Of a stretch of 64,000 bases of DNA, positions 1 to 64,000 are shown piece by piece; positions within the stretch are counted from its first letter, which is position 1, and every line of letters begins with the position of its first letter. This DNA comes from Phycisphaerae bacterium (GTDB lineage: Bacteria; Planctomycetota; Phycisphaerae; SM23-33), in the NCBI GenBank assembly GCA_049975485.1, contig JBNGDC010000001.1:144996-208995 (forward strand), given 5' to 3'. The notes under the pieces are model-generated. The model had not been told where the DNA came from. It made no database searches and was given only the letters and a program-made list of their open reading frames with translations. The translations under genes were made by a program, and so were the position numbers.

Positions 1-278
1 TCGTTGACCTCCTCGGTGCCGGTAGCAAGGAACTTGTCCTCCTCCGGGTCGAGGATGCTTATCAGCCGCTGGAACTCGCCGAGGTGCTCCCGCTCCTCGT
101 TGGCGATGTCGATGAGCACCTTCTTCGCCAACGGGTTGTCGGTGGCATCGGCGTGGGACATGTACAGGTGGATCGCTTCCTCCTCGGCGGCCACGTTCAG
201 CCGGAGGGCGCGAACCAGTTCGGAGTCCGACAGCTTGCGGGGCACGTTGCCACTGAATGGATTCGGGAAATCAGGCAT
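1..278 (-). CDS. rubrerythrin/ferritin-like diiron protein (partial; C-terminus runs off the window start)
   Basis: The reverse strand reads MPDFPNPFSGNVPRKLSDSELVRALRLNVAAEEEAIHLYMSHADATDNPLAKKVLIDIANEEREHLGEF, with two ExxH diiron motifs. The start ATG is at 278 with an AGGAAAGGA RBS upstream. No stop occurs before coordinate 1. This ORF is missing from the track because it is open-ended. Confidence 0.6.
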   Translation of the reverse strand, partial: MPDFPNPFSGNVPRKLSDSELVRALRLNVAAEEEAIHLYMSHADATDNPLAKKVLIDIANEEREHLGEFQRLISILDPEEDKFLATGTEEVN

Positions 279-331
279 CGTTGCGTAATCCTTTCCTCAT
301 CTGATGGGACAGTTGCCTATGGCCACGTCGT

Positions 332-832
332 TCAGGAGCCGACCTTTCGTCGTGCCTCCGAGAGCGTTACCAGGTGGGTCTGCTCTTCACGTATAAGCTC
401 ATCCACGGTGCCGCGGTCCTTTTCGCCCACCAACGGTCGCATCTCGTTCATCAGCATCAGGGTATCCCGCTCGTATCGGGATGCAAGCTCGACGGCCTCT
501 GCGTCCGAGCCGCAATTCTCGGCCGCCCGCTCTGCGGCGGCCGGGTCCGGGAACGCCCGCCCGGAAGTCAGAGCCGAAAGGTAGGCCATGTACTGACCGG
601 GGTATTCCTCCGGCGTCTTGACTCCGCCGAGGCGCTCGAGCATGTCCTCGAACCGCTTCTGGTGGAATTTTTCCTGCTCGGCGAGGTCCGCGAAGATGCT
701 CCGCAGCCCGCTGTCTTTGGCGCTGTCGGCGAGGCGACTGTAGAAGGCCACGCCGCTGCGCTCGTCCTCCACGCCTATCTTGACCAGCTCCGCGACTTCG
801 AACTGCTCGGGCATATTCGTCTCCTGTGGCAA
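332..832 (-). CDS. rubrerythrin-family ferritin-like protein
   Basis: 166 aa with two E-x-x-H motifs (EQEKFHQ and EEQTHL) typical of rubrerythrin/ferritin-like four-helix diiron domains. It is a paralog of the adjacent partial gene. Confidence 0.55.
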   Translation of the reverse strand: MPQETNMPEQFEVAELVKIGVEDERSGVAFYSRLADSAKDSGLRSIFADLAEQEKFHQKRFEDMLERLGGVKTPEEYPGQYMAYLSALTSGRAFPDPAAAERAAENCGSDAEAVELASRYERDTLMLMNEMRPLVGEKDRGTVDELIREEQTHLVTLSEARRKVGS

Positions 833-1208
833 TGCAGCAGTGTTCGTTCTCGGAGGCCCACGTTTTCGTTCGCTCGGGGTGGGTCCTCTAACTACTGTTC
901 CGGACAGTCCATCCTGATTTCACAGAAGTATAGCAGCCATTTTGGGGGCAGTCCCAGAACGCGCAGATGATTTTTCCCCGGCTCGGGCGGCAGCTCAGGC
1001 GGTCGAGCCAAGGGCACCGAGATAAAAAAATTTCGCGGCGGGGCGAAAAAGCTGTTCGTGCAGATATGGAGGTGGCGATAATCTTTCTAAAGCTGTGGTG
1101 CTCTCATAGATAGCAAGGTTCGGCCCGCAGCGTGCCGAGGGAGGCACGCATCCGACGGGTCGAGGCATACGTCGCGGCCTGCGTGGTCGCGAACAAGGAG
1201 CCACGGCA

Positions 1209-1310
1209 ATGGCCAAGAAGATGGTCAAGAAGGCGGCCAAGCCCGCCGCGAAGTCCGGCAAGGCGAAGTCGAAGCCGGTCGCCAGAAAGGCGAAGAGCGC
1301 GAAGAAGTAA
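1209..1310 (+). CDS. 33-aa Lys/Ala-rich basic protein (histone H1-like / KAAK-repeat micro-protein)
   Basis: ATG at 1209 is preceded by AAGGAG (1195-1200) with an 8-nt spacer. It encodes MAKKMVKKAAKPAAKSGKAKSKPVARKAKSAKK and ends at TAA 1308-1310. A strong intrinsic terminator follows at 1347-1378. The ORF is too short for the ORF track. Confidence 0.55.
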   Translation: MAKKMVKKAAKPAAKSGKAKSKPVARKAKSAKK

Positions 1311-1346
1311 TTGCTTCGCGTCGCCAAGGCAGCAAAACAGCAGTCT

Positions 1347-1378
1347 CGGGTCGGCCACTCAGCCGACCCGTGTTTTTG
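1347..1378 (+). terminator. Rho-independent terminator after the small basic protein gene
   Basis: Stem CGGGTCGGC, loop CACTCA, stem GCCGACCCG, followed by GTGTTTTTG. Confidence 0.6.
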
Positions 1379-1462
1379 CGCTGCGACCGGCAGTTGAAAG
1401 TGCCCGCCGCTTGTGGTCTGCTTAAGCGGACTTGCCCCCACACAGAAGCGGAGGTTTCTTGC

Positions 1463-2812
1463 ATGAGCGGTGAGCAGACTCCCAAGCGGCTGAATGTCAT
1501 CTGGATATTCGGCGACCAGCATCGCGGTCAGGCGCTGGGCTGTGCCGGAGACCCCAACGTTACCACCCCCAATGTTGACCGCATGGCCGCCGAGGGCGTG
1601 CATTTCACCGGCGCCGTCTCGGGCTTTCCGCTGTGCTGCCCGTACCGCGGTTCGCTCATCACCAGTCGATACCCGCACAAGTGCGTTCCGGGTCACGAGT
1701 ATCCGCTGGACGCCGACCTGCCGACAGTTGCGACCGCATTCAAGGATGCGGGCTACCACACGGCCTACTTCGGCAAGTGGCACCTCGGCGGCTGGAAGGA
1801 GCGCGACGGGCGTGCGGCGATGTATATTATCCCGCCCCAGCAGCGGGGCGGCTTCGACGTCTGGGCCGGCTACGACAACAACAACCGTCAATGGGACTCC
1901 TGGGTCCACGGCGGCGTCGGCGAAGAGGCGTTCCACCGGCGGCTCGACGGTTACGAGACCGACGCATTGACCGACATGCTTATCGACTACCTCCGCTCCC
2001 GTAGCGACGGGGGCGAACACAGGGAGCCCTTCTTCGCGTCACTGTCCGTCCAGCCGCCGCACGACCCCTACGTCGCCCCCGAAAGGTGGATGGGCCGTCA
2101 CAGGAGCGGTGACCTGGTTCTGCGGCCGAACGTGCCGAACGTCGAGCGTGTGGTCGCACAGGCCCGCCGCGAGCTGGCGGGTTACTACGCCCAGATTGAG
2201 AACATCGACTGGAACATCGGGCGTATCCGTCAGGCGCTTGAGCAGACGGGGCTGGCCGAGAACACACTGCTGATGTTCTTCTCCGACCACGGCGACCAGC
2301 ACGGCTCGCACGGGCAGTTCCGCAAGATGAGCCCCTACGAAGAGGCGATCCGTATACCCATGATCATAGCGCCGGCCCGGGCGGACTATCGCTTCAAGAC
2401 CGCCGCCACCGACGTGCCGGTCAACCACGTGGACATGGCCCCGACAACGCTGGGGCTTTGCGGTATTGACACACCTGAGTGGATGTCCGGCACGGATTAC
2501 TCCGGGCACTTCATCCGGGGCCGTGAGGCGGCCCGGCCGCCGCGCGAGTCGGCCTATCTGCAGGTGGTCGTGCCGACCGGGCACGGCAACAGCGTGGACA
2601 GGCCATGGCGCGGCGTGGTCACGAGCGACGGCTGGAAATACGCCGTCCTGCCGGGGCAGCCGTTCATGATGTTCAACCTGAACGAGGATCCCTACGAGCA
2701 GGTGAACCTGGCCTACAACACCCGCTTCCGTGCGGAGCGGCGGCGGCTGCAGGAGATGCTGGCCGGGTGGATTGCCGATACCGACGACGAGTTCGAGCTG
2801 CCGGAGGTATAG
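1463..2812 (+). CDS. sulfatase (arylsulfatase family, formylglycine-dependent)
   Basis: CCPYRGSLITSRYPH carries the CxPxR FGly motif, together with GKWHLG and FFSDHGD motifs. ATG 1463 has a GGAGG RBS (1449-1453). The track start at 1370 (GTG) lies inside the upstream terminator hairpin and is rejected. There is no signal peptide. Confidence 0.8.
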   Translation: MSGEQTPKRLNVIWIFGDQHRGQALGCAGDPNVTTPNVDRMAAEGVHFTGAVSGFPLCCPYRGSLITSRYPHKCVPGHEYPLDADLPTVATAFKDAGYHTAYFGKWHLGGWKERDGRAAMYIIPPQQRGGFDVWAGYDNNNRQWDSWVHGGVGEEAFHRRLDGYETDALTDMLIDYLRSRSDGGEHREPFFASLSVQPPHDPYVAPERWMGRHRSGDLVLRPNVPNVERVVAQARRELAGYYAQIENIDWNIGRIRQALEQTGLAENTLLMFFSDHGDQHGSHGQFRKMSPYEEAIRIPMIIAPARADYRFKTAATDVPVNHVDMAPTTLGLCGIDTPEWMSGTDYSGHFIRGREAARPPRESAYLQVVVPTGHGNSVDRPWRGVVTSDGWKYAVLPGQPFMMFNLNEDPYEQVNLAYNTRFRAERRRLQEMLAGWIADTDDEFELPEV

Positions 2813-2818
2813 CGGGCG

Positions 2819-3024
2819 TGACCGCGGGCGACGTGTCAATCTGGGCCTTGTATCTGGGGTTGCTGCTGCTGCCGCTGACGGCCGGCGTGCTGGCGGCGGA
2901 GTCCGTGGCGGGCGGTCGGTCCATGCCGCGTGCGGCGCGGGTCTGGTCGTATATCGGACGGGGGCTGGCGATTGTCGCGGCAGTGTGTTTTGCGGCGGCA
3001 GCTCTGCTGTACCTGCTGGGATAG
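2819..3024 (+). CDS. possible small two-TM membrane protein (hypothetical)
   Basis: A GTG start gives VTAGDVSIWALYLGLLLLPLTAGVLAAE...AIVAAVCFAAAALLYLLG, with two hydrophobic helices. There is no homology call; this could be an artifact. Confidence 0.2.
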
Positions 3025-3076
3025 ACCGCGCCGACAAGCGCGTTGCTACGCCTGTTTCATTACCCGCTCACTGGCG

Positions 3077-3120
3077 TTCGCGGCCAGCCGCGAGCGGCAG
3101 CGAGCGGAAATGCCGGCTTG
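3077..3120. repeat. 34-bp intergenic repeat with nested hairpin, copy 1 (family shared with 26780-26840)
   Basis: TTCGCGGCCAGCCGCGAGCGGCAGCGAGCGGAAA matches 26797-26830 at 31 of 34 positions. The inner palindrome is CGCGGC-CA-GCCGCG and the outer arms are CCGCTC and GAGCGG. It sits between convergent genes. Confidence 0.6.
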
Positions 3121-3232
3121 TTAATTGGTTAGCCAGTCATCCTCGCGAGGCGAGCAAACAAGTTGCTCGCCCTGCGGCCTATCACGATTGTTCGATAACT
3201 TGTCGGGCAAGTATGACCGACCGACGAGCTAT

Positions 3233-3270
3233 CTATTGCCTATTGCCTATTGCCTGCTGCCTACTGCCTA
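3233..3270. repeat. tandem heptanucleotide repeat (CTATTGC/CTRCTGC) x5.5, equal to (AGGCARY)n on the thuA sense strand
   Basis: CTATTGC CTATTGC CTATTGC CTGCTGC CTACTGC CTAC. It abuts the thuA stop codon. It is the reverse complement of the 20021-20097 array. Confidence 0.7.
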
Positions 3271-3996
3271 CTCTTCGAACCAGCCCATGGGTTTGTTGGG
3301 CGCGCCCAGCGGCATGGTGCCGGTCGGTGCTATCCAGCGGACGGCGTTGGTAATCACACGCAGCACCTCCGGCTGCTTGTAGATGGGGAAGGTCTCGTGC
3401 CCGGGCCGGAAGTAGAACACCTTGCCCGCGCCTCGCGTCCACACACAGCCGCTGCGGAATACCTCTCCGCCGGCGAAGCTGGAGATGAATATCTGTTCGT
3501 CCGGCTGGGGGATGTCGAAGTGCTCACCGTACATCTCGGTGTGCTCGATGATTATGCACTCGCCGATGCCCTCGACGATCGGATGCCCCGGCCGCGTGAC
3601 CCACAGCACCTCGCGCTCGCCGACCTCGCGCCACTTGAGCTGACAGGTGGTGCCCATCAAGCGCTTGAACGGCTTGGAGAAGTGCCCGCTGTGCAGCACT
3701 ATCAGCCCCATGCCCTGAAGCACCCGCTTCTGCACGCGGTCCACGATTTCGTCGGACACTTCCCCGTGTGCCATGTGGGCCCACCAAAGCAGCACGTCGG
3801 TGTCGTCGAGCTTGTCGTCCGTAAGGCCGTGCTCCGGTTCGTCGAGCGTAGCGGTGCCGGCCGTGATGCCTTCCTGCGCATTCAGATGCTCGGCGAGGCA
3901 GGCGTGGATGCCGTCGGGGTAAACCTTCCTTACGGCCTCGTCCTTCTTCTCGTGGCGAAATTCATTCCAGACTGTGACGCGAATGTCCTTACCCAT
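3268..3996 (-). CDS. ThuA-like (trehalose utilisation / class-I glutamine amidotransferase-like) protein
   Basis: 242 aa. The N-terminus [27 protein letters not shown] and overall length fit the ThuA family. Confidence 0.55.
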
Positions 3997-4342
3997 GTCT
4001 TATGTTTCCTTATGAGGAGTTTCGGCAAACGGTTTTCTGCGGATGTCCGGCAAAGTTACCGCGCGGCCGGGGCGGTTCAAGGCAAAACCGGACTTTTAGT
4101 CCCTGTTCGCCGCCCTGGTTGGCGTCTGGGCGCTTGAAACGCTGAAATTTACGAAACTTTCGCACCATCGACGTGTCGAAGTAGTAGTAACGGCTGAAGG
4201 CGGCTACGCGGCCAAAGCGACCTGCGCGCATAGTCGCCGATGGAGTATAATAGAAAAAGTTGCGGCCCCGGCCGCGGATGAAACGCCCTCATGGCTCCTG
4301 ACCAATCCCGTTACAGAGACGGGGCCTGTTGAAACTCAGCAA

Positions 4343-6892
4343 ATGGAGAGACCCTTGAACCGAAACGGCCTTTTTACCCGGTATGCCTGCATAGTAGCCG
4401 TTGTGCTCGTGACCGTATCGGTGTCCTGGACGCAGAACGCGTCACCCGTTGAGGTCGAAGACGGCTTTGCCCAACGTTTCGAGGCCGGCAAGCTCTGGCG
4501 CGACGGCGTCGATATGGCGATGGAGGGGGACTTCTCCGCCGCCTTGCAGAAGGTGCGCAGGGCGGCCGAGATAGACCCCGACGACGAGTACATCGCCGCC
4601 GGCGTGGAGTGCCTGGATGAGTATGTATCCCGGCGGGAGCGGTTCGAGACCGAGCGACGGCTGGAATACTCCGATGCCGTCCGTCGCGTTCGCAGGGGCA
4701 TGCTTGCCCAGGAGTATCTGCCCAAGCTTGCCGCCGCCGAGCTGCATGAGCCCCTGCGCAAGAAGGTCGAGCAGGCCATCATCGAGCAGTACAACTCCGT
4801 CAACAGCGCTTCATCGCTTGATGAGCTTTCCGAGCAGGAGGCGCTGGATCTCAGGTCCGAAGTCATCGCCGTAACGGAGAAGATGTCGGCCGGTGTGGAC
4901 CAGGCCGTCGCCATGCTCGACGGCGACGACAGTGAATACGCCCGTCAGTTCGCCGAGGCCGCCGAAGAAGTCTCCTACTACATTCGGGTGTACCGCAACG
5001 GCTGGCGGGGCGTGCGGCTTGAATCCGCCGACGACCGCGCAAAGGCCGCCGATGTCCTGGCGGAGGTGGAGGACAAACTGGCAGACGCTATCTCCGAGCT
5101 GGAGATGATGGTGGATAAAAAGCCCTGGCGGCGGGCGCTGTCGCAGGGAATCCTGGCGAGAGAGCTGCACCGCAAGGACAACGGCCCGCTTGACGGGAAG
5201 GATTGGTACAACGAGTTGATAGCCCTTGCGGAGGAGCACGCCGAGCAGGCCGTCGCCGACGCCGAGTGGTACGACGCAGCCGCCGCGTACAGCGGCCTGG
5301 AGGAGTTGACCGGCGGCAACGGTCTCTACGAGCAGCAGATGGATCAGGGCCGCAGGCACGTTAGGGTGCTGGGGCTGTATGGCGAGGGCAACCCCGAGAG
5401 CGATACCCAGCCGGTGGATAACACCTGGCAGGAACTGGTAGCCGGCGCCGACGCGAACATGGTTCGCGAGGCCATCCAGCGCCTGGACCAGTATTACGTT
5501 GAGGCGGTGGACTATCGGGACCTGGCGAACGGCGCGCTGCTGGCGATGGAGGTGCTCGCGGATACGCCGCAAGCGGCCGAGAGCTTCGAGACGCTCAACG
5601 ATGAGGAGAAACGTCAGCAGTTCCTCAGCGCCATAAGGAGCATGCGGGAGAACATCGCCGACAAGCAGCAGGTAGGCACGCTGGACCTGCTGTTCATGCT
5701 GAATCACGTGCTGAGGGAATCCGACCGCAGCGTAAAGCTTCCGGCCGAGGTCATCGCCGTGGAGTTCGCCGACGGGATGCTCAACGAACTGGACAAGTTC
5801 AGCTCGATGATCTGGCCGCACGACCTGGCCGACTTCGAAAAGCACACGCGCGGGCATTTCTACGGCGTCGGCATCCAGATTACCAAGGAGATCGGCGAGC
5901 CGCTGGAAGTGGTGACCCCGCTGGCGGGCACGCCGGCGTATCGGGCCGGCATCAAGCCGGGCGACGTCATCATCGCCGTGGACGGCCGCCGCACCGAGGA
6001 CCTGGGCATAGACAAGCTCGTGAGAATGATCATGGGCGAGGAGGGCACGCGAGTGACGCTGAGAATAGAGCGTCCCGGGCGTGTCAAGCCGTTCGACGTG
6101 ACACTCACGCGCGACAAGATCACCATCCGGACGGTCAAGGGCTGGCAGCGTGTGAACGACGAGGGCTGGCAGTACCTGGTGGGCCAGACCGACGGTGTCG
6201 GCTACGTGCGGTGCAGCCAGTTCAGCGAGCAGACGGTAGAGGAGCTTACCGAGGCGCTGGAGCAGGTCAACGGCGACGAAGTGGACGCCCTGGTGCTTGA
6301 CTTGCGGTGGAACCCCGGCGGGCTGCTCAGCTCGGCCGTCGAGGTCGCCGACGAGTTCCTCAATGACCACCGCAGGATAGTCTCCACCAAAGGTCGCCAG
6401 GCGCGCTACGAGGAGCGGTCGGCCAGCCCAAGGGGCGAGTATCTCGACAAACCGCTGGTGGTGCTGGTGAACGACGCCAGTGCATCGGCCGCCGAGATCG
6501 TCGCCGGCGCCCTGCAGGACTGGGACCGGGCCATCGTGGTCGGCGAGCGGACCTACGGAAAGGGCAGCGTCCAGCACGTAATCCGCATACGTCCCGAACG
6601 GTCCATGCTGAAGCTGACCACCGCCTACTACTACCTGCCGCATGGCCGGCTGCTGCACAGGGTCAACGGCAAGGACGAGTGGGGCGTGGCCCCGGATATC
6701 GAGGTCCTGATGACTCCCGAGCAGACCCGCCGCTGGCTGGAGCTGCGACGGGAGACCGACCTTATTCAGGATATCGAGCCGGAAGAACTGAACCGCGAGC
6801 TGTCCAGGCAGTACGAGGCCGACCTGCAGCTACAGACCGCCGTCGTGCTGCTGAAGCTGATGCGACTGGACGAGCAACGCTCCGCGGCTTAG
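4343..6892 (+). CDS. S41 family C-terminal processing peptidase with PDZ domain and a long N-terminal extension
   Basis: The C-terminal half has a PDZ (GIKPGDVIIAVDG) and an S41 core (LDLRWNPGGLL, VVLVNDASASAAEIVAGALQD, GERTYGKGSVQ). There is an N-terminal signal/TM segment, and about 450 aa of Ala/Glu-rich helical sequence precede the protease. Confidence 0.8.
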   Translation: MERPLNRNGLFTRYACIVAVVLVTVSVSWTQNASPVEVEDGFAQRFEAGKLWRDGVDMAMEGDFSAALQKVRRAAEIDPDDEYIAAGVECLDEYVSRRERFETERRLEYSDAVRRVRRGMLAQEYLPKLAAAELHEPLRKKVEQAIIEQYNSVNSASSLDELSEQEALDLRSEVIAVTEKMSAGVDQAVAMLDGDDSEYARQFAEAAEEVSYYIRVYRNGWRGVRLESADDRAKAADVLAEVEDKLADAISELEMMVDKKPWRRALSQGILARELHRKDNGPLDGKDWYNELIALAEEHAEQAVADAEWYDAAAAYSGLEELTGGNGLYEQQMDQGRRHVRVLGLYGEGNPESDTQPVDNTWQELVAGADANMVREAIQRLDQYYVEAVDYRDLANGALLAMEVLADTPQAAESFETLNDEEKRQQFLSAIRSMRENIADKQQVGTLDLLFMLNHVLRESDRSVKLPAEVIAVEFADGMLNELDKFSSMIWPHDLADFEKHTRGHFYGVGIQITKEIGEPLEVVTPLAGTPAYRAGIKPGDVIIAVDGRRTEDLGIDKLVRMIMGEEGTRVTLRIERPGRVKPFDVTLTRDKITIRTVKGWQRVNDEGWQYLVGQTDGVGYVRCSQFSEQTVEELTEALEQVNGDEVDALVLDLRWNPGGLLSSAVEVADEFLNDHRRIVSTKGRQARYEERSASPRGEYLDKPLVVLVNDASASAAEIVAGALQDWDRAIVVGERTYGKGSVQHVIRIRPERSMLKLTTAYYYLPHGRLLHRVNGKDEWGVAPDIEVLMTPEQTRRWLELRRETDLIQDIEPEELNRELSRQYEADLQLQTAVVLLKLMRLDEQRSAA

Positions 6893-7017
6893 AAGCGGAC
6901 GACGACGAAACTATTGAGGGTGCCCAATAATTCGTGGCAAGTGTCTTGAATACCTGTGACAGTACTGGAGAACTATTTGGGGGCGATAGGTATATTCCGG
7001 TGCCGCACAACACTGTC

Positions 7018-7099
7018 GCCCCTTCGGGGCTGAGTGCATTATTGCCCCGGACTTCCGGGGGCTGACGCCCCCGGCTATTTCCTGTCGGCCCTTCGGGCC
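7018..7099. other. cluster of GC-rich tetraloop hairpins between convergent genes
   Basis: GCCCC-TTCG-GGGC (7018-7030), CCCCGG-ACTT-CCGGGG (7045-7060), GGGGGC-TGAC-GCCCCC (7057-7072, overlapping the previous one) and GGCCC-TTCG-GGCC (7087-7099). No U-tracts follow. Confidence 0.4.
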
Positions 7100-7182
7100 T
7101 GTTGTGATGCACATGCACTGACTGTCAGCCGGCTCAAGTATGCGTTCGAAGTATTGGGCATCCTCAAACTATTAATCGCAAG

Positions 7183-7869
7183 CTACGGTCCCTCCGCCTC
7201 CCTCAGTGCGCGGGCGAAGTCGGCGTTCTCGGGTTTCTTCAGGAGTTGCTGGAATTCGTCTTCGGACACGCGGTCCGTGCTGCCGTCGGAGGTCAGCACA
7301 TTGCGATAGTCCTCGTGGTTGCCTCGCAGGTCGCACATCACCAAAGTGTGGGGTGGCGCATCCGGCGCGGGCGGATGATAGAAATAGTCGCTCCGGCGGT
7401 CGGACACGGCCGAGGGACATCGAAAAATATCCCGATCGTAAAGGTAACGCTCCTCTACCAGGATGTCCAGGTCCGCCGGGAAGTGGTCGTCATATTCGAA
7501 TGAGTATTCATCCATGGCCCTGGCTATGGCCGACAGGTTCGTCAGGCAAACTATTCTCCGGGCCTGTTCTCTGGTTCGCGAAAGCACAGGTAGCATGAGG
7601 GCAGGCATAACCACGGTGGGCAGCAGAAGACCCAGCACGATACCGGCAACGGCCATGCCTGTCCTGGGGCGCTTCTGCACCAGTGAGACGATTCCCAGGA
7701 CCACGGCCGTCAGCCCCAGAGCCGCACCGAGTATCGGGATGACGGCGGTAATGCCGAAGATCAGGGCCGCCAGGGGCAGCCCACGGCCCGTGTTGCGTCT
7801 GTAGGACGGTGTTCCGTGTATCGGTGGTGGCGTCTGCTGCGGGGGCTGTTGAGGTGGAATCTGCGACAT
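7183..7869 (-). CDS. membrane protein: Pro/Gln-rich N-terminus, DUF4190-like two-TM anchor, DUF1559-like (planctomycete pseudopilin-type) C-domain
   Basis: LAALIFGITAVIPILGAALGLTAVVLGIVSLVQKRPRTGMAVAGIVLGLLLP is the DUF4190 pattern. RIVCLTNLSAIARAMDEY and RGNHEDYRNVLTSDGS resemble DUF1559 core motifs. The C-terminal 24 aa (EFQQLLKKPENADFARALREAEGP) are identical to the downstream paralog. Confidence 0.55.
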   Translation of the reverse strand: MSQIPPQQPPQQTPPPIHGTPSYRRNTGRGLPLAALIFGITAVIPILGAALGLTAVVLGIVSLVQKRPRTGMAVAGIVLGLLLPTVVMPALMLPVLSRTREQARRIVCLTNLSAIARAMDEYSFEYDDHFPADLDILVEERYLYDRDIFRCPSAVSDRRSDYFYHPPAPDAPPHTLVMCDLRGNHEDYRNVLTSDGSTDRVSEDEFQQLLKKPENADFARALREAEGP

Positions 7870-7907
7870 TGCTGTTCTCCCATTCTGTTTGTCCGGCCGC
7901 TGGGAAG

Positions 7908-8573
7908 CTACGGTCCTTCCGCTTCTCTCAGCGCGCGGGCGAAGTCGGCGTTCTCCGGTTTCTTCAGCAGCTGCTGGAACTCCTGCTCGCTGACCATACG
8001 GACTTTGCCGTTGGCGTGGACCACATTGCGTCCGCTACGGTGGTTGCCTCGCCAGTCGCATGCCAGAAGTGTCATCGGCGAAGCGTCGTCGGCAGGCGGA
8101 TGGTAGAAGTAATCCGACTCTCTCGGGCTTTGTGACAGAGGGCAGCGAATGCTGTCCGGCCCCAGAAGATCCTCATCGATGAGGACCTGCAGGTTGCCTG
8201 GCCAGACGTCCGAATAATCAGTCCTATAGATGTTCGCCGCTTCGGCGATGGTACGAAGGTTGGCACCACAGGTTATTTCTTTCGCAAGCTCTTTGGCTTC
8301 CTGCCTGGCCTGGTATATCTCAACCGTAACGGTTGTCGTCAGAGTGGGCAGTGCGAAGCCCAACACAAGCCCAGCTATGGCCATGCCCCGTCTTGGTCGC
8401 TTCTGCACCAGCGAGACGATACCCAGTGCGATTGCTGCCAGACCCGGTAATACGCCTGCGAAAGGAATGACCGCAAAGATTCCGAGAATAAGTGCCGCCT
8501 TGGGTGGCCCCTTGCCCTTCTTAAGCCGGTAATGCGAAGGGCCCCGCGCAGGTTGAGGCGGAGTCCGGCTCAT
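7908..8573 (-). CDS. paralog of 7183-7869 (DUF4190 anchor plus DUF1559-like domain)
   Basis: It has the same architecture (ALILGIFAVIPFAGVLPGLAAIALGIVSLVQKRPRRGMAIAGLVLG; ITCGANLRTIAEAANIY; RGNHRSGRNVVHANGKV). The 3-prime 80 nt are nearly identical in DNA to 7183-7262. Confidence 0.55.
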   Translation of the reverse strand: MSRTPPQPARGPSHYRLKKGKGPPKAALILGIFAVIPFAGVLPGLAAIALGIVSLVQKRPRRGMAIAGLVLGFALPTLTTTVTVEIYQARQEAKELAKEITCGANLRTIAEAANIYRTDYSDVWPGNLQVLIDEDLLGPDSIRCPLSQSPRESDYFYHPPADDASPMTLLACDWRGNHRSGRNVVHANGKVRMVSEQEFQQLLKKPENADFARALREAEGP

Positions 8574-8701
8574 GTCAGTTCTCCCATAGGTCAGATTCGT
8601 CAGCCCTGCGTCCGGAAACGCGCTACCAGACTTGGCCCGCGGCGCGAAATCAGCCCCATGTGCCGCACATACAAATAAGTACCAAGTTCGGTGGGGCTTG
8701 T

Positions 8702-10513
8702 CTATCCGCGTTTCTCGTCGTCGCGCTGCTCATCCGGTGGTGGCGGCGGAGGTGTTTGCGGTCCCTGCTCATGGGGCGAAGACTCGCTTTGCTGTTCGCC
8801 GCCTTGTTGTGCAGGTGGAGGGGGAACCCGCCGGGCGTCCACGACGGCGGTCCGCCCGAGCACGTCGCCTATCCGCTGGCGGTAGGGGTTGAACAGCGGC
8901 CAGAGCAGCAGCACCGGGATCGGCAGCAGCCAGAGCGTCTCGATGACCTTCGAGATGTTCCGCAGCAGCACCCCCCGCAGGTCGGGGCGCCGGCCGTTGT
9001 TGCCGCAGACGCGCAGCCCCAGCGCCATCTTGCCCAGCGTCGCCGAGAAGCGAAGCTCCATGAACACGCAGTAGGCGATGAACAGCAGGATCACCGAAAT
9101 CAGCACGTACGCGGACTCCGCCGTCATGGAGTATTCCTGCGCGGTGGTCCATATGTTCTCCACGTCGCGCATCTGTTCCAGCGGAACCTGTGTCACCATC
9201 AGCACCCCGCCGAGAAGATGGAAGGGCAGGGCGTCGATGGCGGCGGCCGCCAGACGCTTCGTCAGCGCCCCCGGCCGGAGTGTCTGGGGCAGCGTGAAGA
9301 TCCTGTCCGTCGATTTCGGCCTGAGGAATAGCAGCGGCACGAACATCGCGATTGCGATGCCCCACATGAAATACTCCATGATGGCCTGACCGCTGGTGTC
9401 CGGCGGCTGCCGGGCGAAGATGTCCAACTCGCCCCGCAAGACGGACCGGCCGCTGGTGTCGGACGTAATCAGCACGTACTTGCCGTCGATGCCGGCAACC
9501 ACGGCCACCTGGTCGCCGAGTCGCGACGCCAGGGGCGTTCTGTCGGCGTCGATGGTGAGTTCCTGCTCATCCATCCGCAGCGGCTGGACGCTCATCTGCT
9601 CATCCGCCCGCCAGGTGGCAAGGAGCAGCCGTTTCTTGCCGGTCTGTTCGTCGTCAACGGTCAGTACTATGCGCGGCCGCCCGGTGAGAGTGAGCATGCC
9701 GGCGACGTGGGCGGCGGAGGCCGTTTCGCCCAGCGGCAGCTCCCGCCAGTCTTCCTGCTGCGCTGAAACGAAGAGGCGATTCGGCCGGCCGTCGGTCGGC
9801 GCCAGCAGGACGTACATCAGCCCGTCGGCGACCGTGGCGAAGACACGGCCGTTCTCCGTAGCGATATCACCCAGCCAGTGCCACTGACTGCCGCGACTCT
9901 GAAAGACACCCAGCCGGATGTGTGTCGGCTCCCGGGGTTCGGCAGGGGCGGTTGTCGTAGTCGGGTGCTCGTCGGCGGGGGCCGTCGCGGTGGTGGTGTC
10001 CGCCCCGGCAGGGGCGGTGGAGGAGGTGGTGGGTTCTCTGACCGGCAGCGCGACCACGGCGGCCACCGAGCCGGAGTTACCGCCGTGCAGTCCCTCCGCC
10101 CGGCACATCGCCAGCGGGCGAGCGTCTTCGTCCCATCGCTCGTGCGACGGATATGGCAGTATGGTCCGCTCGCCGTCGATGGTGTAAAGCTGATAAGCGC
10201 GAGGGTCCGCCAGCAGCAGCTGCAACTGCGGGCCTGTCGCCACACCGGCGGCCGGCGGCTCGGTGAGTTTTTCACGCGCAACATAACGTGCGGCCCACTC
10301 CCACTTTTCGCCGGCGGGCCGGACTACCACGCCATAGCGGCCTTCGCTGTCGGGGTGGACAAGCCAGAGGGCATGCTCATTGCCGGTGAGTATGCTCGGT
10401 CGCTCAGCCGCGGCGGTAGTGGTGGCGTCTTCACCGTCGGAGGCGGCCACACACGCACCGGCGGCCGCGATGCACAGCAGCGTCGATATGGTACGAACAC
10501 GCCGCAAGCTCAC
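8702..10513 (-). CDS. RDD-family membrane protein with a large N-terminal extracytoplasmic domain
   Basis: N-terminal signal peptide. The C-terminal region has a multi-TM RDD signature (RLAAAAIDALPF...YRQRIGDVLGRTAVVD) and a Pro/Gln/Glu-rich tail. Its start overlaps the upstream gene stop by 4 nt. Confidence 0.6.
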   Translation of the reverse strand: MSLRRVRTISTLLCIAAAGACVAASDGEDATTTAAAERPSILTGNEHALWLVHPDSEGRYGVVVRPAGEKWEWAARYVAREKLTEPPAAGVATGPQLQLLLADPRAYQLYTIDGERTILPYPSHERWDEDARPLAMCRAEGLHGGNSGSVAAVVALPVREPTTSSTAPAGADTTTATAPADEHPTTTTAPAEPREPTHIRLGVFQSRGSQWHWLGDIATENGRVFATVADGLMYVLLAPTDGRPNRLFVSAQQEDWRELPLGETASAAHVAGMLTLTGRPRIVLTVDDEQTGKKRLLLATWRADEQMSVQPLRMDEQELTIDADRTPLASRLGDQVAVVAGIDGKYVLITSDTSGRSVLRGELDIFARQPPDTSGQAIMEYFMWGIAIAMFVPLLFLRPKSTDRIFTLPQTLRPGALTKRLAAAAIDALPFHLLGGVLMVTQVPLEQMRDVENIWTTAQEYSMTAESAYVLISVILLFIAYCVFMELRFSATLGKMALGLRVCGNNGRRPDLRGVLLRNISKVIETLWLLPIPVLLLWPLFNPYRQRIGDVLGRTAVVDARRVPPPPAQQGGEQQSESSPHEQGPQTPPPPPPDEQRDDEKRG

Positions 10514-11448
10514 GGATCAACCCCTCGGGCCTCAAGCTCGGCATCCACCTGGAACACCGGGATATCGCCGGGCAGGAATCTGCGGAAACCCGTCGCCGCC
10601 CGCGACCAGCGGTCCTCGGCGGTCATGTCGCTGAGCACGAGGTGCACGCTGCTGCGCCGCCGCGGCCAGCTTATGCGGATGTCCGTGGGCATTTCCGGCG
10701 GCGTCTGGCGCCCGGTATCGGCGATGGGGCGGTAGCGGTCCAGCTCCGCCGTCATTACTCGTTCGCCGTTGTTGTCGAAGAGGTTCACGCGGAAAGGCCG
10801 GCGCGGCTCCTCGTCCGACCAGCGGAAATACATCTCGCGTCTGAACAGGATCTTCCCGGTAACCGCCTGGCGGTCGATGTAGCTTACCACGTACGCGCAC
10901 GGGTCGCGGGACAGCGTCACGGCGGCCACCGGCAGCGTGGTGAAGTCGTCGGGAAGCTCCGAGATGCTCAGGACGCTGACAAGCTGGTTGGGGTCCAGCG
11001 GAAGCTGCTCCACGCCGGGGGCGCCGGCGTATTCGTGCCGGCCGAACCACGCCTGGCCGTGCTCGCCGAAGCGGTACCACAGGTAGTACACGCCCTCCTC
11101 GACGTTGCTGCCGAGTCGGAACAGCTCGACGGCCGCCGTCTCGCGCCCGATGAGGACAAAGTCGTGCGGACCGGTCGCCTCGGGACCCTTGCCCAGCAGC
11201 AGCAGGGCGTTGGGTGACGCCAGCGGGCTTGTGGAGCCCCAACTGAAGCTCCGCCCGTCCTCGTCGGTGAGCGTTACGGCCAGTCTGGCTCGCGCCCAGA
11301 GCCGCGGGACGGCCGATGCGTTGCCGTTGTATTCGGCGACGAGCGTCTCGACGGGCACGGCCGTCTCCGGGCAGGTCGGCGGGCAGCCGCACAGCGCCAC
11401 GGCCAGGCCGTAAAGCGGAAGCAGGGCGATTCTGCGGGAGGCGATCAC
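10510..11448 (-). CDS. lipoprotein, function unknown
   Basis: Signal peptide with lipobox (LAVALCGC). 312 aa with no recognizable catalytic motif. It is translationally coupled (4-nt overlaps) to both neighbours. Confidence 0.5.
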   Translation of the reverse strand: MIASRRIALLPLYGLAVALCGCPPTCPETAVPVETLVAEYNGNASAVPRLWARARLAVTLTDEDGRSFSWGSTSPLASPNALLLLGKGPEATGPHDFVLIGRETAAVELFRLGSNVEEGVYYLWYRFGEHGQAWFGRHEYAGAPGVEQLPLDPNQLVSVLSISELPDDFTTLPVAAVTLSRDPCAYVVSYIDRQAVTGKILFRREMYFRWSDEEPRRPFRVNLFDNNGERVMTAELDRYRPIADTGRQTPPEMPTDIRISWPRRRSSVHLVLSDMTAEDRWSRAATGFRRFLPGDIPVFQVDAELEARGVDP

Positions 11449-11948
11449 AGGTCGGTCTCCAGTATCTGGTTCAGTTGCTCGCTTACCTCGGCGATTTTCT
11501 CTTCGTCCATGTGCGGGTCGAGGACGCGGCAGGTTTCGTCGGCGCCTTTGTAACGCATCGTCCAGACTTCCCGCCCGTCGTCGAGTTTTTCGCTGCCTTC
11601 ATAGACCAGCAGCTTCTTGCGCATCAGCACCAGCGCCAGCACAAAGCGGAAGTTCACGCGCGAGTCGCTCTCGTCGCCGTCGAGGCGGCGGAAGAAGTTC
11701 ATCAATACGTCGTCGTCCACGAAGAGCTTGCGCTTCTGCTTCGGCTCGGGCGCCCGCGCCCGCCAGACGGCCACCACCGATTCGTCCTCGTCGGCGCCGT
11801 CGTAGCAGGACGGGCAGTAGTCGCGTCGCTCGAACTGCTCGTCCTGTTCGCGGACGGTCGCCACGTACTCGTTGCCCGGCTCGAAGCACCGCCGGCACAG
11901 CGAGCAGACGCCCGTGGGCCTGGATATATTCTCGTAGTCTCTGGCCAT
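11445..11948 (-). CDS. cytoplasmic zinc-ribbon protein, function unknown (first gene of a 3-gene operon)
   Basis: CSLCRRC...CPSCY gives two CxxC pairs, with an acidic-basic C-terminal half. No family assigned. Confidence 0.45.
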   Translation of the reverse strand: MARDYENISRPTGVCSLCRRCFEPGNEYVATVREQDEQFERRDYCPSCYDGADEDESVVAVWRARAPEPKQKRKLFVDDDVLMNFFRRLDGDESDSRVNFRFVLALVLMRKKLLVYEGSEKLDDGREVWTMRYKGADETCRVLDPHMDEEKIAEVSEQLNQILETDL

Positions 11949-12013
11949 GGTTCTCGCCTTCCGTGCGGCTACAGGTTAACCGCAAAGGGCGGACGAATCG
12001 AGCGTTTGGAGTG

Positions 12014-12631
12014 TCAGTCGAGACCGGCGGTGGATTCGATTTTGTCGCGGAGCCGCTCGGCGCGGGCGAGGTCGTCCGCGGATGAGGACCGCAGGTCGTC
12101 GCCCTCGGAGGCGGGCAGTTGCCGGGCGTTTATACGGACGTTGTAGTCGCTGAGCCGCACGGCCACCGCGGACAGGGCGGCCGCGGCAAGCAGGTCGCTG
12201 AGCAGGTAGCGGTTGCACTTGCCAGAAAGCTCCTTCAGGTCCTCCAGCACAGCAATCGCGACCTTGGTAAGCTCGCGTGGCACGTCGATGGCCGCCGCCA
12301 GAGCCAGGGACATGCGCTCGGTCTTTTCCGGCGAGTCGGCCATCGCCGTCGTCTCGCGGAAAAACTCATAGGCCGCGGCGTCGTCACCGGCAAGGGCCTT
12401 GAACATGTGTCTGGCCCGTGTCAGCCGCGGGCCTATGCGGTCGTACAGCTCCTGGTGCTCGGCGTATTTCTTCTTGCCGGAGGTGAAGTTAAGAGCCATT
12501 TCCCCCAGCGCCGCGGCCAGGGCGGCTACGACGGCCGCCACCGACCCGCCGCCGGGAGTGGGCGTTTTGGCGGCGGCGGCGTCGAGAAACTCCCGCACCG
12601 TCATCGAAAGCATGTCTTTGGTCTTTGCCAT
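12014..12631 (-). CDS. formiminotransferase-cyclodeaminase C-domain-like protein (methenyl-THF cyclohydrolase / cyclodeaminase family)
   Basis: TPTPGGGSVAAVVAALAAALGEMALNFTSGKKKY is the hallmark Gly-rich motif of the FTCD_C / FchA family. 205 aa. Confidence 0.65.
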   Translation of the reverse strand: MAKTKDMLSMTVREFLDAAAAKTPTPGGGSVAAVVAALAAALGEMALNFTSGKKKYAEHQELYDRIGPRLTRARHMFKALAGDDAAAYEFFRETTAMADSPEKTERMSLALAAAIDVPRELTKVAIAVLEDLKELSGKCNRYLLSDLLAAAALSAVAVRLSDYNVRINARQLPASEGDDLRSSSADDLARAERLRDKIESTAGLD

Positions 12632-12646
12632 TCTCGCATCCGGTAT

Positions 12647-12678
12647 CTGGTTGTCTGGTTAATCGGTTAACTGGTCAA
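12647..12678. repeat. tandem octanucleotide repeat (CTGGTTRA-like) x4
   Basis: CTGGTTGT CTGGTTAA TCGGTTAA CTGGTCAA, sitting between the M16 peptidase gene and the cyclodeaminase gene. The same family occurs at 21601-21633 and shares the GGTTAACTGGT core. Confidence 0.6.
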
Positions 12679-12682
12679 CCGG

Positions 12683-15484
12683 CTACGGCTCTACGTCCTC
12701 CGGCGCCGGCGTGGTGATTACGGTGGTGTAGCCGCCGCCGAGATACTTCTCGCCGGCGCGGAGCACGTCCTCGGGTGTAACGTCGCGGTACACTTCCTGC
12801 AAGCGGCTGTGGAAGTCGTACCCAAGCCCGTAAAGCTCGTTCAGGGCCGCGTTCATGGAAAGCGCGTCCATGGACTGCTTGCCCAGAAGCTCGGCCGTGA
12901 GAATGATGTTGACCGCCTCCTCGACTTCCTGCGGGGTGGGCTTGTACTGCGACGCTCGTCGCAGGTTGCGGCGGATGGTCTCAGCGACCTCCTGCGCCTC
13001 GGAGGGTTGGCAGACCGCGTAGGTCATGAACGCCCCCGGCAGCAGACCGGGCCAGTTGTACGCGTGCACAACGTACACCAGCTCGCGGCCGCGAAGCTCC
13101 TCGTGCAGCCAGCCGCTGGGAAGGCGGTATCCGCTGATGATGGTGTCAAGAACGTCGATGGCGGCCCGGTCTTCGATGTTGGTGAACACCATTCCGGCAG
13201 CGCCCACCACCACGGCCGAAACCTGTTTCTCAGTCTCCTTGACGAACGTCCTGTCCTCTTGTGGCACGTCCGGGCCGGAAACGTTGGGCAAACTGACCTC
13301 GCCCTCGGGCAGGTCCGCGAACAGGCCGGTTATCAGCTCTCGGGCCTCGTCCGCATCGAAGTTGCCGTACACCGCCAACACACTGGAGCCGGCTTTGACG
13401 TGCTGTTCGTGCCAGTCGGCGAGTTTTTCGGCGGTTGCTTCGGCGAGCACCTCCTGGCGGCCCGGGGACAGGAGCCGGTAGGGGGAATCCTCGAAAAAGC
13501 TGCCACGGAAGAACTTCTGCCCCTCCGCGAGGACGTTCTCGTCGATTTGGCGCGAGGCCGCTATCGCGCGCGGTCGAAGGATCTCCAGCTCCTCTTCGGG
13601 GAACGTCGGGTGCTGCACCACGTCCGCCAGGACGGCGACGGCCTCGGAGAATTCGCTCTCCAGCACGCTCGCCTGCCAGTAGAAGGTGTTGTTTCCGCAC
13701 TGGGCGTCAAGCTCGCCGCCGGCGGCGTCGAAGAACTCGGCGATATCCTCGGCCGTCCTGTCCGCGGTGCCCTTGGTGGTGAGGTTGGTCATCAGCGTGC
13801 CGAAGCCGTTGGTGGATTCATCCTCCAGCAGCACGCCACCGGCCGAAACGAAAGTCATGGACACCAGCCCCACGGCCGGATTCGGGCCGAGCACCACCCG
13901 CATACCGTTGTCCAGAGTGAACATTCGCGGCTCGCCGGCACGGGTCTGCCGGTCGGCGGTATCGGCGTCCAGCTCGGCGGCCGGGTCGGCAGGCAGCATC
14001 CGCGTGACCACCATGCGCTGCGGGTCGAGGTACTTCCGCGCGACATCGCGCACCTGCTCGGCCGTCACCTGCTGTATCCGGTCGGTATACCGGCGGGAGA
14101 AGTCCGTCTCGCCGGTGGACAGGTAGTCTCCGGCCAGGGTCGCCGAGATGGACTCGACCGTCTGCAGCGAACGGACGTAGTCGGCGACCTTCTGGCGCTT
14201 GGCGCGGTCCAGCTCATCCTGCGAGACGCCTTCTTCCCGGATGCGGGCCAGTTCGTCGAGGATGGCCTGCTCGGCGGCGTCGGCCTTCTCCGGCTGGGTG
14301 CGGAAATCTATCGAGAACGGTCCTTTCCCCCACGCCGGCGTCCAGGAGAACGAATCCACGCTCGTGACGAGCTGTTTCTCGCGGCGGATGGTTCTCTCAA
14401 GAAGACTGGCCTCGCCGCGGGTCAGCACGAACGACAGCACGTCCAGCGCGTAGAGGTCGTCGTGGATGAGGGGGATCGTCAGAAAGCTCATCGTCTGCTG
14501 GGCCTCGGTCAGCTCCGCATGCGTGCGGACAACCCGCCGCTCGCCGGCGATTGGCTGAACGTCCGGCAGCGTCAGGTCCGGCTGGCGACCGGCCGAGGCA
14601 CCGGCGAACTGCTTCTGCACCTGCCTGAGCGCCTCGGACACGTCGATATCGCCGACGATGCTCACCACCATATTCTGCGGAACGTACATCCGCCGGTGAT
14701 ACTCGCGGACGTCGTCGATGGTCAGCTCCCGCAGCGGCCGCTCGTATCCGATTACCGGCACGGCCGCGGGGTGCTGGCGGTAGAGGTTCTCCATGTGGGC
14801 CTGCCAGAGCTGCCGGTCGGGGTCGTCGTAGCGCATCTCCAGTTCGCGCTGTACCACGCCGTGCTCGCGGCGGAAGGCGTCTTCGGTGATCTCCGCCCGC
14901 GCGAGCCAGTCCGCCAGCAGCTCTATGCACTGGTCGGTCTTAGCGGCTGTTGCCGAGATGTAATAGCACGTATGGTCGAGAGTGGTGTAGGCGTTGGCCT
15001 GGGCGCCGATTCGCCGGACCCTGTCCACCGGTTCGCGGGTCTCTGTGGCGGCCCCGCCTCCGTCGGGCGAGTCATGCTCGGCCTCGTCGGCCACCAGGTG
15101 CTCCAGCAGGTGGCTTACACCGCAGCCGAGCCACTCGCCTTCGTAAAGTCCGCCCGCCCGCACGTACCCGCGTACGCAGACCACCGGGCTGGTGCGCACG
15201 GACTGCAGTATGACCGTCAGCCCGTTTTCGAGCGTCACGACGGTCACATCGTCTCCGGTATCCATCCGCTCGACGACGGCCGGCGGCTGCGGCTGAGTTT
15301 CTGCTCCGGCCGGCTCGGGCTTGACGGTCTGTGTGGTCGGTGTGCTCTGCTGCCGCGAATCGGCCTCCGCGGCGCCGCTGGTCGCGCAGCCGAAGCTGAA
15401 GACAGCGACCAATACGCCGAACAGCAACACGGGCAGGTTCACAGAGACACTCCGTCCCAAACGTGCGAAGGCATCGGTACTCAT
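12683..15484 (-). CDS. M16 family zinc peptidase, duplicated (pitrilysin-like) fused two-module protein
   Basis: 933 aa with a signal peptide and the inverted zinc motif HLLEHLV...E. It shows M16 N- and C-domain repeats twice along its length. Confidence 0.75.
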   Translation of the reverse strand: MSTDAFARLGRSVSVNLPVLLFGVLVAVFSFGCATSGAAEADSRQQSTPTTQTVKPEPAGAETQPQPPAVVERMDTGDDVTVVTLENGLTVILQSVRTSPVVCVRGYVRAGGLYEGEWLGCGVSHLLEHLVADEAEHDSPDGGGAATETREPVDRVRRIGAQANAYTTLDHTCYYISATAAKTDQCIELLADWLARAEITEDAFRREHGVVQRELEMRYDDPDRQLWQAHMENLYRQHPAAVPVIGYERPLRELTIDDVREYHRRMYVPQNMVVSIVGDIDVSEALRQVQKQFAGASAGRQPDLTLPDVQPIAGERRVVRTHAELTEAQQTMSFLTIPLIHDDLYALDVLSFVLTRGEASLLERTIRREKQLVTSVDSFSWTPAWGKGPFSIDFRTQPEKADAAEQAILDELARIREEGVSQDELDRAKRQKVADYVRSLQTVESISATLAGDYLSTGETDFSRRYTDRIQQVTAEQVRDVARKYLDPQRMVVTRMLPADPAAELDADTADRQTRAGEPRMFTLDNGMRVVLGPNPAVGLVSMTFVSAGGVLLEDESTNGFGTLMTNLTTKGTADRTAEDIAEFFDAAGGELDAQCGNNTFYWQASVLESEFSEAVAVLADVVQHPTFPEEELEILRPRAIAASRQIDENVLAEGQKFFRGSFFEDSPYRLLSPGRQEVLAEATAEKLADWHEQHVKAGSSVLAVYGNFDADEARELITGLFADLPEGEVSLPNVSGPDVPQEDRTFVKETEKQVSAVVVGAAGMVFTNIEDRAAIDVLDTIISGYRLPSGWLHEELRGRELVYVVHAYNWPGLLPGAFMTYAVCQPSEAQEVAETIRRNLRRASQYKPTPQEVEEAVNIILTAELLGKQSMDALSMNAALNELYGLGYDFHSRLQEVYRDVTPEDVLRAGEKYLGGGYTTVITTPAPEDVEP

Positions 15485-15522
15485 GAAAGAATCCTCCCGG
15501 GGTCGTCCGTAATGGTGCGCCG

Positions 15523-16020
15523 TCAGCTTTCGGCGCGTGTGCGGTTTTCCAGCTCACTGAGGTAGGCGAGTGTGCGGTCCAGCTCGGTCTTGAGGTGCCT
15601 CACCCGCAGAAGGCTGCGCACGCGTGTCAGCAGTTCCAGCCGGTTGACGGGCTTGGAGATGAAATCGTCCGTGCCGCTTTCCACGCCGCGTTCGATGTCG
15701 CCCAGCTCGTGCAGCGCGGTCACCATGATCACCGGCACGTCGCGTGTGCCGGGGGCGCTTTTGAGCTTGCGGCAGACCTCAAAGCCGCTCATGCGCGGCA
15801 TCATGATATCCAGCAGGATAAGGTCCGGCAGTTCCTCCTCCACGGCCTCCATTGCCTCGATGCCGTCGCGGGCTGTGCGGATGGTGCAGCCCGTCGGCTC
15901 CAGATAGGCCACCAGAAGCTCGAGGTTCTGCTCGTTGTCGTCAACGACCAGGATAGTGCTGCCGGTGAACAGGTCCTTCTCTTCCTCACTCGGCGCGCCG
16001 TTGGCGGGGGTCTGTGACAT
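15523..16020 (-). CDS. single-domain response regulator (CheY-like receiver)
   Basis: ILVVDDNEQNLELL, LILLDIMMPRMSGFEV and VIMVTA with a conserved Asp pocket. 165 aa with no output domain. Confidence 0.8.
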   Translation of the reverse strand: MSQTPANGAPSEEEKDLFTGSTILVVDDNEQNLELLVAYLEPTGCTIRTARDGIEAMEAVEEELPDLILLDIMMPRMSGFEVCRKLKSAPGTRDVPVIMVTALHELGDIERGVESGTDDFISKPVNRLELLTRVRSLLRVRHLKTELDRTLAYLSELENRTRAES

Positions 16021-16254
16021 TTGCCTTCTCCTTGGCGATGCGCGTACATCACGCCTCTACAGCAGCGTACCGGCCGGAGGACGCCGAAGCAACATCCTTG
16101 ACGGCCTCGGTTGCCGGCAGCACGGAGACACCTGCTTTCGTATGGAGTCGCAGGACCTGAATTTTTCATCTCCCAACCCCCAAGTCTATCGCCGTGGGGA
16201 AGGTAGCGGGCTAACATATATAGGTTCGCTCAACTCTCTGAAAGGACAGATCCA

Positions 16255-17640
16255 ATGAGAGCACGACAGATTCTGATGGTCCTGTGGGCCGGTCTGTGCG
16301 TCCTGGTGGTGCTGGCGTGCGAGTCCGGCTCCGACGCCCAGGAGTCCGGTTCTTCGACGGAAGGCGTATCGGCCGATGCGCCCGTGGTCGCGACACCGGC
16401 CGCGCCCGTTGCCGGGCGACGCATTGAGCCGCAGCAACTGGTCTACCAGGGCGCTTTCCGTCTGCCCGACGGTCCGGATGAGTACGCCTGGGGCTGGAGC
16501 GGGCAGGGACTCGCCTATCGCCCCGACGGCGACGCCGAAGGCGAAGACGACGGCTACGGCGGATCGCTGTTCGGCACGGGACACAACTGGAATACGTGGG
16601 TTTCGGAGGTCTCCATACCCCGGCCGATCGTTTCGCCGACCAGGAACCTCGATGAGCTTAACACCGCGGCGACCCTCCAGCCCTTTGCGGACATCCGCGG
16701 CGGACTCTATGAGGGCAGAGACCTGGAGCAACCCCGAGTGGGCCTGGCGTATCTGCCCGCACAGGGCGAGCAGACTTCCGCCAAGCTCTACTTCTCCTGG
16801 GCGGCCCACATGGGACAGGGCGAGAAGGAGCCGACGCACGGCTGGTGCGAGCCGGATCTCTCGGACCCTAAACCGGCGGGGTTGTGGAGCATCGCGGGGC
16901 TGGACCAGTATCTGACCTGCGATTACATCACGACGGTTCCGCGAAGCTGGGCCGATGCGAACACCCCCGGCATGTACCTGGCGACCGGGCGGATGCGCGA
17001 CGGCGGCCAGGCCTCGCAGGGTCCGACGCTGATCGCCTATGGGCCCTGGAATCAGGGCAACCCGCCGGCGGCCGGCGCGGAACTGCCCGGCACGGTGCTG
17101 CTGAGATACTCCGCGATCACGGATGAGCAGCAGCACACGCTGAACGGTTACGCACACAGCGACGACTGGTCCGGCGTCGCCTGGCTCGATGTCGGCGGAC
17201 GCTCGGCCGTTGTGTTCGTCGGCACCAAGGGCGTCGGCAAGTGCTGGTACGGCTTCGCCAACGGTGTGGTCTGGCCGGAGGAAGGCCCGTACCCGCCCGT
17301 GCCGGAATATCCCAACGACCAGCGTGGCTGGTGGTCCGAGCGGTTCGTGCCGCAGATAATGCTGTACGACCCGGCGGATCTGGCCGCCGTCGCAGCCGGC
17401 AAAGCCCAGCCGCGCGAGCCGCAGCCCTATGCGGTGATAGACATCGAGGAGCTTATGTACCGCCGCCCCGAGAGGCCCGACATGCACCGGGTCGGAGCGG
17501 CGGCGGCCGACAACGAGCGGGGCCTGTTGTACGTGCTGGAGCTGCGTGGCGACGGCGACAAATCCCTCGTACACGTCTGGAAATTCGTCGGCGGGCGGCA
17601 GGGCGGCCAGGCGGATACGCCGGACGTCCCGGAGCTTTGA
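16255..17640 (+). CDS. lipoprotein, function unknown
   Basis: MRARQILMVLWAGLCVLVVLAC lipobox signal. 461 aa with no family assigned. Confidence 0.45.
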   Translation: MRARQILMVLWAGLCVLVVLACESGSDAQESGSSTEGVSADAPVVATPAAPVAGRRIEPQQLVYQGAFRLPDGPDEYAWGWSGQGLAYRPDGDAEGEDDGYGGSLFGTGHNWNTWVSEVSIPRPIVSPTRNLDELNTAATLQPFADIRGGLYEGRDLEQPRVGLAYLPAQGEQTSAKLYFSWAAHMGQGEKEPTHGWCEPDLSDPKPAGLWSIAGLDQYLTCDYITTVPRSWADANTPGMYLATGRMRDGGQASQGPTLIAYGPWNQGNPPAAGAELPGTVLLRYSAITDEQQHTLNGYAHSDDWSGVAWLDVGGRSAVVFVGTKGVGKCWYGFANGVVWPEEGPYPPVPEYPNDQRGWWSERFVPQIMLYDPADLAAVAAGKAQPREPQPYAVIDIEELMYRRPERPDMHRVGAAAADNERGLLYVLELRGDGDKSLVHVWKFVGGRQGGQADTPDVPEL

Positions 17641-17702
17641 CCCGCCCGGGCACCCGGCGCGGCCCGTTGGAAAAGCGCGCCGCGGCCGGGTAACATCGCC
17701 GC

Positions 17703-19949
17703 ATGCAGCTTTTCGAGGATGGGCAATCTGTCTCCGCGGTCGGGCGGCGCGTGGTCGGCGTGGCCGTCAACGCGCACGTCTGGGGCGACTTCGACTATGT
17801 CTGGCCGGATGCTCTCGGCGAGCCACAGCGCGGGCAGCGCGTGCGCGTGCCCTTCGGCCGGGGGGACCGCCGGACGCTGGGCTTTGTCGTGGACCCGTCG
17901 CGGGAAGACCAACGCACGGGCGAGAAGCCCCGCAAGCTCAAAGCGGTAGCCGAGGTCCTGGATGAAGAGAGCCGGCTGACGACAAAACTCTGGGACCTGG
18001 CACACTGGATAAGCCACTACTACCTCGCACCGCTTGGCGTGACGCTGGCGGCTATGGTCCCCTCGGCCGTCGGCCGACGCGGCGAGCGGACCGAGCAGGT
18101 AGCCATTCTCACCAGCGGTCGTTCGGATTGGCCCTCGGCGCTGGGGGCTCGTCAGCGGCGCGTGCTGGATGAGCTTTTCGAGGCCCGCAGACAAGGGGTC
18201 GAGGAGCTTCCGCTCCGCGAGGTACTCCGCAAGAGCGGCGCCACCCGCGACAGCGTCAATCGGCTGGTGGGGCGGGGGCTGCTGCGGCTGGAGAGCCGTG
18301 AGGTCCGCCTGCCGGATATCACCGGCGAGCAGCACGAGCCGCAATTCGAGCTGAACGACGACCAGAAAAGCGTCCTTTCGGAGGTGCAGTCCGTCCTGGG
18401 CGGCGGCTTCCGCGCCATGCTGCTGCACGGAGTCACCGGCAGCGGCAAGACGGAAATCTACGTCCGCGCCATACGCCAGGTGATCGCCGCGGGCAAACAG
18501 GCAATCCTGCTTGTCCCGGAGATTGCCTTGGCGACGCAGACTCTGCATCGGCTGCTGGAACGCCTGCCCCGGGTGGCGGTTCTGCACAGCGGGCTGACCG
18601 ACGCCGAGCGGGCCTTTCACTACGAGCAGATACGCGGCGGAAACGCCGACGTGGTGGTGGGTCCACGCAGCGCCGTGTTCGCACCCACGCCGAATCCGGG
18701 GCTCATCGTGGTGGATGAGGAGCACGAGCCGTCTTACAAGCAGGACACCGCTCCCCGCTACCACGGCCGCGACACCGCCGTTAAGCGCGCCTCGCTGGAG
18801 GACGTTCCTATCCTGCTCGGCTCGGCGACTCCGTCGCTGGAGTCGCTGCACAATGCCCGTCGCGGCCGCTACAAGCTGCTCCGCCTGCCGAACCGCGTCC
18901 GTGGGTTGCCCATGCCGCATCTGGAAGTGGTCCACCTGCGCAAGGAGCTTGAGCCGGGCCGTATAGAGCTTATCGGGCGGACGCTTACGCAGAAGATGGC
19001 GGCCGCCCTGGACCGCCGCGAACAGATTATCCTGCTGATGAATCGCCGGGGTTACGCCAGTCACGTATTCTGTCCGTCGTGCGGGTGGATCATGACATGT
19101 CGTCACTGTACGCGGACGATGGTGTTCCATCAGGCGACGCAGATGGCGGTCTGTCATTACTGTCAGCAGTCGGCGCCTTTGCCGGAGGTCTGCCCGGCGT
19201 GCAGGGGCAAATTGCTGCTGTTCGGCTACGGTATCCAGAGGATAGAGAGCGAACTGGCAAGGAAGTTCCCCGAGGCGGCCTCGGCGAGGATGGACAGCGA
19301 CACGATGACCTCGCCTAAGCAGTTCCGCAAGGTCTTCGACGCCTTCGCTGCGGGGGAGATTGACATACTTCTGGGCACGCAGATGGTCGCCAAGGGGCTG
19401 GATTTCCCACGCGTGTCGCTGGTGGGCGTGGTCTCGGCCGACACTTCACTGGCGATACCGGACTTCCGGGCCGCGGAGCGGACTTTCCAGCTTATCGTGC
19501 AGGTGGCCGGCAGGGCGGGGCGGTCCGACAGGCCCGGCGAGGTGGTAGTCCAGACACTGAACGAAGACGAGCCGGCGATACACTTCGCCATCGGGCATGA
19601 CTACGAGGGCTTTGCCGACCAGGAGCTGCCGCTGCGGGAGGAGACGAATCTGCCGCCTTTCTCGCGTCTGGTGCGTTTCCTCATCAGGCACAGGGACGTC
19701 TCAAAGGCCGAAGCCGGCGCCACTGAGCTTGCCAGACGGCTGCGGGGGGTCCTGACGGCGCACGTGGGCATGCTGGGTCCGCAGCCGGCCGGTGTGAAGA
19801 AGATTCGCGACCGCTTCCGCTTCGAGCTGCTGCTGTTCTGCGACCGGCCAGGCTACGTTCAGGACCTGCTCGGCGGGCACATGGGCGAGCTGACAAAGGG
19901 CATAGCGGCCGAGATCGTCGCCGAGCCGGACCCGGTGAACCTGATGTGA
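17703..19949 (+). CDS. priA: primosomal protein N-prime (replication restart helicase PriA)
   Basis: Walker A GVTGSGKTE, DEEHE box, LGSATPS, and a Cys-rich zinc module (CPSCGW...CRHC...CHYC...CPAC). 748 aa. Confidence 0.9.
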   Translation: MQLFEDGQSVSAVGRRVVGVAVNAHVWGDFDYVWPDALGEPQRGQRVRVPFGRGDRRTLGFVVDPSREDQRTGEKPRKLKAVAEVLDEESRLTTKLWDLAHWISHYYLAPLGVTLAAMVPSAVGRRGERTEQVAILTSGRSDWPSALGARQRRVLDELFEARRQGVEELPLREVLRKSGATRDSVNRLVGRGLLRLESREVRLPDITGEQHEPQFELNDDQKSVLSEVQSVLGGGFRAMLLHGVTGSGKTEIYVRAIRQVIAAGKQAILLVPEIALATQTLHRLLERLPRVAVLHSGLTDAERAFHYEQIRGGNADVVVGPRSAVFAPTPNPGLIVVDEEHEPSYKQDTAPRYHGRDTAVKRASLEDVPILLGSATPSLESLHNARRGRYKLLRLPNRVRGLPMPHLEVVHLRKELEPGRIELIGRTLTQKMAAALDRREQIILLMNRRGYASHVFCPSCGWIMTCRHCTRTMVFHQATQMAVCHYCQQSAPLPEVCPACRGKLLLFGYGIQRIESELARKFPEAASARMDSDTMTSPKQFRKVFDAFAAGEIDILLGTQMVAKGLDFPRVSLVGVVSADTSLAIPDFRAAERTFQLIVQVAGRAGRSDRPGEVVVQTLNEDEPAIHFAIGHDYEGFADQELPLREETNLPPFSRLVRFLIRHRDVSKAEAGATELARRLRGVLTAHVGMLGPQPAGVKKIRDRFRFELLLFCDRPGYVQDLLGGHMGELTKGIAAEIVAEPDPVNLM

Positions 19950-20020
19950 CGGGTGTTGGTGAACTCGCGCATTCGTCCATTCGCCGCCTGGCCGCTCAGC
20001 GGCAATGGAACGCGGGGATT

Positions 20021-20097
20021 AGGCAATAGGCAGCAGGCAATAGGCAGCAGGCAGCAGGCATTAGGCAGCAGGCAAAAGGCAATAGACAGCAGGCATT
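20021..20097 (+). repeat. tandem heptanucleotide array (AGGCARY) x11 downstream of priA
   Basis: AGGCAAT AGGCAGC AGGCAAT AGGCAGC AGGCAGC AGGCATT AGGCAGC AGGCAAA AGGCAAT AGACAGC AGGCATT. It has the same family and orientation relative to the upstream gene as 3233-3270. Confidence 0.75.
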
Positions 20098-20100
20098 AGG

Positions 20101-20245
20101 CCATGGCTTCAGCCATGGTAGTGGTTGGCCTGTGCCTATTCACGGTCTTAGCCCGTTTCAACGGGCTTACCGCGGCATGAGGAAGGGCGTTGAAACGCCC
20201 TCAGGCATTTGAAGCGGCAGCATGATACCACGGCTAAAGCCGTGG
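20101..20245 (+). other. array of four short stem-loops (candidate structured RNA) between priA and pheA
   Basis: CCATGGC-TTCA-GCCATGG (20101-20118), AGCCCG-TTTCAA-CGGGCT (20150-20167), GGGCGT-TGAA-ACGCCC (20185-20200) and CCACGGC-TAAA-GCCGTGG (20228-20245). None is followed by a U-tract. Confidence 0.35.
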
Positions 20246-20448
20246 CATCAGGGACTTGCTCGTGAGGCAGGCAGCAAGCCGGTAGGCAATTGGCAGTGGT
20301 CAATAGGAAACCCCGGTTCGACACGAAGCTTACTGACGAGCGGACTGCTCAACGACTCAACTGATCGACTGCTTGACCGCAAGGGCCAACGGGGGCATCA
20401 AAAAACCTTGACCCTGACGGGGGCGGCCGTTACAAGGAACGGTCTTAA

Positions 20449-21588
20449 TTGAGCGGTCCGCTTATGCGCCGGGACCGCTTCGCGGCTTCCATGGTGAAAC
20501 AGAACTCCAACGAGCCAAGGGACCTGGAGTCTCTTCGTAAGCGGATCGACGAGCTTGACCGGAAAATCGTCGAGCTGCTCAACGAGCGCGCCGCGGTCGT
20601 GGTGGAGGTCGGCCGGACCAAGCTTCAGGACGGCACGCCCATTTACGCCCCGGACCGCGAGCAGAGCGTCCTGAGGCGGGTCTCGGAGCTGAACGCAGGC
20701 CCGTTGCCGCAGAGGACGCTACAGGCGATCTACCGCGAGTTGATGAGCGGTTCGTTCGCCCTGGAGAAACCACTGAGGGTGGGCTACCTGGGACCGCAGG
20801 GCACCTTTTCCCACATGGCCGCCCAGCGCAAGTTCGGCGGTTCGGTGGAGTACCGGGACCTTGCGGACATTCGGGCGGTGTTCCACGAGGTCATTCGCGG
20901 CCACTGCGACCTTGGGCTGGTGCCGATTGAGAACTCACTCGGCGGCGGCGTGATAGACACGATGGACTGCTTCATAGACGCAGACGTGAGCATCTGTGCG
21001 GAAGTTGTGGTGGAGATACACCACAACCTGCTGGCAAACTGCCCGCCGGAGCAGATAAAGGTTATCGCCTCCAAGCCGGAGGTCTTTGCCCAGTGCCGTG
21101 ACTGGCTTTCCAGCAGTTTCAACGACGCACAGCTCCTGCCGGTGGCCAGTACGTCCAAGGCCGCCGAAATGGCGGCTTCCGAGACGGGGCTTGCGGCCAT
21201 CGGGTCGGAGCTGGCGGCGGAGCTTTACGACCTGAAGATTGTCTTCGCCAACATCGAGGACAACCCGAACAACCAGACGCGGTTCTACGTGATCTCGCGC
21301 ACGCCGGCCAAACGGACCGGAAACGACAAGACGACGCTGCTTTTTACCACCGCCCACCGCTCCGGCGCGCTGGCGGAGGTGCTGAACGTACTGGCGAAGC
21401 ACGGTATCAACCTTACAAACATAGACACCCGTCCCTCCAAGCGGCGGAACTGGGAGTATTACTTCTTCGCGGACGCCGAAGGGCACTGCGAGGAGGATAG
21501 CTTCGCGGCCGCTCTGGAGGAGGTTCGGGAGCACTGCGGTATGTTGCACGTTTTGGGTAGCTACCCCAAGGCCACCGAGCCGGTATAG
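20449..21588 (+). CDS. pheA: bifunctional chorismate mutase / prephenate dehydratase
   Basis: N-terminal CM (LRKRIDELDRKIVELLNERAAVVVEVGRTK), a PDT domain (VGYLGPQGTFSH, ENSLGGGV, TRFYVISR) and a C-terminal ACT domain. An alternative start at 20491 is possible. Confidence 0.85.
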   Translation: MSGPLMRRDRFAASMVKQNSNEPRDLESLRKRIDELDRKIVELLNERAAVVVEVGRTKLQDGTPIYAPDREQSVLRRVSELNAGPLPQRTLQAIYRELMSGSFALEKPLRVGYLGPQGTFSHMAAQRKFGGSVEYRDLADIRAVFHEVIRGHCDLGLVPIENSLGGGVIDTMDCFIDADVSICAEVVVEIHHNLLANCPPEQIKVIASKPEVFAQCRDWLSSSFNDAQLLPVASTSKAAEMAASETGLAAIGSELAAELYDLKIVFANIEDNPNNQTRFYVISRTPAKRTGNDKTTLLFTTAHRSGALAEVLNVLAKHGINLTNIDTRPSKRRNWEYYFFADAEGHCEEDSFAAALEEVREHCGMLHVLGSYPKATEPV

Positions 21589-21600
21589 GTGAAAAGGTAG

Positions 21601-21633
21601 TTGGTTGACTGGTTGATTGGTTAACTGGTTGAT
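21601..21633 (+). repeat. tandem octanucleotide repeat (TGGTTRAY) x4 after pheA
   Basis: TTGGTTGAC TGGTTGAT TGGTTAAC TGGTTGAT. This is the same family as 12647-12678. Confidence 0.6.
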
Positions 21634-21651
21634 CGGCAGTCTTCGTGAGCG

Positions 21652-21671
21652 GGTCCCGGTGTTCCGGGACC
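21652..21671 (+). terminator. hairpin after pheA (possible terminator, no U-tract)
   Basis: GGTCCCGG-TGTT-CCGGGACC, an 8-bp stem. Confidence 0.3.
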
Positions 21672-21754
21672 TGCCCTGGTGACTACCGGCTACTGACCGG
21701 GCGGCGGGTTTTGTGGAAGAGTAACCGAAAAGGCATTCATGAAAGGAGCAGCAC

Positions 21755-22513
21755 GTGGCTCGTAAGCTGTTTATTGCCGGAAACTGGAAGATGAACCTCA
21801 ACCGCGCCGAGGCCGGTGAACTGGCCGGCGCGCTTAAGAGCAAAATCGGCGATGTTGACGCGGTGGACCTGGCCGTCTGCCCGCCGATGGTGCACCTGGA
21901 GACGGTGGGCAAGGCCGTCGCGGGCAGCAAAATCGCACTCGGCGCGCAGAACATGTTCTATGAGGACAACGGGGCGTTCACCGGGGAGACATCGTCGGCG
22001 ATGCTTCTCGATGCCGGTTGCCGGTATGTGATACTCGGCCACAGCGAGCGGCGGCACGTAATCGGGGAGTCCGACGAGCTTATCAATCGCAAGGTCCTCA
22101 AGGCGCTGAGTGACGGACTCGAGCCGATTCTGTGCGTGGGCGAGCTGCTGGAGCAGCGCGAGGCGAACGAGACCATGGAAGTCGTCCGCCGCCAGGTCGA
22201 GGTCGGCCTGGAAGGTGTCTCGTCCGCCGACGCCAAGCGTGTTACCATCGCGTACGAGCCGGTCTGGGCCATCGGCACCGGCAAGACCGCCACGCCGGAC
22301 CAGGCGCAGGAAGTGCACGCGATGATTCGCAAGCTGCTGAGCGAGCGTTTCGACGGGCCTGTGGCCGATACAATCAGGATACAGTACGGCGGGTCGGTGA
22401 AGCCGTCCAACGCGGGCGAGCTTCTGGGACAGCCCGATATCGACGGCGCCCTGGTGGGCGGGGCGAGTCTCAAGGCCGACGACTTTGCGGGAATCGTGGA
22501 AGCCGGTCAATGA
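21755..22513 (+). CDS. tpiA: triosephosphate isomerase
   Basis: GTG start with an AAAGGAG RBS. GNWKMN, GHSERR and AYEPVWAIGTG motifs. Confidence 0.95.
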   Translation: MARKLFIAGNWKMNLNRAEAGELAGALKSKIGDVDAVDLAVCPPMVHLETVGKAVAGSKIALGAQNMFYEDNGAFTGETSSAMLLDAGCRYVILGHSERRHVIGESDELINRKVLKALSDGLEPILCVGELLEQREANETMEVVRRQVEVGLEGVSSADAKRVTIAYEPVWAIGTGKTATPDQAQEVHAMIRKLLSERFDGPVADTIRIQYGGSVKPSNAGELLGQPDIDGALVGGASLKADDFAGIVEAGQ

Positions 22514-22559
22514 GTCGCGCCGCCCAGAAAGCAGCGCGGTATTAACGGAGAGCTGGCAG

Positions 22560-23210
22560 ATGGACATCTTTCTCGGAGTTCTGTTCCTTATAGTCTGCAT
22601 ATTGCTGATCGCGGTAATCCTGCTTCAGCGGGGCCGTGGCGGTGGTCTTGGCTCCGCTTTCGGGGGCGGCGCGGGCAGCAGCGCCTTCGGTACGCGGACC
22701 GGCGATGTGTTCACGTGGGTCACGATCGTGCTGACGGCCGCTTTTCTGCTGCTGGCCGTCGGGACGGTTATCGCCCACAAGCAGGAGCCGGACCAGGTGG
22801 CGACGCCCGAGTTCAGCCCCGCGCCGGGTCCCATAGATGAGCCGGTTAACGTCACCATAAGCTCGGAAACGCGGGGAGCGGAAATCTGGTACACGGTTGA
22901 CGGCGGCGAGCCGAAGCAAAATGAGTCCATGCCGTATGAGAAGAACCCCGTTCCGATCGAGCCGGGCATGACTCTCAGGGCGAAGGCCTACCGCCCCGGC
23001 TGGCAGGACAGCGAGGTGGCCGTGGGCGCCTACCTGGAACCGGTGCCGCCTGAGACGCCCGAAACAGAGGAGCCGGAAGCGCCGGCTGTTGACGCCGAAG
23101 ATGATGAGCAGTCGCAGACGGCGCCGGCGGGGGAGTCGGAGACCAAAAACACCGAGGAACCGACCACCCGGCCGGTAGAGGAAGCAACTACTCAACCGGT
23201 TGGGAGTTAG
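22560..23210 (+). CDS. secG: preprotein translocase subunit SecG with a roughly 140-aa C-terminal extension
   Basis: The conserved tpiA-secG pair is present. Two TM helices and a Gly-rich loop (LLQRGRGGGLGSAFGGGAGSSAFGTRTGD). The extension contains EIWYTVDGGEP...TLRAKAYRPGWQDSEV, resembling the chitobiase/hexosaminidase C-terminal (CHB_HEX_C) motif, and then an acidic Pro/Glu/Thr tail. Confidence 0.75.
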   Translation: MDIFLGVLFLIVCILLIAVILLQRGRGGGLGSAFGGGAGSSAFGTRTGDVFTWVTIVLTAAFLLLAVGTVIAHKQEPDQVATPEFSPAPGPIDEPVNVTISSETRGAEIWYTVDGGEPKQNESMPYEKNPVPIEPGMTLRAKAYRPGWQDSEVAVGAYLEPVPPETPETEEPEAPAVDAEDDEQSQTAPAGESETKNTEEPTTRPVEEATTQPVGS

Positions 23211-23220
23211 GGAATCTACA

Positions 23221-24105
23221 ATGGCGGTTCATTCCATGACGGGCTACGGCAGCGCCGCGGGCGTTGTGGACCGGATCGAGTATTCGGTGGAGGTCCGCAG
23301 CGTCAATAATCGCTACTTCAAGCCCAGCATACGTCTGCCGGACGTCTGGTCGCGGGCCGAGCCGGAGATAGAAAAGCTGCTGCGGTCGCAGATACGTCGC
23401 GGAACGGTGTCTGTCTCAGTGCAGATGAAGGTGCACGACGCCGAGGCCGCCTGGGACGTTAACGTGCCGGCCCTGAACCGCTACATCGAGCAGCTCCGTC
23501 CGCTGGAGGTGGAGGCGAACCCCATGCTGCATGTGGATATCGCCTCTATGATGCAGCTTCCCGGCGTGTGCGAGCCGCCCGACAGCGAGAAGATAATCGA
23601 GGCCTCGCGTGACAAGCTTTTTGCGCTTATCAACGAGGCCCTGGATGCGCTGGTGCGTATGCGTGCCCGCGAGGGTGAGTCCATCGAGCAGGACCTGAGG
23701 GAGAACTGCGACCTGATAGAGCAGCAGTTGGCCACGGTGCAGAAGCGCTCGCCGGTCGTGGTGGAGGAATACCGCCGGCGACTGACGGAAAGAATACGGG
23801 AGCTGACTGAGAACTCCGACCCGTCGCTCGCCGAGCAGACCCTCTCGCGCGAGGTGGCGGTCTTCGCCGACCGATGCGACATAGCCGAGGAGGTCTCGCG
23901 CCTCAGCGCCCACGTGGAGCAGTTCCGCAAGGCGCTTGGCGAGCGGGAGCCGTCCGGGCGTAAACTGGAGTTCATCGCCCAGGAGATGCTCCGCGAGGCC
24001 AACACCATCGCCTCGAAATCGGGCGATATGGAGATCTCGCGGGCGGTCGTGGAGATAAAGACCGGCGTGGACCGGATCAAGGAACAGGTTCAGAACGTTC
24101 AGTGA
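23221..24105 (+). CDS. yicC: YicC-family stress-induced protein
   Basis: N-terminal MAVHSMTGYG and a C-terminal DUF1732-like region. The yicC-gmk-rpoZ arrangement is conserved. Confidence 0.8.
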   Translation: MAVHSMTGYGSAAGVVDRIEYSVEVRSVNNRYFKPSIRLPDVWSRAEPEIEKLLRSQIRRGTVSVSVQMKVHDAEAAWDVNVPALNRYIEQLRPLEVEANPMLHVDIASMMQLPGVCEPPDSEKIIEASRDKLFALINEALDALVRMRAREGESIEQDLRENCDLIEQQLATVQKRSPVVVEEYRRRLTERIRELTENSDPSLAEQTLSREVAVFADRCDIAEEVSRLSAHVEQFRKALGEREPSGRKLEFIAQEMLREANTIASKSGDMEISRAVVEIKTGVDRIKEQVQNVQ

Positions 24106-24124
24106 GTATCGGCGGGCCGGCGGC

Positions 24125-24706
24125 GTGAGCGAAGACAGCGGGCATCTTGTGGTGATCAGCGGACCCAGCGGGGTCGGCAAGAGCACCATCGCCCACGAGG
24201 TGGTTCAGCGGACGGGCGCCGAATTCAGCGTCTCGGCGACGACGCGTTCGCCCCGACCTCACGAGCGGGACGGGCGGGATTACCACTTTGTGGACCGCGA
24301 GAAGTTTGAGAAGATGATCGCCGACGGCGAGTTGCTGGAATGGGCGGAGGTTTTCGGCGAGCTTTACGGCACGCCCGCCGGGCCGGTCCGCGAGGCGCTG
24401 CGGCAGGGACGCAATATACTGCTGGACGTGGACGTGCAGGGAGGCCGACAGGTGCACGAGTCCATGCCCGGCGCGACGTTCGTGCTTATCCTGCCGCCCA
24501 GCGACGAGGAGCTGGCCAGGCGTCTGCGGGGCAGGGGCAGTGAATCCGAGGAGCAGATCCGTCGGCGGCTGTCGAAGGCCCGCGAGGAAATCGCCGCCGC
24601 CGAGGCGCAGGGCATATATAATCACCGCGTGGTGAACGATCGCCTCGAAGACGCGATCGAGGCCGTTATGCGTATAGTCAATCAACCGGAGACTTCGAAA
24701 CAATGA
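24125..24706 (+). CDS. gmk: guanylate kinase
   Basis: GTG start. P-loop GPSGVGKST. The SATTR and EVFGELYGT regions are typical of Gmk. Confidence 0.9.
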   Translation: MSEDSGHLVVISGPSGVGKSTIAHEVVQRTGAEFSVSATTRSPRPHERDGRDYHFVDREKFEKMIADGELLEWAEVFGELYGTPAGPVREALRQGRNILLDVDVQGGRQVHESMPGATFVLILPPSDEELARRLRGRGSESEEQIRRRLSKAREEIAAAEAQGIYNHRVVNDRLEDAIEAVMRIVNQPETSKQ

Positions 24707-24933
24707 TCGAGGCCCTCAAGAGCGAAGAAATCGTCGAGAAGGTCGGTGGCCGCTTCAAGCTTACCGCACTGATGCAGAAGCGACTGGTGGAGCTTATGCA
24801 GGGCGCCCGCCCGCTGGTGGAGCGCAAGCGCGGCATGACCGACATGGAGGTCGTCGTCCAGGAGATTCTCGAGGACAAGATCGCCATCGACTACGACAAG
24901 TCCGATATCGACAGCCCCGAGGAATCGGACTGA
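24703..24933 (+). CDS. rpoZ: DNA-directed RNA polymerase subunit omega
   Basis: 76 aa with a GGRFKLTALMQKRLVEL core. It has a 4-nt ATGA overlap with gmk. Confidence 0.8.
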   Translation: MIEALKSEEIVEKVGGRFKLTALMQKRLVELMQGARPLVERKRGMTDMEVVVQEILEDKIAIDYDKSDIDSPEESD

Positions 24934-24959
24934 CCGCACAGCTTCAGCGGGAGTCGCAC

Positions 24960-25532
24960 ATGACCGGACAGCCCGACACGCCGTCGCCGCAGCACGAGGT
25001 GCTGCTGTGCGTTACGGGGGGTATTGCGTGCTACAAGTCGGCGGACCTGGCGAGCAAGCTGGTGGCCGACGGCTTTGGCGTGACGGTGGCGATGAGTGAG
25101 GCGGCCGAGAGGTTTGTCGCGCCGCTTACGTTCCAGACGCTCACGCGGCGACGGGTTTACACCTCGCTGTGGCAGTCCACGGAGCAGTATGAATCCACGC
25201 ATATCTCAACGTCGGACCTTGCGGAGCTGATGATAGTCGCGCCGGCGACGGCGGACACTATCGCCAAGCTGGCGACAGGCCTGGCCGACGATATTGTCTC
25301 CACGCTGCTGCTGGCCCGCCCGGCCGATTGCCCGCTGCTGCTGGCGCCGGCCATGAACACGCGCATGTGGCAGGCGCCGCCGACCCAGGCCAACATCGAA
25401 AAGCTCAAGGGCTGGGGCGTGCATACGGTAGGCCCGGCCGAGGGGCGGCTTGCATGCGGCGACACGGGACCCGGCAGAATGGCCGAGCCGGCGGACATAC
25501 TCGCCGCAGCCAAAAAGCTTCTGAGCGGGTAG
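24960..25532 (+). CDS. coaC: phosphopantothenoylcysteine decarboxylase (flavoprotein, CoaC half of CoaBC)
   Basis: LLCVTGGIACYK, MIVAPATADTIAKLATGLADD and PAMNTRMW motifs. It is encoded separately from coaB. Confidence 0.85.
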   Translation: MTGQPDTPSPQHEVLLCVTGGIACYKSADLASKLVADGFGVTVAMSEAAERFVAPLTFQTLTRRRVYTSLWQSTEQYESTHISTSDLAELMIVAPATADTIAKLATGLADDIVSTLLLARPADCPLLLAPAMNTRMWQAPPTQANIEKLKGWGVHTVGPAEGRLACGDTGPGRMAEPADILAAAKKLLSG

Positions 25533-25563
25533 AATGTCGTCGCCGTGATCGGGAACCAGGGGA

Positions 25564-25761
25564 ATGAAGGTCCGAGAAGTGATAAAATGGCTTCAGGATG
25601 ATGGATGGGTGCAGGTCGTGCAGCGAGGAAGCCATCGCCAGTTCAAGCATCCTGTGAAGCCCGGGAGAGTAACGGTTGCCGGTAATCCCTCCCACGACCT
25701 TGCCCCTGGAACACTGAACAGCATCGTGAAGCAGGCCGGACTTAAGGGTCGCAAGCCATGA
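25564..25761 (+). CDS. hicA: HicA-family mRNA interferase toxin
   Basis: 65 aa: MKVREVIKWLQDDGWVQVVQRGSHRQFKHP...GTLNSIVKQAGL, matching the YcfA/HicA fold signature. It overlaps hicB by 4 nt. Confidence 0.8.
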   Translation: MKVREVIKWLQDDGWVQVVQRGSHRQFKHPVKPGRVTVAGNPSHDLAPGTLNSIVKQAGLKGRKP

Positions 25762-25976
25762 ACTACCTCGTGGTCATCGAGAAGGCGGACGGGAATTACT
25801 CGGCCTATGTACCCGACCTGCCCGGATGCGTCGCCACAGGGGAGACGCTGGAGGAGGTCCGTTCGGCCGTCCGCGACGCGGTGGAGATGCACCTTGCCGG
25901 GCTTCGCGAGGATGGTCAGGAAATTCCGCCGGCACGGGCCATGGGCGAAGTGATCGAAGCCGGCTCCGGTCAATAA
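25758..25976 (+). CDS. hicB: HicB-family antitoxin (UPF0150)
   Basis: 72 aa: YLVVIEKADGNYSAYVPDLPGCVATGETLEEVRSAVRDAVEMHL. Confidence 0.8.
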   Translation: MNYLVVIEKADGNYSAYVPDLPGCVATGETLEEVRSAVRDAVEMHLAGLREDGQEIPPARAMGEVIEAGSGQ

Positions 25977-26130
25977 ACCGAGGGTTGGAAAATTCGGCCG
26001 ATTGTGCACTTTTCCAACGCGCCGGGGCTCCATCGCCAAGGTATGGGTAGCTCGGACCAGTCGGAACTGTGCGACGTCACCCGTACGGCACGGCCTTTAC
26101 CGCCACAGCGGCAATCGGTAAGCTCCGACC

Positions 26131-26763
26131 ATGCGGATACTCGTAACAGCCGGTCCCACGCGCGAGCCGATCGACTCGGTTCGGTTCATCACCAACGCCT
26201 CCAGCGGACGCATGGGCTGCGCGGTGGCGTCGGCCGCTGTCGAAGCGGGTCACGACGTGACGCTTCTGCTCGGTCCGTGCCCGGCCGAGCCGCCCGCCGG
26301 CTGCGAGGTGCTACGCTTTATGACGGCCGCGGAACTGAAGCGACTGCTTGAAGAGCACTTCCCCGCCTGCGACGCGCTGGTGATGGCGGCGGCCGTTGGA
26401 GACTTCACGCCCGAAAGACCGGCCGTTGGCAAGCTGCGGCGTTCGTCGGGACCGGTGGAGCTTCGACTGCTGCCTACCGACGACCTGCTCGCCGGCGTTG
26501 CCGCAGGCAAACGACCGGGTCAGAGAATCGTCGCCTTTGCCGTGGAAGCCGGCGACGAGGACGCGATGTCCGCCGCGGCCAGGCGCAAGCTCACCGCCAA
26601 GGGGGCCGATTTCATCGTGGTCAACTCTCCGGAGGCAATGAGCGCCGAGACCAGCCGTGCAGCCATCCTCACCGCCGACGATGTCCTGCTGCCCTGGGGC
26701 GAGCGGACCAAAACGGAGCTGGCGGCGGAGATAGTCAAACTACCGGCGACGGGCGGGAATTGA
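26131..26763 (+). CDS. coaB: phosphopantothenate--cysteine ligase (CoaB half of CoaBC)
   Basis: ILVTAGPTREPIDSVRFITNASSGRMG, AAAVGDF, KADFIV-type motifs. It sits 600 bp downstream of coaC, with hicAB in between. Confidence 0.8.
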   Translation: MRILVTAGPTREPIDSVRFITNASSGRMGCAVASAAVEAGHDVTLLLGPCPAEPPAGCEVLRFMTAAELKRLLEEHFPACDALVMAAAVGDFTPERPAVGKLRRSSGPVELRLLPTDDLLAGVAAGKRPGQRIVAFAVEAGDEDAMSAAARRKLTAKGADFIVVNSPEAMSAETSRAAILTADDVLLPWGERTKTELAAEIVKLPATGGN

Positions 26764-26779
26764 CTCTATGCGCACAAAC

Positions 26780-26840
26780 TTTCCGCTCCCTTCCAGTCGC
26801 GGCTAGCCGCGAGCGACAGCGAGCGGAAACGAGCAAGATT
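26780..26840. repeat. 34-bp intergenic repeat with nested hairpin, copy 2
   Basis: Outer perfect 9-bp inverted repeat TTTCCGCTC ... GAGCGGAAA, with an inner CGCGGC-TA-GCCGCG palindrome. The core 26797-26830 matches 3077-3110 at 31 of 34 positions. It lies directly after the coaB stop and the convergent thyA-like stop. Confidence 0.6.
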
Positions 26841-26844
26841 CGGC

Positions 26845-27675
26845 TTACTGACCCACAAGCTCTTCGCGGCGCTGTCTCAGCAGGGGCTTTTTATCCTCGG
26901 GCATGTCCGGCTCGGCCAGGAGCTTGTCCAGCCCTTCGACGAAGAAGTCCCTGGCGAAATCGGTGCTGAAGACGCGCTGGTCCTCGGGCCTGGTTTCGAT
27001 GGTCTTGAGAAAACCCTCGAAGTCCTGAAAGTAGCTGCCGTAGATGTGAAAGCTGTCGGCGATGTGTATGTACTCGCCCGGCTCTACGCCCACCTGGCGG
27101 GCGATATCCTCCTGAAGCTCGGTGAAGGCGTACATGTTCATGAAGGCGGCCTTGAAGGCGTCGTTGCTGCGCATGTGCGCGTTCATGTGCAGCCGCCCGT
27201 CGGAAATGCGGAACCACAGCCGCTGGAGGCACGCGGGGTCGTTGATGTTCAGGTCGTTCCACACCTGCCAGGTAACCGCCTGGGCGCGGCGGGTGTGTCC
27301 GACGCTCTTGAGTTTCTCAACGACGGCCGCGAGCTGGTCGATACGCTCGCCGTCCGGCAGGGCGTAGCTGCGCAGGCGCTCGTGGTAGGTGTATTCCCAC
27401 TTGCCGGCGGCGGGGTCTATCCAGTGGTCGTGCACGCCGTAGAGGACTTCGGCGCGGTATTTTTCCAGGTCGTCCAGTCCGCCGGGGAACGCCCGGTGTA
27501 CGCGCGGCTCCCGGAAGGGGTGGGTCACATGAACCACGGCCGTCACGTCCCGACTGTTCGGGTCATCCGGACGGTCGTACTCGGTGGGGAAGCTCTCGCC
27601 CTCGCGCCAGCAGGCGACGACGGCCCGCTCCCAGCCGACGGGGAGCGTCTCGGCGACGACGTGTATCGACTTCAT
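26845..27675 (-). CDS. thymidylate synthase (ThyA) superfamily protein, divergent
   Basis: The C-terminal 170 aa align to the ThyA core: the catalytic Cys is in NDPACLQRLWF (PCH becomes ACL), and HMRSNDAF, FMNMYAFTEL and IHIADSFHIY correspond to YQRSCDVF, FNIASYALL and HTLGDAHLY. The N-terminal 110 aa are unlike canonical ThyA. The start is set at 27675 (GGAGG RBS). Confidence 0.6.
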   Translation of the reverse strand: MKSIHVVAETLPVGWERAVVACWREGESFPTEYDRPDDPNSRDVTAVVHVTHPFREPRVHRAFPGGLDDLEKYRAEVLYGVHDHWIDPAAGKWEYTYHERLRSYALPDGERIDQLAAVVEKLKSVGHTRRAQAVTWQVWNDLNINDPACLQRLWFRISDGRLHMNAHMRSNDAFKAAFMNMYAFTELQEDIARQVGVEPGEYIHIADSFHIYGSYFQDFEGFLKTIETRPEDQRVFSTDFARDFFVEGLDKLLAEPDMPEDKKPLLRQRREELVGQ

Positions 27676-27749
27676 CCTGCCTCCATGCTCGGCGGCACAG
27701 ACCGCAGACATCCTTGTACGCGCGGCGACGGCGTCGGTCAAGCCGTCGT

Positions 27750-28628
27750 TTACAACTTCAGCGATTTGATGATGGAACCGACCGGCTCGGCCCGGTTGAG
27801 GCAGTAGAAATGCAGTCCGGGCGCGCCGCGGTCCAGCAGGTCCTGCGCCTGGCTGACGGCGTAGTCCGTGCCGCGGGCGATCGTCGCGTCGGCGTCGCCC
27901 TTTATAGGATCGAAGATTTCGTGGATGGTATGCGGCACGGTTGCGCCGCAGTTGGCCGCGAAATCCACCAGCTTCTCATAGTCCGTCACGGGCAGCAGGC
28001 CCGGGATAATACGAAGCGTCACGCCCGCCTCACGCACGCGCTGCAGGTACTCCCAGTACAGCATGTTCTCGAAGAAGAACTGCGTGATGCAGTAGTCGGC
28101 CCCGGCGTCCTGTTTCATCTTCAGGAAGTGACTGTCCACGTCCAGGTTCGGCGCCAGGGGGTGGCTTTCGGGAAAGCCCGCCACGCCGATGGAGAAGTGG
28201 TCGTCATGCTCGGAGCGGGTCATCTCCACGAGCTGGTAAGCGTAACGGGGCTGGTCCGGACGGAACTGGTAATCGCGTTCGTGTTGCGGCGGGTCGCCCC
28301 GCAGCGCCATGAGGTTCCGAACGCCGGCGTTTTTCATGCGGTCCAGCTCCCGGCGGATGGAATCCCAAGTGTGCTTGATGCAGGTAAAATGGTGCACCAC
28401 GGGTATGTCAAATTGCTGGATAAGTTCCTCGGCCGTCCGCAGTGTGTTCTCCGCGGTCGTACCGCCGGCTCCGTAGGTGACGCTGAACCAGTCGGCGCCC
28501 AGGTCCACGAGCTTCTCGGCCGTATCGAACAGCCGATCCCGACCCTTGTCGGTCTTGGGCGGGAAGAACTCGAACGAAAGCGTTCGCTGCTTTTGTGCGA
28601 ATACGTCGGTTATCTTGTCCTGCGGCAT
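27750..28628 (-). CDS. metF: 5,10-methylenetetrahydrofolate reductase
   Basis: FEFFPPKT, VTYGAGG, ALRGDPP, ITQFFF and HFYCLNRAE match E. coli MetF along the full length. Confidence 0.9.
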   Translation of the reverse strand: MPQDKITDVFAQKQRTLSFEFFPPKTDKGRDRLFDTAEKLVDLGADWFSVTYGAGGTTAENTLRTAEELIQQFDIPVVHHFTCIKHTWDSIRRELDRMKNAGVRNLMALRGDPPQHERDYQFRPDQPRYAYQLVEMTRSEHDDHFSIGVAGFPESHPLAPNLDVDSHFLKMKQDAGADYCITQFFFENMLYWEYLQRVREAGVTLRIIPGLLPVTDYEKLVDFAANCGATVPHTIHEIFDPIKGDADATIARGTDYAVSQAQDLLDRGAPGLHFYCLNRAEPVGSIIKSLKL

Positions 28629-28782
28629 ATGGCTATGACTCCTTGTGATCGCGAAATCGATGCGAATCGCCGGGCGTTTTCCGTCCGGTCACGCCTGAGG
28701 CCCACGAAGATCGGCCGGCGATACCGGGCACGGACACCCCGCTATCTGGACTGGAGCGACCCGAAAGTATATAGCCCGACGG

Positions 28783-29526
28783 TCAGTACTCGCAAGGTGG
28801 TTCTTTGCCCACCTCCCGGAGCAGGGCGTCGGCCGCTGAGATCTGCTGTTCGGTGCCTTCCACGCCCACCCATAGTGCCCCCTCGGCCCCATGTACGCCG
28901 CCCGCGGCCAGCAGTCGCAGGCACGCGCCGGTGAGCAGTTCGACTGCTTCGAACTCGGTGAACGCCTCGCCGGGCAGAGGCAGCAGGCCCGGGCCCTCAC
29001 CCCGGCCGGGGTCGATCTCGGCGGCCAGCGAGTCCACGTCCTCGAATATGCGCTTTTCCAGCCCGACCGGCACGATGAGCTTTGTACCGCGACCCGCCAC
29101 GGCCGCGATTACGGCGCCGGCGGTGCCGGCCTGTGGGTGGCCTATCAGCACGGCGGGACGGCCCCTGGGGTCCAGGGCGTTCGCTCCCTTGAGGATCAGA
29201 TCGTCCGGGCCGAGATCGTCGGCGACGTCGAATATCTGCTTGCCCTTGAGCCACTTGCCGTCGCGTATGATTACGTCGCCGGCGAATTCGCCCCCGTCGG
29301 CCTTGACGTGGGGCGGGCAGACCACCCCGCGCCGGAAACCCTTTGCAGAGAACCCATCGGCCTCCCCGAGGGTGGCAAGCACCTCCTGTGCGACGTAAGC
29401 GTTTGTTGTGCCGGCTACTATGGCGAGCGTTCCGGATCGCAGCGCGGCCGTGACTTGCGGGTGCTCTGCCAGGGCCTTCGCAATGAGCCGCTTTCCCGCC
29501 GCAGGTGTTATGACGTACTGCTTCAT
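28783..29526 (-). CDS. hypothetical protein (248 aa, Gly/Ala-rich, no family assigned)
   Basis: MKQYVITPAAGKRLIAKALAEHPQVTAALRSGTLAIVAGTTNAYV.... The start is chosen at an internal ATG with an AAGGCGAAGGA RBS. It lies between the BMC shell gene and metF. Confidence 0.4.
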   Translation of the reverse strand: MKQYVITPAAGKRLIAKALAEHPQVTAALRSGTLAIVAGTTNAYVAQEVLATLGEADGFSAKGFRRGVVCPPHVKADGGEFAGDVIIRDGKWLKGKQIFDVADDLGPDDLILKGANALDPRGRPAVLIGHPQAGTAGAVIAAVAGRGTKLIVPVGLEKRIFEDVDSLAAEIDPGRGEGPGLLPLPGEAFTEFEAVELLTGACLRLLAAGGVHGAEGALWVGVEGTEQQISAADALLREVGKEPPCEY

Positions 29527-29676
29527 ATCTTCGGTCCTTCGCCTTTGATATTGGGACGAATGTGGAACGGCATTCCTCAAAACGCGGCCGGGATGAACAC
29601 GGGTAACCGCAGTTCTTACTGCTTATAGCTGTTGTCATCAACCACGTTCCTGCTGCCGCAGGAGCGTGGCAGCAGG

Positions 29677-30264
29677 CTAGATGAATTCGCTGAACAACTC
29701 GCGGTTCGGTCTGGCGATGACCACTTCCGAGACCAGCAGGCCTCGCTCACGGGCCTCGGCGGCGCCGGCGCGTACGCCCGATTCGCAGTCCGCGATGGTC
29801 CCGGTCATCAGGCAGTAGCCCTTCCCGCCCAATGCCATCGCCACGTGTATGCGGAACAGCGTCACGCGTGCCGCCTTGGCGGCAGCGTCGGCGGCCGCGA
29901 CTACGCTCACGCCGCTGAACGTCTCCAGCACTCCCATCGCTTCGACTCTCTCGTCCTCGAGCACCACGGATTGGCCAAGTGCCGGAAACACGCCCGGATG
30001 GACGTTGGGGATCACGAGCTGGTCTATGATGGACTCTCCGGCGGCCTCCACGCCGGCGTTGACCGCCGCCCGGACGTCGCTGACGCCGCCGCCGATGACG
30101 ATGAAGTACTTGCCCGAGCAGATGGTCCTTGCCAGCAGTATCTCGACGTTGGCGGCGTCCAGCATTGTGTCCTGTACGCGGTATCCGATGCCGATGCTGG
30201 TAAGCTCCACCGCTCCTATGCTGCGGGGTGCCCCGGATGCGTGGTTTTGGCTTGCCTCGGCCAT
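29677..30264 (-). CDS. bacterial microcompartment shell protein, tandem BMC-domain (BMC-T, PduT-like)
   Basis: Two canonical BMC (Pfam00936-type) domains: IGAVELTSIGIGYRVQDTMLDAANVEILL...VIGGGVSDVRAAVNAGVEAAGESIIDQLVIPNVHPG, and MGVLETFSGVSVVAAADAAAKAARVTLF...LMTGTIADCESGVRAGAAEARERGLLVSEVVIARPN. Both align residue-by-residue to PduA/CcmK. 195 aa, like PduT. Confidence 0.8.
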   Translation of the reverse strand: MAEASQNHASGAPRSIGAVELTSIGIGYRVQDTMLDAANVEILLARTICSGKYFIVIGGGVSDVRAAVNAGVEAAGESIIDQLVIPNVHPGVFPALGQSVVLEDERVEAMGVLETFSGVSVVAAADAAAKAARVTLFRIHVAMALGGKGYCLMTGTIADCESGVRAGAAEARERGLLVSEVVIARPNRELFSEFI

Positions 30265-30285
30265 GATTATCCTCGAATGCTCTGG

Positions 30286-31614
30286 TTAGCTCTCGATCGT
30301 GACGGTCGATTCATCCACTGCCGTTACCGTGCCGCCGATGGAAGCGTGTATGGGCGCGCCCAGGGCGGGCTTGCCGTCCTTTATGGGCGGGCTTGCGATA
30401 AGGTCGCCCACCGACACCTTCTGTCCGCTCTTGACCTTCGGCTCGCAGGGGGCGCCCACGTGCTGTTTCAGCGGCAGCTTGACCGAAGCCGGCTGCGGGG
30501 ACTCATCCAGCAGGGGACCGACGTTGTGGAAGCCGTCAAGCCCCAGCTTGGTCATCAGTCGTCGCATGGGGGCCTTGCGGTTGCTCATGTGCAGCTCCGG
30601 CCGTCGCGGGTTGAACGGCGGGTCCGTCCACTTGCGCCCTTCTTCGGCGAGGCGACGCTTGTTGACCGCGCAGACGTCCTTGGGGTCGAGGTCCTCCGGG
30701 CAGGCGTACATGCTGCACAGGTTGCATTCGCAGCAGAAGCTCGTGCCGATGACGTTCGGCTCACCGACGAGGTTGAACTCCAGCGAACGCATTGCCTTGT
30801 GCGGCTCGATGGGATGCCCCAGCAGATAACGCGGGCAAAGCTCGGTGCAGAAACTGCACTGGTCGCAGGCGCTGCGGCCGATGCGTTCGCGCTGACTGGC
30901 CGTGCGGGTGTAGCGCCTCGTTACAGTGTGCTCGCCGCCGAGCACAATCACCGCGCCGGTGGTCTTGAGCACCGGCTCGTCGTGGTCCTCGGACAACCGG
31001 CCCATCATCACGCCCCCGACGATGTAATGCGGGTCGGGTACCGTCGCTCCGCCGGCGGCCGCGACGCAGGCCGAAAGCGGGGTGCCCACAGGCACTCGCA
31101 GGGTGCAGGGGTTCTCCACAGCCCCGGCGACGGATATGAACTTCTCCGTCACGGGCCTTTGGGGTGAGGCGGCCACATTAAGCGCGGTCTCGACGTTCAC
31201 GACCACCGCGCCGACGTTCAGCGGAATGCCGCCAGGCGGAACCACCCGTCCGAGCACCTCGTAAACCAGTATGAACTCATCCCCGGCGGGGTAGGCGTCG
31301 CTCAGCGGGGCGATCTCCATGCCTTCGGGAAGCTTGCCCCGCAGGTGGTCTATGACGTCGGTGTACTTGGCCTTTATGCCGATTACTGCCCGCTCGGCTC
31401 CGACCATATCTTTCACTGCGGCAAAACCGGCAAGCACTTCGTCGGCAAAGTGGTGCAGAACCTGTTTGTCCTTATGCAGCAGGGGTTCGCACTCGGCGGC
31501 GTTCAGCAGGACCGTATCGGCCTTTGCCGAGACTTTTACGTGGGTGGGAAACCCCGCGCCTCCGGCGCCGACGACGCCTGCGGAGAATACCGTTTCAACT
31601 GTAACCGGTTGCAT
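30286..31614 (-). CDS. RnfC/PduS-like NADH-binding Fe-S flavoprotein
   Basis: GAGGAGFPTHVK (SLBB/FMN site of NuoF/RnfC) and two 4Fe-4S ferredoxin motifs (CDQCSFCTELCP and CCECNLCSMYACP). The start is at the second ATG (AGGAG RBS). The C-terminal roughly 70 aa form a barrel-sandwich-like domain. Confidence 0.75.
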   Translation of the reverse strand: MQPVTVETVFSAGVVGAGGAGFPTHVKVSAKADTVLLNAAECEPLLHKDKQVLHHFADEVLAGFAAVKDMVGAERAVIGIKAKYTDVIDHLRGKLPEGMEIAPLSDAYPAGDEFILVYEVLGRVVPPGGIPLNVGAVVVNVETALNVAASPQRPVTEKFISVAGAVENPCTLRVPVGTPLSACVAAAGGATVPDPHYIVGGVMMGRLSEDHDEPVLKTTGAVIVLGGEHTVTRRYTRTASQRERIGRSACDQCSFCTELCPRYLLGHPIEPHKAMRSLEFNLVGEPNVIGTSFCCECNLCSMYACPEDLDPKDVCAVNKRRLAEEGRKWTDPPFNPRRPELHMSNRKAPMRRLMTKLGLDGFHNVGPLLDESPQPASVKLPLKQHVGAPCEPKVKSGQKVSVGDLIASPPIKDGKPALGAPIHASIGGTVTAVDESTVTIES

Positions 31615-31778
31615 GGGAACTCCTGGTGAAAGCTGCCGCGCATGGCGGGGCTGCATGAGGGAGGATACTGAATTGAAGGGACCCAGACAAGCGACCGGGC
31701 CGACATATTCGACGACCCGGACGCCCGGTTATCCGGCGACAGGAAAGCTGTGACCGCCTGGTTGTTATCGATGGGTTT

Positions 31779-32087
31779 TCAGGCCTGCGAAGACCGCTCC
31801 ATGCCCTGCTGGAGCTTATCTTTCATCAGCCGTCCGACCTTGAACTTGACCGTCCGTTTCGGCGGCACGTGGACGCGCTGGAGCGTCTTTGGGTTCTGGG
31901 CAATTCGCGCGGCGCGGTCCTTGGTCTCAAAGACGCCGAAGTCGCGGAACTCAAGTCGGTTGCCACGACCCAGCTCGTTGATTATCTCGTCCAGAAAGCT
32001 CTGGACGACCTGCTTGACCGCAACTCGCTTGATGCCGGTCTCGTCGGCAATGCGGTCAACCAACTCTTTCTTGGTCACCGTATGCAT
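31779..32087 (-). CDS. HU/IHF-family DNA-binding protein
   Basis: 102 aa: TKKELVDRIADETGIKRVAVKQVVQSFLDEI...RDFGVFETKDRAAR...NPKT, the bacterial histone-like fold. Confidence 0.8.
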   Translation of the reverse strand: MHTVTKKELVDRIADETGIKRVAVKQVVQSFLDEIINELGRGNRLEFRDFGVFETKDRAARIAQNPKTLQRVHVPPKRTVKFKVGRLMKDKLQQGMERSSQA

Positions 32088-32468
32088 GTAAGTCCCTTTC
32101 GCTGGTTATCAGCAACTGCTTGGCTTCCAGCGCCAACTCCGTGCCTGGCGGCACCCGGACCTGAATTAACAAGAAATGCGTGAGCTTCGTGCCGCAAGTT
32201 ATCCTAAGCACCAGACTTCGCGGAAACAAGCAAATTCCCTCGCGACAGTGTTGTTGCGCCGGGTGCCGCTTCCACCGCCGCCGGGCGGTTCGCCGCCCGA
32301 TTCTGCGACGTTCGTATCTCTATCATAGGCGTGCACATGGCTGCTTACCACTGTGACGAAGAGACTTCCGCAACTTTTATCCTGCTAACCGAGTCCCCTG
32401 ATGACTGTCTGCTTTCGGTGGAGACCATCCAAGGTGGACGGTCGAGGCCCTTTGAGGAGGTCGCAGCC

Positions 32469-32957
32469 ATGAGAGAAACACTGAGAAAACCGGTGCTCTG
32501 GGGGCTGGTCGGCCTGTTGGTGGTGTTGGTATCAGCGGTCGGTCAGGCCCGCGCCGACGACAGGGGACGTGGGCGTGAGCGGGAGATGGACCGTCGCGAC
32601 CGTGACGACAGAATCGTCATTTTCCGCGACAGAGACCGCTCGAGGCACCATGATGACGGTGACAGGGATCGCTTCAGGCGCTCGGATGATCACAGCCGCC
32701 GTCCGCCGTTCGTGCGGCACGACCGCCGGCCCGATCGGTCATCTCTGTACCATCGTCCGGTACCGCGCGACCGGGACGAGCGGCGACGCGTGACGTATCC
32801 GCACCATAGAACACAGCGGCGCATCACGACGAGGTACCTGGCGTATCCCCGCTTCCAGGTTTACACGCATCAGCCCGTATTCGTCCGCCATCGGATACTG
32901 AGGCCGCATCCGGTGCGCTCGGGTCTGAACTTCAGCATCATCATAGACCTGAGGTGA
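32469..32957 (+). CDS. secreted Arg/Asp-rich low-complexity protein
   Basis: GAGGAGG RBS 8 nt upstream. Signal peptide MRETLRKPVLWGLVGLLVVLVSAVGQARA. The body is dominated by RD/RDR repeats (DRGRGREREMDRRDRDDR...RDRDRSRHHDDGDRDRFRR). The longer track ORF start (32331) is rejected. Confidence 0.5.
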   Translation: MRETLRKPVLWGLVGLLVVLVSAVGQARADDRGRGREREMDRRDRDDRIVIFRDRDRSRHHDDGDRDRFRRSDDHSRRPPFVRHDRRPDRSSLYHRPVPRDRDERRRVTYPHHRTQRRITTRYLAYPRFQVYTHQPVFVRHRILRPHPVRSGLNFSIIIDLR

Positions 32958-33012
32958 AGCTCCGCTGAGGGCGGTTCCGCCGTATGCCCGGCGGCGGGAC
33001 CGCCCGGGGGAG

Positions 33013-35679
33013 TCAGTCGCGGAAGGGGCCCAGGTCGCGATACAGCAGTCGCGAACCTGTCGGAATGTTCCCGTACTCCTCGAATAGCAGCAGTTCGTTC
33101 TCTTCCTCGAACAGGCAGCCGGGCAGATAGTAATCCTCCTGCGGGCCGACGGTCCAGAACCGCCCGACGTTGTGCCCGTTGAGCAGAATCTGCCCTTTCC
33201 TGGCGCCAACGATGTGCAGAAACAGCGGACGGTCCGGCTCTGAACACTTGAACGTGGCGCGGTACCACGCCGGCATGTCCTTGCCCACGACGCGTCCCGC
33301 TTCCTGGGGCACGCTCCAGGGGCGGTAGGACCACTTGGCGCCGGCCGTTATGTCCTCCTGAAGCTCGTGCAGTTCGATACCCTTCAGTGCGGTCTCGGTC
33401 ACGTCGCCCCACAGCAGTATGGTCAGGCGGTTCTTGCCCTTGCGAAGCTCCGAGCCGAGCGTTACGTCGGCGAAATTCCGTCCTGTAGAGGGGAAGAAGC
33501 CCACCGTCCTGTCGTTGCAGAGAATGGCGAAATGGTGGGGCACGTCCCGCAGGCAGAGGTGCACGGGCGTAACGGTCTTCAGAGAAATATCCAGCTCTGC
33601 GGAGTAAACCGGCATTTTGAGAAGCTCATCAAGATAGCTACTCAAGGCCCGTGGTATGATCCTTCTGCTGAAGCTCTCCTGCTGCTTGATGCGCAGTTTG
33701 CCGGTTCGCATCGAACGGGCGTCCCAGATGGGACCGAAAAGCCCTTTCTGCTCGCCAAGTGTAGGCCCGTCCGCGAAACGCCCCATGTTATCGACCAGCA
33801 GCGTAAGGACGTTCATGCCCCGCTTGAACGAAACGTCTATGGGTGAGCGGGTAGCGCCGTCGCCGCGGCCCCAGACGCCGGCAAGTTCGCCATTGTGGAA
33901 TATGATGGCCCTGTCTTCGCAGTCCGGCAGAAGCAGTTTGCGCTTCTTGGCGCGGGGTTGCTCGACCTCCGCCCGGTACCACACATACCCGTAATGCACG
34001 CCCAGGCGGTCTGCGTCACGGGGCCTGTCGAGCTTCTCCCACGGAAGCTCCTCGTCCAGTGGCTCGTTGCACACCAGTATCCGCGTCCACTTGCCCAGGC
34101 GGGGTGGCTGGCTCTTGCGCTCCGCGGGCGGCTTGGACTTCCTGCGGCTGATTTTGCCGTCGATCAATGAGAGCGTCGTGACCTGCCTGGCCTTGCCCCA
34201 GGTAAGGTCCTCCGCCGTCTCGCCGACGAACTCCGGACCGAAGATGATGCTGTCCTCTATCGGCCAGGTGCGCATGGCCAGTTCGCTTGACAGCAGCACT
34301 ATGGTCACACCCTCATGCTCAATGAGCTTCGGTTCATCGCCGGACGGGACCTTTGCGGAAACTTCCCTGGTGTTGATGCTGATGCGGGCCTCGAAGCCCG
34401 CCGGGCCGTGTAGCAGCAGATACTTCTCCGCGAAAAGTCCCAGGGGTGTCAGGTTTGCATAGTCCAGCTCGGCCTGTTCGTTCAGCAGCAGGTCCATGGG
34501 CACCAACACCGCCCCCAGCGGCTCCAGCGGCACGGTGAGCTTCGTACCGTCCGGCAGTGTCAGCCCGGCCTGTTCGGTGTGGCGGGAGCCGTTGCTGGTA
34601 ACCACGGCCCAGGCGCCGGCGTGCCCGGCGGTGTTGAGCACGTCGGTTCCGTCGGTAATCCTGGCGCCGGCCTCGGGCATGACGCTGCCGGCAAGGAACC
34701 TTCCCATGTGCGTGGCGGTGAGGTTCACCAGTCGGGTGGTGTAGAACTTTTCGGTCAGTCCGCCGCCCTCTGACACGGGGGAGTCCAGGTCGTAGCTGGT
34801 GGCACAGAAGGCGTCGTCGCCGTCGGCGAGGCGTCCGCCGCGGAAGTCGAAGTTCGTCCCGCCGCAGTAGGTGTAGTAGTTCACCTGGGCGCCGCAGCCG
34901 ATCGCCTCCAGCATCAGCCGGGCCACGTCCGCCGGTTCATGCGAGAAGTGCTTGCGTCCCCACGCATCCGCCCACGTCGGACAGAATTGCGAGAGTATCA
35001 GCGGGCGGTTGGGTTGTCGGCGTCGCAGTTGGTTCAGTCGGCTGACCACATCTTCGCCGGCGGCCGCACATTCGATGCTGTTGGACGCCGGGGGGTCGGT
35101 GAAGTCGTTGCAGTTGATTATCGGAATATCGAAGCCCGACCGGCGGAACAACTGGTTGATGAATTCCAGATAGTTCTGCCTGTCCGGCATCGTGGTCATC
35201 CAGTAGCGATGCTCATTCTGGATGAGAATTATGTTCCCGCCGCGTGTTACCTGCAGCTCCGCCAGGCGGGGCAGAACCTGGCCGAGGTACTTGTCGCTGT
35301 AGTGCATGAACGCGGCGTTGCTGGTGCGATAGCTGATCCCGCCCTTGGTGGTCAGCCACGCCGGAAGCCCGCCGAAGTCTAGGTCCGCCCCGATATAAGG
35401 ACCGGCCCGAAGTATCACGTACAGCCCCAACTCCGCGGCGAGGCGGACGAACTCCACTATGTCCCTGTCGCCGGAGAATCGCCACTTGCCCTCATGCGGC
35501 TCGTGGAAGTTCCAGGCGATCGGCGTGGCGACGCAGTTTAGCCCCCCGCGACGCGCCTTCAGCAGACGGTCGGGCCAGCATTCCGCGGGTATGCGGAAGT
35601 AGTGCACCTCGCCGCTGGACAGCCAGACTGGCTTGCCATCGACAAGGAAACAACGGTCGTCATTTGTGACAGTCGGCAT
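33013..35679 (-). CDS. glycoside hydrolase family 35 beta-galactosidase
   Basis: GPYIGADLDFGGLPAWL is the GH35 signature, with catalytic-region IQNEHRY. 888 aa with no signal peptide. Confidence 0.8.
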   Translation of the reverse strand: MPTVTNDDRCFLVDGKPVWLSSGEVHYFRIPAECWPDRLLKARRGGLNCVATPIAWNFHEPHEGKWRFSGDRDIVEFVRLAAELGLYVILRAGPYIGADLDFGGLPAWLTTKGGISYRTSNAAFMHYSDKYLGQVLPRLAELQVTRGGNIILIQNEHRYWMTTMPDRQNYLEFINQLFRRSGFDIPIINCNDFTDPPASNSIECAAAGEDVVSRLNQLRRRQPNRPLILSQFCPTWADAWGRKHFSHEPADVARLMLEAIGCGAQVNYYTYCGGTNFDFRGGRLADGDDAFCATSYDLDSPVSEGGGLTEKFYTTRLVNLTATHMGRFLAGSVMPEAGARITDGTDVLNTAGHAGAWAVVTSNGSRHTEQAGLTLPDGTKLTVPLEPLGAVLVPMDLLLNEQAELDYANLTPLGLFAEKYLLLHGPAGFEARISINTREVSAKVPSGDEPKLIEHEGVTIVLLSSELAMRTWPIEDSIIFGPEFVGETAEDLTWGKARQVTTLSLIDGKISRRKSKPPAERKSQPPRLGKWTRILVCNEPLDEELPWEKLDRPRDADRLGVHYGYVWYRAEVEQPRAKKRKLLLPDCEDRAIIFHNGELAGVWGRGDGATRSPIDVSFKRGMNVLTLLVDNMGRFADGPTLGEQKGLFGPIWDARSMRTGKLRIKQQESFSRRIIPRALSSYLDELLKMPVYSAELDISLKTVTPVHLCLRDVPHHFAILCNDRTVGFFPSTGRNFADVTLGSELRKGKNRLTILLWGDVTETALKGIELHELQEDITAGAKWSYRPWSVPQEAGRVVGKDMPAWYRATFKCSEPDRPLFLHIVGARKGQILLNGHNVGRFWTVGPQEDYYLPGCLFEEENELLLFEEYGNIPTGSRLLYRDLGPFRD

Positions 35680-36092
35680 CGTTCGGCCCCTGTCAACACC
35701 GGAGATAGCTAAGTTTTACGAAGTGCTTAGATTGCAGAGAGTGTATGCATCGGCTGCTCCCATGCAATAAAAAACGCCCGCGTCCGCGGGTTTATCACCG
35801 GCGAGATGAGGGCCGGCTGTGCCGTTAGTCGCAGTTACTAGCTTATGTCATAAGGGTTTAGGTCAGGCCACAGGCCGCTATCCAGTTAGCTGAGGAATAT
35901 CAGTCTTTTGGTGTAACATCTGTTTGCAGCAGCGCTTAATATGGAGTGGATGTGTTGTGCTGGGTTATTGCAGATACTGGTGGTATATGCTCGACGGATT
36001 TCTTTTACACTTGACAGGCATGTAAGGGTCAGGTTAGGAAAGGCATTGATGACACTTTCAGTGGCGGCAAGGCCAGGTAGAGGGGTCTGCGA

Positions 36093-37520
36093 ATGAGCGT
36101 ACTGACAAACGGCAGACGTGGCGTGGCTCGTAAGAAGCTGTACGATTTTTATAAGGAAGTCATTACGCCCAATGAGCACCTGAACCGGGGTATCGTCAGC
36201 TTTCAGGGGAATAAGCGGGAGCCGTTTTACCGGTGGTTTAAGTACAAGGAGGGGTTTTCCTCTCATCTAGTAGCGTATTTCCTTCAGTCCACAGGTTTAT
36301 CCGAAGGGACATTACTCGATCCGTTCGCCGGCGCGGGTACGTCGTTGTTCGCAGCTCGGGATTCCGGATGGCGGGCCTTGGGAATCGAATTGCATCCTGT
36401 GCCGCTTTTCGCGATAGAGGCACGTCTTGCTGGAGAATCCCTCGACGGGGCCCGCTTCAACCTGGCGGTCGAGAGGGTGGAGAACAGGGCGTACGAGAGA
36501 CAGCCGGAAGATAAACCGGGTTTTCCGCACCTTAACATCACCAGTGGCGCTTTCCCGCCCTTAAACGAGCAACGTCTTATGGCCTACTGGCATTACTGCC
36601 TGAGTCATGTGAAAGACCCGAGTGTGCGGAAGGTCCTGCAGTTTGCCGCGCTTTGTGTACTGGAGGATATAAGCTATACGAGGAAGGACGGTCAGTACTT
36701 GCGATGGGATGCTCGAAGTCCGAAAAAACGCGGTAAAGGCGCGTTTATCAAAGGGCAGATCGCTGATTTTCACGACGCAATCACGGCAAAGCTACGGATT
36801 ATCAGCTCGGACCTGAGGACCTTGTCCGGCAGCGGGCATTTGTTCAGGCCGACCAGACTGACACGCGGTCCGGTGGATATGTGGGAGGGGTCCTGCCTGA
36901 ATGTGCTTCCCGAAATGTCTTCGGATTCGGTGGACCTGGTTGTCACTTCGCCTCCTTACTGCAACCGCTATGACTATACGCGGACCTACGCCCTGGAGCT
37001 TGCATTACTCGGGCGAAACGAAGAGCAGGTGAAAGGGCTGAGGCAATCCCTTCTTTCCTGCACCGTTGAGAATCGCGCCAAGCGCGAGCAGATTAAGACG
37101 GCTTACGAAGCCCGGTCGGGGCGTGAGGCGTTTGATTTTGTAGAGCAATGCTTTGATTCGGTGGATGCATTGCATGAAGTGCTGGAGATTCTCGAAAGTT
37201 TCGGAAGGGACAATGCTCTCAATAACACAAATATCCCGCGAATGGTGCGGAATTATTTCTACGAGATGAGCTTCGTTATCTACGAGCTTGCTCGTGTTAT
37301 GCGGGCTGAAGGAAAGGTAGTTATGGTTAACGACAACGTTCGCTACGCCGGCGAGGAGGTGCCGGTTGACCTGATTCTGAGCGAACTTGCTCGACAGATG
37401 GGCTTTACCGTGGATAAGATATGGGTTCTGTCCAGAGGTAAGGGTAATAGCAGTCAACAGATGGGAATACATGGGCGAAGAGAGCTGCGAAAGTGCGTAT
37501 ATGTGTGGCAAAAGGAGTAA
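36093..37520 (+). CDS. site-specific DNA amino-methyltransferase (N6-A or N4-C), alpha-class motif order
   Basis: Motif I DPFAGAGTSLFAA (aa 77) and motif IV VVTSPPYCNRYDY (aa 289), with about 200 aa between them (candidate TRD). It lies in a low-GC island. Confidence 0.75.
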   Translation: MSVLTNGRRGVARKKLYDFYKEVITPNEHLNRGIVSFQGNKREPFYRWFKYKEGFSSHLVAYFLQSTGLSEGTLLDPFAGAGTSLFAARDSGWRALGIELHPVPLFAIEARLAGESLDGARFNLAVERVENRAYERQPEDKPGFPHLNITSGAFPPLNEQRLMAYWHYCLSHVKDPSVRKVLQFAALCVLEDISYTRKDGQYLRWDARSPKKRGKGAFIKGQIADFHDAITAKLRIISSDLRTLSGSGHLFRPTRLTRGPVDMWEGSCLNVLPEMSSDSVDLVVTSPPYCNRYDYTRTYALELALLGRNEEQVKGLRQSLLSCTVENRAKREQIKTAYEARSGREAFDFVEQCFDSVDALHEVLEILESFGRDNALNNTNIPRMVRNYFYEMSFVIYELARVMRAEGKVVMVNDNVRYAGEEVPVDLILSELARQMGFTVDKIWVLSRGKGNSSQQMGIHGRRELRKCVYVWQKE

Positions 37521-37560
37521 GCACACCCGTGCAACTATGGACGGCGGAGAGAGGTAAAGG

Positions 37561-38532
37561 ATGAGTAACGGGCCCCCCGGCTGCGATGACCAGTTGATTA
37601 AGGCGTTAACCGCTGCCTATACGGCTCGATCCAAACTTTTTCACGAAGGCGTGAGAAGCTGCAATATTGACCTGCTGATAGCGGAGATCGACGCTCTGGA
37701 TTCAGAGAGCTTGTGCTGGGATTTGGGTACTGTGGGAATCTCGGCGACGTCATGGAAGAAAGTGAAGGAAAGTGGAGCCGTTCCGGAGCAGGTCTTTGTT
37801 CATCCGGATGTGATCGTGAAGAACCCGTCCCTGATCGCCTACTACCGGAACATGGCGACCATATCAAACAAGGGGATGGGTCAGCTATTGTTCTCGACCA
37901 TCGGGTATGAGAAGGGCTCGGGTCGGCAGATCGGGCGGGACCGTGCCGAGGAGTTAAGCCGCGTGCTTAACGGAATCATATCCAACGTAATAGACTCGGT
38001 GGCCGACTACGACGTGCAGGTTAGCCGTAAGGCAATCCTAGCCGAAATCGGCGCCCAGCTTCAGGGCACTTGGGCGAATTTGATAGGTCAGGGGGCGACA
38101 AACCAAGTGGAGCAGATAATTCGGGATCACATCGAGCGGCAGGATCGCGGCAGTCGCATCGAATCAGGTAGGTATCATCTGTCAAACGAATGGAAAATCA
38201 TCTTTGGTACCGAACCGGACGTTGCGTTCTTTGACAAAGATGGTCTATTGCGAATGGCAATCGAGATAAAAGGCAGCCTCGACAAGGCCGGTGCACAAAC
38301 GCGCTATGGAGAAGCCAAAAAGTCGTTTGCCAAGGCAATCAAAGAGAACCCGCGCTGCCATACGATTTATCTTGCTTCTTGTTTCACAGAGGCCGTCGTG
38401 GAGCAAATCAAGGCGGATGGGCAGGTCCGTGAGTGGTTCAACCTGACGTCGATTCTATACGACGATGGCGAGCGAGCCCATTTTCTCGAATCGGTTTTTC
38501 ATGTTGTTGATGCGCCATATCGTACCGGCTGA
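37561..38532 (+). CDS. putative type II restriction endonuclease (PD-(D/E)xK-like), partner of the upstream MTase
   Basis: 323 aa. VAFFDKDGLLRMAIEIKGS contains a D...EIK catalytic-like motif. There is no other homology. It is co-directional with the MTase, 40 bp downstream, and has the same low GC. Confidence 0.45.
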   Translation: MSNGPPGCDDQLIKALTAAYTARSKLFHEGVRSCNIDLLIAEIDALDSESLCWDLGTVGISATSWKKVKESGAVPEQVFVHPDVIVKNPSLIAYYRNMATISNKGMGQLLFSTIGYEKGSGRQIGRDRAEELSRVLNGIISNVIDSVADYDVQVSRKAILAEIGAQLQGTWANLIGQGATNQVEQIIRDHIERQDRGSRIESGRYHLSNEWKIIFGTEPDVAFFDKDGLLRMAIEIKGSLDKAGAQTRYGEAKKSFAKAIKENPRCHTIYLASCFTEAVVEQIKADGQVREWFNLTSILYDDGERAHFLESVFHVVDAPYRTG

Positions 38533-38566
38533 GCCAACGGCCTCCCATTCGCGGGCCCACAAGTCC

Positions 38567-39946
38567 TTATTGCGCTAACGGCTCAAGCTTGCACAGAAAA
38601 CTTGCCGAGGCATATGAGCCGCGGTAGAGCTGATCAAGACGGAAATGCTCGTTCGGGCCGTGGATGTTGTCGTCGCTGAGTCCGAAGCCCATCATTGCCG
38701 CGTCTATGCCCAGCAGTCGCTGTATAAGCTCCGCTATGGGCACGGAGCCGCCCGTGCGGATCATCGCGGGCTTGCGGCCGAACGCTTCCGAAAGCGCCGC
38801 CGCGGCCGCCTGGAGGGCGGGTGACTGCCGCGACAGCAGCACCGGACGGGCCGTCGAATACACCTTCAGTTCCGAACGGATGCCCGCGGGCGTGTTGTCG
38901 GCGATGAAACTCCGAAAACCCTCAAGTATCTTCTCCGGGTCCTGGTCGGGCACCAGACGAGTGGAGACCTTCGCCATGGCGCGTGCGGGGATGATGGTCT
39001 TGGCGCCGGGTTCGATGTAGCCCGAGACCAGGCCGTTGACGTCCAGTGTCGGTCTGGACCAGCGTCGTTCGAGCAAGTCCCGGCCGCTTTCACCGCCGGC
39101 AAGCTCCTTCACGCCCAGCCAGCGGGCGTATTCCGCCTCATCCAGCGGCAGTTCGCTCCAGAGACGCCGCTCGTCTTCGTCAAGCTCTCGTACGTCGTCG
39201 TAGAAGCACGGCAGGGTCACCCGGCCGTTCTCGTCGTGCATGCGGCCTATCAGCTTTGCCAGCGCGTTGGCGGGGTTGACCACGGCGCCGCCGTGCGAGC
39301 CGCTGTGCAGGTCGGCGGATGGTCCGTGAAAGGTGATTTCCACGTAAACGATGCCCCGCAGCCCGTACACCAGGCAGGGCAGGTCTGGGGCGAAGAACTC
39401 CGAGTCGCTTATCACGGCGGCGTCGGCCGAGAGCCGGTGTGCGTTCTCGGCGACGTAGGGTTCAAGGTTGGGCGAGGATACCTCCTCCTCGCCTTCCAGG
39501 AGCATCTTCACGTTCACCGGCAGCCCGCCGCCGGCATTCTGCCAGGCCTCCATCGCCATTATGTGCGTGTAGAGCTGGCCCTTGTCGTCGTTGGCGCCGC
39601 GTGCATAGACCGCCCCGTCGCGGATGGACGGCTCGAACGGAGGCGTGTCCCACTCATCCAGAGGATCCGCGGGCTGGACGTCGTAATGGCCGTAGATAAG
39701 CACGGTGGGGGCGTTCTCGTGCGTGCGGGCCTCGGCGAAAACGACCGGCCTGCCGCCGGTCGGCTCGATGCTCGCCGAAAGTCCGATGCGCTGCAGGCGT
39801 GCGACGAGCCACTCGGCCGCCTGCCTGCAGCGGTCCGGCTCGCGACGGACGTTGGCGATACTGGGTATCCGCAGCAGCTCACACAACTCCGAAAGATGCC
39901 TCTCACGATTGGCATCCAGGTACTCCCTGACGGGTGTGGGCAGCAT
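38567..39946 (-). CDS. M20 family metallopeptidase (dipeptidase / ArgE-DapE-CPG2-like)
   Basis: IYGHYDVQPADPLDEWDTPPFEP, GANDDKGQ and dimerisation-domain features. 459 aa. Confidence 0.75.
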   Translation of the reverse strand: MLPTPVREYLDANRERHLSELCELLRIPSIANVRREPDRCRQAAEWLVARLQRIGLSASIEPTGGRPVVFAEARTHENAPTVLIYGHYDVQPADPLDEWDTPPFEPSIRDGAVYARGANDDKGQLYTHIMAMEAWQNAGGGLPVNVKMLLEGEEEVSSPNLEPYVAENAHRLSADAAVISDSEFFAPDLPCLVYGLRGIVYVEITFHGPSADLHSGSHGGAVVNPANALAKLIGRMHDENGRVTLPCFYDDVRELDEDERRLWSELPLDEAEYARWLGVKELAGGESGRDLLERRWSRPTLDVNGLVSGYIEPGAKTIIPARAMAKVSTRLVPDQDPEKILEGFRSFIADNTPAGIRSELKVYSTARPVLLSRQSPALQAAAAALSEAFGRKPAMIRTGGSVPIAELIQRLLGIDAAMMGFGLSDDNIHGPNEHFRLDQLYRGSYASASFLCKLEPLAQ

Positions 39947-40033
39947 TCCAGGACTCCTTTAAGCGCTGCAAAGCCGGTCGGACGCACCGGGGGCATGCAG
40001 ACCTCTCTGCCACAAGTCAGGTGAACCGGGCCG

Positions 40034-40633
40034 CTATTTCCGCCGGGACCACCATCGCTTCTTTGACTTTTTCCGGTCGGCCTGGACCGACTTTGCCATC
40101 GTATTGAGCTTGGGCAGTTTTGACCGCATGTCCAGGAGCTTCCGGCGGGCGAAGCTTTCGGGGTGTTGGTGGAAGGCCTCGCGACTGGACTCGGTAAAGA
40201 ATGCCGAAGGGTCCGGCAGCTCGTCGTCTTCGCCGTAGAACTTAAGGGCCTCCCGCAGGCAAAGTGCCGCCCGGTAGCCCAGCAGCCGACGTTCGCGAGG
40301 CGGGGTATTGTCGTCGGCCGCCTTCTCCAGATGCCGGTAAAACAAGCTCAGCCATTGTGCCACGTCGATGAGTCCGCTGGGGGCGTCCGAGGCGCTGATG
40401 AGTTCGGCGTCCTCCTCTCTGCCGCTGCTGTCGCAGACGAATTCAAAGGTCTTCTCATGCCCGCACGACTTGCATCGCGCCTTAATGCTCAGCTTGTCGC
40501 CGGCCTCGGCGACTTCGGTGGTGTCGTCCAGCAGCCACGGGCCTTTCCCGCAGTTCGGGCAGGGCGTGACCATCAGGAAATACTTGGCCTCGTTCTCCGT
40601 TGCCGCATGGGGAAGGTCAGTCATCATCGCCAC
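40034..40633 (-). CDS. hypothetical zinc-ribbon protein
   Basis: CPNCGKG...CKSCGH four-Cys knuckle pair, then a helical acidic region and a basic tail (KKSKKRWWSRRK). Confidence 0.4.
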   Translation of the reverse strand: MAMMTDLPHAATENEAKYFLMVTPCPNCGKGPWLLDDTTEVAEAGDKLSIKARCKSCGHEKTFEFVCDSSGREEDAELISASDAPSGLIDVAQWLSLFYRHLEKAADDNTPPRERRLLGYRAALCLREALKFYGEDDELPDPSAFFTESSREAFHQHPESFARRKLLDMRSKLPKLNTMAKSVQADRKKSKKRWWSRRK

Positions 40634-40879
40634 TCCGGCCTATTGCTTACGCTCGCGTCCGACTTCCTCGACGGCCCGGCACCGGTCTGCGGGCAAGCCG
40701 GCGTCCGGGTCGGCTTCCGCCGGCGGCGGAGTCGCGAGCGGGGATTTTTCGTGTCACTTTCGACCACCTGCTGAATCAACCCCGCCGTAACCGCCGACAA
40801 GCAGCACCCATATCACCACGGACCGTGGGACGCGCCGGCGCAACATGGCTGTTGCTTTCCCCTCCTCCAAAAGTGTGCA

Positions 40880-41806
40880 TCAGTTCGGGGTTTCCAGCTC
40901 GTCGTCCTCTACATCCTCGGCGGTCGGCGCCGGCTCGGACTCCTCCGGCGGTTCGTGCTCGTCCGCACGGGCTATGCCGAGCTGCTCGAGGGCATTGCCT
41001 TCCACCATCGCCCGGAGCTTCTCCCGCGGGACCGACGGAAGATTTGTGCCCTGCGTAACCTCGTAGAGCCGATAGACGCTCTCGATTGCCTCGGCCGCCC
41101 GCATGTAGGGGAAGTCGCTGCCGAACAGCACCTTGTCCATTACGTTGTATTGGTGCGCCAGCACCAGCGCGTTGTACGCCTGCCAGGGGCGGTGTATAAG
41201 CCCGGCTATGCCCGCGAAGACGCGCTCGTGCTTGCCGATAAGGGCTATGCACTCCTCCACCCACGGATGGCCCATCGACGCCACAACGATGGTCAGCGAC
41301 GGAAACTCCCGGGCGATTTCGTCCAGCAGCAACGGCCGGGCGTACTCCATACGGTCCTCGCTGCGAAAGTGCGTGCCCTGGTGCAGGAAGATGGGCGCTT
41401 TGAGCCGGTCGGCCAGTTCGTAGAGTTTCATGGCCCGGCTGTCGGCGGGGTGGAAGTGCTGCGAAGCGGGGCTGATGGTGATGGCGCGAAATTCATCCTT
41501 TGCGAGCAGTTCCTCGGCCGTCTCGACCGAGCCGTCCTCCAGGGGGTCGATCCCGGCGACCCCGACCATGGTGTCGCTGTGCGCGGCGACGTGCCTGGCG
41601 ATAAGCTCGTTGGGCACGCCCGCGTTCAGCGACGCGCTGCGGTAGCCCAGCACCAGCGTTTTATCGACGCACTCGGCGGCCGTGGCGTGGGTTTGGGGAT
41701 CGGCGGGCATATTCTCCCTGCCGCTCTGGCGACGCAGGTATTTTTGCGCATCGCGCCCGAGCTGGTCGGGACTTGTCCAGATATGCGTGTGACAGTCGCA
41801 AATCAT
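40880..41806 (-). CDS. amidohydrolase-2 family metal-dependent hydrolase (TIM barrel)
   Basis: MICDCHTHIW is the N-terminal metal-binding HxH signature. 308 aa from the chosen start, with an acidic C-terminal tail. Confidence 0.6.
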   Translation of the reverse strand: MICDCHTHIWTSPDQLGRDAQKYLRRQSGRENMPADPQTHATAAECVDKTLVLGYRSASLNAGVPNELIARHVAAHSDTMVGVAGIDPLEDGSVETAEELLAKDEFRAITISPASQHFHPADSRAMKLYELADRLKAPIFLHQGTHFRSEDRMEYARPLLLDEIAREFPSLTIVVASMGHPWVEECIALIGKHERVFAGIAGLIHRPWQAYNALVLAHQYNVMDKVLFGSDFPYMRAAEAIESVYRLYEVTQGTNLPSVPREKLRAMVEGNALEQLGIARADEHEPPEESEPAPTAEDVEDDELETPN

Positions 41807-41972
41807 CGGCTGCTTGTTCCTTCTGCCGCAGCGGAGCACAACGCTCCGCACAGGACGGGTATTTTAGGAACGTCCATACCGTTACGCAACGGCCCGCCGG
41901 CACCGGATGGCGGGTGGAACAACCCGCTTGCCGCCGCAGCGGGCCGAACGTATCATCCCGCCGGCACGAAAC

Positions 41973-42674
41973 ATGGTCATTTCACACAAGTACCGGTTCA
42001 TCTTCATAAAGACCCGCAAGACGGCGGGGACCAGCATAGAGAGCTATCTGTCCACATTGTGCGACGAGACGGACGTCTTCGCACCCATAAAGGACGCAGA
42101 CCCCGGCGAACACCGCGCCAGGAATTTTGCGGGTTTTTTCAACCCGCTGCCGGAGATACTCGCCTCGCTGCGGCGTTTCAGCCGCGCGATGCGGCACCTT
42201 CGGCACCGCAACCGCTACTACAACCACATGGACGCCTACGTCGTTCGCGCTCGGACACCCCGCAGGATATGGCGGAGCTACCTCAAATTCTGCGTGGAGC
42301 GCAACCCCTGGGACAAGACGCTTTCCCATTACCACTTCATAGCTACGGTGAGAAAAGACCGCTTCGGCGTCATGTCGCTGGATGAGTACTTTCAGCGGGG
42401 TTTCAACTGTGTGAATTACCCCAAGTACACCGAGCCGGGCGAACCGTCCCGCCTCATTGTGGACCGCGTGCTCAGGTACGAGTCGCTCAACGAGGAACTG
42501 GCCGAAGTGTTCGCAGACCTGGGCGTTCCGTTCGAAGGGCGGCTTGGCGTTCGCGCCAAAGGAGACCTGCGCAAAGACAGGCGGCCCTACCAGGAGGTGT
42601 TGACGGAGGAACAGGCGGCGACCATCGCGCGGTTGCATCGGCCGGAAATCGAGTTGATGGGCTACGAGTTCTGA
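41973..42674 (+). CDS. sulfotransferase family protein
   Basis: HKYRFIFIKTRKTAGTSIESYL is a PAPS 5-prime-phosphosulfate binding loop, as in the Sulfotransfer_3-type family. The start is uncertain (41907 or 41973). Confidence 0.55.
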   Translation: MVISHKYRFIFIKTRKTAGTSIESYLSTLCDETDVFAPIKDADPGEHRARNFAGFFNPLPEILASLRRFSRAMRHLRHRNRYYNHMDAYVVRARTPRRIWRSYLKFCVERNPWDKTLSHYHFIATVRKDRFGVMSLDEYFQRGFNCVNYPKYTEPGEPSRLIVDRVLRYESLNEELAEVFADLGVPFEGRLGVRAKGDLRKDRRPYQEVLTEEQAATIARLHRPEIELMGYEF

Positions 42675-42698
42675 CCGGGGCCGCGGCCGACAGGGCGT

Positions 42699-42989
42699 TC
42701 AGGCGTCTTCCTGCTCATCGGCGTCTGCCGGTTCGGGAAGCTCGCCCGATTTGCTCAGCTCGCCGCTTTCGGTTTCTGAGAGTAGCTGTATTTTCCGCTC
42801 GGCTTCGTCCAGTATCGAGCGGCACTGCTTGATGAGCTTGATGCCTTGGGCGTATTTGTCTATGGATTCCTCCAGCGATACCTCGCCGGATTCGATCTGC
42901 TCAACGATCTTCTCAAGCTGTTCGAGGGCCTGCTCGAAGGTGACCTTTTGTTCGGCGTCGCCGGTCTGGTCCTGTTGCTTTCTAGCCAT
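42699..42989 (-). CDS. xseB: exodeoxyribonuclease VII small subunit
   Basis: FEQALEQLEKIVEQIESGEVSLEESIDKYAQGIKLIKQCRSIL, located immediately downstream of xseA. Confidence 0.85.
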   Translation of the reverse strand: MARKQQDQTGDAEQKVTFEQALEQLEKIVEQIESGEVSLEESIDKYAQGIKLIKQCRSILDEAERKIQLLSETESGELSKSGELPEPADADEQEDA

Positions 42990-43137
42990 TTTGCGACTCT
43001 CCCTGTATGGGGCGTCGGAGATCACGGATTACACGGATGGAAACACGATTGCACCGATTCCTGTAAAATGCAATTCTCTGAGTAATCCTTCTCAATCTGT
43101 GTAATCTGCGGTCTCCACGTTCGACTACTGCACGTCG

Positions 43138-44685
43138 TTATCTGTCCGTATGCTCCCGCTTTTTCCCGTTGACGGTGCTTCGCAGTTTGCCGTCGGACAG
43201 TTCCGTCAGCAGGGCATCGCCTGCCGACACGTCCTGGATGCTGCGGAGGATTTTGCCGTCGCGGCCGCGGGTTATGCTGAATCCGCGCCGCAGCACATTG
43301 CGGTGGCTCATCGATTCGAGCTGTCTTGCCAGAGCGTCGATTTTCTGGCGGTGCAGCTTCAGCCGCTGTCGTGGGTCCGCGCGATGCAGTTGAGCTTCGG
43401 TCCGGGCGAGGCGGTCGCCGCTGCGCTTGGCCCGGGCGCCCAGCGCCCAACGCAGCCGGGCTACCGCCCGCTCGAGTCGCCCGGTCGCCTGCTCCCGCCG
43501 TCGGGCCGGGTGCAGCTCCGCCAGTCTCTGTGCGGGCTGTTCGAGCTTGCGCCGGTCGCGGTTCAGTAGGGCGGCCGTCCCGGATCGGAGGCGTATGGAC
43601 AACTCGTCCACCTCCCGGCTGTGGGTTCGCAGACGCACCGTGGGGTCGCGGAAAGCGACGCTGCGGAGCACGCTCTTCAGCGACGCCCGCGCAGTGGCGA
43701 CCTTCTCTGCGAGTCGTCTGCGGGCACGTCCGGCGAGCTGGGCAAGATACTGGCGCATTTCCCGCCGGTCGGGTACGGCCAGAGCTGCGGCGGCCGTCGG
43801 CGTGGCCGCTCGCGCGTCGGCCACCATATCTGCGATGGTCACATCCACCTCGTGCCCGACGCCGCTGATTACCGGTGTCTCGGCGGCGAATATCGCCCGC
43901 GCGACGGCCTCTTCGTTGAACGACCAGAGGTCCTCCAGCGACCCGCCGCCACGCGCGACGATGATAGTCTCTATTCCCAGCCGGACCGCGTTGGCGTCCA
44001 ACAGGGCGACGGCACGGGCTATCTGCTCGGCCGATCCCTCGCCTTGGACCGCCACCGGCAGCAGGTACGCCCTCACCGCAGGCCACCGGGCCGAGAGCGT
44101 GCGACGGATGTCGCGGATGGCCGCCCCGGCGGCGCTTGTTACTATGCCGATTGCCCGGGGTATCCGCGGTATGGGCTTCTTGTGGCGGTCGTCGAAAAGC
44201 CCCTCGGTCTGGAGTTTTTCGCGAAGCTGACGGAACGCCAGCTCCAGCGCGCCGGCACCTTTGGGCGTAATTTGGCGAACATAGAGCTGCAACTGCCCTC
44301 GGCGGTCGTAAACGTCCACGCGTCCCTCGGCCACCACTTCCAGCCCGTCGCTCGGCGAGAATTTCAGCTTGGCGGCGTCGCGGCGGAACATGACCGCATC
44401 AATGGCGCAGCGATCGTCCTTCAGGCGGAAATACAGGTGCCCGCTGCTGGGGTGCCGCTTGAAGTTGCTGATTTCGCCGACGACATAAACGGACTGCGGG
44501 AAGGCCTCGTCCAGAGCGTTCTTGATCCGCCCGACCAGAAGCGACACCGACCAGGGCCGTTCTGCACCTGAGGAAGAGCCGGTAATCTCGTCGGTTACGT
44601 CCTTTCCCACGTCGGGGCGCATATCGGCGCCGCGTGCATTGTCGGGGTCGAAAAGGGGATATCCGCTGTCAGTCATCGCCGGCAT
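43138..44685 (-). CDS. xseA: exodeoxyribonuclease VII large subunit
   Basis: N-terminal OB fold (VYVVGEISNFKRHPSSGHLYFRLKD), a catalytic middle region, and a long coiled C-terminus. 515 aa. Confidence 0.85.
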   Translation of the reverse strand: MPAMTDSGYPLFDPDNARGADMRPDVGKDVTDEITGSSSGAERPWSVSLLVGRIKNALDEAFPQSVYVVGEISNFKRHPSSGHLYFRLKDDRCAIDAVMFRRDAAKLKFSPSDGLEVVAEGRVDVYDRRGQLQLYVRQITPKGAGALELAFRQLREKLQTEGLFDDRHKKPIPRIPRAIGIVTSAAGAAIRDIRRTLSARWPAVRAYLLPVAVQGEGSAEQIARAVALLDANAVRLGIETIIVARGGGSLEDLWSFNEEAVARAIFAAETPVISGVGHEVDVTIADMVADARAATPTAAAALAVPDRREMRQYLAQLAGRARRRLAEKVATARASLKSVLRSVAFRDPTVRLRTHSREVDELSIRLRSGTAALLNRDRRKLEQPAQRLAELHPARRREQATGRLERAVARLRWALGARAKRSGDRLARTEAQLHRADPRQRLKLHRQKIDALARQLESMSHRNVLRRGFSITRGRDGKILRSIQDVSAGDALLTELSDGKLRSTVNGKKREHTDR

Positions 44686-44766
44686 TGTACATCCCTCGCA
44701 GGCGGTGTGCCATGCGTCTAAAACGTGGCGGAAAATGACGGATTATTGCGGAAAATCCGACACATG

Positions 44767-44795
44767 CGACACGCCGTCGGATAATTCGCTATAAT
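44767..44795 (+). promoter_or_regulatory. candidate sigma-70 promoter for the ABC transporter, with an upstream direct repeat
   Basis: -35 GCGACA, a 17-nt spacer, and -10 TATAAT (44790-44795). The direct repeat GCGGAAAAT is at 44728-44736 and 44748-44756 (20-bp phasing). Confidence 0.3.
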
Positions 44796-44813
44796 GCAGA
44801 GTTTTGCGGAGGT

Positions 44814-46616
44814 GTGTTGCAGAGCGTGAGTAGCAGCAGAAGACATCCCTTGTGGCGGTATCTTTCCTACGCGGCACCATATAAGTGGTGGATAGTGCTG
44901 ATGTGTGTCGGTGGCGTGGCGAAGTTTACGCTACCGATGATTCCGGCGGCGTTGAGCAGGACCATCGTCGATGACGTGATCAATAACATCCGGGGGCTTG
45001 CCGAGCCGCGGCGGGTGGAACTGCTGTGGTGGATAGCCGGCGGAATGGGCGTGGTGGCGGTCGGCGAGGCCGTCGCGATTTTTGTCCGCGGCTATTACAC
45101 GGTCAAGGTCAGTTCGTCGGTTGCGTTCGACATCCGTCGGGACCTGTGGCGGCACATGCAGCGTCTGAGCTTGGGCTATCACCAGTCACGTCCCACGGGC
45201 ACGCTCCTGACGCGGCTGATGAACGACATCGCAGTCAGCCAGCAGATGGTCCAGGGAGGCATCGGCAATGTCGTCATAGACTCCGGCAGCGGCATCATCG
45301 CGCTGATAGTCCTGTTGAGCATATCCTGGGAGCTTACGCTGATAGTCCTGGGCGTTATGCCGCTGTACGCCATTCTCTATCGGAAGCTGAACCCGCGACT
45401 GCGGCAGGCCAGCTACGACGTGCAGGAGCAGCGCTCCGTGATGAGCGGTTCGGCCGTGGAGCGGCTCAACGGCATCGCGCTTATTCAGAGCTTCGCCCAG
45501 GAAAAGTCTGAGCAGCGCCACTTCCGCGACCACGCCGGCGAGCTGCGCGGCCGGAGTATCCGCCGGGGACGTCTGCACCAGAGCATAAGCTCGCTGAGCA
45601 ACCTGCTGGTGGCGTTCGGGTCGGCGGGCGTCTGGGTGGTGGGAGGATACCTGGCGGTTCGCGGGCGGCTGACGTCGGGGGAGATAATCCAGTTCACCGC
45701 CACGGCGGCACTGCTGTACCTGCCGATCCGCAGGTTCAGCGAGATAAACAACGTTTACCAGATGTCGATAGCGGCGATTGAGCGTGTGTTCGAGGTTTTC
45801 GACGACGTCCCCGCCGTCCAGGACAAGCCGGACGTCCGGCGGCGAAGCGTCGAGCGGGGCGAAATAGAGTTCGACCATGTCAGTTTCTCCTATCGCCGGG
45901 ACAAGCCGCCCGTGCTGCACGACGTGTCGTTCCACATCGAGCCGGGTCGGCGCGTCGCGGTCGTGGGTGAGAGCGGGGCCGGCAAGAGCACGCTGGTTAC
46001 GCTGATTCCGCGTTTGTTCGACGTTACCGAGGGCGCCATCCGTATCGACGGCGTGGACGTACGCGATTACCGCTTGCGCGACCTGCGCCGCAGCATCGGC
46101 ATCGTATTGCAGGAGACCATACTGTTCTCCGGAACCATTCGAGAGAACCTGCGGTATGGACGGAAGGACGCCACCGAGGATGAGATAGTCGAGGCGGCGA
46201 AGGTCGCCAACGCTCACCGGTTCATCGTGGAGCTTCCCGATGGGTACGACACCGAGGTGGGCGAGCACGGCGTGAGCTTGTCCGGAGGGCAGAGGCAGCG
46301 GGTCTCGCTGGCCAGGGCTATCCTGCAGGACCCGAAGGTGCTCATACTCGACGAGGCCACCAGCAGTCTCGACAGCGAGAGTGAGAACCTCATCGTCGAG
46401 GCGATGCAGCGGGTGATGGCCGGTCGGACGTCGCTGGTGATAGCTCACCGCCTGAGCACCATACTCGATGCCGATCGGATTCTGGTCCTCAGCAAGGGTC
46501 GGCTCGTTGAGGACGGGCCGCACGATGAACTGCTCGCCCGCAACGGGGCCTACCGCCACCTGTTTGAGCAGCAGTTCGGACCATTGCAGAGGATGCTCTC
46601 GGACGGCGGACGGTGA
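44814..46616 (+). CDS. ABC transporter, fused permease/ATPase (exporter type, MsbA-like)
   Basis: Six-TM N-half, Walker A GESGAGKST, signature LSGGQRQRVSLARA, and Walker B ILILDEATS. Confidence 0.85.
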   Translation: MLQSVSSSRRHPLWRYLSYAAPYKWWIVLMCVGGVAKFTLPMIPAALSRTIVDDVINNIRGLAEPRRVELLWWIAGGMGVVAVGEAVAIFVRGYYTVKVSSSVAFDIRRDLWRHMQRLSLGYHQSRPTGTLLTRLMNDIAVSQQMVQGGIGNVVIDSGSGIIALIVLLSISWELTLIVLGVMPLYAILYRKLNPRLRQASYDVQEQRSVMSGSAVERLNGIALIQSFAQEKSEQRHFRDHAGELRGRSIRRGRLHQSISSLSNLLVAFGSAGVWVVGGYLAVRGRLTSGEIIQFTATAALLYLPIRRFSEINNVYQMSIAAIERVFEVFDDVPAVQDKPDVRRRSVERGEIEFDHVSFSYRRDKPPVLHDVSFHIEPGRRVAVVGESGAGKSTLVTLIPRLFDVTEGAIRIDGVDVRDYRLRDLRRSIGIVLQETILFSGTIRENLRYGRKDATEDEIVEAAKVANAHRFIVELPDGYDTEVGEHGVSLSGGQRQRVSLARAILQDPKVLILDEATSSLDSESENLIVEAMQRVMAGRTSLVIAHRLSTILDADRILVLSKGRLVEDGPHDELLARNGAYRHLFEQQFGPLQRMLSDGGR

Positions 46617-46654
46617 GTGGGTCGGGTTTCCATATCCCCACTGGAACAGCACAA

Positions 46655-46830
46655 ACGGCACAGGGCTGGGGTAAGCACGAAATACGAAAACTGAAATCCG
46701 AAACAAGCACGAAGCATCCAAATCCGAATGCTCCAAACCGCGCATCGGCGGCCCCGCTGTTTAGAACATTCGTATTTCGGCTTCAGGATTTGCTTCGGAT
46801 TTAGAGTTTTCGTCTCGCCGGGCGGTTTGC
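46655..46830. other. low-GC intergenic segment rich in CGAAA/TTTCG inverted repeats (candidate sRNA or terminator region)
   Basis: CGAAATACGAA (46678-46688) pairs with TTCGTATTTCG (46765-46775). AAATCCGAA occurs twice and its complement TTCGGATTT occurs once. The local GC is far below the flanks. Confidence 0.35.
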
Positions 46831-46837
46831 GTTGCGG

Positions 46838-47164
46838 TCACATCCCCAGCGAGAGTCTTTGCGTGAACCTGACGGCCACTTCGCACTGGTCGGTATTACC
46901 GGGATCTGTCCGAACGACCTTTCCCTCTCCGCTGACGCGGCAGGGCGATACGGAGTATCCCTCGCCTGGAGGAACGGTCAGCTCGAACCGCACGCTCTGA
47001 CCATTTTGCGGAGCCGAGTCGGCCGGCATTCGCAGAAGCATCCCGCCCGGTGAGACGTTGGTTGTGAACAGCTCCGATGTTGCGTGGTCGCAGCCGTTCA
47101 GCGCTCTTACCGGCAGGTGAAGGGCCACTCGCCGGTACGACCTTCTGTCCGGACGGTCTGTCAT
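46838..47164 (-). CDS. PilZ domain protein (c-di-GMP binding)
   Basis: RRSYRRV...ELFTTNVSPGGMLL is the RxxxR and DxSxGG PilZ signature. The start is chosen at 47164 (AAGGGG RBS). Confidence 0.7.
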   Translation of the reverse strand: MTDRPDRRSYRRVALHLPVRALNGCDHATSELFTTNVSPGGMLLRMPADSAPQNGQSVRFELTVPPGEGYSVSPCRVSGEGKVVRTDPGNTDQCEVAVRFTQRLSLGM

Positions 47165-47382
47165 CGCGGACCCCTTACTGGCACGTGCATCCCGCCATAC
47201 GGACATGAGGCAATCTCCATACCGCAGCCGGCTGCCCGGCGAGCGTTCCCTCAGGACGGCTGCGTATGAGTTTCATCGGCAGGAAGCAACGAACAGCATG
47301 AGCCGTTTGCCAACAGTAGCTCACAGCCAGCGGAATGGGGGCATCGCGTTGCGTCTCGGCAACATCGTGTTGCCTGAACGCA

Positions 47383-48213
47383 TCATTGGTACTGCATGCC
47401 GACCTCTTCCAGCAGCCCCTTCAATCCGGCGACGGCCTTTGCGAACAGGTCCGGTCCGCTGAAGCCGGAGAACTGACCCGCGGCCTTCATATGCGGTTCC
47501 AGCGTCATCACACCTGAGTACCCCCGTTGTTTCGCGTCAGTGAATGTTTCGCGGATCTGGCCGTGTCCCTCGCCGGCCGGCACGCATGTTTGGGCGCCGG
47601 GGACCTTGTCCTTGATGTGGAAGTAGTCGGTAAGCTCGGCCAGGCCCTTGCTCCAGCCGTCGTCGTAGGGCGCCACGCCTTCCTCGACGTAATTGGCCGG
47701 GTCGAATATGCCCTTGAAGCTCTCGGACTTGATGGTTGCGAACAGGTCCTTCACGCCCTCGGGCTTGGCGCCGTAGATGCCTTTCTCGTTCTCGTGCAGC
47801 AGGACGCACCCGGCCTCCTCGGCGGCGGCGACCATCTGCCGCATCCGGTCCATGACGGAATCGCGCTGCTCGGCGATGTCTTTACCGGCGGACGGATAGA
47901 AGCTGAACATGCGTATCTGGTCGGTCCCGAAGGCATGGGCGACGTCGAAGCAGTGCTTCAACAGTTCCAGGTGCTCGGCGAAGTCATCGTCCATCTTGAT
48001 TTTGCCGATGGGCGAGCCGATGCAGGGCACGGAGAAGCCACGGTCGTCCATCTGCTTTTTGTACTCGCGGGCCTGTTCGACCGACATTTTTGAGACGTTC
48101 GTCCCGTCGATGCCGCGCACGTCGATGCATCTGACGCCGTTGGCCTCGCAGACGTCCATCTGGGTCTTCAGATCGTCGGCGATTTCGTCGGCAAATGCGC
48201 TGATGGTGATCAT
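47383..48213 (-). CDS. sugar phosphate isomerase/epimerase (xylose-isomerase-like TIM barrel)
   Basis: 276 aa with the overall AP-endonuclease-2/XylA-like TIM pattern (HENEKG, TLEPH). No signal peptide. Confidence 0.6.
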   Translation of the reverse strand: MITISAFADEIADDLKTQMDVCEANGVRCIDVRGIDGTNVSKMSVEQAREYKKQMDDRGFSVPCIGSPIGKIKMDDDFAEHLELLKHCFDVAHAFGTDQIRMFSFYPSAGKDIAEQRDSVMDRMRQMVAAAEEAGCVLLHENEKGIYGAKPEGVKDLFATIKSESFKGIFDPANYVEEGVAPYDDGWSKGLAELTDYFHIKDKVPGAQTCVPAGEGHGQIRETFTDAKQRGYSGVMTLEPHMKAAGQFSGFSGPDLFAKAVAGLKGLLEEVGMQYQ

Positions 48214-48378
48214 TCTGCTGCTGTCCTTTCTGTTTGGGATCAGGCGGGCATACTATCAGCGGCGCCGGTCCGCGGCAAGCGGCGCCTGCGCCTGGGCCGG
48301 CGGATTAGACGTTGACGCGGCGGTCGGCGGGTGGAGAATACGGCCTCTTGCGGCTCGAGAATGCGAAGGAGGCAGGTC

Positions 48379-51300
48379 ATGCGATCCGCCAAGGACCTTT
48401 TGGAAATATGGAACGCGCCGCCGGCGGAGTTCCGCAGCGCGCCGTTCTGGTCGTGGAACGACGAGCTGGACCCTCTGCGCCTTTGCCGTCAGATAGACAG
48501 CATGCACGCCGCCGGGATGGGCGGCTTTTTCATGCACAGCCGCTACGGGTTGAAGACGCCGTACCTCTCCGACGACTGGTTCGCATGCGTGACGGTTTGC
48601 ATAGAACGGGCCGCCGAATTGGGCATGAAAGCATATCTCTACGACGAGGACCGTTGGCCTTCCGGACCGGCCGGCGGAATCGTTACCCGCGACAACCCGG
48701 AGTACGCCAAGCACGTGCTTACCGCCGGTCCGCCCGCGGAGGAAGGCGAAGCTGTCGTCCGCCAGGGCGTCTTCGCGGTAAATCTGGACGAGCAGGGGCG
48801 GCTTGTTGACTATCAGCCGGTCGAAGACCCGGCCGGGGACACCTCCGAAAAGCAGGTGCTTGCCTTTGACGTGTTCGTCGCCGGTCCCGCCGGGCAGCAT
48901 AACGACGCAGCGTATCTGGACACGATGAACGGCGAGGCCGTCGAGGAATTCATCCACGTTACCCACCAGGCGTACGCGGACCGGTACTCCAAGCACTTCG
49001 GCGGCGTAATCCCGGCGATATTCACCGACGAGCCGAACTATGGCGGATGGGGTTCCAGTCGCTCCAGGCCGCACCTGCAGTGGACGCCCAACCTGCCGCG
49101 CGAGTTTCGCCGCCGTCGCGGGTACGATCTGCGCGACCACCTGCCGGAACTGGTCTATCCCACAGCCGCCGGGTTTTCGAAGGTGCGCTACGACTACCGC
49201 CGGACGCTGACGGAGCTGTTCGTGGAGAGCTTCACCCGGCAGATCGGGATATGGTGCGGCAAGCATAATATCTCGCTGACCGGGCACATGCTGGAAGAGC
49301 CGACGCTCAGCTCTCAGGTCAAGGTCGTGGGCGCATGCATGCCTCACTACGAGCACATGCAGTGGCCCGGTATCGACATGCTCACCGACCAGGCGGACGA
49401 GCTGACCACGGCCAAGCAGTGTTCCTCCGTGGCGGACCAGCTCGGCCGGGACCGTGTGCTCAGCGAGCTGTATGGCTGCACGGGCTGGGATTGGCCGCTG
49501 GAGGGGCACAAGTTCGTCGGCGACTGGCAGTTCGCCTGCGGCGTGAACTTCCGCTGCCCCCACCTTACGCACTATTCGCTCGCCGGCGGCGCCAAGCGCG
49601 ACTACCCCGCGAGCATCTTCGCCCACAGTCCGTGGTGGGACTACTACAACGTGGTGGAGGACTATTTCGCACGGCTGGGCTTCATGCTCACCCGCGGCAA
49701 GCCCATACGCGACGTGCTGGTCGTCCATCCGGTCGAAAGCGCCTGGGGTCTGATGGCGCCTGGGGAGGACGGCACGGCGGGGGTCCGGCCCCTGGAGGAG
49801 TCGCTGGAGCGGCTCATACGCACGCTGTCGGGCCGGCACTGGGACTGGGATTTCGGCGACGAGTCGCTGTTGGAGAAGTACTCGAAGGTCTCCGGCGATA
49901 CCCTTTCAGTCGGCGAGATGAGCTACAAGCTGGTCGTGGTTCCGCCGTGCGAGACGCTGCGGTCCTCCACGGTGGAACTGCTGAAGCGTTTCGCCGCCCA
50001 GGGCGGGGCGGTGATGTTCATCGGTGAGGCGCCGCGTCGCGTGGACGCGGTTGAGAGCCGCGATGCACTGGAACTGGCGGCGGACGTTGACGGCTGCCAG
50101 GACGATACCGAGCAGATATCGCTTACCCTGGGTAAGCTGTTGGACCGCCGTGTGTCGCTGCGAGAGGGGGAGAACGAGGCCGAGTTTGTCTGGTCGATGC
50201 TGCGGGATATCAAAGGTGGTCGGGTGCTGTTCTGCCAGTCGCACGACCGCAAGCAAGGGCATCGTCTGACGGCGGAGGTCGAGGGTGCCCAGCCGGTGCT
50301 GTTGTGGGACCCGCGGACCGGCCGCATAAGCCAGGTGGAATCGGAGCAGTCGGGCAATCGGGTGCGGTTCGAGCTGGATCTTCCGCCGACCGGGTCGGCC
50401 CTGGTGACGTTGGGTGTCTCGCACCGCGACGCCGAGGAAGCGGTGCCCGAGCCGACAATCGCGGACAGCCGGAGTCTGTCGGGGCCTTTCCCCGTGGAGC
50501 TGGTCGAGCCGAACACGATGCCGCTGGACTACTGCCGCTTCCGCACGGGTGACGGGCAGTGGTCGCAGCCGGTACCAACACTCAAGGCCGACACCATGAT
50601 CCGTGAGCACTTCGGGTTGGGCGAACGCGGCAACAAGGGGCCGCAGCCGTGGTATTTGTATCGCACCGGGGTGTTGGATACCGCACCTCGGGGACGCTGC
50701 GAGATGGCATGGGATTTTCACGTAACCACGCTGCCGCCGCGGTGCATGCTGGCGCTGGAACGGCCGGGCGACTTTAAGGTCAGCGTCAACGGCAAGGCGG
50801 CCGGCGGGGCGAAGGGTTTCTGGGTGGATGAGGACATCCGCACCATCGACATCACCGCTCTGCTGGTCGAGGGCGACAACGAGGTGCGCCTGACGTTCGA
50901 CTATCGGCCCGACATGGAGCTGGAGGACATGTACCTGGTCGGCGAGTTCGGCGTCCGCCCGCTGGCTGGAGAAACGTTTGAGCCGGGCAACCTTACGCTT
51001 GTCGAGCAGCCCACAGAGCTGTCAACCGGCTCCTGGTTGAGTCAGGGCCTGCCGTTCTATGGCGGCGCCGTCAGGTACCGCATTGGCGTCGAGAAGCCGG
51101 CCAGTGGCCGCGTCCGGCTCCGTCTGGACAAACCGGCCGCTACGGCAGTGGCCGTACACGCCGGCGGGCGGACGTGGGCTTTGCCCTGGCCGCCGTTTGT
51201 GGTGGACATTACCGACGGTCTGTCGGAAGGGGAAAACGAGGTGGTAGTGGAGGCAATCGCCGGCCGCAAGAACATACTCGGTCCGCTGCATACGCCGTGG

Positions 51301-51414
51301 GAACGGTGGACCGGGCCAGGGGAGTTCCACCCGGACAACCCGAAATGGAGCAGGCAGTACCGGTTGAACGATCATGGATTGATGGGCCCGCCGGTCGTGG
51401 AAGTTGCCGGCTGA
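48379..51414 (+). CDS. large cytoplasmic glycoside-hydrolase-like protein (family not assigned)
   Basis: The N-terminal region FWSWNDELDP...MGGFFMHSRYGLKTPYLSDDWF resembles the catalytic-barrel openings of several GH families. 1011 aa from ATG 48379 (AAGGAGG RBS). Confidence 0.4.
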   Translation: MRSAKDLLEIWNAPPAEFRSAPFWSWNDELDPLRLCRQIDSMHAAGMGGFFMHSRYGLKTPYLSDDWFACVTVCIERAAELGMKAYLYDEDRWPSGPAGGIVTRDNPEYAKHVLTAGPPAEEGEAVVRQGVFAVNLDEQGRLVDYQPVEDPAGDTSEKQVLAFDVFVAGPAGQHNDAAYLDTMNGEAVEEFIHVTHQAYADRYSKHFGGVIPAIFTDEPNYGGWGSSRSRPHLQWTPNLPREFRRRRGYDLRDHLPELVYPTAAGFSKVRYDYRRTLTELFVESFTRQIGIWCGKHNISLTGHMLEEPTLSSQVKVVGACMPHYEHMQWPGIDMLTDQADELTTAKQCSSVADQLGRDRVLSELYGCTGWDWPLEGHKFVGDWQFACGVNFRCPHLTHYSLAGGAKRDYPASIFAHSPWWDYYNVVEDYFARLGFMLTRGKPIRDVLVVHPVESAWGLMAPGEDGTAGVRPLEESLERLIRTLSGRHWDWDFGDESLLEKYSKVSGDTLSVGEMSYKLVVVPPCETLRSSTVELLKRFAAQGGAVMFIGEAPRRVDAVESRDALELAADVDGCQDDTEQISLTLGKLLDRRVSLREGENEAEFVWSMLRDIKGGRVLFCQSHDRKQGHRLTAEVEGAQPVLLWDPRTGRISQVESEQSGNRVRFELDLPPTGSALVTLGVSHRDAEEAVPEPTIADSRSLSGPFPVELVEPNTMPLDYCRFRTGDGQWSQPVPTLKADTMIREHFGLGERGNKGPQPWYLYRTGVLDTAPRGRCEMAWDFHVTTLPPRCMLALERPGDFKVSVNGKAAGGAKGFWVDEDIRTIDITALLVEGDNEVRLTFDYRPDMELEDMYLVGEFGVRPLAGETFEPGNLTLVEQPTELSTGSWLSQGLPFYGGAVRYRIGVEKPASGRVRLRLDKPAATAVAVHAGGRTWALPWPPFVVDITDGLSEGENEVVVEAIAGRKNILGPLHTPWERWTGPGEFHPDNPKWSRQYRLNDHGLMGPPVVEVAG

Positions 51415-51448
51415 CCGCAAGAAGCGAAAATTGCCGGATGTAATTAGC

Positions 51449-51693
51449 TTGACAAAGTATTCGGTTGTGGTAATCATCTAATACTTGGAAAGGCGGCGGG
51501 CGAAGCCGGGGAAGCGTTTCCCTAACCCACTGCCGACGGTCCGGGTGGCAACCGGGCTACTTTGCGAGGTGCACAGGGCAGTGGCAAGTTTCTGTGAGAG
51601 TAACGCACATCTGCAGCTCTCTAACGTCGTGACTGCTCACGCCTGCTAACTTTCGCAAATCCACCGTTGCCGCATAGCAGAAGGAGCCGAGGT
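51449..51693 (+). promoter_or_regulatory. csp gene 1 promoter plus conserved roughly 210-nt 5-prime leader
   Basis: -35 TTGACA (51449-51454), a 17-nt spacer, then AATCAT. The leader 51484-51693 is about 80% identical to 52061-52275 upstream of the second csp gene. Confidence 0.45.
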
Positions 51694-51894
51694 ATGGCTA
51701 CCGGAAAAGTGAAGTGGTTCAACGACGCAAAGGGTTACGGGTTCATCACGGCGGACGACGGCACAGATGCCTTTGTCCATCACGGCGACATCGAAGGCGA
51801 GGGTTTCAAGACCCTCAACGAAGGTGAAACCGTCGAGTTCGAAATGACCCAGGGCGAAAAAGGTCCCAAGGCCGTCCGCGTTCGTAGGGCATAA
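51694..51894 (+). CDS. cold-shock protein (CspA family)
   Basis: [63 protein letters not shown], with RNP1/RNP2 motifs. AAGGAG RBS. Confidence 0.95.
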
Positions 51895-51926
51895 CTGCCG
51901 ACGAGGACGGATGCGTTGATACCGAA

Positions 51927-51958
51927 GGCGCCGCCGGGAGGCGGCGCTTTCATTATTT
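51927..51958 (+). terminator. Rho-independent terminator after csp gene 1
   Basis: GGCGCCGCC-GGGA-GGCGGCGC followed by TTTCATTATTT. Confidence 0.6.
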
Positions 51959-52025
51959 ATGCTTGCAGCGTTCCGCCCATGGCGTCGGCAGCCGCCTGCG
52001 GGCGTCTTGGCGCTGAAACGTTTTC

Positions 52026-52275
52026 TTGACAACGGCGCCCCGTGGCGGGACAATAACATGCGTAGAAGGGCGGCGGGTGAAGATGACGAGGAAGCGTTTC
52101 CTCAACCCGTTGCCGAGGGCCCGGGTGGCAGCCGGGCTTGTTTGCGAGATGCACAGGGCTGTGACAAGTCTTAGTAAGAGCAACGCACATCCGAAGTTCT
52201 CTTGCAGCCGTGACTGCTCACGCCTGTCGGCTTTCGCAAATCCATAGTTGCCGCATTAGCAGAAGGAGCCGAGGT
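52026..52275 (+). promoter_or_regulatory. csp gene 2 promoter plus conserved 5-prime leader
   Basis: -35 TTGACA (52026-52031), spacer, then GACAAT. The leader is a paralog of 51484-51693. Confidence 0.45.
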
Positions 52276-52476
52276 ATGGCTACCGGAACAGTCAAGTGGT
52301 TCAACGACGCCAAGGGATACGGGTTCATTACCGCCGACGACGGCACCGACGCCTTCGTGCACCACAGCGATATCGAGGGCGAGGGCTTCAAGACCCTCAA
52401 CGAGGGCGAGACCGTCGAATTCGAGCTGACGCAGGGCGAGAAAGGCCCGAAGGCCTTGAGCGTTCGCCGCGCCTAA
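52276..52476 (+). CDS. cold-shock protein (CspA family), paralog
   Basis: [63 protein letters not shown]. Confidence 0.95.
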
Positions 52477-52517
52477 GCTCAGCCGGAAACGGCTGCAGTC
52501 AGACAATCTGGAAAACT

Positions 52518-52553
52518 GGAAGCGTCGGTCCGGCGGATCGACGCTTCTTTTTT
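52518..52553 (+). terminator. Rho-independent terminator after csp gene 2 (bidirectional with the convergent pilin-like gene)
   Basis: GGAAGCGTCG, an 11-nt loop, CGACGCTTC, then TTTTTTG. Confidence 0.65.
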
Positions 52554-52558
52554 GCCGC

Positions 52559-53350
52559 TTACCAGAAGAAACGGGCCCCGCGATGGGTAAAGCGGTGCTC
52601 CAGGTCTTCGGGCTCGGTCCAGATGACCCCGCCGGTGATCAGTCCCACGTGTGAGCCGGTAGGCCAGAGCCGGTCGTAAAGGTGATTGGCGCCCCAGCGG
52701 TCGGCGTCCCAGGTGGTAATCCAGTTGCCGTCGCCGAGCTGACGGTTCATGTCCGTCCAGAGGAAATCGTAATAGCTGTCGTCGTACAGGTTCACAGGGA
52801 ACAGCGGCTTGCCGGTGTTCGGGGGGTCGAACATCCAGTTCTTCAGGTCGTGCTGGAGCCGTGGATCTCCACCCCAGCAGAAATACCCGATTACGGTGGA
52901 CCATCCCTCGGAATCGTTTTCCGGTTCCCAGAAGTCGTCCCGATTCCATGCCGGGTTCGTGGGCGAGTAGAACATCTTCCGCTGGACGTTGTAGTTCTCG
53001 ATCATCAGGTCGCGGTAGTACGTGCTGATCCAGTAAACGACCTGGTGTTCATTGACGTCCACTTCCGGATTATGCGACATCTGCGGCAGACGGCCGTCGT
53101 GGCTGTCGGCATACATGTGAAAGGCCGTCACCAGGTTCCTGATGTTGGTGGCGCAGATGGTCTCCCGGGCGATTCGCTTGGCCTGTCCCAGAGCGGGCAT
53201 GAGTATGCTCATCAACAGCGCGATAATGGCTATGACGACCAGAAGCTCGATAAGCGTAAAGGCCCCGGCCATCCGTCTTCTCCGGAGGGCATTTCCCGGC
53301 TTCGCGGCGGCTGTATGGCTACGCACGTTGGATGACTGATAATCTGACAT
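52559..53350 (-). CDS. prepilin-type N-terminal cleavage/methylation domain protein (DUF1559-like pseudopilin)
   Basis: GAFTLIELLVVIAIIALLMSILMPAL is a class III signal. The C-terminal HVGLITGGVIW resembles the DUF1559 terminal motif. The leader may start at an internal Met (MAGAF). Confidence 0.7.
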   Translation of the reverse strand: MSDYQSSNVRSHTAAAKPGNALRRRRMAGAFTLIELLVVIAIIALLMSILMPALGQAKRIARETICATNIRNLVTAFHMYADSHDGRLPQMSHNPEVDVNEHQVVYWISTYYRDLMIENYNVQRKMFYSPTNPAWNRDDFWEPENDSEGWSTVIGYFCWGGDPRLQHDLKNWMFDPPNTGKPLFPVNLYDDSYYDFLWTDMNRQLGDGNWITTWDADRWGANHLYDRLWPTGSHVGLITGGVIWTEPEDLEHRFTHRGARFFW

Positions 53351-53519
53351 GGTTGCCTCCGGAAAATCCTTGCACAGTCAGACAGACATGAGCTGCTGAA
53401 CCACAAAGTATATTCGCAGGAATCGACTCGTCATGCAAGCCGAAAAGTATATCTGAGGTGTGACTTTCCGACGCGTAAGAGTCGCCAGTGCCCGAAACGC
53501 GGGCCTTCGCCGGCAGGTG

Positions 53520-54641
53520 TCAGGACGCCTTGACGAAAGGCAGTTCGGCCACCTCACCCGGAATCAGGTCGTCCCTGGAGGGCAGGCATAGCTTCGTGCC
53601 GGCCTCGGCCGATTCAGGCGTTACGTATGCCAGAAGAAGCAGTTTTTCCAGGTTGGGGCTGTAAGTCCCACTCGTGACCGAGCCGGCGTGGTTGCCGTCC
53701 GCCCGCAGAACGGACGTACCCATCCGCGGTATCGCCGCCTCCGCCGGGCTTTCTGATGGAAGCTTGGCGGCTATGCCGACCAATTGCCTCTGAGAACCCT
53801 TGTCCCTCAGCTTGGCTACTGCCTCGGCCCCGAGGAAGTCCTTCCCGTCGTGCACCAGGTGCATCAGCCCGGCCATCGCCGGGTTGACCGTCTCGTCTAT
53901 CTCATGGCCGTAGGCGGGCAGACCGGCCTCAACCCGCAGTATCTCCCTGGCGGCCTCGCCGATCGGCGGTATGGCGCGCTCGCCGGCCTTGCGGGTAGCG
54001 AAGTCCCAGGCCCGTCCGGCGAACATGTTGGGCAGAATCACCTCGATACCCCAGCCGCCGGTGCAGCCGGTTCGCATAGCAATATAGCGTGCCAGCATCA
54101 GCGAGCCGACATACACCTGCCGGCGCGACATCTGCGACACCGGCTCGGGAAGTACCGCATCCAGCAGGGCGCCCGCCTCCGGACCTGCGACGGCAACCTG
54201 GCAGGTGATTTCCGTCTGGTCGTCAACGCGGGCGCCAAAATCCTCCGCGTGCGCGGTGAGGTGCTGGAGTATCTTTTCCCGGTTGCAGGGGCTTGTGGTC
54301 AGGACCCAGAAGCTCTCCAGCCGCAGCAGCATGCATATGTCCAGTATGCCGCCGCTTTCATCGCACAGCAGCGTAAGGGCGGCCGTGTTGTCCGGTTGCG
54401 TCTCAACGTCGTGTGTGCACAGGTGTGAGAGGAGGTCCACAGCCCCGTCACCTCTGATGCGGAGCCGCCCGATAGGGGTGACGTCGAACAGCCCGGCCCG
54501 GCGGCGGACCTCGGCGGCCTCCTCAAAAGCGCCGCGGAACGACAGCGGCACCTGCCAGCCGGCCAGCTCGCCCATACGGGCTTCCATCGCAACGTGCCTG
54601 TCGTGGAAGGGCGTCTTGCGGAGTTCCTGTTGGTCGGGCAT
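53520..54641 (-). CDS. gcvT: aminomethyltransferase, glycine cleavage system T protein family
   Basis: TPFHDRHVAMEARMGELAGWQVPLSF...RRRAGLFDVTPIGRLRIRG aligns to the GcvT N-terminus. 373 aa. Confidence 0.7.
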   Translation of the reverse strand: MPDQQELRKTPFHDRHVAMEARMGELAGWQVPLSFRGAFEEAAEVRRRAGLFDVTPIGRLRIRGDGAVDLLSHLCTHDVETQPDNTAALTLLCDESGGILDICMLLRLESFWVLTTSPCNREKILQHLTAHAEDFGARVDDQTEITCQVAVAGPEAGALLDAVLPEPVSQMSRRQVYVGSLMLARYIAMRTGCTGGWGIEVILPNMFAGRAWDFATRKAGERAIPPIGEAAREILRVEAGLPAYGHEIDETVNPAMAGLMHLVHDGKDFLGAEAVAKLRDKGSQRQLVGIAAKLPSESPAEAAIPRMGTSVLRADGNHAGSVTSGTYSPNLEKLLLLAYVTPESAEAGTKLCLPSRDDLIPGEVAELPFVKAS

Positions 54642-55043
54642 TGTGGCTCCCTCGGTCAGCGGGACACCTTTATCCTACAGCATAGCGCAACTGCCCGCCA
54701 CCGGTCAGAATGTCATTGCCGCGGGCTTTTGCAGCTCGTGCGTCTCTGCGAGGCCGTCCGGACCGTCCTGCGTAAGAGCTGATATTTAAAAGCTTAAAGT
54801 CAATAGAGATAAAAACTGTACTATTTTTGAAATTACTCCTTGAAAAGTGGTACCTCTTACGTACTATATAAGCACTGAGGCAAAGGGCCGCCGCTGAGGG
54901 CGGCCACTTTAAGGGCTTGCAATAATAAAAGGCGTACGTGTTTTGCACGAACTCCCAGGCAGAACGATGGGCTGCCGGATGGATCGGCCAGGGCGCTTGG
55001 GAGGCCAACACGGTGTCTGGATGTACAGAGAAGGGAGACGACG

Positions 55044-55982
55044 ATGACCACCGCAACGGCTCACAGACGGCGGAATGCTTCACAAGCCGACATGGCGGAC
55101 GGAGAACTGACCGCCCGGGAATGGGATATCTACGGCCGTATTCCGGAGGAAGTGGATTACGTTGATAACCCCATGTTCCGGAAGCCGGACGCCGAGGAGC
55201 GTCTCTTTGGCGACGAATCGATGGACATCGACGTGCCCGCCTGGACGTACTTCCCGGAGATAGACGACGAACCGCAACCGATGCGGGCCAAGCGACGCAA
55301 GCTCACACGCCAGGAAGAGGCGGAGCTGTTTCTCCGCTACAACTACGCGTGCTACCGCCTCAGCCGCCTGATCGAGGCCCAGCGCCGCCGGTTCTCGCAG
55401 CACCGCGCCAAGGAGATGGTCCGCTGGTACTGCCACGTCAAGAGCACGCAGTCGGAGCTGGTGCGGGCGAACCTTCCGCTGGTGATATCGATGGCCAAGC
55501 GGACAAAGGTGGCGAACGTTGACTTTGGCGAGATGGTCTCGGAGGGGAACATGGCCCTGCTGCGGGCGGTCGAGAAGTTCGACGTGTCCCGCGGGTTCAA
55601 GTTCTCAACCTACGCCTGCCGGGCCATCCTGAAGAGTCTGAACCGACTGGCCACCAAGACGGGACGCTACCGCGAGCGTTTTCCCGCGGAGTATGACCCG
55701 TCGATGGAGCGCAGCGACTACGACATCAAGAAGCACCAGATGCAGCGGGACGACGCTGTGGACGCCTTGCGGGACCTGTTGGCCCGCAATCTGGCGCGGC
55801 TCAGCACCGTGGAACAGACGGTCCTGAGCGAGCGTTTCGCTCTCGGCGCCGGCGGCAAGGGCCGGACCCTCGCCCAGGTCGGCAAGACCGTTGGTCTGAC
55901 GACCGAGCGTGTCCGGCAGATACAGAACGCCGCGGTCCAGAAGGTCCGTGCGGCGATGGACAAGGAATATTTCTCCGGCTGA
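55044..55982 (+). CDS. RNA polymerase sigma factor, sigma-70 family (compact, group-3-like)
   Basis: Region 2 (LISMAKRT...FSTYACRAILKSL) and region 4 HTH (TLAQVGKTVGLTTERVRQIQNAAVQKVR). AAGGGAG RBS. It is a paralog of 62506-63438. Confidence 0.75.
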   Translation: MTTATAHRRRNASQADMADGELTAREWDIYGRIPEEVDYVDNPMFRKPDAEERLFGDESMDIDVPAWTYFPEIDDEPQPMRAKRRKLTRQEEAELFLRYNYACYRLSRLIEAQRRRFSQHRAKEMVRWYCHVKSTQSELVRANLPLVISMAKRTKVANVDFGEMVSEGNMALLRAVEKFDVSRGFKFSTYACRAILKSLNRLATKTGRYRERFPAEYDPSMERSDYDIKKHQMQRDDAVDALRDLLARNLARLSTVEQTVLSERFALGAGGKGRTLAQVGKTVGLTTERVRQIQNAAVQKVRAAMDKEYFSG

Positions 55983-56018
55983 GGCCGGTGTGAACGATCT
56001 TGCTCGAGGCCCATGGAA

Positions 56019-56047
56019 AGGCCCGCGTGGCTCGCGTGGGCCTTTCT
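56019..56047 (+). terminator. candidate terminator after the sigma factor gene
   Basis: AAAGGCCCGCG-TGGCTCG-CGTGGGCCTTT (one G-U pair) followed by a weak TTTCTC. Confidence 0.4.
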
Positions 56048-56124
56048 CGCGCGCAGGGGGGCGGTTGGCATGGAGGCGCCGGGACGCTATACTGCACACC
56101 CCAACGGTGCAGACCGTGGAATAA

Positions 56125-56198
56125 GGGCGCGTAGCTCAGATGGCCAGAGCGCATCCCTTACAAGGATGAAGTCGCAGGTTCGAGCCCTGCCGCGCCCA
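56125..56198 (+). tRNA. tRNA-Val (anticodon UAC)
   Basis: Acceptor stem GGGCGCG/CGCGCCC, D arm GCTC..GAGC, anticodon stem CATCC/GGATG with loop CTTACAA, T arm GCAGG-TTCGAGC-CCTGC, and discriminator A. CCA is not encoded. Confidence 0.9.
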
Positions 56199-56331
56199 GT
56201 TTTGCAGTTTCCGCGGGTACGTCTGGAGCGGAGTTCGCCGTAAGCGGGCTGAATCGCTGCTTATGAAGGTCGGGGTTGGAATCGGTCATTACGTGGGAAG
56301 GGACGGTACCGTGACGATTGGAAGCAGGGGT

Positions 56332-57663
56332 ATGCTCGTGGTTTGCGTGTTGGCGACATTTGCCTCGGCGGGGGCGTTGCATGCACAGCAGTCAGATGGT
56401 GGCGACACGCCCCAAAGGGTATATGCCAAACCGTTCGCGCCCGATTGGCAGGGCGACGACCCGGCCGCATACGCCCAGCTTGAGCTGCGGAAGCTGTCCA
56501 TGAAGCAGGACCTTCCGGCGGCCCAGGAGGCGCTGCAGGACAGTGTTGATGAGCTGGCAACCCAGGAGCTCCCGACTGAGCAGCATGTGCAGGCGGTTGT
56601 CGAGCACGCCGAACGGGTGGCCGAGCTTAAGCGGGACATCCACCGGCTCACAGAGCAAATGGCGGCGATTGATCATGCCAACCTGCGTCCTCTCCGGTAC
56701 GTCCCCTGCGACATGAATCTGGCCGTCTGGCGTCGGCCGGCTCAGTTCATCAATTCCGAATGGTCGGACAGGTACCCCAACGCCGAATTCGCCGAGTTCT
56801 CCAGGCCGTCCGGCGAAGCGGGAACCGTGCATCCGTCCGCCTGGGTGGCATACTTTTCCTACGGCGGCCGGAGGATCGCACTTGCCGTGGACTCCGAGAA
56901 CGCCGAGTCCGATGTGCTTACCGGCGTACGTCTGGACATGAGCGGCCGGGGAGACTTCAGCGATCTGCCCCTGCTGCCGTTCCGGGATGATGACGCGGGT
57001 CGGTTCGGGCCTGCCGTGACCATGATGGAGATCGACGGGGAGCTTGTTCCCTTCCTCGCCTGGGGTGGTCCGTCATACAGCGGCCGGGACCCGTTCGCCA
57101 TCAGATTCGACGGCTACCTGGCCGCCGAGGGACTCGTCGAGATCGCCGGCAAGGAATGCCCGGTCCGCATAATCGACAGCAGCAGGAACTGGAAGCTCGG
57201 CGACAGGCCCCAGCCGGAATGGGACTTCCAGCCATACTTCAGCGGCGACTCGCTGGCGATTGAGACCGGCGACGGGCACTTCGAGAACCCGGAGACGGTC
57301 CTGGAGATCTGGTACGGCCAGCCCGTGGAAATGGACGGCCGACTTTACGACATCCGCCTGAGAGAAGACGGCAAAGAGCTTCGTGCCCGTGAACTGCCGG
57401 CGGACAGCGTGGGGACGGTCCGCGTCGCCGGCGCGACGAGCTTCTGGGGCATACTAATCAGCAAGGATTATGTTCTTAACATCAGCAGCGGCGATGACGC
57501 GGCCGCGATGGTTCCGGCGGGGGAGTACATAGTCGTGGCTGTAGGCGCAACTACCTCCGAAGGCGAATCGTCGATGAAGATGCAGACCGGGAGCGAGCCG
57601 GAGACCATCGTCGTCCCGTCGGCAGGCACGTTCGAACTGGAACCGCCGCCGCAGCAGCAGTGA
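56332..57663 (+). CDS. secreted protein, function unknown
   Basis: Signal peptide MLVVCVLATFASAGALHA. 443 aa with no family assigned. The track ORF start at 56263 overlaps the tRNA flank and is rejected. Confidence 0.4.
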   Translation: MLVVCVLATFASAGALHAQQSDGGDTPQRVYAKPFAPDWQGDDPAAYAQLELRKLSMKQDLPAAQEALQDSVDELATQELPTEQHVQAVVEHAERVAELKRDIHRLTEQMAAIDHANLRPLRYVPCDMNLAVWRRPAQFINSEWSDRYPNAEFAEFSRPSGEAGTVHPSAWVAYFSYGGRRIALAVDSENAESDVLTGVRLDMSGRGDFSDLPLLPFRDDDAGRFGPAVTMMEIDGELVPFLAWGGPSYSGRDPFAIRFDGYLAAEGLVEIAGKECPVRIIDSSRNWKLGDRPQPEWDFQPYFSGDSLAIETGDGHFENPETVLEIWYGQPVEMDGRLYDIRLREDGKELRARELPADSVGTVRVAGATSFWGILISKDYVLNISSGDDAAAMVPAGEYIVVAVGATTSEGESSMKMQTGSEPETIVVPSAGTFELEPPPQQQ

Positions 57664-57730
57664 AAGCGTAGCCACGGCGACCGGGCCTGTCGGACGCTCA
57701 ACCGCCGCGCCGCACGGCGCTACGCCGCTG

Positions 57731-58735
57731 TTACGAGACGCCGCGCAGTCGTCCGACCTCCTGGAGGCACTGGACGTCCACGTCCCGCAGCAGACCGCGC
57801 GTGTCCGGAGGCGCGTTGACGACGAAGTTCGCGCCACGGTCGTTGGCCTGGGCGATCATGTCCACCACCCACTGCGGGTCCTGACAGGTATCGTCGTCTT
57901 CGTGGTAGAACCACTTGCCGCCGGCGAACTGGCCCTTGCCGGTTCCGCGGCTGAGCGTGTAGCAGCACTCGCCGGGGAGGTAGTCGCCGATGCCGCCGCA
58001 GTAGTAGATCTTCTTGTCGTCCTCGGACGGCAGTCCCTTCTCGAAGATGCGGAAATCGGACGGGTACATGATTATCTCGCCGCGCCGGGCGCCGGTGCCG
58101 TTGTCGGAGACCAGGCAGTCCGGCTGGATCGTCCGTACGTGCTCGTAAATCTCCCGCCAGTACCAGCGGCCGGGGTCCTGGTAGTCCACGCCGCCTTTCT
58201 TCCAGCCGCCGTCGAACCACAGCTCGACTATCTCGCCGTAGCCGGTCAGCAGCTCGGCGAGCTGGCGCTTCATGTAGATGGCGTAGCCGTGGTCGTTTTC
58301 GTAGCTCGGCTCGTGGCGGTCCCAGAGCGAGTAGTAAAGCCCCAGCTTAAGCCCGTGTCGGCGGCACGCATCGGCCGCCAGAGCTACCACGTCCTGTCCG
58401 CCCGGCGAGGCGGCGACGGAGTAGTCCGTCCACCGGCTCGGCCAGAGGCAGAATCCGTCGTGGTGCTTGGTTACCAGCAACAGGTACCCTGCGCCGGCTG
58501 CCTTTGCGGCGCGGCACCACTGGTCGCAGTCCAGCTCGGACGGCGCAAAACTCTCGGCCGGCAGCGTCCCGTCGGACCACTCGGCATCGTTGAACGTGTT
58601 CACGCCGAAGTGGAGGAACACGCCGAATTTAAGCTCCAGCCAGGCCTTCTGGGCGTCGGTGGGGACTACCTCGGCCTTGCCTGTCTGTTGGGCACGTCGG
58701 ACTTCCTGCTCATTACGGTACGGGTCGAATGACAT
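57731..58735 (-). CDS. alpha-L-fucosidase (GH29)
   Basis: LLLVTKHHDGFCLWPS is the GH29 signature, with LWFDGGW and YYSLWD. The start is at 58735 (AAGGAAAG RBS). No signal peptide. Confidence 0.8.
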   Translation of the reverse strand: MSFDPYRNEQEVRRAQQTGKAEVVPTDAQKAWLELKFGVFLHFGVNTFNDAEWSDGTLPAESFAPSELDCDQWCRAAKAAGAGYLLLVTKHHDGFCLWPSRWTDYSVAASPGGQDVVALAADACRRHGLKLGLYYSLWDRHEPSYENDHGYAIYMKRQLAELLTGYGEIVELWFDGGWKKGGVDYQDPGRWYWREIYEHVRTIQPDCLVSDNGTGARRGEIIMYPSDFRIFEKGLPSEDDKKIYYCGGIGDYLPGECCYTLSRGTGKGQFAGGKWFYHEDDDTCQDPQWVVDMIAQANDRGANFVVNAPPDTRGLLRDVDVQCLQEVGRLRGVS

Positions 58736-58835
58736 CTGCTTTCCTTTCGCACTTGAGCGTGCAGGTATGCGCCACCGGCGACTGGCAGTCAAGAGCGCTG
58801 GGTGAAACTTGGCTGTGAGCGGCTGCAGAGGTAAA

Positions 58836-61142
58836 ATGACGACATTGCCGCTTGGCCGCTTAGGAAGGCGCCGCATGTATGTACGGAAGCCCATAAGCAT
58901 AGCAGTGATAGTCGGTCTATGGGCGATAGCCGCCGCGGTGCTGTATATCGCCGAGCAGACGAACTATCTGCTATACCACGCGCTGGCGGAGCTGTTCAGC
59001 ATAGCGGTGGCGGGAAGCATATTCCTGATCGTCTGGAATGCCCGCCGGTTCATCGATTCCGGATACATGCTGCTGGTGGGGGTGGCGTACCTGTTCGTTG
59101 CGGGAATGGATTTGCTGCATACCCTTTCCTACAAGGGGATGGGCATCTTCGAGGGGTACGGGGTGAACCTGGCGTCGCAACTCTGGATTTCGGCACGGTA
59201 CATGGAGGCGGGTTCGCTCCTGCTGGCATTCCTGTTCGTACGACGCAAGTTCAATATCGTACCCGCTATCGCCGCCTATGGGGCAGTGTTCCTGCTGGTA
59301 ATGCTGAGCATCTTCGTCTGGGACATTTTCCCGCTCTGCTACGATGACGCGGCCGGTGCACAGACTCCCTTCAAGATAATCAGCGAGTATGCCATCGCCG
59401 GAATGTGCGTGGTGGCGGCCTTGTTGCTTCATCGCTTCCGCCGCCATTTCAGCAGGTCGGTGCTCTGGCTGCTGACGGCGTCGCTGTTGATAACGGCAGT
59501 TTCGGAAGTGGCTTTTACGCTTTACAGGGATCCATTCGGTCCCGCCAACCTGGTCGGGCATCTGCTGAAGATACTATCGTTCTATCTTGTTTACCGTGCC
59601 CTGGTGAGCACCGCGCTGGTGGACCCGTACGGTTCGCTTTGGCGGAACCTCAAGAAGAGCGAACAGGCACTTCAGCGTGCCCGTGACAGTCTCGAGATAC
59701 GGGTCCGTGAACGGACGACCGACCTGGAGCGGACGGTCGATGCGCTTCAGGGCGAGATCGCCGAACGCAGGGAAGCCGAACAGAACCTCGAAAATGCGAG
59801 GGTATATGCCGAGAGCATCGTCAAGACGGTGCATGAGCCGCTGTTGGTCATGGACGCCGAGCTGCGGGTGCAATCCTGCAACCCGGCATTCTACGACCTG
59901 TTCCGCACAAGCCCGTCAGAGACCGAAGGCAGAGGATTGTACGAGCTGGGCGCGGGGCAATGGGACATACCCCCCTTGCACGACCGGCTCAAGGAGGTTG
60001 TCTTCCGCGGTACACCCCTGAACGATTTCGAGGTCCACCACGAACTGCCCGGCATCGGGCAACGGATAATGCTGCTCAATGCCCGGCGCATAGACTGCGG
60101 CGAGGGGCACGCGCCGCTGATTCTGCTGGCTGTTCGGGATATTACCGAGCAACGCCGTGCCCAGGAGGCCGCCCGGGCGGAGAGGCATCGGCTGTTCTCG
60201 TTGCTGAACGTCCTGCCCGGCTACGTGGCGCTGAAAAGCCGGGACTACCGCATACGCTTCGCCAACCGCACATTCATAGACACGTTCGGTCGGCCGGGCG
60301 ATACGCCCTGTTACAAGCTTCAGTTCGGCAGAAACACCCCCTGCGAGGACTGCGGGCTGCCCGAGGTGCTGGCCAGACAGGAACTGGACGACTGGGAGCG
60401 CACCTATCCGGACGGGCAGTGCTGGCACGTCTGGGTATATCCGTTTACGGACACCGACGGGACTGAGCTGATGTTGGAGTTGGGCATCAACGTAACCGAG
60501 CGTCGCCGACTGGAAGCGGAAGTAGTCGAGACAAGCGAGATGCAGCGCCGCCGTATCGGCCGCGACCTGCATGATTCATTGGGCCAGAATCTCACAGGGC
60601 TGGGATACCTCTTCCAGAGCGTGGCCGGCAAGCTGAGCAACCGGTCCGACAGCGACGCCAGGGTCGTGCGTCAGATAGGCGACCTGATCAACAAGTGCGT
60701 CGCCCAGGTTCGCGCGCTTGCCCATGGTCTGGATCCGGTCGGTCTGCACGAGGACGGCATAGCGGCCGGTCTGCGGGAGCTGGCAAGCAACGTCGAGTCC
60801 TACTTCGGTGTTCCCTGTAAACTCCATTGCGACGGAGCCATTCAGGTCTCGGGTGATCTGCAGGCGACGCAGATATATCACATTGCCCGGGAGGCCGTTA
60901 ACAACGCCGCAAAGCACGCCGGGGCCTCGAAGATAGACGTTTATCTCGAGGACGGAGGCGACGAGGTGGTTGTAAGGGTTATCGACGACGGGAAAGGCAT
61001 CCCCGACGATGCCCGCAAAGGTGACGGCATGGGGTTGCGGGTCATGACGCATCGTGCCGCGTCCATTGGAGCGACACTGACCATCGCCCAACGCAACGGC
61101 GGCGGGACCGCCGTGACCTGCACACTTCCCAAGTACCGCTGA
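58836..61142 (+). CDS. sensor histidine kinase (multi-TM N-domain, two PAS-like domains, HisKA_3 plus HATPase)
   Basis: About 7 TM helices (aa 15-260), then PAS regions, the H-box RIGRDLHDSLGQNLTGL (NarX/HisKA_3 type), and the ATPase NNAAKHA...DDGKGIP...GMGLRVM. AGAGG RBS before ATG 58836. Confidence 0.8.
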   Translation: MTTLPLGRLGRRRMYVRKPISIAVIVGLWAIAAAVLYIAEQTNYLLYHALAELFSIAVAGSIFLIVWNARRFIDSGYMLLVGVAYLFVAGMDLLHTLSYKGMGIFEGYGVNLASQLWISARYMEAGSLLLAFLFVRRKFNIVPAIAAYGAVFLLVMLSIFVWDIFPLCYDDAAGAQTPFKIISEYAIAGMCVVAALLLHRFRRHFSRSVLWLLTASLLITAVSEVAFTLYRDPFGPANLVGHLLKILSFYLVYRALVSTALVDPYGSLWRNLKKSEQALQRARDSLEIRVRERTTDLERTVDALQGEIAERREAEQNLENARVYAESIVKTVHEPLLVMDAELRVQSCNPAFYDLFRTSPSETEGRGLYELGAGQWDIPPLHDRLKEVVFRGTPLNDFEVHHELPGIGQRIMLLNARRIDCGEGHAPLILLAVRDITEQRRAQEAARAERHRLFSLLNVLPGYVALKSRDYRIRFANRTFIDTFGRPGDTPCYKLQFGRNTPCEDCGLPEVLARQELDDWERTYPDGQCWHVWVYPFTDTDGTELMLELGINVTERRRLEAEVVETSEMQRRRIGRDLHDSLGQNLTGLGYLFQSVAGKLSNRSDSDARVVRQIGDLINKCVAQVRALAHGLDPVGLHEDGIAAGLRELASNVESYFGVPCKLHCDGAIQVSGDLQATQIYHIAREAVNNAAKHAGASKIDVYLEDGGDEVVVRVIDDGKGIPDDARKGDGMGLRVMTHRAASIGATLTIAQRNGGGTAVTCTLPKYR

Positions 61143-61164
61143 TTGAGGTTACCATATCGACACC

Positions 61165-61842
61165 ATGGCCAGGGAAGACCACAAGAAAGGGGTGACCAGG
61201 GTCGTCATAGTTGACGACCATCCCATCGTGCGCCAGGGCATCAAGATGCTCGCCGACCAGGAGCCGGACATGGAGGTCTGCGGAGAGGCCGAAGATGCGG
61301 CCGACGCACTGCGGGTTATCGAGCGCACAAACCCGGATGTGGCGATCGTGGATCTGACTCTCAAGGACAGCTTCGGGCTTCAGCTCATCAAGGATATCCG
61401 CAGGGACTGCCCGCGGACGCGTGTGCTCGTACTGTCTATGCGGGATGAATCGCTCTACGCCGAGCGCGCCCTTCGCGCCGGGGCGCGGGGGTACATTACC
61501 AAGGAGGAAGGGCCTGCCAAGGTGATTGAGGGTATTCGCAGAGTCCTGGCCGGGGAGGTGTACGTCAGCGCGAAAATGGCGTCGAAAGTGCTCAGCAGGT
61601 TCGCCGAAGGCGGCGAACCGGGGCAGTCGCCGGTGGAGACGCTTACCGACCGCGAGATGGAAGTGTTTCGCATGATAGGTCAGGGACTGCCCGCGCGGGA
61701 GATCGCCGAGAAGCTGCATGTCAGTGTGAAGACGGTTGACTCCCATCGCGAGCATATCAAGGAGAAGCTGGGGGTCGGAAGTGCGTCCGAGCTTCTGCGG
61801 CACGCTGTGCAGTGGTTCCAGGGGGCAGAGCCACAGCAGTAA
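61165..61842 (+). CDS. NarL/FixJ (LuxR) family response regulator
   Basis: Receiver (VVIVDDHPIVRQGI...VAIVDLTLKD) plus a LuxR HTH (LTDREMEVFRMIGQGLPAREIAEKLHVSVKTVDSHR). It is cognate to the upstream kinase. Confidence 0.85.
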   Translation: MAREDHKKGVTRVVIVDDHPIVRQGIKMLADQEPDMEVCGEAEDAADALRVIERTNPDVAIVDLTLKDSFGLQLIKDIRRDCPRTRVLVLSMRDESLYAERALRAGARGYITKEEGPAKVIEGIRRVLAGEVYVSAKMASKVLSRFAEGGEPGQSPVETLTDREMEVFRMIGQGLPAREIAEKLHVSVKTVDSHREHIKEKLGVGSASELLRHAVQWFQGAEPQQ

Positions 61843-62267
61843 CGCAACCTCCCTTCACGTTGTGCAGTTCGCCCAGATTGCCCAAGTCCACGCGCGAGTT
61901 CCGGCCGCGCTTCGTCGTCCTTGACAGGCGAAAGTGGAGTGTTATCCACAACATCGACCTGGGCATAGGTGGTGCGAACAGGGCGTTATTTCAACGCAAT
62001 CATGCCTTTCACGCTGAATCAGCTCCGCAGGTTTGCACAACACACTCCGCGCCGGCATAGGTGAAACCCCCAGGGGGCTGTAGGGGATATTCCTAAGCGT
62101 AAAAGCAGTACGCACCCCGATTTACAACGCATCGACTCCTCTTGAGAATGTCAGGCAGTTGATGAGGGAGGCATGGCGGAGTCGCTCACCGCCGTTTGCG
62201 GCATGTCGGTTGGATGTTTTGAGAACGCTCACCCGGCCGGCATGCGGAAGTTTGCAGGAGGTCGAAA

Positions 62268-62480
62268 GTGAAGGTCGCAATCAGGATCAATGAGACGCAC
62301 GAGGGCTTTCAAGCTTCCTGCCCCGCGCTGCCGGGCTGTGTCGAGTACGGCCGGACGCGAGAGGAAGCGATCGAACGCATTGCACAAGCAGTAAACGGCT
62401 ACTTTGCGAGCATGAACTCGCAGCAGCCGGTCAAAATCATCTCGGCTGACAAACAGGAAGTTTTCGCGCAAAGCTCATAG
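62268..62480 (+). CDS. orphan HicB-like / UPF0150 family protein
   Basis: MKVAIRINETHEGFQASCPALPGCVEYGRTREEAIERIAQAV. There is no hicA partner within 200 bp. It lies directly upstream of the second sigma factor gene. Confidence 0.55.
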   Translation: MKVAIRINETHEGFQASCPALPGCVEYGRTREEAIERIAQAVNGYFASMNSQQPVKIISADKQEVFAQSS

Positions 62481-62505
62481 CAGTGCTGAAGGGAGGCACA
62501 CGAAC

Positions 62506-63438
62506 ATGACTGCCACGACAGAGCAGCACCGCAGTACGGACGCCCCGCGATGGTGGACGAGTCTGGACCTGGGTCAGAAAGAGCTTTACCGCCGGATTCC
62601 CGACGAGATGGAATACGTTTACCATCCGAGCTTTTCTCTGCCGCAGGCGGAGGAGCGGTTGTTCGGCGAACAGGCCGAGCACATCCCGGTGCCCCGATGG
62701 ACTTATTTCCCAGAGGGAACGGACGAATCGCCGCCGCAGACCGTCGAGCGGACCACGCTTACCAGGGAGCACGAACAGACGCTGTTCCTGCGCTACAACT
62801 ACGCCCGCTACCGGCTGAGCAAGCTCATCGAAGCCCAGAACCGTCGCCGGTCGGGCAACCGCGCCCAGGCGATGGTCCTGTGGTACCGGCGGGTGCGGAA
62901 ATGCCGCAGCGACCTGGTAAGGGCGAACATGGCGCTGGTGCTGGCGATGGCCAAGCGCGCCAGGGTTACCAACGTGGAGTTCACCGAGCTGGTCTCGGAG
63001 GGCAACATGGCGTTGCTCCGCGCGATAAACAAGTTCGACGTCTCCCGCGGCTACAAATTCTCGACGTATGCCTGCCGGGCGATTCTCAAGAGCTTCAACC
63101 GCCTCGGCAAGAAGGCCGGCAGATACCGGCAGTTCTTCCCTGTGGAATTCGAGCCGGAGTTTGAGAAGTCCGACGAGGCCGAGCGCAATCATGAGCGGCA
63201 TTGGTCGGATTCGGTCGAGGCGGTTCAGGATATCCTGGCGAGCAACGGGGCGCGGCTCAGCGAGCTGGAGCGGACGGTGGTTACCGAACGGTTCGCAATC
63301 GGCTCAGGCGGAAAAGGCCGCACGCTCGCGCAGATAGGCGATATGGTCGGTCTGACCAATGAGCGCATCCGCCAGATACAGAACGCCGCGCTGGACAAGA
63401 TCCGCCTGGCGCTTACGGAGGACTACCTGGCCGCGTGA
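62506..63438 (+). CDS. RNA polymerase sigma factor, sigma-70 family (paralog of 55044-55982)
   Basis: LVLAMAKRARVTNVEFTELVSEGNMALLRAINKFDVSRGYKFSTYACRAILKSF and TLAQIGDMVGLTNERIRQIQNAALDKIR. AAGGGAGG RBS. Confidence 0.75.
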   Translation: MTATTEQHRSTDAPRWWTSLDLGQKELYRRIPDEMEYVYHPSFSLPQAEERLFGEQAEHIPVPRWTYFPEGTDESPPQTVERTTLTREHEQTLFLRYNYARYRLSKLIEAQNRRRSGNRAQAMVLWYRRVRKCRSDLVRANMALVLAMAKRARVTNVEFTELVSEGNMALLRAINKFDVSRGYKFSTYACRAILKSFNRLGKKAGRYRQFFPVEFEPEFEKSDEAERNHERHWSDSVEAVQDILASNGARLSELERTVVTERFAIGSGGKGRTLAQIGDMVGLTNERIRQIQNAALDKIRLALTEDYLAA

Positions 63439-63520
63439 TGACCTTGCCGCCCGGGCGCTGACCGGACGGATAACCATAACAGGCCCGTCGCCGAGTGCGG
63501 CGGGCCTGTGCTTTTATGGG

Positions 63521-64000
63521 TCAGAGATGCGGTTCCCCATCGTCCATCAGGTTGAGCCATTCAGCCAGACGCCGGCGCCGCAGACGGTAGGCCTCCAGTA
63601 ATGCATCAGCGGTTTCTTCGATGGTTCGATTGTTGTTGGTGTACGGATCCCGGCGGGTCGCATCGTTGACCGTCTCCACCCATTTCCCTGGTACACGAGC
63701 GATTCCCGCGAGCGCACCGGCCAGTCCGCCGGCGACGGCCGCTATGCAGTCCGTGTCTCGTCCGAAGTTTACCGCCGCGACTATGGTTTCCTCGGGATCG
63801 CCACCAGCCACCGCAAAAATCGCCACTCCCTTGCAGACAACCTCGTTTGCCTGCGACATGCCGTAAGTTACGTGGGGGCCTCCGTAGTAGTGCTCGGCGA
63901 AGCGGTCTCGCAGCGCCCGCCAGTCGGTACACTCCCGGGACCATTCCAGGGCCCGGCCGAGTTCATCGCTGATAGTGTCGTAACGGGCGTAGAGCCCGCC
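63521..64000 (-). CDS. ADP-ribosylglycohydrolase family protein (partial; N-terminus beyond the window end)
   Basis: NFGRDTDCIAAVAGGLAGALAG is the hallmark motif. The reading frame stays open to coordinate 64000 (YYGGPHVTYGMSQANE...). Confidence 0.6.
   Translation of the reverse strand, partial: GGLYARYDTISDELGRALEWSRECTDWRALRDRFAEHYYGGPHVTYGMSQANEVVCKGVAIFAVAGGDPEETIVAAVNFGRDTDCIAAVAGGLAGALAGIARVPGKWVETVNDATRRDPYTNNNRTIEETADALLEAYRLRRRRLAEWLNLMDDGEPHL

Follow-up and report, generated by a model that had tools for sequence, protein, structure and literature searches.

A horizontally acquired Class 1 hicAB cassette probably occupies a pre-existing coaC-coaB spacer in a Phycisphaerae bacterium

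In most prokaryotes, CoaB and CoaC are fused into a single CoaBC protein (PMC7794376). In the 64 000-nt stretch of Phycisphaerae DNA analysed here (the window), the two activities are encoded by separate genes and a hicA-hicB toxin-antitoxin (TA) pair lies between them. Did the cassette break a coaBC gene, or did it enter a spacer that was already there, and how could it be expressed in that place? The earlier note on this DNA had offered insertion into a fused coaBC and TA capture within an essential operon as alternatives. We consider it likely that a compact Class 1 hicAB was acquired horizontally into a pre-existing coaC-coaB spacer, that no gene was split, and that hicAB was captured there probably three times.

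All the genes of the cluster are on the + strand. The first gene of this conserved, co-directional cluster is a yicC-like endoribonuclease gene (23200-24105; matches to PF03755 and PF08340), which occupies the same cluster position in loci L001, L002, L004 and L136. It is followed by gmk, encoding guanylate kinase (24125-24706; PF00625, E = 7.5e-49), and by rpoZ, encoding RNA polymerase omega (24703-24933; PF01192, E = 1.9e-7), which overlaps gmk by 4 nt. The next gene is coaC; it encodes a stand-alone phosphopantothenoylcysteine decarboxylase of 190 aa (24960-25532; PF02441, E = 7.6e-29). coaB encodes a stand-alone phosphopantothenate-cysteine ligase of 210 aa (26131-26763; PF04127, E = 8.6e-51). 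The domain matches are complete for both the CoaC flavoprotein and the CoaB ligase. PAMNTRMW and ACGDTGPGRM were taken to be CoaC motifs, and GPTREPID...SSGRMG a CoaB motif. An in-frame stop is present 9 nt upstream of the coaB ATG, and this start codon is residue 1 in alignments with nearly all relatives. The order described in the earlier note, with the hicA-hicB pair between separate coaC and coaB, was confirmed by profile for all four ORFs, and the non-coding gap of about 150 nt that it had seen before coaB measured 154 nt (25977-26130). Downstream of coaB, the window carries convergent thymidylate-synthase-like and MTHFR genes.

CoaC and CoaB were compared by profile search with TIGR00521, the NCBIfam CoaBC equivalog of 392 positions (cut-off 219.7 bits). 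CoaC matched positions 4-178 (205.6 bits) and CoaB positions 188-389 (145.2 bits). Since the first match ends at 178 and the second begins at 188, the break between the genes falls exactly at the inter-domain linker. The two domains are on separate ORFs 598 nt apart, which places them outside the bifunctional CoaBC/Dfp family.

The age of the split was assessed in 84 loci around CoaC relatives (species-representative genomes, protein look-ups) and 50 loci around CoaB relatives (metagenomes). The best 120 CoaC homologues (63-100% identity) were all 189-214 aa long and had PF02441 as their sole domain. coaC and coaB were separate in all of the approximately 57 Planctomycetota loci surveyed; in every Planctomycetota-type locus examined they were separate ORFs or coaB was located elsewhere, and in many genomes coaB was away from coaC altogether. 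The groups concerned were Phycisphaerae, Sedimentisphaerales, Anaerohalosphaeraceae, Planctomycetia, Planctomycetaceae, Gimesia, Thermoguttaceae and Pirellulales. Fused coaBC was found in the surveyed Alphaproteobacteria, Gammaproteobacteria, Deltaproteobacteria, Clostridia and others. In the closest relatives (CoaC 83-86% identical), the yicC-gmk-rpoZ-coaC-coaB synteny was kept, minus hicAB. Locus L085 (CoaC 86% and CoaB 89% identical to those of the window) has split genes, a 135-nt spacer and no hicAB. Loci L005 (CoaC 84%) and L001 (83%) are split with a 9-nt spacer and no hicAB, and beyond coaB they have the convergent thymidylate-synthase-like and MTHFR genes that the window also carries. 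Because the split is Planctomycetota-wide and is present in the nearest relatives without hicAB, it long predates the cassette. Separate coaC and coaB genes thus seem to characterize the phylum Planctomycetota as a whole.

Insertion of a TA cassette into a fused coaBC, creating the coaC/coaB split, is refuted by this distribution: it would account for a break at the TIGR00521 domain boundary (178/188) with the cassette exactly there, and fused CoaBC is usual in most prokaryotes (PMC7794376), but not one of the Planctomycetota loci examined has a fused gene, the closest relatives have the split without hicAB, and by composition the cassette is younger than the genes around it. The earlier note, which had put this insertion forward, had also proposed the comparison with relatives and named an ancestral split as speaking against it, and this is essentially what was found. 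Its other proposal, TA capture within an essential operon, stood: both proteins passed the TA profile searches, and the pair is co-directional inside the conserved yicC-gmk-rpoZ-coaC-coaB cluster.

Separate CoaB and CoaC polypeptides are also found in streptococci and enterococci (TIGR02113, coaC_strep; TIGR02114, coaB_strep). The window CoaC matched TIGR02113 over its full length (E = 3.5e-53), whereas CoaB matched TIGR02114 over its first ~95 residues only. Neither protein reached the cut-off of its streptococcal model, and both scored better on the halves of TIGR00521. On account of these scores, the planctomycetotal split seems to be a fission of a CoaBC-type gene that occurred independently. 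The split matters for annotation, as such proteins are labelled bifunctional CoaBC in the sources, and its phylum-wide extent bears on thinking about CoaBC-targeted inhibitors.

The cassette was then characterized. hicA (25564-25761, + strand) encodes a toxin of 65 aa with the residues Gly22-Ser23-His24. It matched PF07927 over positions 2-58 of 58 (78.3 bits for a cut-off of 27; E = 4.8e-22). hicB (25758-25976, + strand) encodes a short antitoxin of 72 aa, which matched PF15919 over positions 1-65 of 123 (E = 7.1e-14) and, as a second profile, PF21748 (E = 8.8e-9). The 4-nt overlap of the two genes noticed earlier is the ATGA at 25758-25761. HicA aligned with Burkholderia pseudomallei HicA (4C26/6G26) over residues 4-60 (E = 6e-11), and His24 is opposite the H24A position of 4C26 (RGSHRQFKHP in the window, TGSAHHFKHP in 4C26). 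From the published mutant, we take this residue to be the catalytic His of B. pseudomallei HicA. Of the 142 residues of B. pseudomallei HicB (6G1C/6G1N), only residues 2-58 aligned with the window HicB, which also aligned to the stand-alone protein TTHA0281. No C-terminal HTH or RHH DNA-binding domain was found in the window HicB, nor any match to the C-terminal portion of the B. pseudomallei protein. As judged from these alignments, HicB is a partial RNase-H-like neutralizing domain predicted to bind HicA. The family is large (>7900 homologues), and its best 120 members are 68-74 aa long.

These features are those of Class 1 modules, in which hicA precedes hicB, HicA has 60-85 aa, HicB has 60-90 aa without a DNA-binding domain, and the genes are closely linked and often overlap (Gerdes, mBio 2024, PMC10865869). 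On all of these points of sequence and gene order, the window pair is a Class 1 hicAB. Its structure is the same as in the published class; what is specific to the window is the setting in the yicC-gmk-rpoZ-coaC-coaB cluster, and the overlap of the genes suggests translational coupling. The catalytic His and the N-terminal domain of HicB (aligned over residues 2-57) are shared with the classical HicAB systems (B. pseudomallei 4C26/6G26/6G1N, Escherichia coli K-12 and Streptococcus pneumoniae). In those systems, however, the C-terminal RHH or HTH domain of HicB auto-represses the operon, whereas the window HicB ends right after the neutralizing domain. By domain content, the pair is outside the classical autoregulated Classes 3/4 of Gerdes.

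A pair with these characters could be a decaying or inert remnant, or a domesticated regulator of CoA biosynthesis, instead of a working TA pair. It has no DNA-binding domain and no recognizable promoter of its own, its location within a CoA operon invites the regulatory idea, and no Class 1 module had been tested by experiment (PMC10865869). Yet the two ORFs are intact and of full length by their profiles, and the Gly22/His24 motif is kept. Between the loci that carry the cassette, hicA has a dN of 0.17-0.24 with a dS >1.4; at such saturated dS, this dN indicates purifying selection on HicA. HicB proteins of ~70 aa make up a very large family of uniform size (PMC10865869), and CoA is made without the cassette in most relatives. 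A remnant or a domesticated regulator is very improbable on these grounds, and a working Class 1 TA pair is the reading retained below.

The origin of the cassette was examined through its relatives and its composition. HicA has its closest non-self relatives (80-84% identity) in Desulfotomaculales, Obscuribacterales and Actinobacteria and on metagenomic contigs of anonymous origin; wherever flanking genes were available, the context was unrelated (YjbR, HIT, AdoHcyase, dcw cluster). In the window, GC3 is 0.59 for hicA and 0.75 for hicB, against 0.78-0.86 in five neighbouring genes. In all three loci where the cassette was found between coaC and coaB (the window, L007 and L136), the GC3 of hicA/hicB is 4-5 SD below that of the flanking genes. 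The cassette is thus foreign-looking in its host.

Traces of the insertion event itself were sought as well. Target-site duplications, proposed earlier as a check, and terminal inverted repeats were searched around 25533-26130, and only short matches at chance level were obtained. No recombinase was found between gmk and the thymidylate-synthase-like gene, and no insertion scar or mobilizing enzyme at the cassette, the junctions of which differ among carriers. A 15-nt similarity (25497-25511 and 26137-26151) was rejected as a scar: it is inside the coaC and coaB coding sequences and 80% identical. A weak HicA-like tblastn match at 50315-50488 was discarded as spurious, being inside a 1027-aa ORF on the opposite strand.

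Beyond what the earlier note had covered, the capture recurs in two other loci and the spacer hosts other mobile modules. L007 (CAYRVX010000060.1) and L136 (JBDKTA010000034.1) both have the order coaC-hicA-hicB-coaB, with orientation and synteny as in the window. Both come from Phycisphaerae-like genomes. L007 is 71% identical to the window in CoaC, 71% in HicA and 64% in HicB. L136 is 75% identical in HicA and 66% in HicB, and the gaps that flank its cassette are 15 and 10 nt. The metagenome scan with CoaB (50 loci) gave no additional hicAB carrier.

Three carriers could descend from one ancient hicAB insertion in an ancestor of this Phycisphaerae clade, inherited vertically thereafter, with repeated loss from most descendants. 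The same spacer, orientation and Class 1 subfamily are found in the window, L007 and L136, and a TA pair is easily lost from a spacer. Identities between the cassettes (67-75% for HicA, 62-67% for HicB) are similar in size to those of the hosts (57-71% for CoaC, 63% for CoaB). In a concatenated HicA + HicB tree with few comparators, the three cassettes group at 55% bootstrap, and the best match of the L007 HicB is the L136 HicB; as the proteins have only 65-72 aa, phylogenetic resolution of the cassette origin is weak. Against a single insertion, a neighbour-joining tree of Gmk + RpoZ + CoaC scatters the three carriers, each with nearer hicAB-free relatives, so that at least six independent losses would be needed on the host tree. 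The three-way identities are at or below the family background, random pairs of database matches having means of 76.5% (HicA) and 73.6% (HicB), and closer HicA relatives exist in unrelated organisms and contexts (83% for the window, 84% for L136). GC3 is still far from that of the host in the carriers (hicA/hicB 0.56/0.54 against 0.77-0.90 for host genes in L136, 0.73/0.74 against 0.88-0.93 in L007), though host synonymous sites are near saturation (dS of about 1.0-1.2 between the window and L136). Finally, the junction sequences are not homologous. A single ancient insertion therefore seems unlikely. The scattered carriers, the background-level identities, the closer relatives elsewhere and the foreign GC3 lead us to favour independent captures of hicAB at one site, a preference held with some reserve.

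Independent capture raises the question of what makes the site acceptable. The coaC-hicA spacer (25533-25563, 31 nt, + strand) contains no terminator-like site and no TTTACy-type promoter; a lone -10 element is possible at 25530-25535 (TAGAAT). Most of the hicB-coaB gap (25977-26095, + strand) could not be aligned to relatives and includes a 9-bp hairpin (25985-25993/26009-26017) without a U-tail; in the 154-nt spacer, the search for RNA structure gave a fold z-score of -0.94 and no meaningful Rfam family. An alignment of the spacer sequences from the window, L001, L004, L007 and L085 matched only in the last ~45 nt before coaB and did not define the insertion end-points.

The aligned part contains a promoter-like element, recognized by comparison, in which TTTACC-N17-TAAGCT-N6 (26096-26130, + strand) is followed directly by the ATG of coaB. 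The full pattern TTTACC-N17-TAAGCT-N6-ATG (26096-26133) occurs once in the 64 kb, for 0.01-0.02 occurrences expected. At least 14 related loci, among them L085, L004 and the carrier L007, have its relaxed form, TTTACy-N17-TAnnnT-N6-ATG, upstream of coaB, and the sequence separating the boxes has diverged from locus to locus. Conservation of the boxes while the intervening bases differ is the reason for reading the element as a promoter, and it suggests that coaB has a promoter of its own. The fixed 6-nt distance to the ATG and the lack of a Shine-Dalgarno sequence imply that the mRNA of coaB would be leaderless. A sigma-70 consensus scan of the operon called no promoter, the coaB element being below the scanner thresholds. 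A candidate element for leaderless coaB expression is of interest in itself, as Phycisphaerae promoters are poorly characterized. The arrangement has exceptions. In L136 the hicB-coaB gap is 10 nt and the conserved promoter spacing is absent, so independence of coaB is not universal among carriers. In L001, L005, L092 and L100, coaC and coaB are 8-9 nt apart and there is no -35 box.

No terminator-like site was found on the + strand from yicC to the coaB stop. The only one in 23100-27000 is a terminator-like hairpin downstream of coaB (26874-26887, + strand), a weak match to the consensus. With neither a + strand terminator nor a TTTACy-type promoter before hicA, read-through is the simplest source of hicAB transcription. 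The transcripts of the cassette thus most likely arise by read-through from the yicC-gmk-rpoZ-coaC unit, and translation of hicA and hicB is most likely coupled via the ATGA overlap. HicA would act as a ribosome-independent mRNA-cleaving toxin, as its catalytic His24 indicates, and would be neutralized through binding by the partial RNase-H-fold HicB. Because HicB is devoid of a DNA-binding domain, hicAB is unable to auto-repress. A supply by read-through fits a HicB that cannot bind DNA. coaB would escape polarity by keeping its own conserved promoter, with a transcription start at or next to the ATG. Insertions upstream of the promoter element would be non-polar since coaB would be transcriptionally autonomous, and this independence may have turned the coaC-coaB interval into a permissive landing site.

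Other cargo is found in the same spacer. L075 carries a Phd/YefM antitoxin and ParE toxin pair on the opposite strand, and L088 a DNA methylase, an MTaX1/HNH protein and an M14 peptidase. A metallophosphoesterase is present in L009 and L010, a heparinase-like gene in L094, a conserved membrane protein of ~100 aa in L035, L038 and L045, and several genes in L015. A selfish or defence-type module was present in about 5 of the ~57 loci with adjacent coaC and coaB. We propose that hicAB (probably three times), phd/parE and the methylase/HNH module are found in this spacer because the independence of coaB makes the site permissive.

The setting was compared with that of other Class 1 cassettes. In the dcw cluster of L139/L140 (hicAB twice, with mazE/PIN), compact Class 1 hicAB is likewise co-directional between essential genes with very short gaps, in another operon and another organism. 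This shows that capture into housekeeping operons is general for this cassette type and not specific to CoA. Class 1 hicAB was co-directional with the upstream gene in ~6 of 6 contexts, which are too few to set against the bacterial co-orientation bias.

Taken as a single locus, the window is of little weight: it contains a standard compact TA pair, and the apparent gene split is ancestral. Its broader interest is in expression, the regulation of Class 1 modules being an open question (PMC10865869). TA cassettes without a DNA-binding domain, found repeatedly and co-directionally in essential operons, give a concrete hypothesis for how Class 1 modules are expressed. Tentatively, selfish modules that have neither promoter nor regulator may have a genuine recurrent landing site in the coaC-coaB spacer of Planctomycetota, and Class 1 hicAB may generally hitch-hike on read-through from housekeeping operons; this goes further than we would hold as probable. 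If true, it would provide a testable answer to how a hicAB module without a DNA-binding domain is regulated.

The coaC-coaB spacer, occupied by hicAB in the window, holds other cargo in several relatives. In an Anaerohalosphaeraceae MAG (locus L075), a Phd/YefM antitoxin gene and a ParE toxin gene were found in this spacer at 5108-5689 (-), that is, in the same spacer as the window hicAB and on the opposite strand. Both products were matched by profiles (PF02604, 6e-13, and PF05016, 1e-11, respectively). The spacer of the Phycisphaerae locus L088 measures 3.7 kb and is filled by genes (358-3917) for a DNA methylase (PF01555), an MTaX1/HNH-endonuclease protein and a peptidase of the M14 family; this content resembles a mobile, restriction-modification-like module placed where the window carries hicAB. 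Three Planctomycetaceae MAGs (L035, 4562-4897; L038, 4590-4898; L045, 3903-4199) encode a conserved predicted membrane protein of about 100 aa in this spacer; a Pfam search with this protein returned no match. In the Phycisphaerae locus L004, the spacer (4574-4953) is 380 nt long and contains two copies of a repeat of about 31 nt, GCGCTTGTCACGCACACGCGCGGGTGCCGTG. An IS200-type Y1 transposase gene lies 3' of coaB at this locus (6042-6503).

By sequence comparison, the element TTTACy-N17-TAnnnT-N6-ATG was located 5' of coaB in the window (26096-26133) and in L085 (942-986), a near relative without hicAB. It was also present 5' of coaB in the Phycisphaerae loci L004, L007, L012, L086-L088, L091, L094-L097, L102 and L133. 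Among these loci, the bases between the boxes differ and the layout is kept. The element resembles a sigma-70-type promoter, and its spacing to the ATG predicts a leaderless coaB mRNA.

Upstream of the cluster, a SecG homologue of 185-241 aa is encoded 5' of yicC in the window (22485-23210, +), in the relatives' loci L001 (308-991) and L002 (1621-2253), and in L136 (971-1534), another hicAB carrier. It is unusually long, with a C-terminal extension conserved within the clade; in the relatives, precomputed matches to CHB_HEX_C_1 and Fn3_assoc were found besides SecG. Downstream, a thymidylate-synthase-like gene (26845-27741, -) is convergent with coaB. Its PF00303 match (E=7.6e-20) is partial, covering residues 104-246 only, and the product is possibly a divergent enzyme, either ThyA-like or deoxynucleotide-modifying. 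The gene adjoins MTHFR in L001 and L005 too.

Outside Planctomycetota, two Gammaproteobacteria MAGs (L056 and L071) and a Bryobacterales MAG (L065) were scored as having split coaC/coaB, with gaps of 17-23 nt or odd ones. These apparent splits could be frameshifts or assembly errors and not real fissions.

Compact hicAB pairs were also found in the dcw cluster of another organism (L139, 2795-5463; L140, 106-2774), where the murC-murB interval holds two of them in tandem and the murB-ddl interval holds a MazE/PIN pair. All share the orientation of the neighbouring genes, the gaps being very short, and are TA cassettes threaded into the essential dcw cluster.

Follow-up and report, generated by a model that had tools for sequence, protein, structure and literature searches.

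A flavoprotein gene and the shell-protein gene beside it, in a 64,000-nucleotide stretch of a Phycisphaerae bacterium contig (the window), most probably form an NAD+-recycling satellite module of a PVM-type (fucose/rhamnose) metabolosome, with the three genes that follow them, encoding a protein of 247 aa (protein X), MetF and a ThyA-like enzyme, being cytosolic housekeeping neighbors. By sequence, the pair is the already described two-gene module of a metabolosome NADH dehydrogenase (MNdh) and a tandem-BMC shell protein (BMC-T^SE) (PMC11626177), and the folate genes beside it look like ordinary neighbors that are no part of a new organelle. An earlier note, made from the DNA alone, had described five co-directional minus-strand genes here as a shell protein and flavoprotein wired to folate one-carbon enzymes. 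All five ORFs are present where it placed them, each has a coding-type GC3 bias (0.76-0.86), and Pfam and NCBIfam searches bear out its identifications. The start codons of three were corrected by comparison with relatives. The flavoprotein ORF reaches 31656, with the likely start at the Met at 31614 (442 aa) as in relatives; the ORF of protein X spans 28783-29580, with a start at 29526 that yields a product beginning MKQYV; and the ThyA-like ORF reaches 27741, with a probable start at 27675 (276 aa).

31779..32087, minus strand: HU-type DNA-binding protein (Bac_DNA_binding, 5.9e-28)
30286..31614, minus strand: MNdh, PduS-like metabolosome NADH dehydrogenase (Pfam, PduS alignment, motifs)
29677..30264, minus strand: BMC-T^SE, PduT-like tandem-BMC shell trimer (Pfam, 3PAC match)
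28783..29526, minus strand: protein X, conserved, eIF2B/MtnA/RpiA-like fold (247 aa)
27750..28628, minus strand: MetF, stand-alone NAD(P)H-type methylenetetrahydrofolate reductase (Pfam, TIGR00676)
26845..27675, minus strand: archaeal-type ThyA-family enzyme, probable thymidylate synthase (Pfam, NCBIfam)

The flavoprotein and its shell partner

MNdh contains Complex1_51K, SLBB and Fer4_17 domains and a C-terminal RnfC_N domain (Pfam), and MNdh was defined as a four-domain flavoprotein with a permuted C-terminal PF13375 (PMC11626177). The protein is collinear with the Salmonella "cobalamin reductase PduS" (40% identity over 92% of the length), whereas solved RnfC chains align with it only as two permuted pieces; on these alignments it is a PduS/MNdh-type flavoprotein with a permuted C-terminal RnfC_N domain, not an RnfC-type one. 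Its sequence also carries the motifs GAGGAGFPTHVK, NAAECEP and CxxCxxCxxxCP plus a second Cys cluster, with FMN, NADH and two [4Fe-4S] clusters as its predicted ligands.

The BMC-T^SE gene begins 21 bp past the MNdh stop codon. Its product has two BMC domains (2.4e-38, Pfam), has eut_PduT as its best NCBIfam match, and matches the PduT structures 3PAC (Citrobacter; 2.5e-42, full length) and 3N79 (7.9e-41). In the 3PAC alignment TICSGKY lies opposite TICPGKF, so that the Fe-S cysteine aligns with that of PduT. This residue, Cys49, and its CSGK motif are invariant among 37 homologs, and Cys49 is kept in 83 of 84 BMC-T sequences (the window and 83 related loci); it is the predicted pore cysteine for a [4Fe-4S] cluster. 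The CSGK pore motif differs from the published CP(G/S)K (PMC11626177). The shell-tiling motifs KAAx and an invariant domain-2 lysine (K130) are kept family-wide. At the domain-1 tiling position the window and four relatives (L004, L008, L016 and L026) have Asp instead of lysine (K36D), a change that could alter or abolish shell incorporation. The PduS identity, the PduT match and the pore cysteine uphold the reading of the earlier note that this is a PduS-PduT pair with an analogous Fe-S relay.

The electron-relay chemistry of the pair is carried over, by analogy, from Clostridium botulinum homologs in published work. MNdh would sit on the lumenal side of the shell and oxidize NADH produced by an encapsulated aldehyde dehydrogenase, and electrons would pass from FMN through the two MNdh [4Fe-4S] clusters to a pore [4Fe-4S] cluster held by Cys49 of three BMC-T^SE chains. 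From there they would reach a cytosolic acceptor, regenerating NAD+ within the organelle; protein X, MetF and the ThyA-like enzyme would be neither cargo nor partners of the pair.

Association with PVM loci

A tblastn search with the PVM shell and core proteins of relatives found, over all 64 kb of the window, no gene for BMC-H, BMC-P, AldDH, PTAC or aldolase, in agreement with the earlier note, which had seen no BMC-H or BMC-P nearby. A PVM main locus is presumably present elsewhere in this genome, outside the window. Relatives found in metagenomes numbered 485. In the three stretches fetched (L019, L038 and L084, of which L038 is the most complete), an orthologous pair with 60-72% identity stands at the head of a metabolosome main locus with DeoR, PduL-type PTAC, BMC-H, acetate kinase, AldDH and up to three BMC-P genes. 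In two relatives one contig carries both the GH35-HU-MNdh-BMC-T-X-MTHFR layout of the window and a complete PVM locus (DeoR, PTAC, three BMC-H, AckA, AldDH, three BMC-P, an RpiB-like gene and a class II aldolase), which begins 12.6 kb from BMC-T on CAYLPJ010000005.1 and lies 12.3 kb away on Ga0272441_10000481. The classic PVM main locus lacks a BMC-T (PMC4207490). Satellite loci account for 18 of the 20 PVM occurrences of the MNdh/BMC-T^SE module, and the MNdh sequences of Planctomycetes form a cluster (PMC11626177). We propose that BMC-T is supplied to PVM from a satellite such as the present pair. The suggestion in the earlier note of a satellite shell gene is the best reading. That note had allowed that its wider idea would fall if the BMC-T belonged to a canonical PVM-type BMC split by assembly; the orthologous pairs at the head of main loci and the two relatives with PVM 12-13 kb off count against that idea in the same spirit, through genome organization rather than an assembly split.

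It is unlikely that the microcompartment has been lost in this lineage, leaving the pair as an off-shell soluble NADH:acceptor oxidoreductase. Such a loss would fit 64 kb lacking shell or core metabolosome genes, the K36D charge reversal, and the isolated two-gene units that make up the majority of the family. Nevertheless, L008, which bears K36D, has a complete PVM locus 12.6 kb away on its own contig; the lysine of domain 2 and the pore Cys are retained, as is an overall identity of 70-90%; and the published PVM modules are, as a rule, satellites (PMC11626177).

Folate genes and other neighbors of the pair

Across 84 related loci the pair alone is conserved, with MNdh directly 5' of BMC-T in 51 of the 60 loci having upstream DNA, and the genes downstream vary widely. 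Synteny of all five genes is limited to the closest relative, L004, which is also the only one with a ThyA-like gene at this position; at 60-75% identity ThyA is absent and MetF is replaced or missing. The interpretation of the five genes as wired together does not hold. The HU gene directly upstream belongs to the neighborhood conserved in this subclade (11 related loci have it ahead of the pair) and is context rather than part of the module; in L097, HU lies directly before X with no pair between them.

Protein X matches no Pfam or NCBIfam family. The earlier note had raised the question of whether it (there 248 aa) is MetV-like; the lack of a PF12225 match and of Cys motifs, together with its eIF2B/RpiA-like fold, rules this out. 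It usually occurs alone, in unrelated contexts, and we propose that it is a cytosolic sugar-phosphate-isomerase-like protein. The Pfam MTHFR domain of MetF (1.4e-83) spans residues 5-290 of 292, leaving no terminal extension. With a TIGR00676 score of 289 bits and the Thermus enzyme (4e-62), eukaryotic catalytic domains and E. coli MetF as its nearest solved structures, MetF is by sequence of the stand-alone, self-sufficient NAD(P)H type. The ThyA-like protein matches Thymidylat_synt (7.6e-20, Pfam) and aligns with solved ThyA across the catalytic core; its best NCBIfam match, thy_syn_methano (methanogen-type ThyA), scores 135 bits, under the cutoff of 174.55. By eye against E. coli ThyA, we take RR, the catalytic Cys (PACL), RSND, Asn and H-I-Y to be its counterparts of the known residues. 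Encapsulation peptides, another suggestion of the earlier note, find no counterpart on MetF or the ThyA-like protein, neither of which has an extension of that kind.

NADH electrons might instead flow through the pair into methylene-THF reduction, with MTHFR either serving as the cytosolic acceptor for BMC-T^SE or forming with the pair a soluble complex like that of A. woodii. Among 41 loci whose downstream DNA extends for 3 kb or more, 7 have an MTHFR gene within about 6.5 kb, far above random expectation, and three mutually non-homologous MTHFR systems occupy a single slot behind the pair in the subclade of the window: MetF alone, a homocysteine S-methyltransferase-MetF fusion (NF006396), and a GltD/NfnB-like plus MvhD protein with MetV and MetF. 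The divergent locus L081, with a BMC-T that shares no more than 66% identity with any other, also has a GltD/MvhD-like gene 46 bp after BMC-T. Spacing is tight, with X following BMC-T by only about 10-60 bp in relatives, overlapping the fusion gene by 4 bp in L008 and separated from it by 8 bp in L101, making co-transcription plausible in those two. FolD is near the pair in L013 and L039, and BMC-T^SE has no established physiological acceptor outside the shell (PMC11626177). Such coupling is nonetheless distinctly unlikely. The other 34 loci have no MTHFR gene, and adjacency is almost entirely within one Phycisphaerae-like subclade: apart from L081, the linked loci fall together in a single part of the BMC-T tree, mostly with HU upstream where the DNA suffices, and this clustering may reflect very few evolutionary events. 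L039, L042 and L024 retain the pair with no MTHFR nearby, and unrelated ORFs separate BMC-T from MTHFR in L026, L033 and L056. The MetF of the window is self-sufficient, and in L013 and L055, which have a MetV-MetF pair downstream, the GltD-like partner comes with an NAD(P)-binding domain of its own. The 64-kb window lacks MetV, and the flavoprotein is PduS-type rather than RnfC-type. Neither a BMC built around methylene-THF chemistry nor a MetF complex like the one in A. woodii, both entertained in the earlier note, is supported.

A cobalamin reductase role for the flavoprotein would account for the linkage to MetF and to homocysteine methyltransferase genes (the S-methyltransferase-MTHFR fusion of relatives) and suits its homology to the Salmonella protein so annotated, but is very improbable: the genes examined around the cluster include none for B12 binding or an adenosyltransferase, such a role does not account for the obligatory pairing of the flavoprotein with a shell protein, MTHFR adjacency is largely limited to one subclade, and PMC11626177 argues against a B12 role outside PDU/EUT and demonstrates that NADH drives reduction of the BMC-T^SE cluster.

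Comparison with known systems

The published MNdh/BMC-T^SE module (PNAS 2024, PMC11626177) shares with the satellite pair the four-domain flavoprotein with permuted C-terminal PF13375, the immediately adjoining tandem-BMC gene with a pore cysteine, a Planctomycete lineage and, in relatives, a satellite position to a PVM main locus. The present pair differs in having CSGK in place of CP(G/S)K, Asp for the domain-1 tiling lysine in its subclade, no main locus in the window, and neighboring folate genes, which go undiscussed in the parts of that paper drawn on here. PduS-PduT of the Salmonella/Citrobacter propanediol-utilization microcompartment has the same S-then-T gene order, the collinear PduS and the PduT structures matched above. 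Unlike it, the present pair lies outside any pdu operon, with no B12-dependent diol dehydratase or adenosyltransferase nearby, and the organelle of its relatives is of the aldolase-based PVM type.

The MetF-MetV-RnfC2 enzyme of Acetobacterium woodii likewise has an RnfC-homologous NADH/FMN/Fe-S protein near an MTHFR gene, and MetV-MetF recurs in L013 and L055. Here, in contrast, the flavoprotein is the permuted PduS type, MetV is missing from the window, MetF is of the NAD(P)H type known from Thermus and E. coli, a shell-protein gene lies between flavoprotein and MetF, and the linkage is not kept outside one subclade. Finally, although the window holds no gene of the canonical PVM fucose/rhamnose set (Erbilgin 2014; Axen 2014, PMC4207490; Sutter 2021, PMC8217296), relatives with the HU-pair-X-MTHFR arrangement carry that set (DeoR, PduL-type PTAC, BMC-H, acetate kinase, AldDH, the BMC-P triplet and class II aldolase) on the same contig.

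The five-gene set and its surroundings

Five co-directional open reading frames (ORFs) lie on the minus strand, as the earlier note proposed, and their coordinates, the GC3 bias of real genes found in all five (the sequence is 62-65% GC) and their profile matches bear this out. Comparison with relatives indicates shorter products for three of them: 442 aa for the PduS-like flavoprotein MNdh (start at 31614), 247 aa for protein X, previously counted as 248 aa (29526), and 276 aa for the ThyA-like protein (27675). The cluster has boundaries on both sides, as listed below. No riboswitch or other RNA was found between the genes in Rfam, and promoter and terminator consensus scans did no better than on shuffled sequence; these scans being uninformative, operon structure is supported by gene spacing alone.

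Features of the cluster and its flanks (window coordinates)
30286-31656, minus: MNdh ORF, with Complex1_51K, SLBB, Fer4_17 and a C-terminal RnfC_N (profile search)
29677-30264, minus: BMC-T shell protein, two BMC domains, top NCBIfam match eut_PduT
28783-29580, minus: protein X ORF, no family match (Pfam, NCBIfam)
27750-28628, minus: MetF, methylenetetrahydrofolate reductase (MTHFR), 1.4e-83 (Pfam)
26845-27741, minus: ThyA-like ORF, Thymidylat_synt 7.6e-20; top NCBIfam match the methanogen-type ThyA, below cutoff
31779-32087: HU gene, upstream of the cluster
32331-32957, plus: ORF upstream of the cluster, no family match
Upstream of the cluster: GH35 beta-galactosidase gene
Downstream of the cluster: convergent housekeeping genes coaB, coaC, rpoZ, gmk, yicC, secG, tpiA and pheA

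Two further features of the window were observed. A hicA/hicB toxin-antitoxin pair (25564-25976, plus; HicA_toxin 4.8e-22, HicB_lk_antitox 7.1e-14) sits between coaC (24960-25532) and coaB (26131-26763); in the related locus L004 (87-95% identical) the coaC-coaB gap is 10 bp, without this insertion. On the plus strand at 36093-38532, a low-GC island (GC 0.53 versus 0.61-0.67 in the rest of the window; GC3 ~0.61) encodes an N6_N4_Mtase DNA methylase and an XcyI-like restriction endonuclease, and probably represents a type II restriction-modification system gained by horizontal transfer.

Identity of the MNdh/BMC-T^SE pair

On its sequence features, the flavoprotein-shell protein pair is the MNdh/BMC-T^SE module of PMC11626177 (PNAS 2024). 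There, MNdh is an NADH dehydrogenase of four domains, the C-terminal one being a permuted PF13375, and BMC-T^SE is a trimer with a pore cysteine whose cluster is reduced by NADH; in 97% of loci the genes sit side by side, and the module regenerates NAD+ within AldDH-containing metabolosomes. The window flavoprotein has the same composition, with PF01512 (Complex1_51K, residues 24-162), PF10531 (SLBB, 174-219), a 4Fe-4S dicluster (Fer4_17, 263-324) and a C-terminal permuted PF13375 (RnfC_N, 385-453). It is collinear with Salmonella genes annotated "cobalamin reductase PduS" (40% identity over 92% of its length); genes of the RsxC/RnfC type are a poorer match, at 32% identity and in two pieces only, and solved RnfC chains likewise fit only as two permuted pieces, the C-terminal 65 residues of the query falling on the RnfC N-terminus.

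The BMC-T gene follows on the same strand after a gap of 21 bp, the adjacency expected of the module, and its product matches Citrobacter PduT (3PAC, 2.5e-42) and the PduT structure 3N79 (7.9e-41), both along the whole length. Aligned to 3PAC, its TICSGKY falls on the PduT Fe-S motif TICPGKF, and the pore cysteine, aligned to the PduT Fe-S cysteine, is invariant in homologues. The motif reads CSGK, with Ser for Pro, in all 37 of the aligned planctomycete BMC-T^SE proteins (codons 49-52; window 30109-30120, minus). PMC11626177 describes CP(G/S)K as universally conserved; we count CSGK, judged by alignment, as a sequence variant of this Fe-S pore motif.

A second substitution concerns shell tiling, for which the published edge motifs are a KAAN-type lysine and (P/A)RPH (PMC8217296). 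The D-x-x-x-K / KAAN motif of domain 1 reads DAAN in the window protein (K36D; codon 36, window 30157-30159, minus) and in L004, L008, L016 and L026, with Lys in the 79 other loci, while domain 2 keeps K130 and ARPN, its lysine being invariant. K36D alone is no sign of organelle loss, since L008, which carries it, adjoins a complete locus for the Planctomycetes-Verrucomicrobia fucose/rhamnose microcompartment (PVM).

Neighborhood of the pair in relatives and its link to PVM loci

The BMC-T family is large and closely conserved (1952 matches, 70-80% identity across Planctomycetota). A single BMC-T query on genome contigs yielded 5 loci only, and more required an alignment-based scan of metagenome contigs, which found 485 relatives, of which 80 loci were kept; together with the loci from genomes and exact look-ups these made a survey set of 84 non-redundant loci. 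Exact-sequence look-ups with the window BMC-T and protein X returned no record. Of the 60 loci with enough upstream DNA, 51 have MNdh immediately upstream of BMC-T. Among the 41 loci that extend 3 kb or more downstream, an MTHFR gene is present within ~6.5 kb in 7, protein X in 5 and shell genes in 4; in the remainder the downstream genes are unrelated and in many cases run in the opposite direction. All five genes together are found again in L004 alone, which is the closest relative (87-95% identity), and ThyA is found downstream in one relative only, so that synteny of the five genes does not extend beyond this locus. The common MNdh-BMC-T adjacency and the variable downstream genes indicate that the conserved unit is the pair and not the five genes. 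Among relatives of 60-75% identity, what follows the pair differs from locus to locus, as listed below, and MTHFR adjacency is almost wholly limited to one subclade.

Contents of the slot downstream of the pair in related loci
L008, L101: protein X and a homocysteine-methyltransferase-MTHFR (HcyMT-MetF) fusion
L013, L055, L081: GltD/NfnB-like+MvhD flavoprotein with MetV and MetF
L039, L042: protein X alone
L024: nothing related

Other arrangements were noted in the survey. Two recurrent ORFs (~170-229 aa and ~414-430 aa) occur between BMC-T and the MTHFR gene or protein X (L026 8742-9872; L033 5140-6384; L056 1022-2922), with no match in Pfam, NCBIfam or PADLOC. In L012/L053, binned as Thermodesulfobacteriota, a PocR-sensor histidine kinase and a LuxR-type response regulator precede the pair (491-10567), and 9.5 kb upstream there is a solitary BMC-P gene; a regulatory link between the PocR-sensor kinase and the pair was rejected because the arrangement is found in no other locus. 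Finally, FolD (methylene-THF dehydrogenase/cyclohydrolase) and a DUF2520 gene are convergent to the pair/MTHFR unit in L013 (14905-15882, minus) and L039 (8756-9004, minus), indicating a small folate-gene neighborhood in several relatives that is independent of shell genes.

Orthologous pairs are tied to metabolosome loci in two ways. In L019, L038 and L084 the pair, with a BMC-T 60-72% identical to that of the window, directly heads such a locus; the most complete of these three fetched stretches, L038, holds DeoR, a PduL-type PTAC, three BMC-H, acetate kinase, AldDH, three BMC-P and an RpiB-like gene, and the other two show subsets of this gene set. In a neighbor-joining tree of BMC-T, most MTHFR/X-linked loci fall near these main-locus members, the alignment being short and giving no firm branching. 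In addition, tracing AldDH matches and BMC-T/X matches to shared contigs revealed two relatives with the exact window layout (GH35-HU-MNdh-BMC-T-X-MTHFR) whose contig also holds a full canonical PVM locus, in both cases with DeoR, PTAC, three BMC-H, AckA, AldDH, three BMC-P, an RpiB-like gene and a class II aldolase. On CAYLPJ010000005.1 the PVM locus begins 12.6 kb past BMC-T on the same strand, an offset confirmed by sequence overlap, and on Ga0272441_10000481 it lies 12.3 kb away in convergent orientation. These same-contig loci indicate that the pair is a satellite of the PVM organelle in this clade, an arrangement that PMC11626177 gives for the module in 18 of 20 PVM occurrences.

The satellite shell gene that the earlier note had offered as an alternative is thus the best reading; its headline, a shell protein and flavoprotein wired to folate one-carbon enzymes, is unsupported. 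So is a microcompartment built around methylene-THF enzymes, as BMC-H and BMC-P genes clustering with the putative cargo are absent from the 64-kb window. The shell genes of the two layout-matched relatives cluster with PVM enzymes and not with MTHFR, and the MTHFR genes of this clade simply lie between the pair and the PVM locus. No PVM genes (BMC-H, BMC-P or AldDH-metabolosome genes) were found within the window either, and the main locus of the window organism must therefore lie more than ~27 kb off one side or more than ~32 kb off the other, be on another contig, or have been lost.

The folate enzymes, protein X and coupling to the pair

MetF matches the Pfam model over residues 5-290 of 292. 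Its top NCBIfam match is TIGR00676 [NAD(P)H] (289 bits), and its nearest counterparts are those of Thermus, E. coli and eukaryotes; it shares only 25% identity with the MTHFR domain of the L008 HcyMT-MetF fusion and has no tblastn match at E <= 1e-5 to the MetVF-type MetF of L013. Since the protein spans the model end to end, it needs no redox partner and leaves no room for an encapsulation peptide; a partner-dependent enzyme was rejected in favor of the stand-alone type. In an alignment to solved ThyA and a by-eye comparison with E. coli ThyA, the ThyA-like protein retains the pair of Arg residues, the catalytic Cys, RSxD, the Asn that specifies dUMP, and H-x-Y. Its C-terminus past H-I-Y is, judged by eye, about as long as that of E. 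coli ThyA, and no extension resembling an encapsulation peptide was seen on either enzyme. It is probably the thymidylate synthase of this organism; a dCMP hydroxymethylase was rejected because, as read by eye, this Asn and the rest of the catalytic residues are kept.

Protein X matches NCBI ACP5HU_00745, encoded on a contig of 213,750 bp in a Phycisphaerae MAG, at 100% identity and belongs to a well conserved enzyme-like family with more than 2090 homologues (57-62% identity across Planctomycetota, Anaerolineae and others) that matches no Pfam or NCBIfam model. A confident model predicts an eIF2B/MtnA/RpiA-like fold; phmmer found no match among PDB chains, and hhalign against E. coli RpiA gave a probability of 0.1 and no sequence-level link, so that the predicted resemblance to RpiA-type proteins is one of fold only. 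The suggestion that it might be MetV was rejected, as it lacks the Cys motifs and a PF12225 match and its modeled fold is wrong for MetV. Elsewhere protein X mostly stands by itself in unrelated surroundings (loci including L001, L095, L096 and L097). In L097 it directly follows HU without the pair, which suggests that the pair was either inserted into an HU-X neighborhood or deleted from one.

For the repeated placement of MTHFR genes beside the pair, simple inherited synteny is the favored reading. A functional coupling, in which MTHFR would be the cytosolic acceptor of electrons from BMC-T^SE, has little probability. It would account for three different, non-homologous MTHFR systems occupying the same slot next to the pair, for the recurrence of the adjacency in L081, whose divergent BMC-T is at most 66% identical to any other, and for the tight spacing of protein X to BMC-T in relatives and to the MTHFR fusion (4-bp overlap in L008, 8 bp apart in L101). 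Against it, most MTHFR-linked loci fall in one subclade, each MTHFR variant brings an NAD(P)H entry point of its own, and the BMC-T/MTHFR junction is broken by unrelated ORFs in three loci. We consider it very improbable that the MTHFR systems beside the pair in a Phycisphaerae subclade (GltD/NfnB-like+MvhD with MetVF in L013, L055 and L081, and MetF or HcyMT-MetF elsewhere) accept PVM electrons via BMC-T^SE, or that the K36D trimer acts off-shell as a subunit of a soluble NADH-dependent MTHFR complex. If coupling did occur, MTHFR, and thus methyl-group synthesis, would be the cytosolic acceptor of the MNdh/BMC-T^SE relay. The wider value of the question lies in the cytosolic electron acceptor of BMC-T^SE, for which the MTHFR systems beside the pair are a candidate.

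The locus is, in all likelihood, a clear-cut PVM-type MNdh/BMC-T^SE satellite, and it corrects the appealing notion of a folate microcompartment, which the data do not support. A lone BMC-T beside a PduS-like gene in Planctomycetota is accordingly to be read as an NAD+-recycling satellite of a distant PVM locus and is no evidence about the neighboring genes.

Comparison with the Acetobacterium woodii MTHFR, to which MetF and the flavoprotein had been likened, separates the two systems at each subunit. The A. woodii type has an RnfC-type subunit, and RnfC2 carries RnfC_N at its N-terminus, whereas in the window flavoprotein this domain is C-terminal. It has a Cys-rich MetV (PF12225) encoded with MetF, whereas none of the five window proteins matches PF12225 and tblastn with the L013 MetV finds none in the window. 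Its MetF is a MetVF-type enzyme that by itself makes no use of NAD(P)H, whereas that of the window is of the NAD(P)H type. The feature instead exemplifies a module that has been described before, in what is probably the satellite arrangement also described for it.

What the first reader, a model, noticed from the sequence alone, without database searches (positions are those of the whole stretch)
26845..27675. Divergent ThyA-superfamily enzyme with a non-canonical N-terminal third
The C-terminal core keeps the ThyA nucleophile Cys (PACL in place of PCH) and the Arg and Asp of YQRSCD (here HMRSND), and it keeps the FN(I/M) motif. The first roughly 110 aa lack the RTGTGT and LVTTKR dUMP/folate contacts of canonical thymidylate synthase.

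It is encoded directly after metF. This is more consistent with a pyrimidine hydroxymethylase or methylase-like neofunctionalised member than with housekeeping thyA.
Basis: partly seen in the sequence, partly recalled or inferred. Interest (0 to 1): 0.55.

Follow-up and report, generated by a model that had tools for sequence, protein, structure and literature searches.

The report
Archaeal-type thymidylate synthase in a Phycisphaerae bacterium
The gene encodes a bacterial member of the short "archaeal-type" thymidylate synthase lineage, most likely the cell's ordinary dTMP-making enzyme, but the whole lineage carries active-site features that in phage enzymes mark hydroxymethylases, and its chemistry has never been tested.

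Summary
A 276-aa ORF (26845-27675, minus strand) lies 74 nt after metF. It keeps the ThyA nucleophile Cys and the dUMP-binding residues, and its first ~80 aa lack the canonical motifs.

The odd N-terminus is not a one-off. It aligns end to end with methanogen-type ThyA (TIGR03283, E 1.4e-39, below cut-off). A confident AlphaFold model superposes on TS-fold structures over 204-229 residues.

The protein belongs to a large, strongly conserved family. At least 481 species genomes carry it: Phycisphaerae, Omnitrophota and Armatimonadota, with archaeal cousins. Public records name it thymidylate synthase.

The metF adjacency is lineage-specific: 1 of 80 species loci.

Specificity residues predict dUMP. 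The position of E. coli Leu143 is an invariant Asp, a Thr precedes the catalytic Tyr, and the TS C-terminal tail is absent. Together these form the published hydroxymethylase signature. A bona fide methanogen-type TS shares them, so they do not discriminate here.

Best reading: a dTMP synthase of archaeal type (~0.6). A dUMP hydroxymethylase is not excluded (~0.18). Whether the genome holds another thyA, thyX or folA could not be tested.

The parts
26845..27675 (-). CDS, 276 aa: archaeal-type ThyA-family enzyme (stop codon 26845-26847)
   Evidence: ORF list. PF00303 E 6.3e-20. TIGR03283 E 1.4e-39, 135.7 bits against a cut-off of 174.55. 100% identical to P0001, named by NCBI 'MAG: thymidylate synthase [Phycisphaerae bacterium]'. 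AF2 pLDDT 94.3.
27680..27684 (-). Shine-Dalgarno GGAGG, 4 nt before the ATG at 27675
   Evidence: Read directly from the sequence. The start agrees with the homologues' N-termini.
27433..27675 (-). N-terminal ~81 aa: lineage-specific region. Predicted elements: strand 3-8, helix 11-25, strands 27-29 and 41-50, EPRxH loop 56-60, helix 66-79 with invariant Y73 and E76.
   Evidence: Not matched by Pfam or canonical TS models. Matched by TIGR03283 from model position 7. Invariant columns. Secondary structure. hhalign pairs R58/H60 with E. coli R49/H51.
27385..27393 (-). Y95-T96-Y97: Tyr97 corresponds to E. coli Tyr94 (C5 proton abstraction). Thr96 occupies the position of E. coli Val93 / T4 dCH Ser94.
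   Evidence: Translation. Alignments. T96 and Y97 are 91-100% conserved in all clades. Role of Ser94/Tyr96 in T4 dCH: PMC6400193.
27286..27291 (-). R129-R130, corresponding to E. coli R126'/R127' (dUMP phosphate clamp donated by the partner subunit)
   Evidence: Alignments. 95-100% conserved.
27229..27240 (-). D146-P-A-C149: catalytic nucleophile Cys149 (E. coli C146). Asp146 sits at the position of E. coli Leu143 / T4 dCH Asp145.
   Evidence: Translation. hhalign to T4 dCH pairs D146 with D145. Asp in 120/120 Phycisphaerae-clade sequences.
27136..27171 (-). R169-S170-N171-D172...A176...N180, corresponding to E. coli R166, S167, C168, D169, G173, N177
   Evidence: Translation. Alignments. Conservation.
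27040..27048 (-). H210-I-Y212, corresponding to E. coli H207/Y209 (deoxyribose 3'-OH contacts)
   Evidence: Alignments. 88-100% conserved.
26848..26991 (-). C-terminal ~48 aa: two predicted helices (242-254, 263-275) with the basic motif MPxDKK..L.R.RR.EL. They replace the canonical TS C-terminal strands and tail.
   Evidence: AF2 secondary structure. Alignments A1/A3. Archaeal and methanogen-type relatives end near aa 230.
27750..28628 (-). metF (methylenetetrahydrofolate reductase), 74 nt upstream on the same strand; probably co-transcribed
   Evidence: PF02219 E 1.4e-83; TIGR00676 289.1 bits. No terminator-like site on the minus strand between the two genes.
28766..28795 (-). sigma-70-like promoter match upstream of metF (weak, consensus scan only)
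   Evidence: 9 of 12 positions matched.

Best explanation
The gene encodes a homodimeric ThyA-fold enzyme of the short archaeal-type lineage. It is most likely this bacterium's thymidylate synthase.

Supported by sequence and model:
- Cys149 is placed to attack C6 of the nucleotide.
- The phosphate would be held by R169, S170 and by R129'/R130' from the partner subunit.
- Asn180 reads the uracil O4/N3-H, so the base is uracil, not cytosine.
- S170, R129, H210 and Y212 fit a 2'-deoxyribose.
- Asp172 is placed to hold the pterin ring of the one-carbon donor.
- Tyr97 is placed to help remove the C5 proton.

Inferred:
- The donor is 5,10-methylene-tetrahydrofolate. In this lineage the gene lies directly downstream of metF, which uses the same compound, and the two are probably co-transcribed.
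- The exocyclic-methylene intermediate is reduced by hydride transfer from the pterin, giving dTMP and dihydrofolate.

The unusual N-terminal 80 residues and the loss of the canonical C-terminal tail are inherited lineage traits. They are shared with methanogen-type ThyA and are not a recent neofunctionalisation.
For: Family placement:
- Best family is TIGR03283 methanogen-type ThyA, full length, E 1.4e-39.
- AF2 pLDDT 94.3, pTM 0.93.

Catalytic and binding residues are conserved at 88-100% in each clade across 481 family sequences: C149, R169, S170, D172, N180, H210, Y212, R129, R130, Y97.

Housekeeping-type behaviour:
- Top 120 homologues are 72-88% identical across Phycisphaerae/Planctomycetota.
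- 481 GTDB species genomes carry a relative.
- 193 clusters at 50% identity score E<=1e-30.
- Neighbourhoods are variable and functionally unrelated.
- Two relatives lie just upstream of class II ribonucleotide reductase.
- Several family members carry inteins placed exactly before the catalytic Cys. From general knowledge, inteins favour such sites in essential replication and nucleotide enzymes.

The hydroxymethylase-like traits are also present in a true methanogen-type TS:
- PhiF1 ORF59 scores 187.1 against a cut-off of 174.55 and carries E-I-P-C-L and Y-T-Y.
- Methanogen extracts make dTMP from dUMP (PMC9931769).
- ThyA and ThyX counts in Euryarchaeota are close to mutually exclusive (PMC5954106).

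Trp85 (E. coli Trp83, which controls solvent access) and Asp172 (which orients hydride transfer) are kept. Public sources name the protein thymidylate synthase.
Against: - No member of this bacterial clade, and hardly any archaeal-type ThyA, has been assayed (PMC9931769, PMC9012536).
- The protein scores below the curated cut-offs of every ThyA equivalog model.
- Six of the twelve residues within 6 A of dUMP C5 in E. coli TS differ: W80H, A142N, L143D, H147L, Q165M, C168N. Three of these (L143D, Q165M, C168N) match T4 dCMP hydroxymethylase.
- Asp at -3 from the Cys is the proposed water-activating residue of hydroxymethylases (PMC6400193).
- The TS C-terminal tail that seals the site for hydride transfer is missing.
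- Ignisphaera aggregans, a genus whose ThyA homologues fall in the archaeal wing, is reported to carry both ThyA and ThyX (PMC5954106).
- Presence or absence of another TS and of DHFR in this genome was not testable. None was found in the 64-kb window.
Confidence: 0.6

Rival explanations
1. It is a dUMP hydroxymethylase, or another non-reductive C5 one-carbon transferase. The reaction runs as in TS up to the exocyclic methylene. Asp146 then activates a water molecule that adds to it, giving 5-hydroxymethyl-dUMP and tetrahydrofolate. The product feeds a modified DNA base or a metabolite.
For: - The published hydroxymethylase signature is Asp/Glu three residues before the Cys, a hydroxyl residue beside the catalytic Tyr, and no C-terminal tail (PMC6400193; PMC13326640).
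- Here: D146 in 120/120 of the clade and 94% of the other bacterial members, T96 in 100%, and no tail.
- hhalign pairs D146 with T4 dCH D145.
- M-R-S-N-D is shared with T4 dCH.
- Family members sit in large low-GC viral contigs. In 4 of 21 a deoxypyrimidine 5'-nucleotidase lies nearby, as in hmU-phage pathways.
- Ignisphaera aggregans, whose genus has homologues in the archaeal wing, is reported to carry ThyX as well.
Against: - The same traits occur in a bona fide methanogen-type TS.
- Trp85 is kept, whereas T4 dCH has Val at this position.
- The gene is a conserved chromosomal gene across a whole bacterial class (one copy in each locus examined). None of the neighbours annotated, nor any recurrent neighbour family, is a base-modifying kinase or glycosyltransferase.
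- From general knowledge, no cellular bacterium is known to use pool-level hmdUMP.
- The L143 rule is described only as a correlation.
Confidence: 0.18
2. It makes dTMP, but not with the canonical folate chemistry. The one-carbon donor is a modified pterin (H4MPT-like, as proposed for methanogen-type ThyA), or the hydride comes from a separate reductant bound in the pterin site.
For: - The residues that differ from canonical TS cluster in the cofactor pocket and in the N-terminal third, which in TS binds the PABA-glutamate tail.
- The cofactor of methanogen ThyA is unresolved (PMC9012536; PMC9931769).
- From memory, some Planctomycetota carry H4MPT-linked C1 genes.
Against: - The gene sits directly after metF, a folate enzyme.
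- Asp172, the pterin N3/2-NH2 ligand, is invariant.
- No H4MPT or F420 gene was seen near the gene in the loci examined.
- Nothing in the data positively indicates a second cofactor.
Confidence: 0.12
3. It is an ordinary canonical housekeeping thyA whose N-terminus only looks odd to the eye.
For: NCBI and JGI name it thymidylate synthase. The Pfam match is above the gathering score.
Against: - It scores far below all canonical ThyA equivalog cut-offs: 61.3 against 108.35, and 72.3 against 327.
- Canonical models and PDB sequences align only from aa ~56-82 onward.
- The TM-score to canonical TS is only 0.52-0.64.
- A long branch separates it from E. coli ThyA.
Confidence: 0.02

Closest known systems
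Methanogen-type thymidylate synthase (NCBIfam TIGR03283; example: Methanobacterium virus PhiF1 ORF59, QGH71215.1)
   Same: - Full-length profile alignment, including the distinctive N-terminus.
- Shared motifs: Y-T-Y, (D/E)-x-P-C-L, R-S-x-D, Ala at E. coli G173, Asn at N177, S-x-H-I-Y.
- No canonical small-domain insert and no C-terminal tail.
   Different: - Scores 135.7 bits, under the 174.55 cut-off; about 29% identity over aa 6-212 to the PhiF1 copy (tblastn).
- The window protein keeps the H-D-H-W segment (E. coli W80-W83 region) that the PhiF1 protein lacks.
- It has a ~48-aa helical C-terminal extension.
- It comes from a bacterium that encodes folate enzymes, not from a methanogen.
Archaeal relatives from Thermoproteota and Bathyarchaeia (Ignisphaera, Desulfurococcaceae, Thermofilaceae), all named thymidylate synthase
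   Same: Same family by full-length alignment, 37-50% identity. The same N-terminal invariants and the same catalytic set.
   Different: - Position -3 from the Cys is His, Ser or Tyr, not Asp.
- Trp85 is replaced by Leu, Arg or Ala.
- The proteins are shorter (230-250 aa).
- They form a separate clade in the NJ tree.
Canonical ThyA (E. coli, L. casei; PF00303, TIGR03284)
   Same: - Kept residues: C146, R166, S167, D169, N177, H207, Y209, R126', R127', Y94, W83.
   Different: - About 22-26% identity, and only from aa ~56-82 onward.
- RTGTGT is absent.
- Substitutions W80H, L143D, H147L, Q165M, C168N.
- The helix-C/small-domain segment is deleted.
- No C-terminal beta-strands or tail.
T4 dCMP hydroxymethylase (gp42, PDB 1b49/6a9a)
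   Same: - Short TS-fold enzyme without the TS tail.
- Asp three residues before the Cys.
- M-R-S-N-D motif.
   Different: - T4 dCH has Asp179, which specifies cytosine; the window protein has Asn180.
- T4 dCH has Val85 where the window protein keeps Trp85.
- hhalign covers only aa 111-234, probability 94%.
MilA CMP hydroxymethylase (PDB 5jnh/5b6d)
   Different: - MilA has Asp at both the N177 and L143 positions.
- MilA has Ala176 and Lys133' for ribose. The window protein has S170 and R129, the deoxyribose-type pair.
Phage flavin-dependent 5-hydroxy-dCMP synthases (RB69 gp48, DLP3 gp80; PDB 9iqc)
   Different: Their diagnostic D169N and N177D substitutions are both absent here (D172, N180).

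Membership tests
ThyA / dCMP-hydroxymethylase superfamily (Pfam PF00303 fold) | Profile match above the gathering score | tested here: met
   71.9 bits against 24.3, E 6.3e-20.
ThyA / dCMP-hydroxymethylase superfamily (Pfam PF00303 fold) | TS fold | tested here: met
   [not shown]
ThyA / dCMP-hydroxymethylase superfamily (Pfam PF00303 fold) | Catalytic Cys plus the phosphate-binding Arg/Ser set and the Arg pair from the partner subunit | tested here: met
   C149, R169, S170, R129, R130. 95-100% conserved.
Canonical bacterial/eukaryotic ThyA (TIGR03284, PRK01827 models) | Score at or above the curated equivalog cut-off | tested here: not met
   61.3 against 108.35; 72.3 against 327.
Canonical bacterial/eukaryotic ThyA (TIGR03284, PRK01827 models) | N-terminal R21 loop (RTGTGT) and LVTTKR folate-tail contacts | tested here: not met
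   No RTGTGT. Only R58 and H60 align, to R49 and H51. A candidate R21 equivalent (position 42) is not conserved.
Canonical bacterial/eukaryotic ThyA (TIGR03284, PRK01827 models) | Hydrophobic Leu143 and Trp80 shielding the methylene intermediate | tested here: not met
   D146 and H82 occupy these positions; Trp83 is kept as W85.
Canonical bacterial/eukaryotic ThyA (TIGR03284, PRK01827 models) | C-terminal tail that closes over the folate | tested here: not met
   The C-terminus is two helices not homologous to the TS tail. Whether they cover the site could not be examined.
Canonical bacterial/eukaryotic ThyA (TIGR03284, PRK01827 models) | Glu58 general acid | tested here: inconclusive
   Invariant E76 sits on the single helix 66-79, but MAFFT and hhalign place it differently. 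No coordinates were available for a superposition.
Methanogen-type ThyA (TIGR03283) | Full-length match including the family's distinctive N-terminus | tested here: met
   aa 10-216 align to model positions 7-198 of 201, E 1.4e-39.
Methanogen-type ThyA (TIGR03283) | Score at or above the curated cut-off (174.55) | tested here: not met
   135.7 bits. Ten diverse relatives score 106-157. PhiF1 ORF59 passes with 187.1. The window protein is therefore a sister family, not a member of the equivalog.
Methanogen-type ThyA (TIGR03283) | Sole thymidylate synthase of its genome | not testable with these tools
   Only 64 kb of the genome is held, and it contains no thyX, thyA or folA.
Pyrimidine hydroxymethylases (T4 dCH / MilA signature, PMC6400193) | [quoted passage not shown] | tested here: met
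   D146-x-x-C149. hhalign pairs it with D145. 120/120 in the clade. PhiF1 TS also has Glu at this position.
Pyrimidine hydroxymethylases (T4 dCH / MilA signature, PMC6400193) | Ser or Thr partner beside the catalytic Tyr | tested here: inconclusive
   T96 occupies the E. coli V93 position, which the paper equates structurally with Ser94. In sequence register T4 has S-x-Y whereas this protein has T-Y.
Pyrimidine hydroxymethylases (T4 dCH / MilA signature, PMC6400193) | Small residue instead of Trp83 | tested here: not met
   W85 is 100% conserved in the bacterial clades. T4 dCH has Val85.
Pyrimidine hydroxymethylases (T4 dCH / MilA signature, PMC6400193) | Hydroxymethylated product and tetrahydrofolate as co-product | not testable with these tools
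   Needs an enzyme assay.
Cytosine-specific members (dCMP/CMP hydroxymethylases, 5hodCMP synthases) | Asp at the E. coli N177 position | tested here: not met
   N180, conserved at 95-100%.
Flavin-dependent 5-hydroxy-dCMP synthases | Asn at the E. coli D169 position | tested here: not met
   D172, conserved at 97-100%.

The most novel reading that the evidence does not exclude
The bacterial wing of this family (invariant Asp at -3 from the Cys, Thr-Tyr, Asn177, no TS tail) is a cellular dUMP hydroxymethylase. Alternatively it is a dTMP synthase whose last step does not use the folate hydride. Either way, Phycisphaerae, Omnitrophota and Armatimonadota would run a pyrimidine C5 chemistry so far known only from phages, and the long-assumed activity of archaeal-type 'ThyA' would need re-examination.
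Probability: 0.15. Interest if true: 0.85.

Novelty: new member of a known kind. Interest (0 to 1): 0.42.

Why it matters
Archaeal-type ThyA is one of the least characterised essential enzymes. The papers read here say its cofactor and full reaction have not been reconstituted (PMC9931769, PMC9012536).

This window shows that the lineage has a large, strongly conserved bacterial wing, present in at least 481 species genomes. The organisms concerned encode ordinary folate enzymes, and here the gene sits directly after metF. Such a protein should be assayable with commercial methylene-tetrahydrofolate and by complementation of an E. coli thyA mutant.

That would make two questions directly testable:
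- How does a TS work without Leu143, Trp80 and the C-terminal tail?
- Is the 'Asp three residues before Cys' rule, now used to call hydroxymethylases in phage genomes, reliable outside phages?

If the enzyme turns out to be an ordinary TS, the practical outcome is a caution for annotating phage DNA-modification genes, plus a missing curated family model for the bacterial clade.

Tried and rejected
Functions rejected:
- Cytosine substrate: Asn180 is present, not Asp.
- Ribonucleotide substrate: S170 and R129 are the deoxy-type pair by the MilA criteria.
- 5-hydroxy-dCMP synthase: D172 is present, not Asn.
- Conserved metF-thyA operon: metF is adjacent in only 1 of 80 species loci.
- Fusion partners as functional clues: the long family members are intein insertions or one RNase H-like fusion. 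None is fused to DHFR.

Steps that led nowhere:
- The look-up of encoding contigs found no record of P0001.
- The listing of cluster members gave no organism names.
- The 31-sequence alignment was too diverse for a locus scan.
- The AlphaFold-database library was not available.
- The viral structure library gave only generic TS-fold hits.
- Literature searches for Phycisphaerae thymidylate synthase, MJ0757 and 'archaeal-type thymidylate synthase' found nothing specific.
- De novo clustering of neighbour ORFs was polluted by shadow ORFs of the high-GC DNA. The recurrent neighbour clusters that were not shadow ORFs were, read by eye from the cluster sequences and matched to the Pfam families called, a membrane protein, a GGDEF protein, a DUF1570-like protein and an AsmA-like protein — none with a nucleotide or folate role.
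- tblastn for E. coli ThyA, T. maritima ThyX and E. coli FolA found nothing else in the window or within 10 kb of the 85 related loci held at that point (L001-L085). This has no power at the genome level.
Full report
**What is there**

The finding's coordinates hold a real gene: 26845-27675, minus strand, 276 aa.
- The ATG at 27675 is preceded by GGAGG four bases upstream.
- It matches the N-termini of all homologues, so the longer TTG-started ORF reaching 27741 is not the gene.
- Translation confirms D146-P-A-C149, R169-S-N-D172...F-M-N180 and Y95-T-Y97.
- metF (PF02219, E 1.4e-83) ends 74 nt upstream on the same strand. No terminator-like site lies between the two genes, and a weak promoter match lies upstream of metF.
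- The window is about 63% G+C.
- An identical protein is on record as 'MAG: thymidylate synthase [Phycisphaerae bacterium]' on a 213,750-bp contig.

**Is the N-terminal third really non-canonical?**

Against canonical ThyA, yes.
- Pfam PF00303 covers only aa 82-224.
- PDB sequences align from aa ~72-82.
- hhalign of a 56-sequence family profile to E. coli ThyA starts at aa 56, pairing EPRVHR with TKRCHL.
- RTGTGT is absent.

The region is not an orphan, however.
- The best family model is TIGR03283, methanogen-type thymidylate synthase. It aligns positions 7-198 of 201 to aa 10-216 with E 1.4e-39.
- The N-terminal 80 residues are full of family-invariant positions: W15, E16, G26, T31, Y33, P53, E56, P57, R58, H60, Y73, E76, G80.
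- An AlphaFold2 model built on 56 homologues is confident: pLDDT 94.3, pTM 0.93.
- The order of elements parallels canonical TS, minus the helix-C/small-domain segment: strand, helix 11-25, strands 27-29 and 41-50, loop, helix 66-79, then the H-D-H-W segment.
- After helix 213-228 the canonical C-terminal strands and tail are replaced by two helices.

**The family**

The protein scores 135.7 bits on TIGR03283, below the 174.55 cut-off. It is far below every canonical ThyA equivalog cut-off.

Ten diverse relatives behave the same way, at 106-157 bits. Methanobacterium virus PhiF1 ORF59 passes with 187.1. The window protein therefore belongs to a sister family of the curated methanogen type.

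That family is large:
- 4867 clusters at 50% identity score E<=1e-3, and 193 score E<=1e-30, with full-length matches.
- 481 GTDB species genomes encode a relative. The best 80 are 65-88% identical and almost all are Phycisphaerae/Planctomycetota MAGs.
- Other named members come from Omnitrophota, Armatimonadota and one Bacillota MAG.
- Archaeal members come from Thermoprotei, Ignisphaera, Desulfurococcaceae, Thermofilaceae and Bathyarchaeia.

A rough NJ tree puts the Phycisphaerae clade inside the bacterial wing. It is separate from the archaeal wing and lies on a long branch from E. coli ThyA.

A 2023 survey reports that archaeal ThyA separates from bacterial plus eukaryotic ThyA with 100% bootstrap support (PMC9931769). 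No passage of that paper read here mentions a bacterial wing of the archaeal type, and searches of the held library found nothing describing one.

**Context**

The metF adjacency is lineage-specific.
- Among 80 species-level loci, only the 88%-identical syntenic relative has metF next to the gene. One more has it 4 kb away.
- Elsewhere the neighbours vary and have nothing to do with nucleotides or folate.
- Two related genomes have class II ribonucleotide reductase just downstream.
- No thyX, canonical thyA or folA lies in the 64-kb window or within 10 kb of the related genome loci examined. This says nothing about whole genomes.

**Substrate**

E. coli ThyA numbering was verified.
- The nucleotide-binding set is intact and conserved at 88-100% in each clade across 481 sequences: C149 (C146), R169 (R166), S170 (S167), R129/R130 (R126'/R127'), N180 (N177), H210 (H207), Y212 (Y209), Y97 (Y94).
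- Asn at position 177 specifies uracil rather than cytosine (PMC13326640).
- Ser at 167 and Arg at 126' are the deoxyribose-type pair in the MilA study (PMC5175136).
- Asp172 (D169), the pterin ligand, is kept. This also excludes the newly described flavin-dependent 5-hydroxy-dCMP synthases, which carry D169N.

The substrate is therefore predicted to be dUMP together with a methylene-tetrahydropterin.

**Product: the open point**

Of the twelve residues within 6 A of dUMP C5 in E. coli TS, six differ here: W80H, A142N, L143D, H147L, Q165M, C168N.

The T4 dCMP hydroxymethylase ternary-complex study proposes a hydroxymethylation signature (PMC6400193):
- Asp or Glu three residues before the Cys. 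It activates the substrate water, and the D145N mutant is dead.
- A Ser or Thr beside the catalytic Tyr.
- No C-terminal tail.
- Val in place of Trp83.

The window protein compares as follows:
- Asp146 is at that exact spot. hhalign pairs it with D145, and it is Asp in 120/120 sequences of the Phycisphaerae clade and in 94% of the other bacterial members.
- Thr96 precedes Tyr97.
- There is no TS tail.
- It shares M-R-S-N-D with T4 dCH.
- Part of MilA's lead probably reflects its helical C-terminal domain.

**Why I still favour dTMP synthesis**

1. The same traits are present in a bona fide methanogen-type TS. PhiF1 ORF59 has E-I-P-C-L and Y-T-Y, ends shortly after the S-A-H-I-Y motif with no canonical tail, and lacks both Trp residues. 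Methanogen extracts convert dUMP to dTMP. ThyA and ThyX counts in Euryarchaeota are close to exclusive, 40 plus 15 in 56 genomes. The traits therefore belong to the lineage and are compatible with dTMP formation.
2. Trp85, which controls solvent access in E. coli TS, is invariant in the bacterial wing, unlike in T4 dCH.
3. The gene behaves as a core chromosomal gene. It is 72-88% identical across a bacterial class. Neither the neighbours annotated nor the recurrent neighbour families include a base-modifying kinase or glycosyltransferase.
4. Several family members carry inteins inserted exactly before the catalytic Cys, read as ...P-A-C|F-x-G-G-T-x-I.... From general knowledge, this is the kind of site inteins occupy in essential replication and nucleotide enzymes.
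5. COG counts for six Planctomycetes genomes, ThyA 5 and ThyX 1, fit one TS per genome.

**Against**

- Ignisphaera aggregans is reported to carry both ThyA and ThyX, and homologues from Ignisphaera fall in the archaeal wing.
- Humisphaera borealis, a planctomycete that I place in Phycisphaerae from memory, has ThyX.
- Nobody has assayed a member of this family.

I could not check whether this genome has thyX, another thyA or a DHFR.

**Verdict**

The best explanation is a bacterial member of the archaeal-type thymidylate synthase lineage that makes dTMP from dUMP and methylene-tetrahydrofolate (about 0.6). Rivals are a dUMP hydroxymethylase (about 0.18) and a dTMP synthase with a non-canonical carrier or reductant (about 0.12).

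Interest is moderate. The gene is already named thymidylate synthase in public records and belongs to a known kind. It does offer a tractable, folate-world entry point to an enzyme lineage whose chemistry is still unproven, and a test of a residue rule now used to annotate phage DNA-modification genes.

Noticed in passing
P0123, P0132, P0145, P0169, P0181 (also P0140, P0167, P0180, P0205): Long members of the family (427-789 aa) are interrupted by inteins: Hint/Intein_splicing domains, several with a LAGLIDADG homing endonuclease. In five of them the intein begins right at the ...P-A/P-C position, immediately before the catalytic cysteine. Others are inserted at other sites.
   Followed up: partly
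P0152: One family member has an N-terminal RNase H / RVT_3-like domain fused to the ThyA-like domain.
   Followed up: no
L086-L106 (IMG/VR contigs, 8-350 kb, GC 25-56%): 21 'viral' contigs encode family members at 33-66% identity. 17 of them carry the D-x-x-C motif (one Glu, three Phe/His). In 4 of 21 an NT5C-type deoxypyrimidine 5'-nucleotidase lies 1-5 kb away. L102 and L104 have class II RNR plus a dUTPase/Dcd-like gene, and L103 has a thymidylate-kinase-like gene directly downstream. Whether these are true viruses, and what base they make, is open.
   Followed up: partly
L073 5099-7350: A 33% GC contig labelled 'Candidatus Nanoarchaeia archaeon' encodes a 67%-identical homologue. It is followed after 5 nt by a thymidylate kinase and faced by a dCTP deaminase. 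Its composition is far from the 63% GC Phycisphaerae window, so mis-binning or a virus is possible.
   Followed up: partly
L021, L026, L061, L068, L079: Loci with 65-74% identical proteins come from MAGs labelled Fibrobacteraceae, Spirochaetes, Actinomycetes or Actinomycetota. This is probably mislabelled or mis-binned Planctomycetota DNA rather than wide transfer.
   Followed up: no
window 25564-25976 (+): A HicA toxin / HicB antitoxin pair (PF07927, PF15919) is inserted between the separate coaC (24960-25532) and coaB (26131-26763) genes. The syntenic relative L004 has coaC and coaB adjacent, without the pair.
   Followed up: partly
window 28783-31656 (-): Three genes lie upstream of metF on the same strand: a PduS/RnfC-like flavo-iron-sulfur protein (Complex1_51K, SLBB, Fer4_17, RnfC_N), a tandem BMC-domain shell protein, and a 265-aa protein with no Pfam or NCBIfam match. 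Together they look like a small microcompartment-associated module. It is conserved in L004 and partly in L081.
   Followed up: no
window 36001-38000: G+C drops to 0.534 against ~0.62-0.65 in the rest of the window, with high GC skew (0.156). The stretch overlaps an ORF at 36093-37520 (+). Possibly foreign DNA.
   Followed up: no
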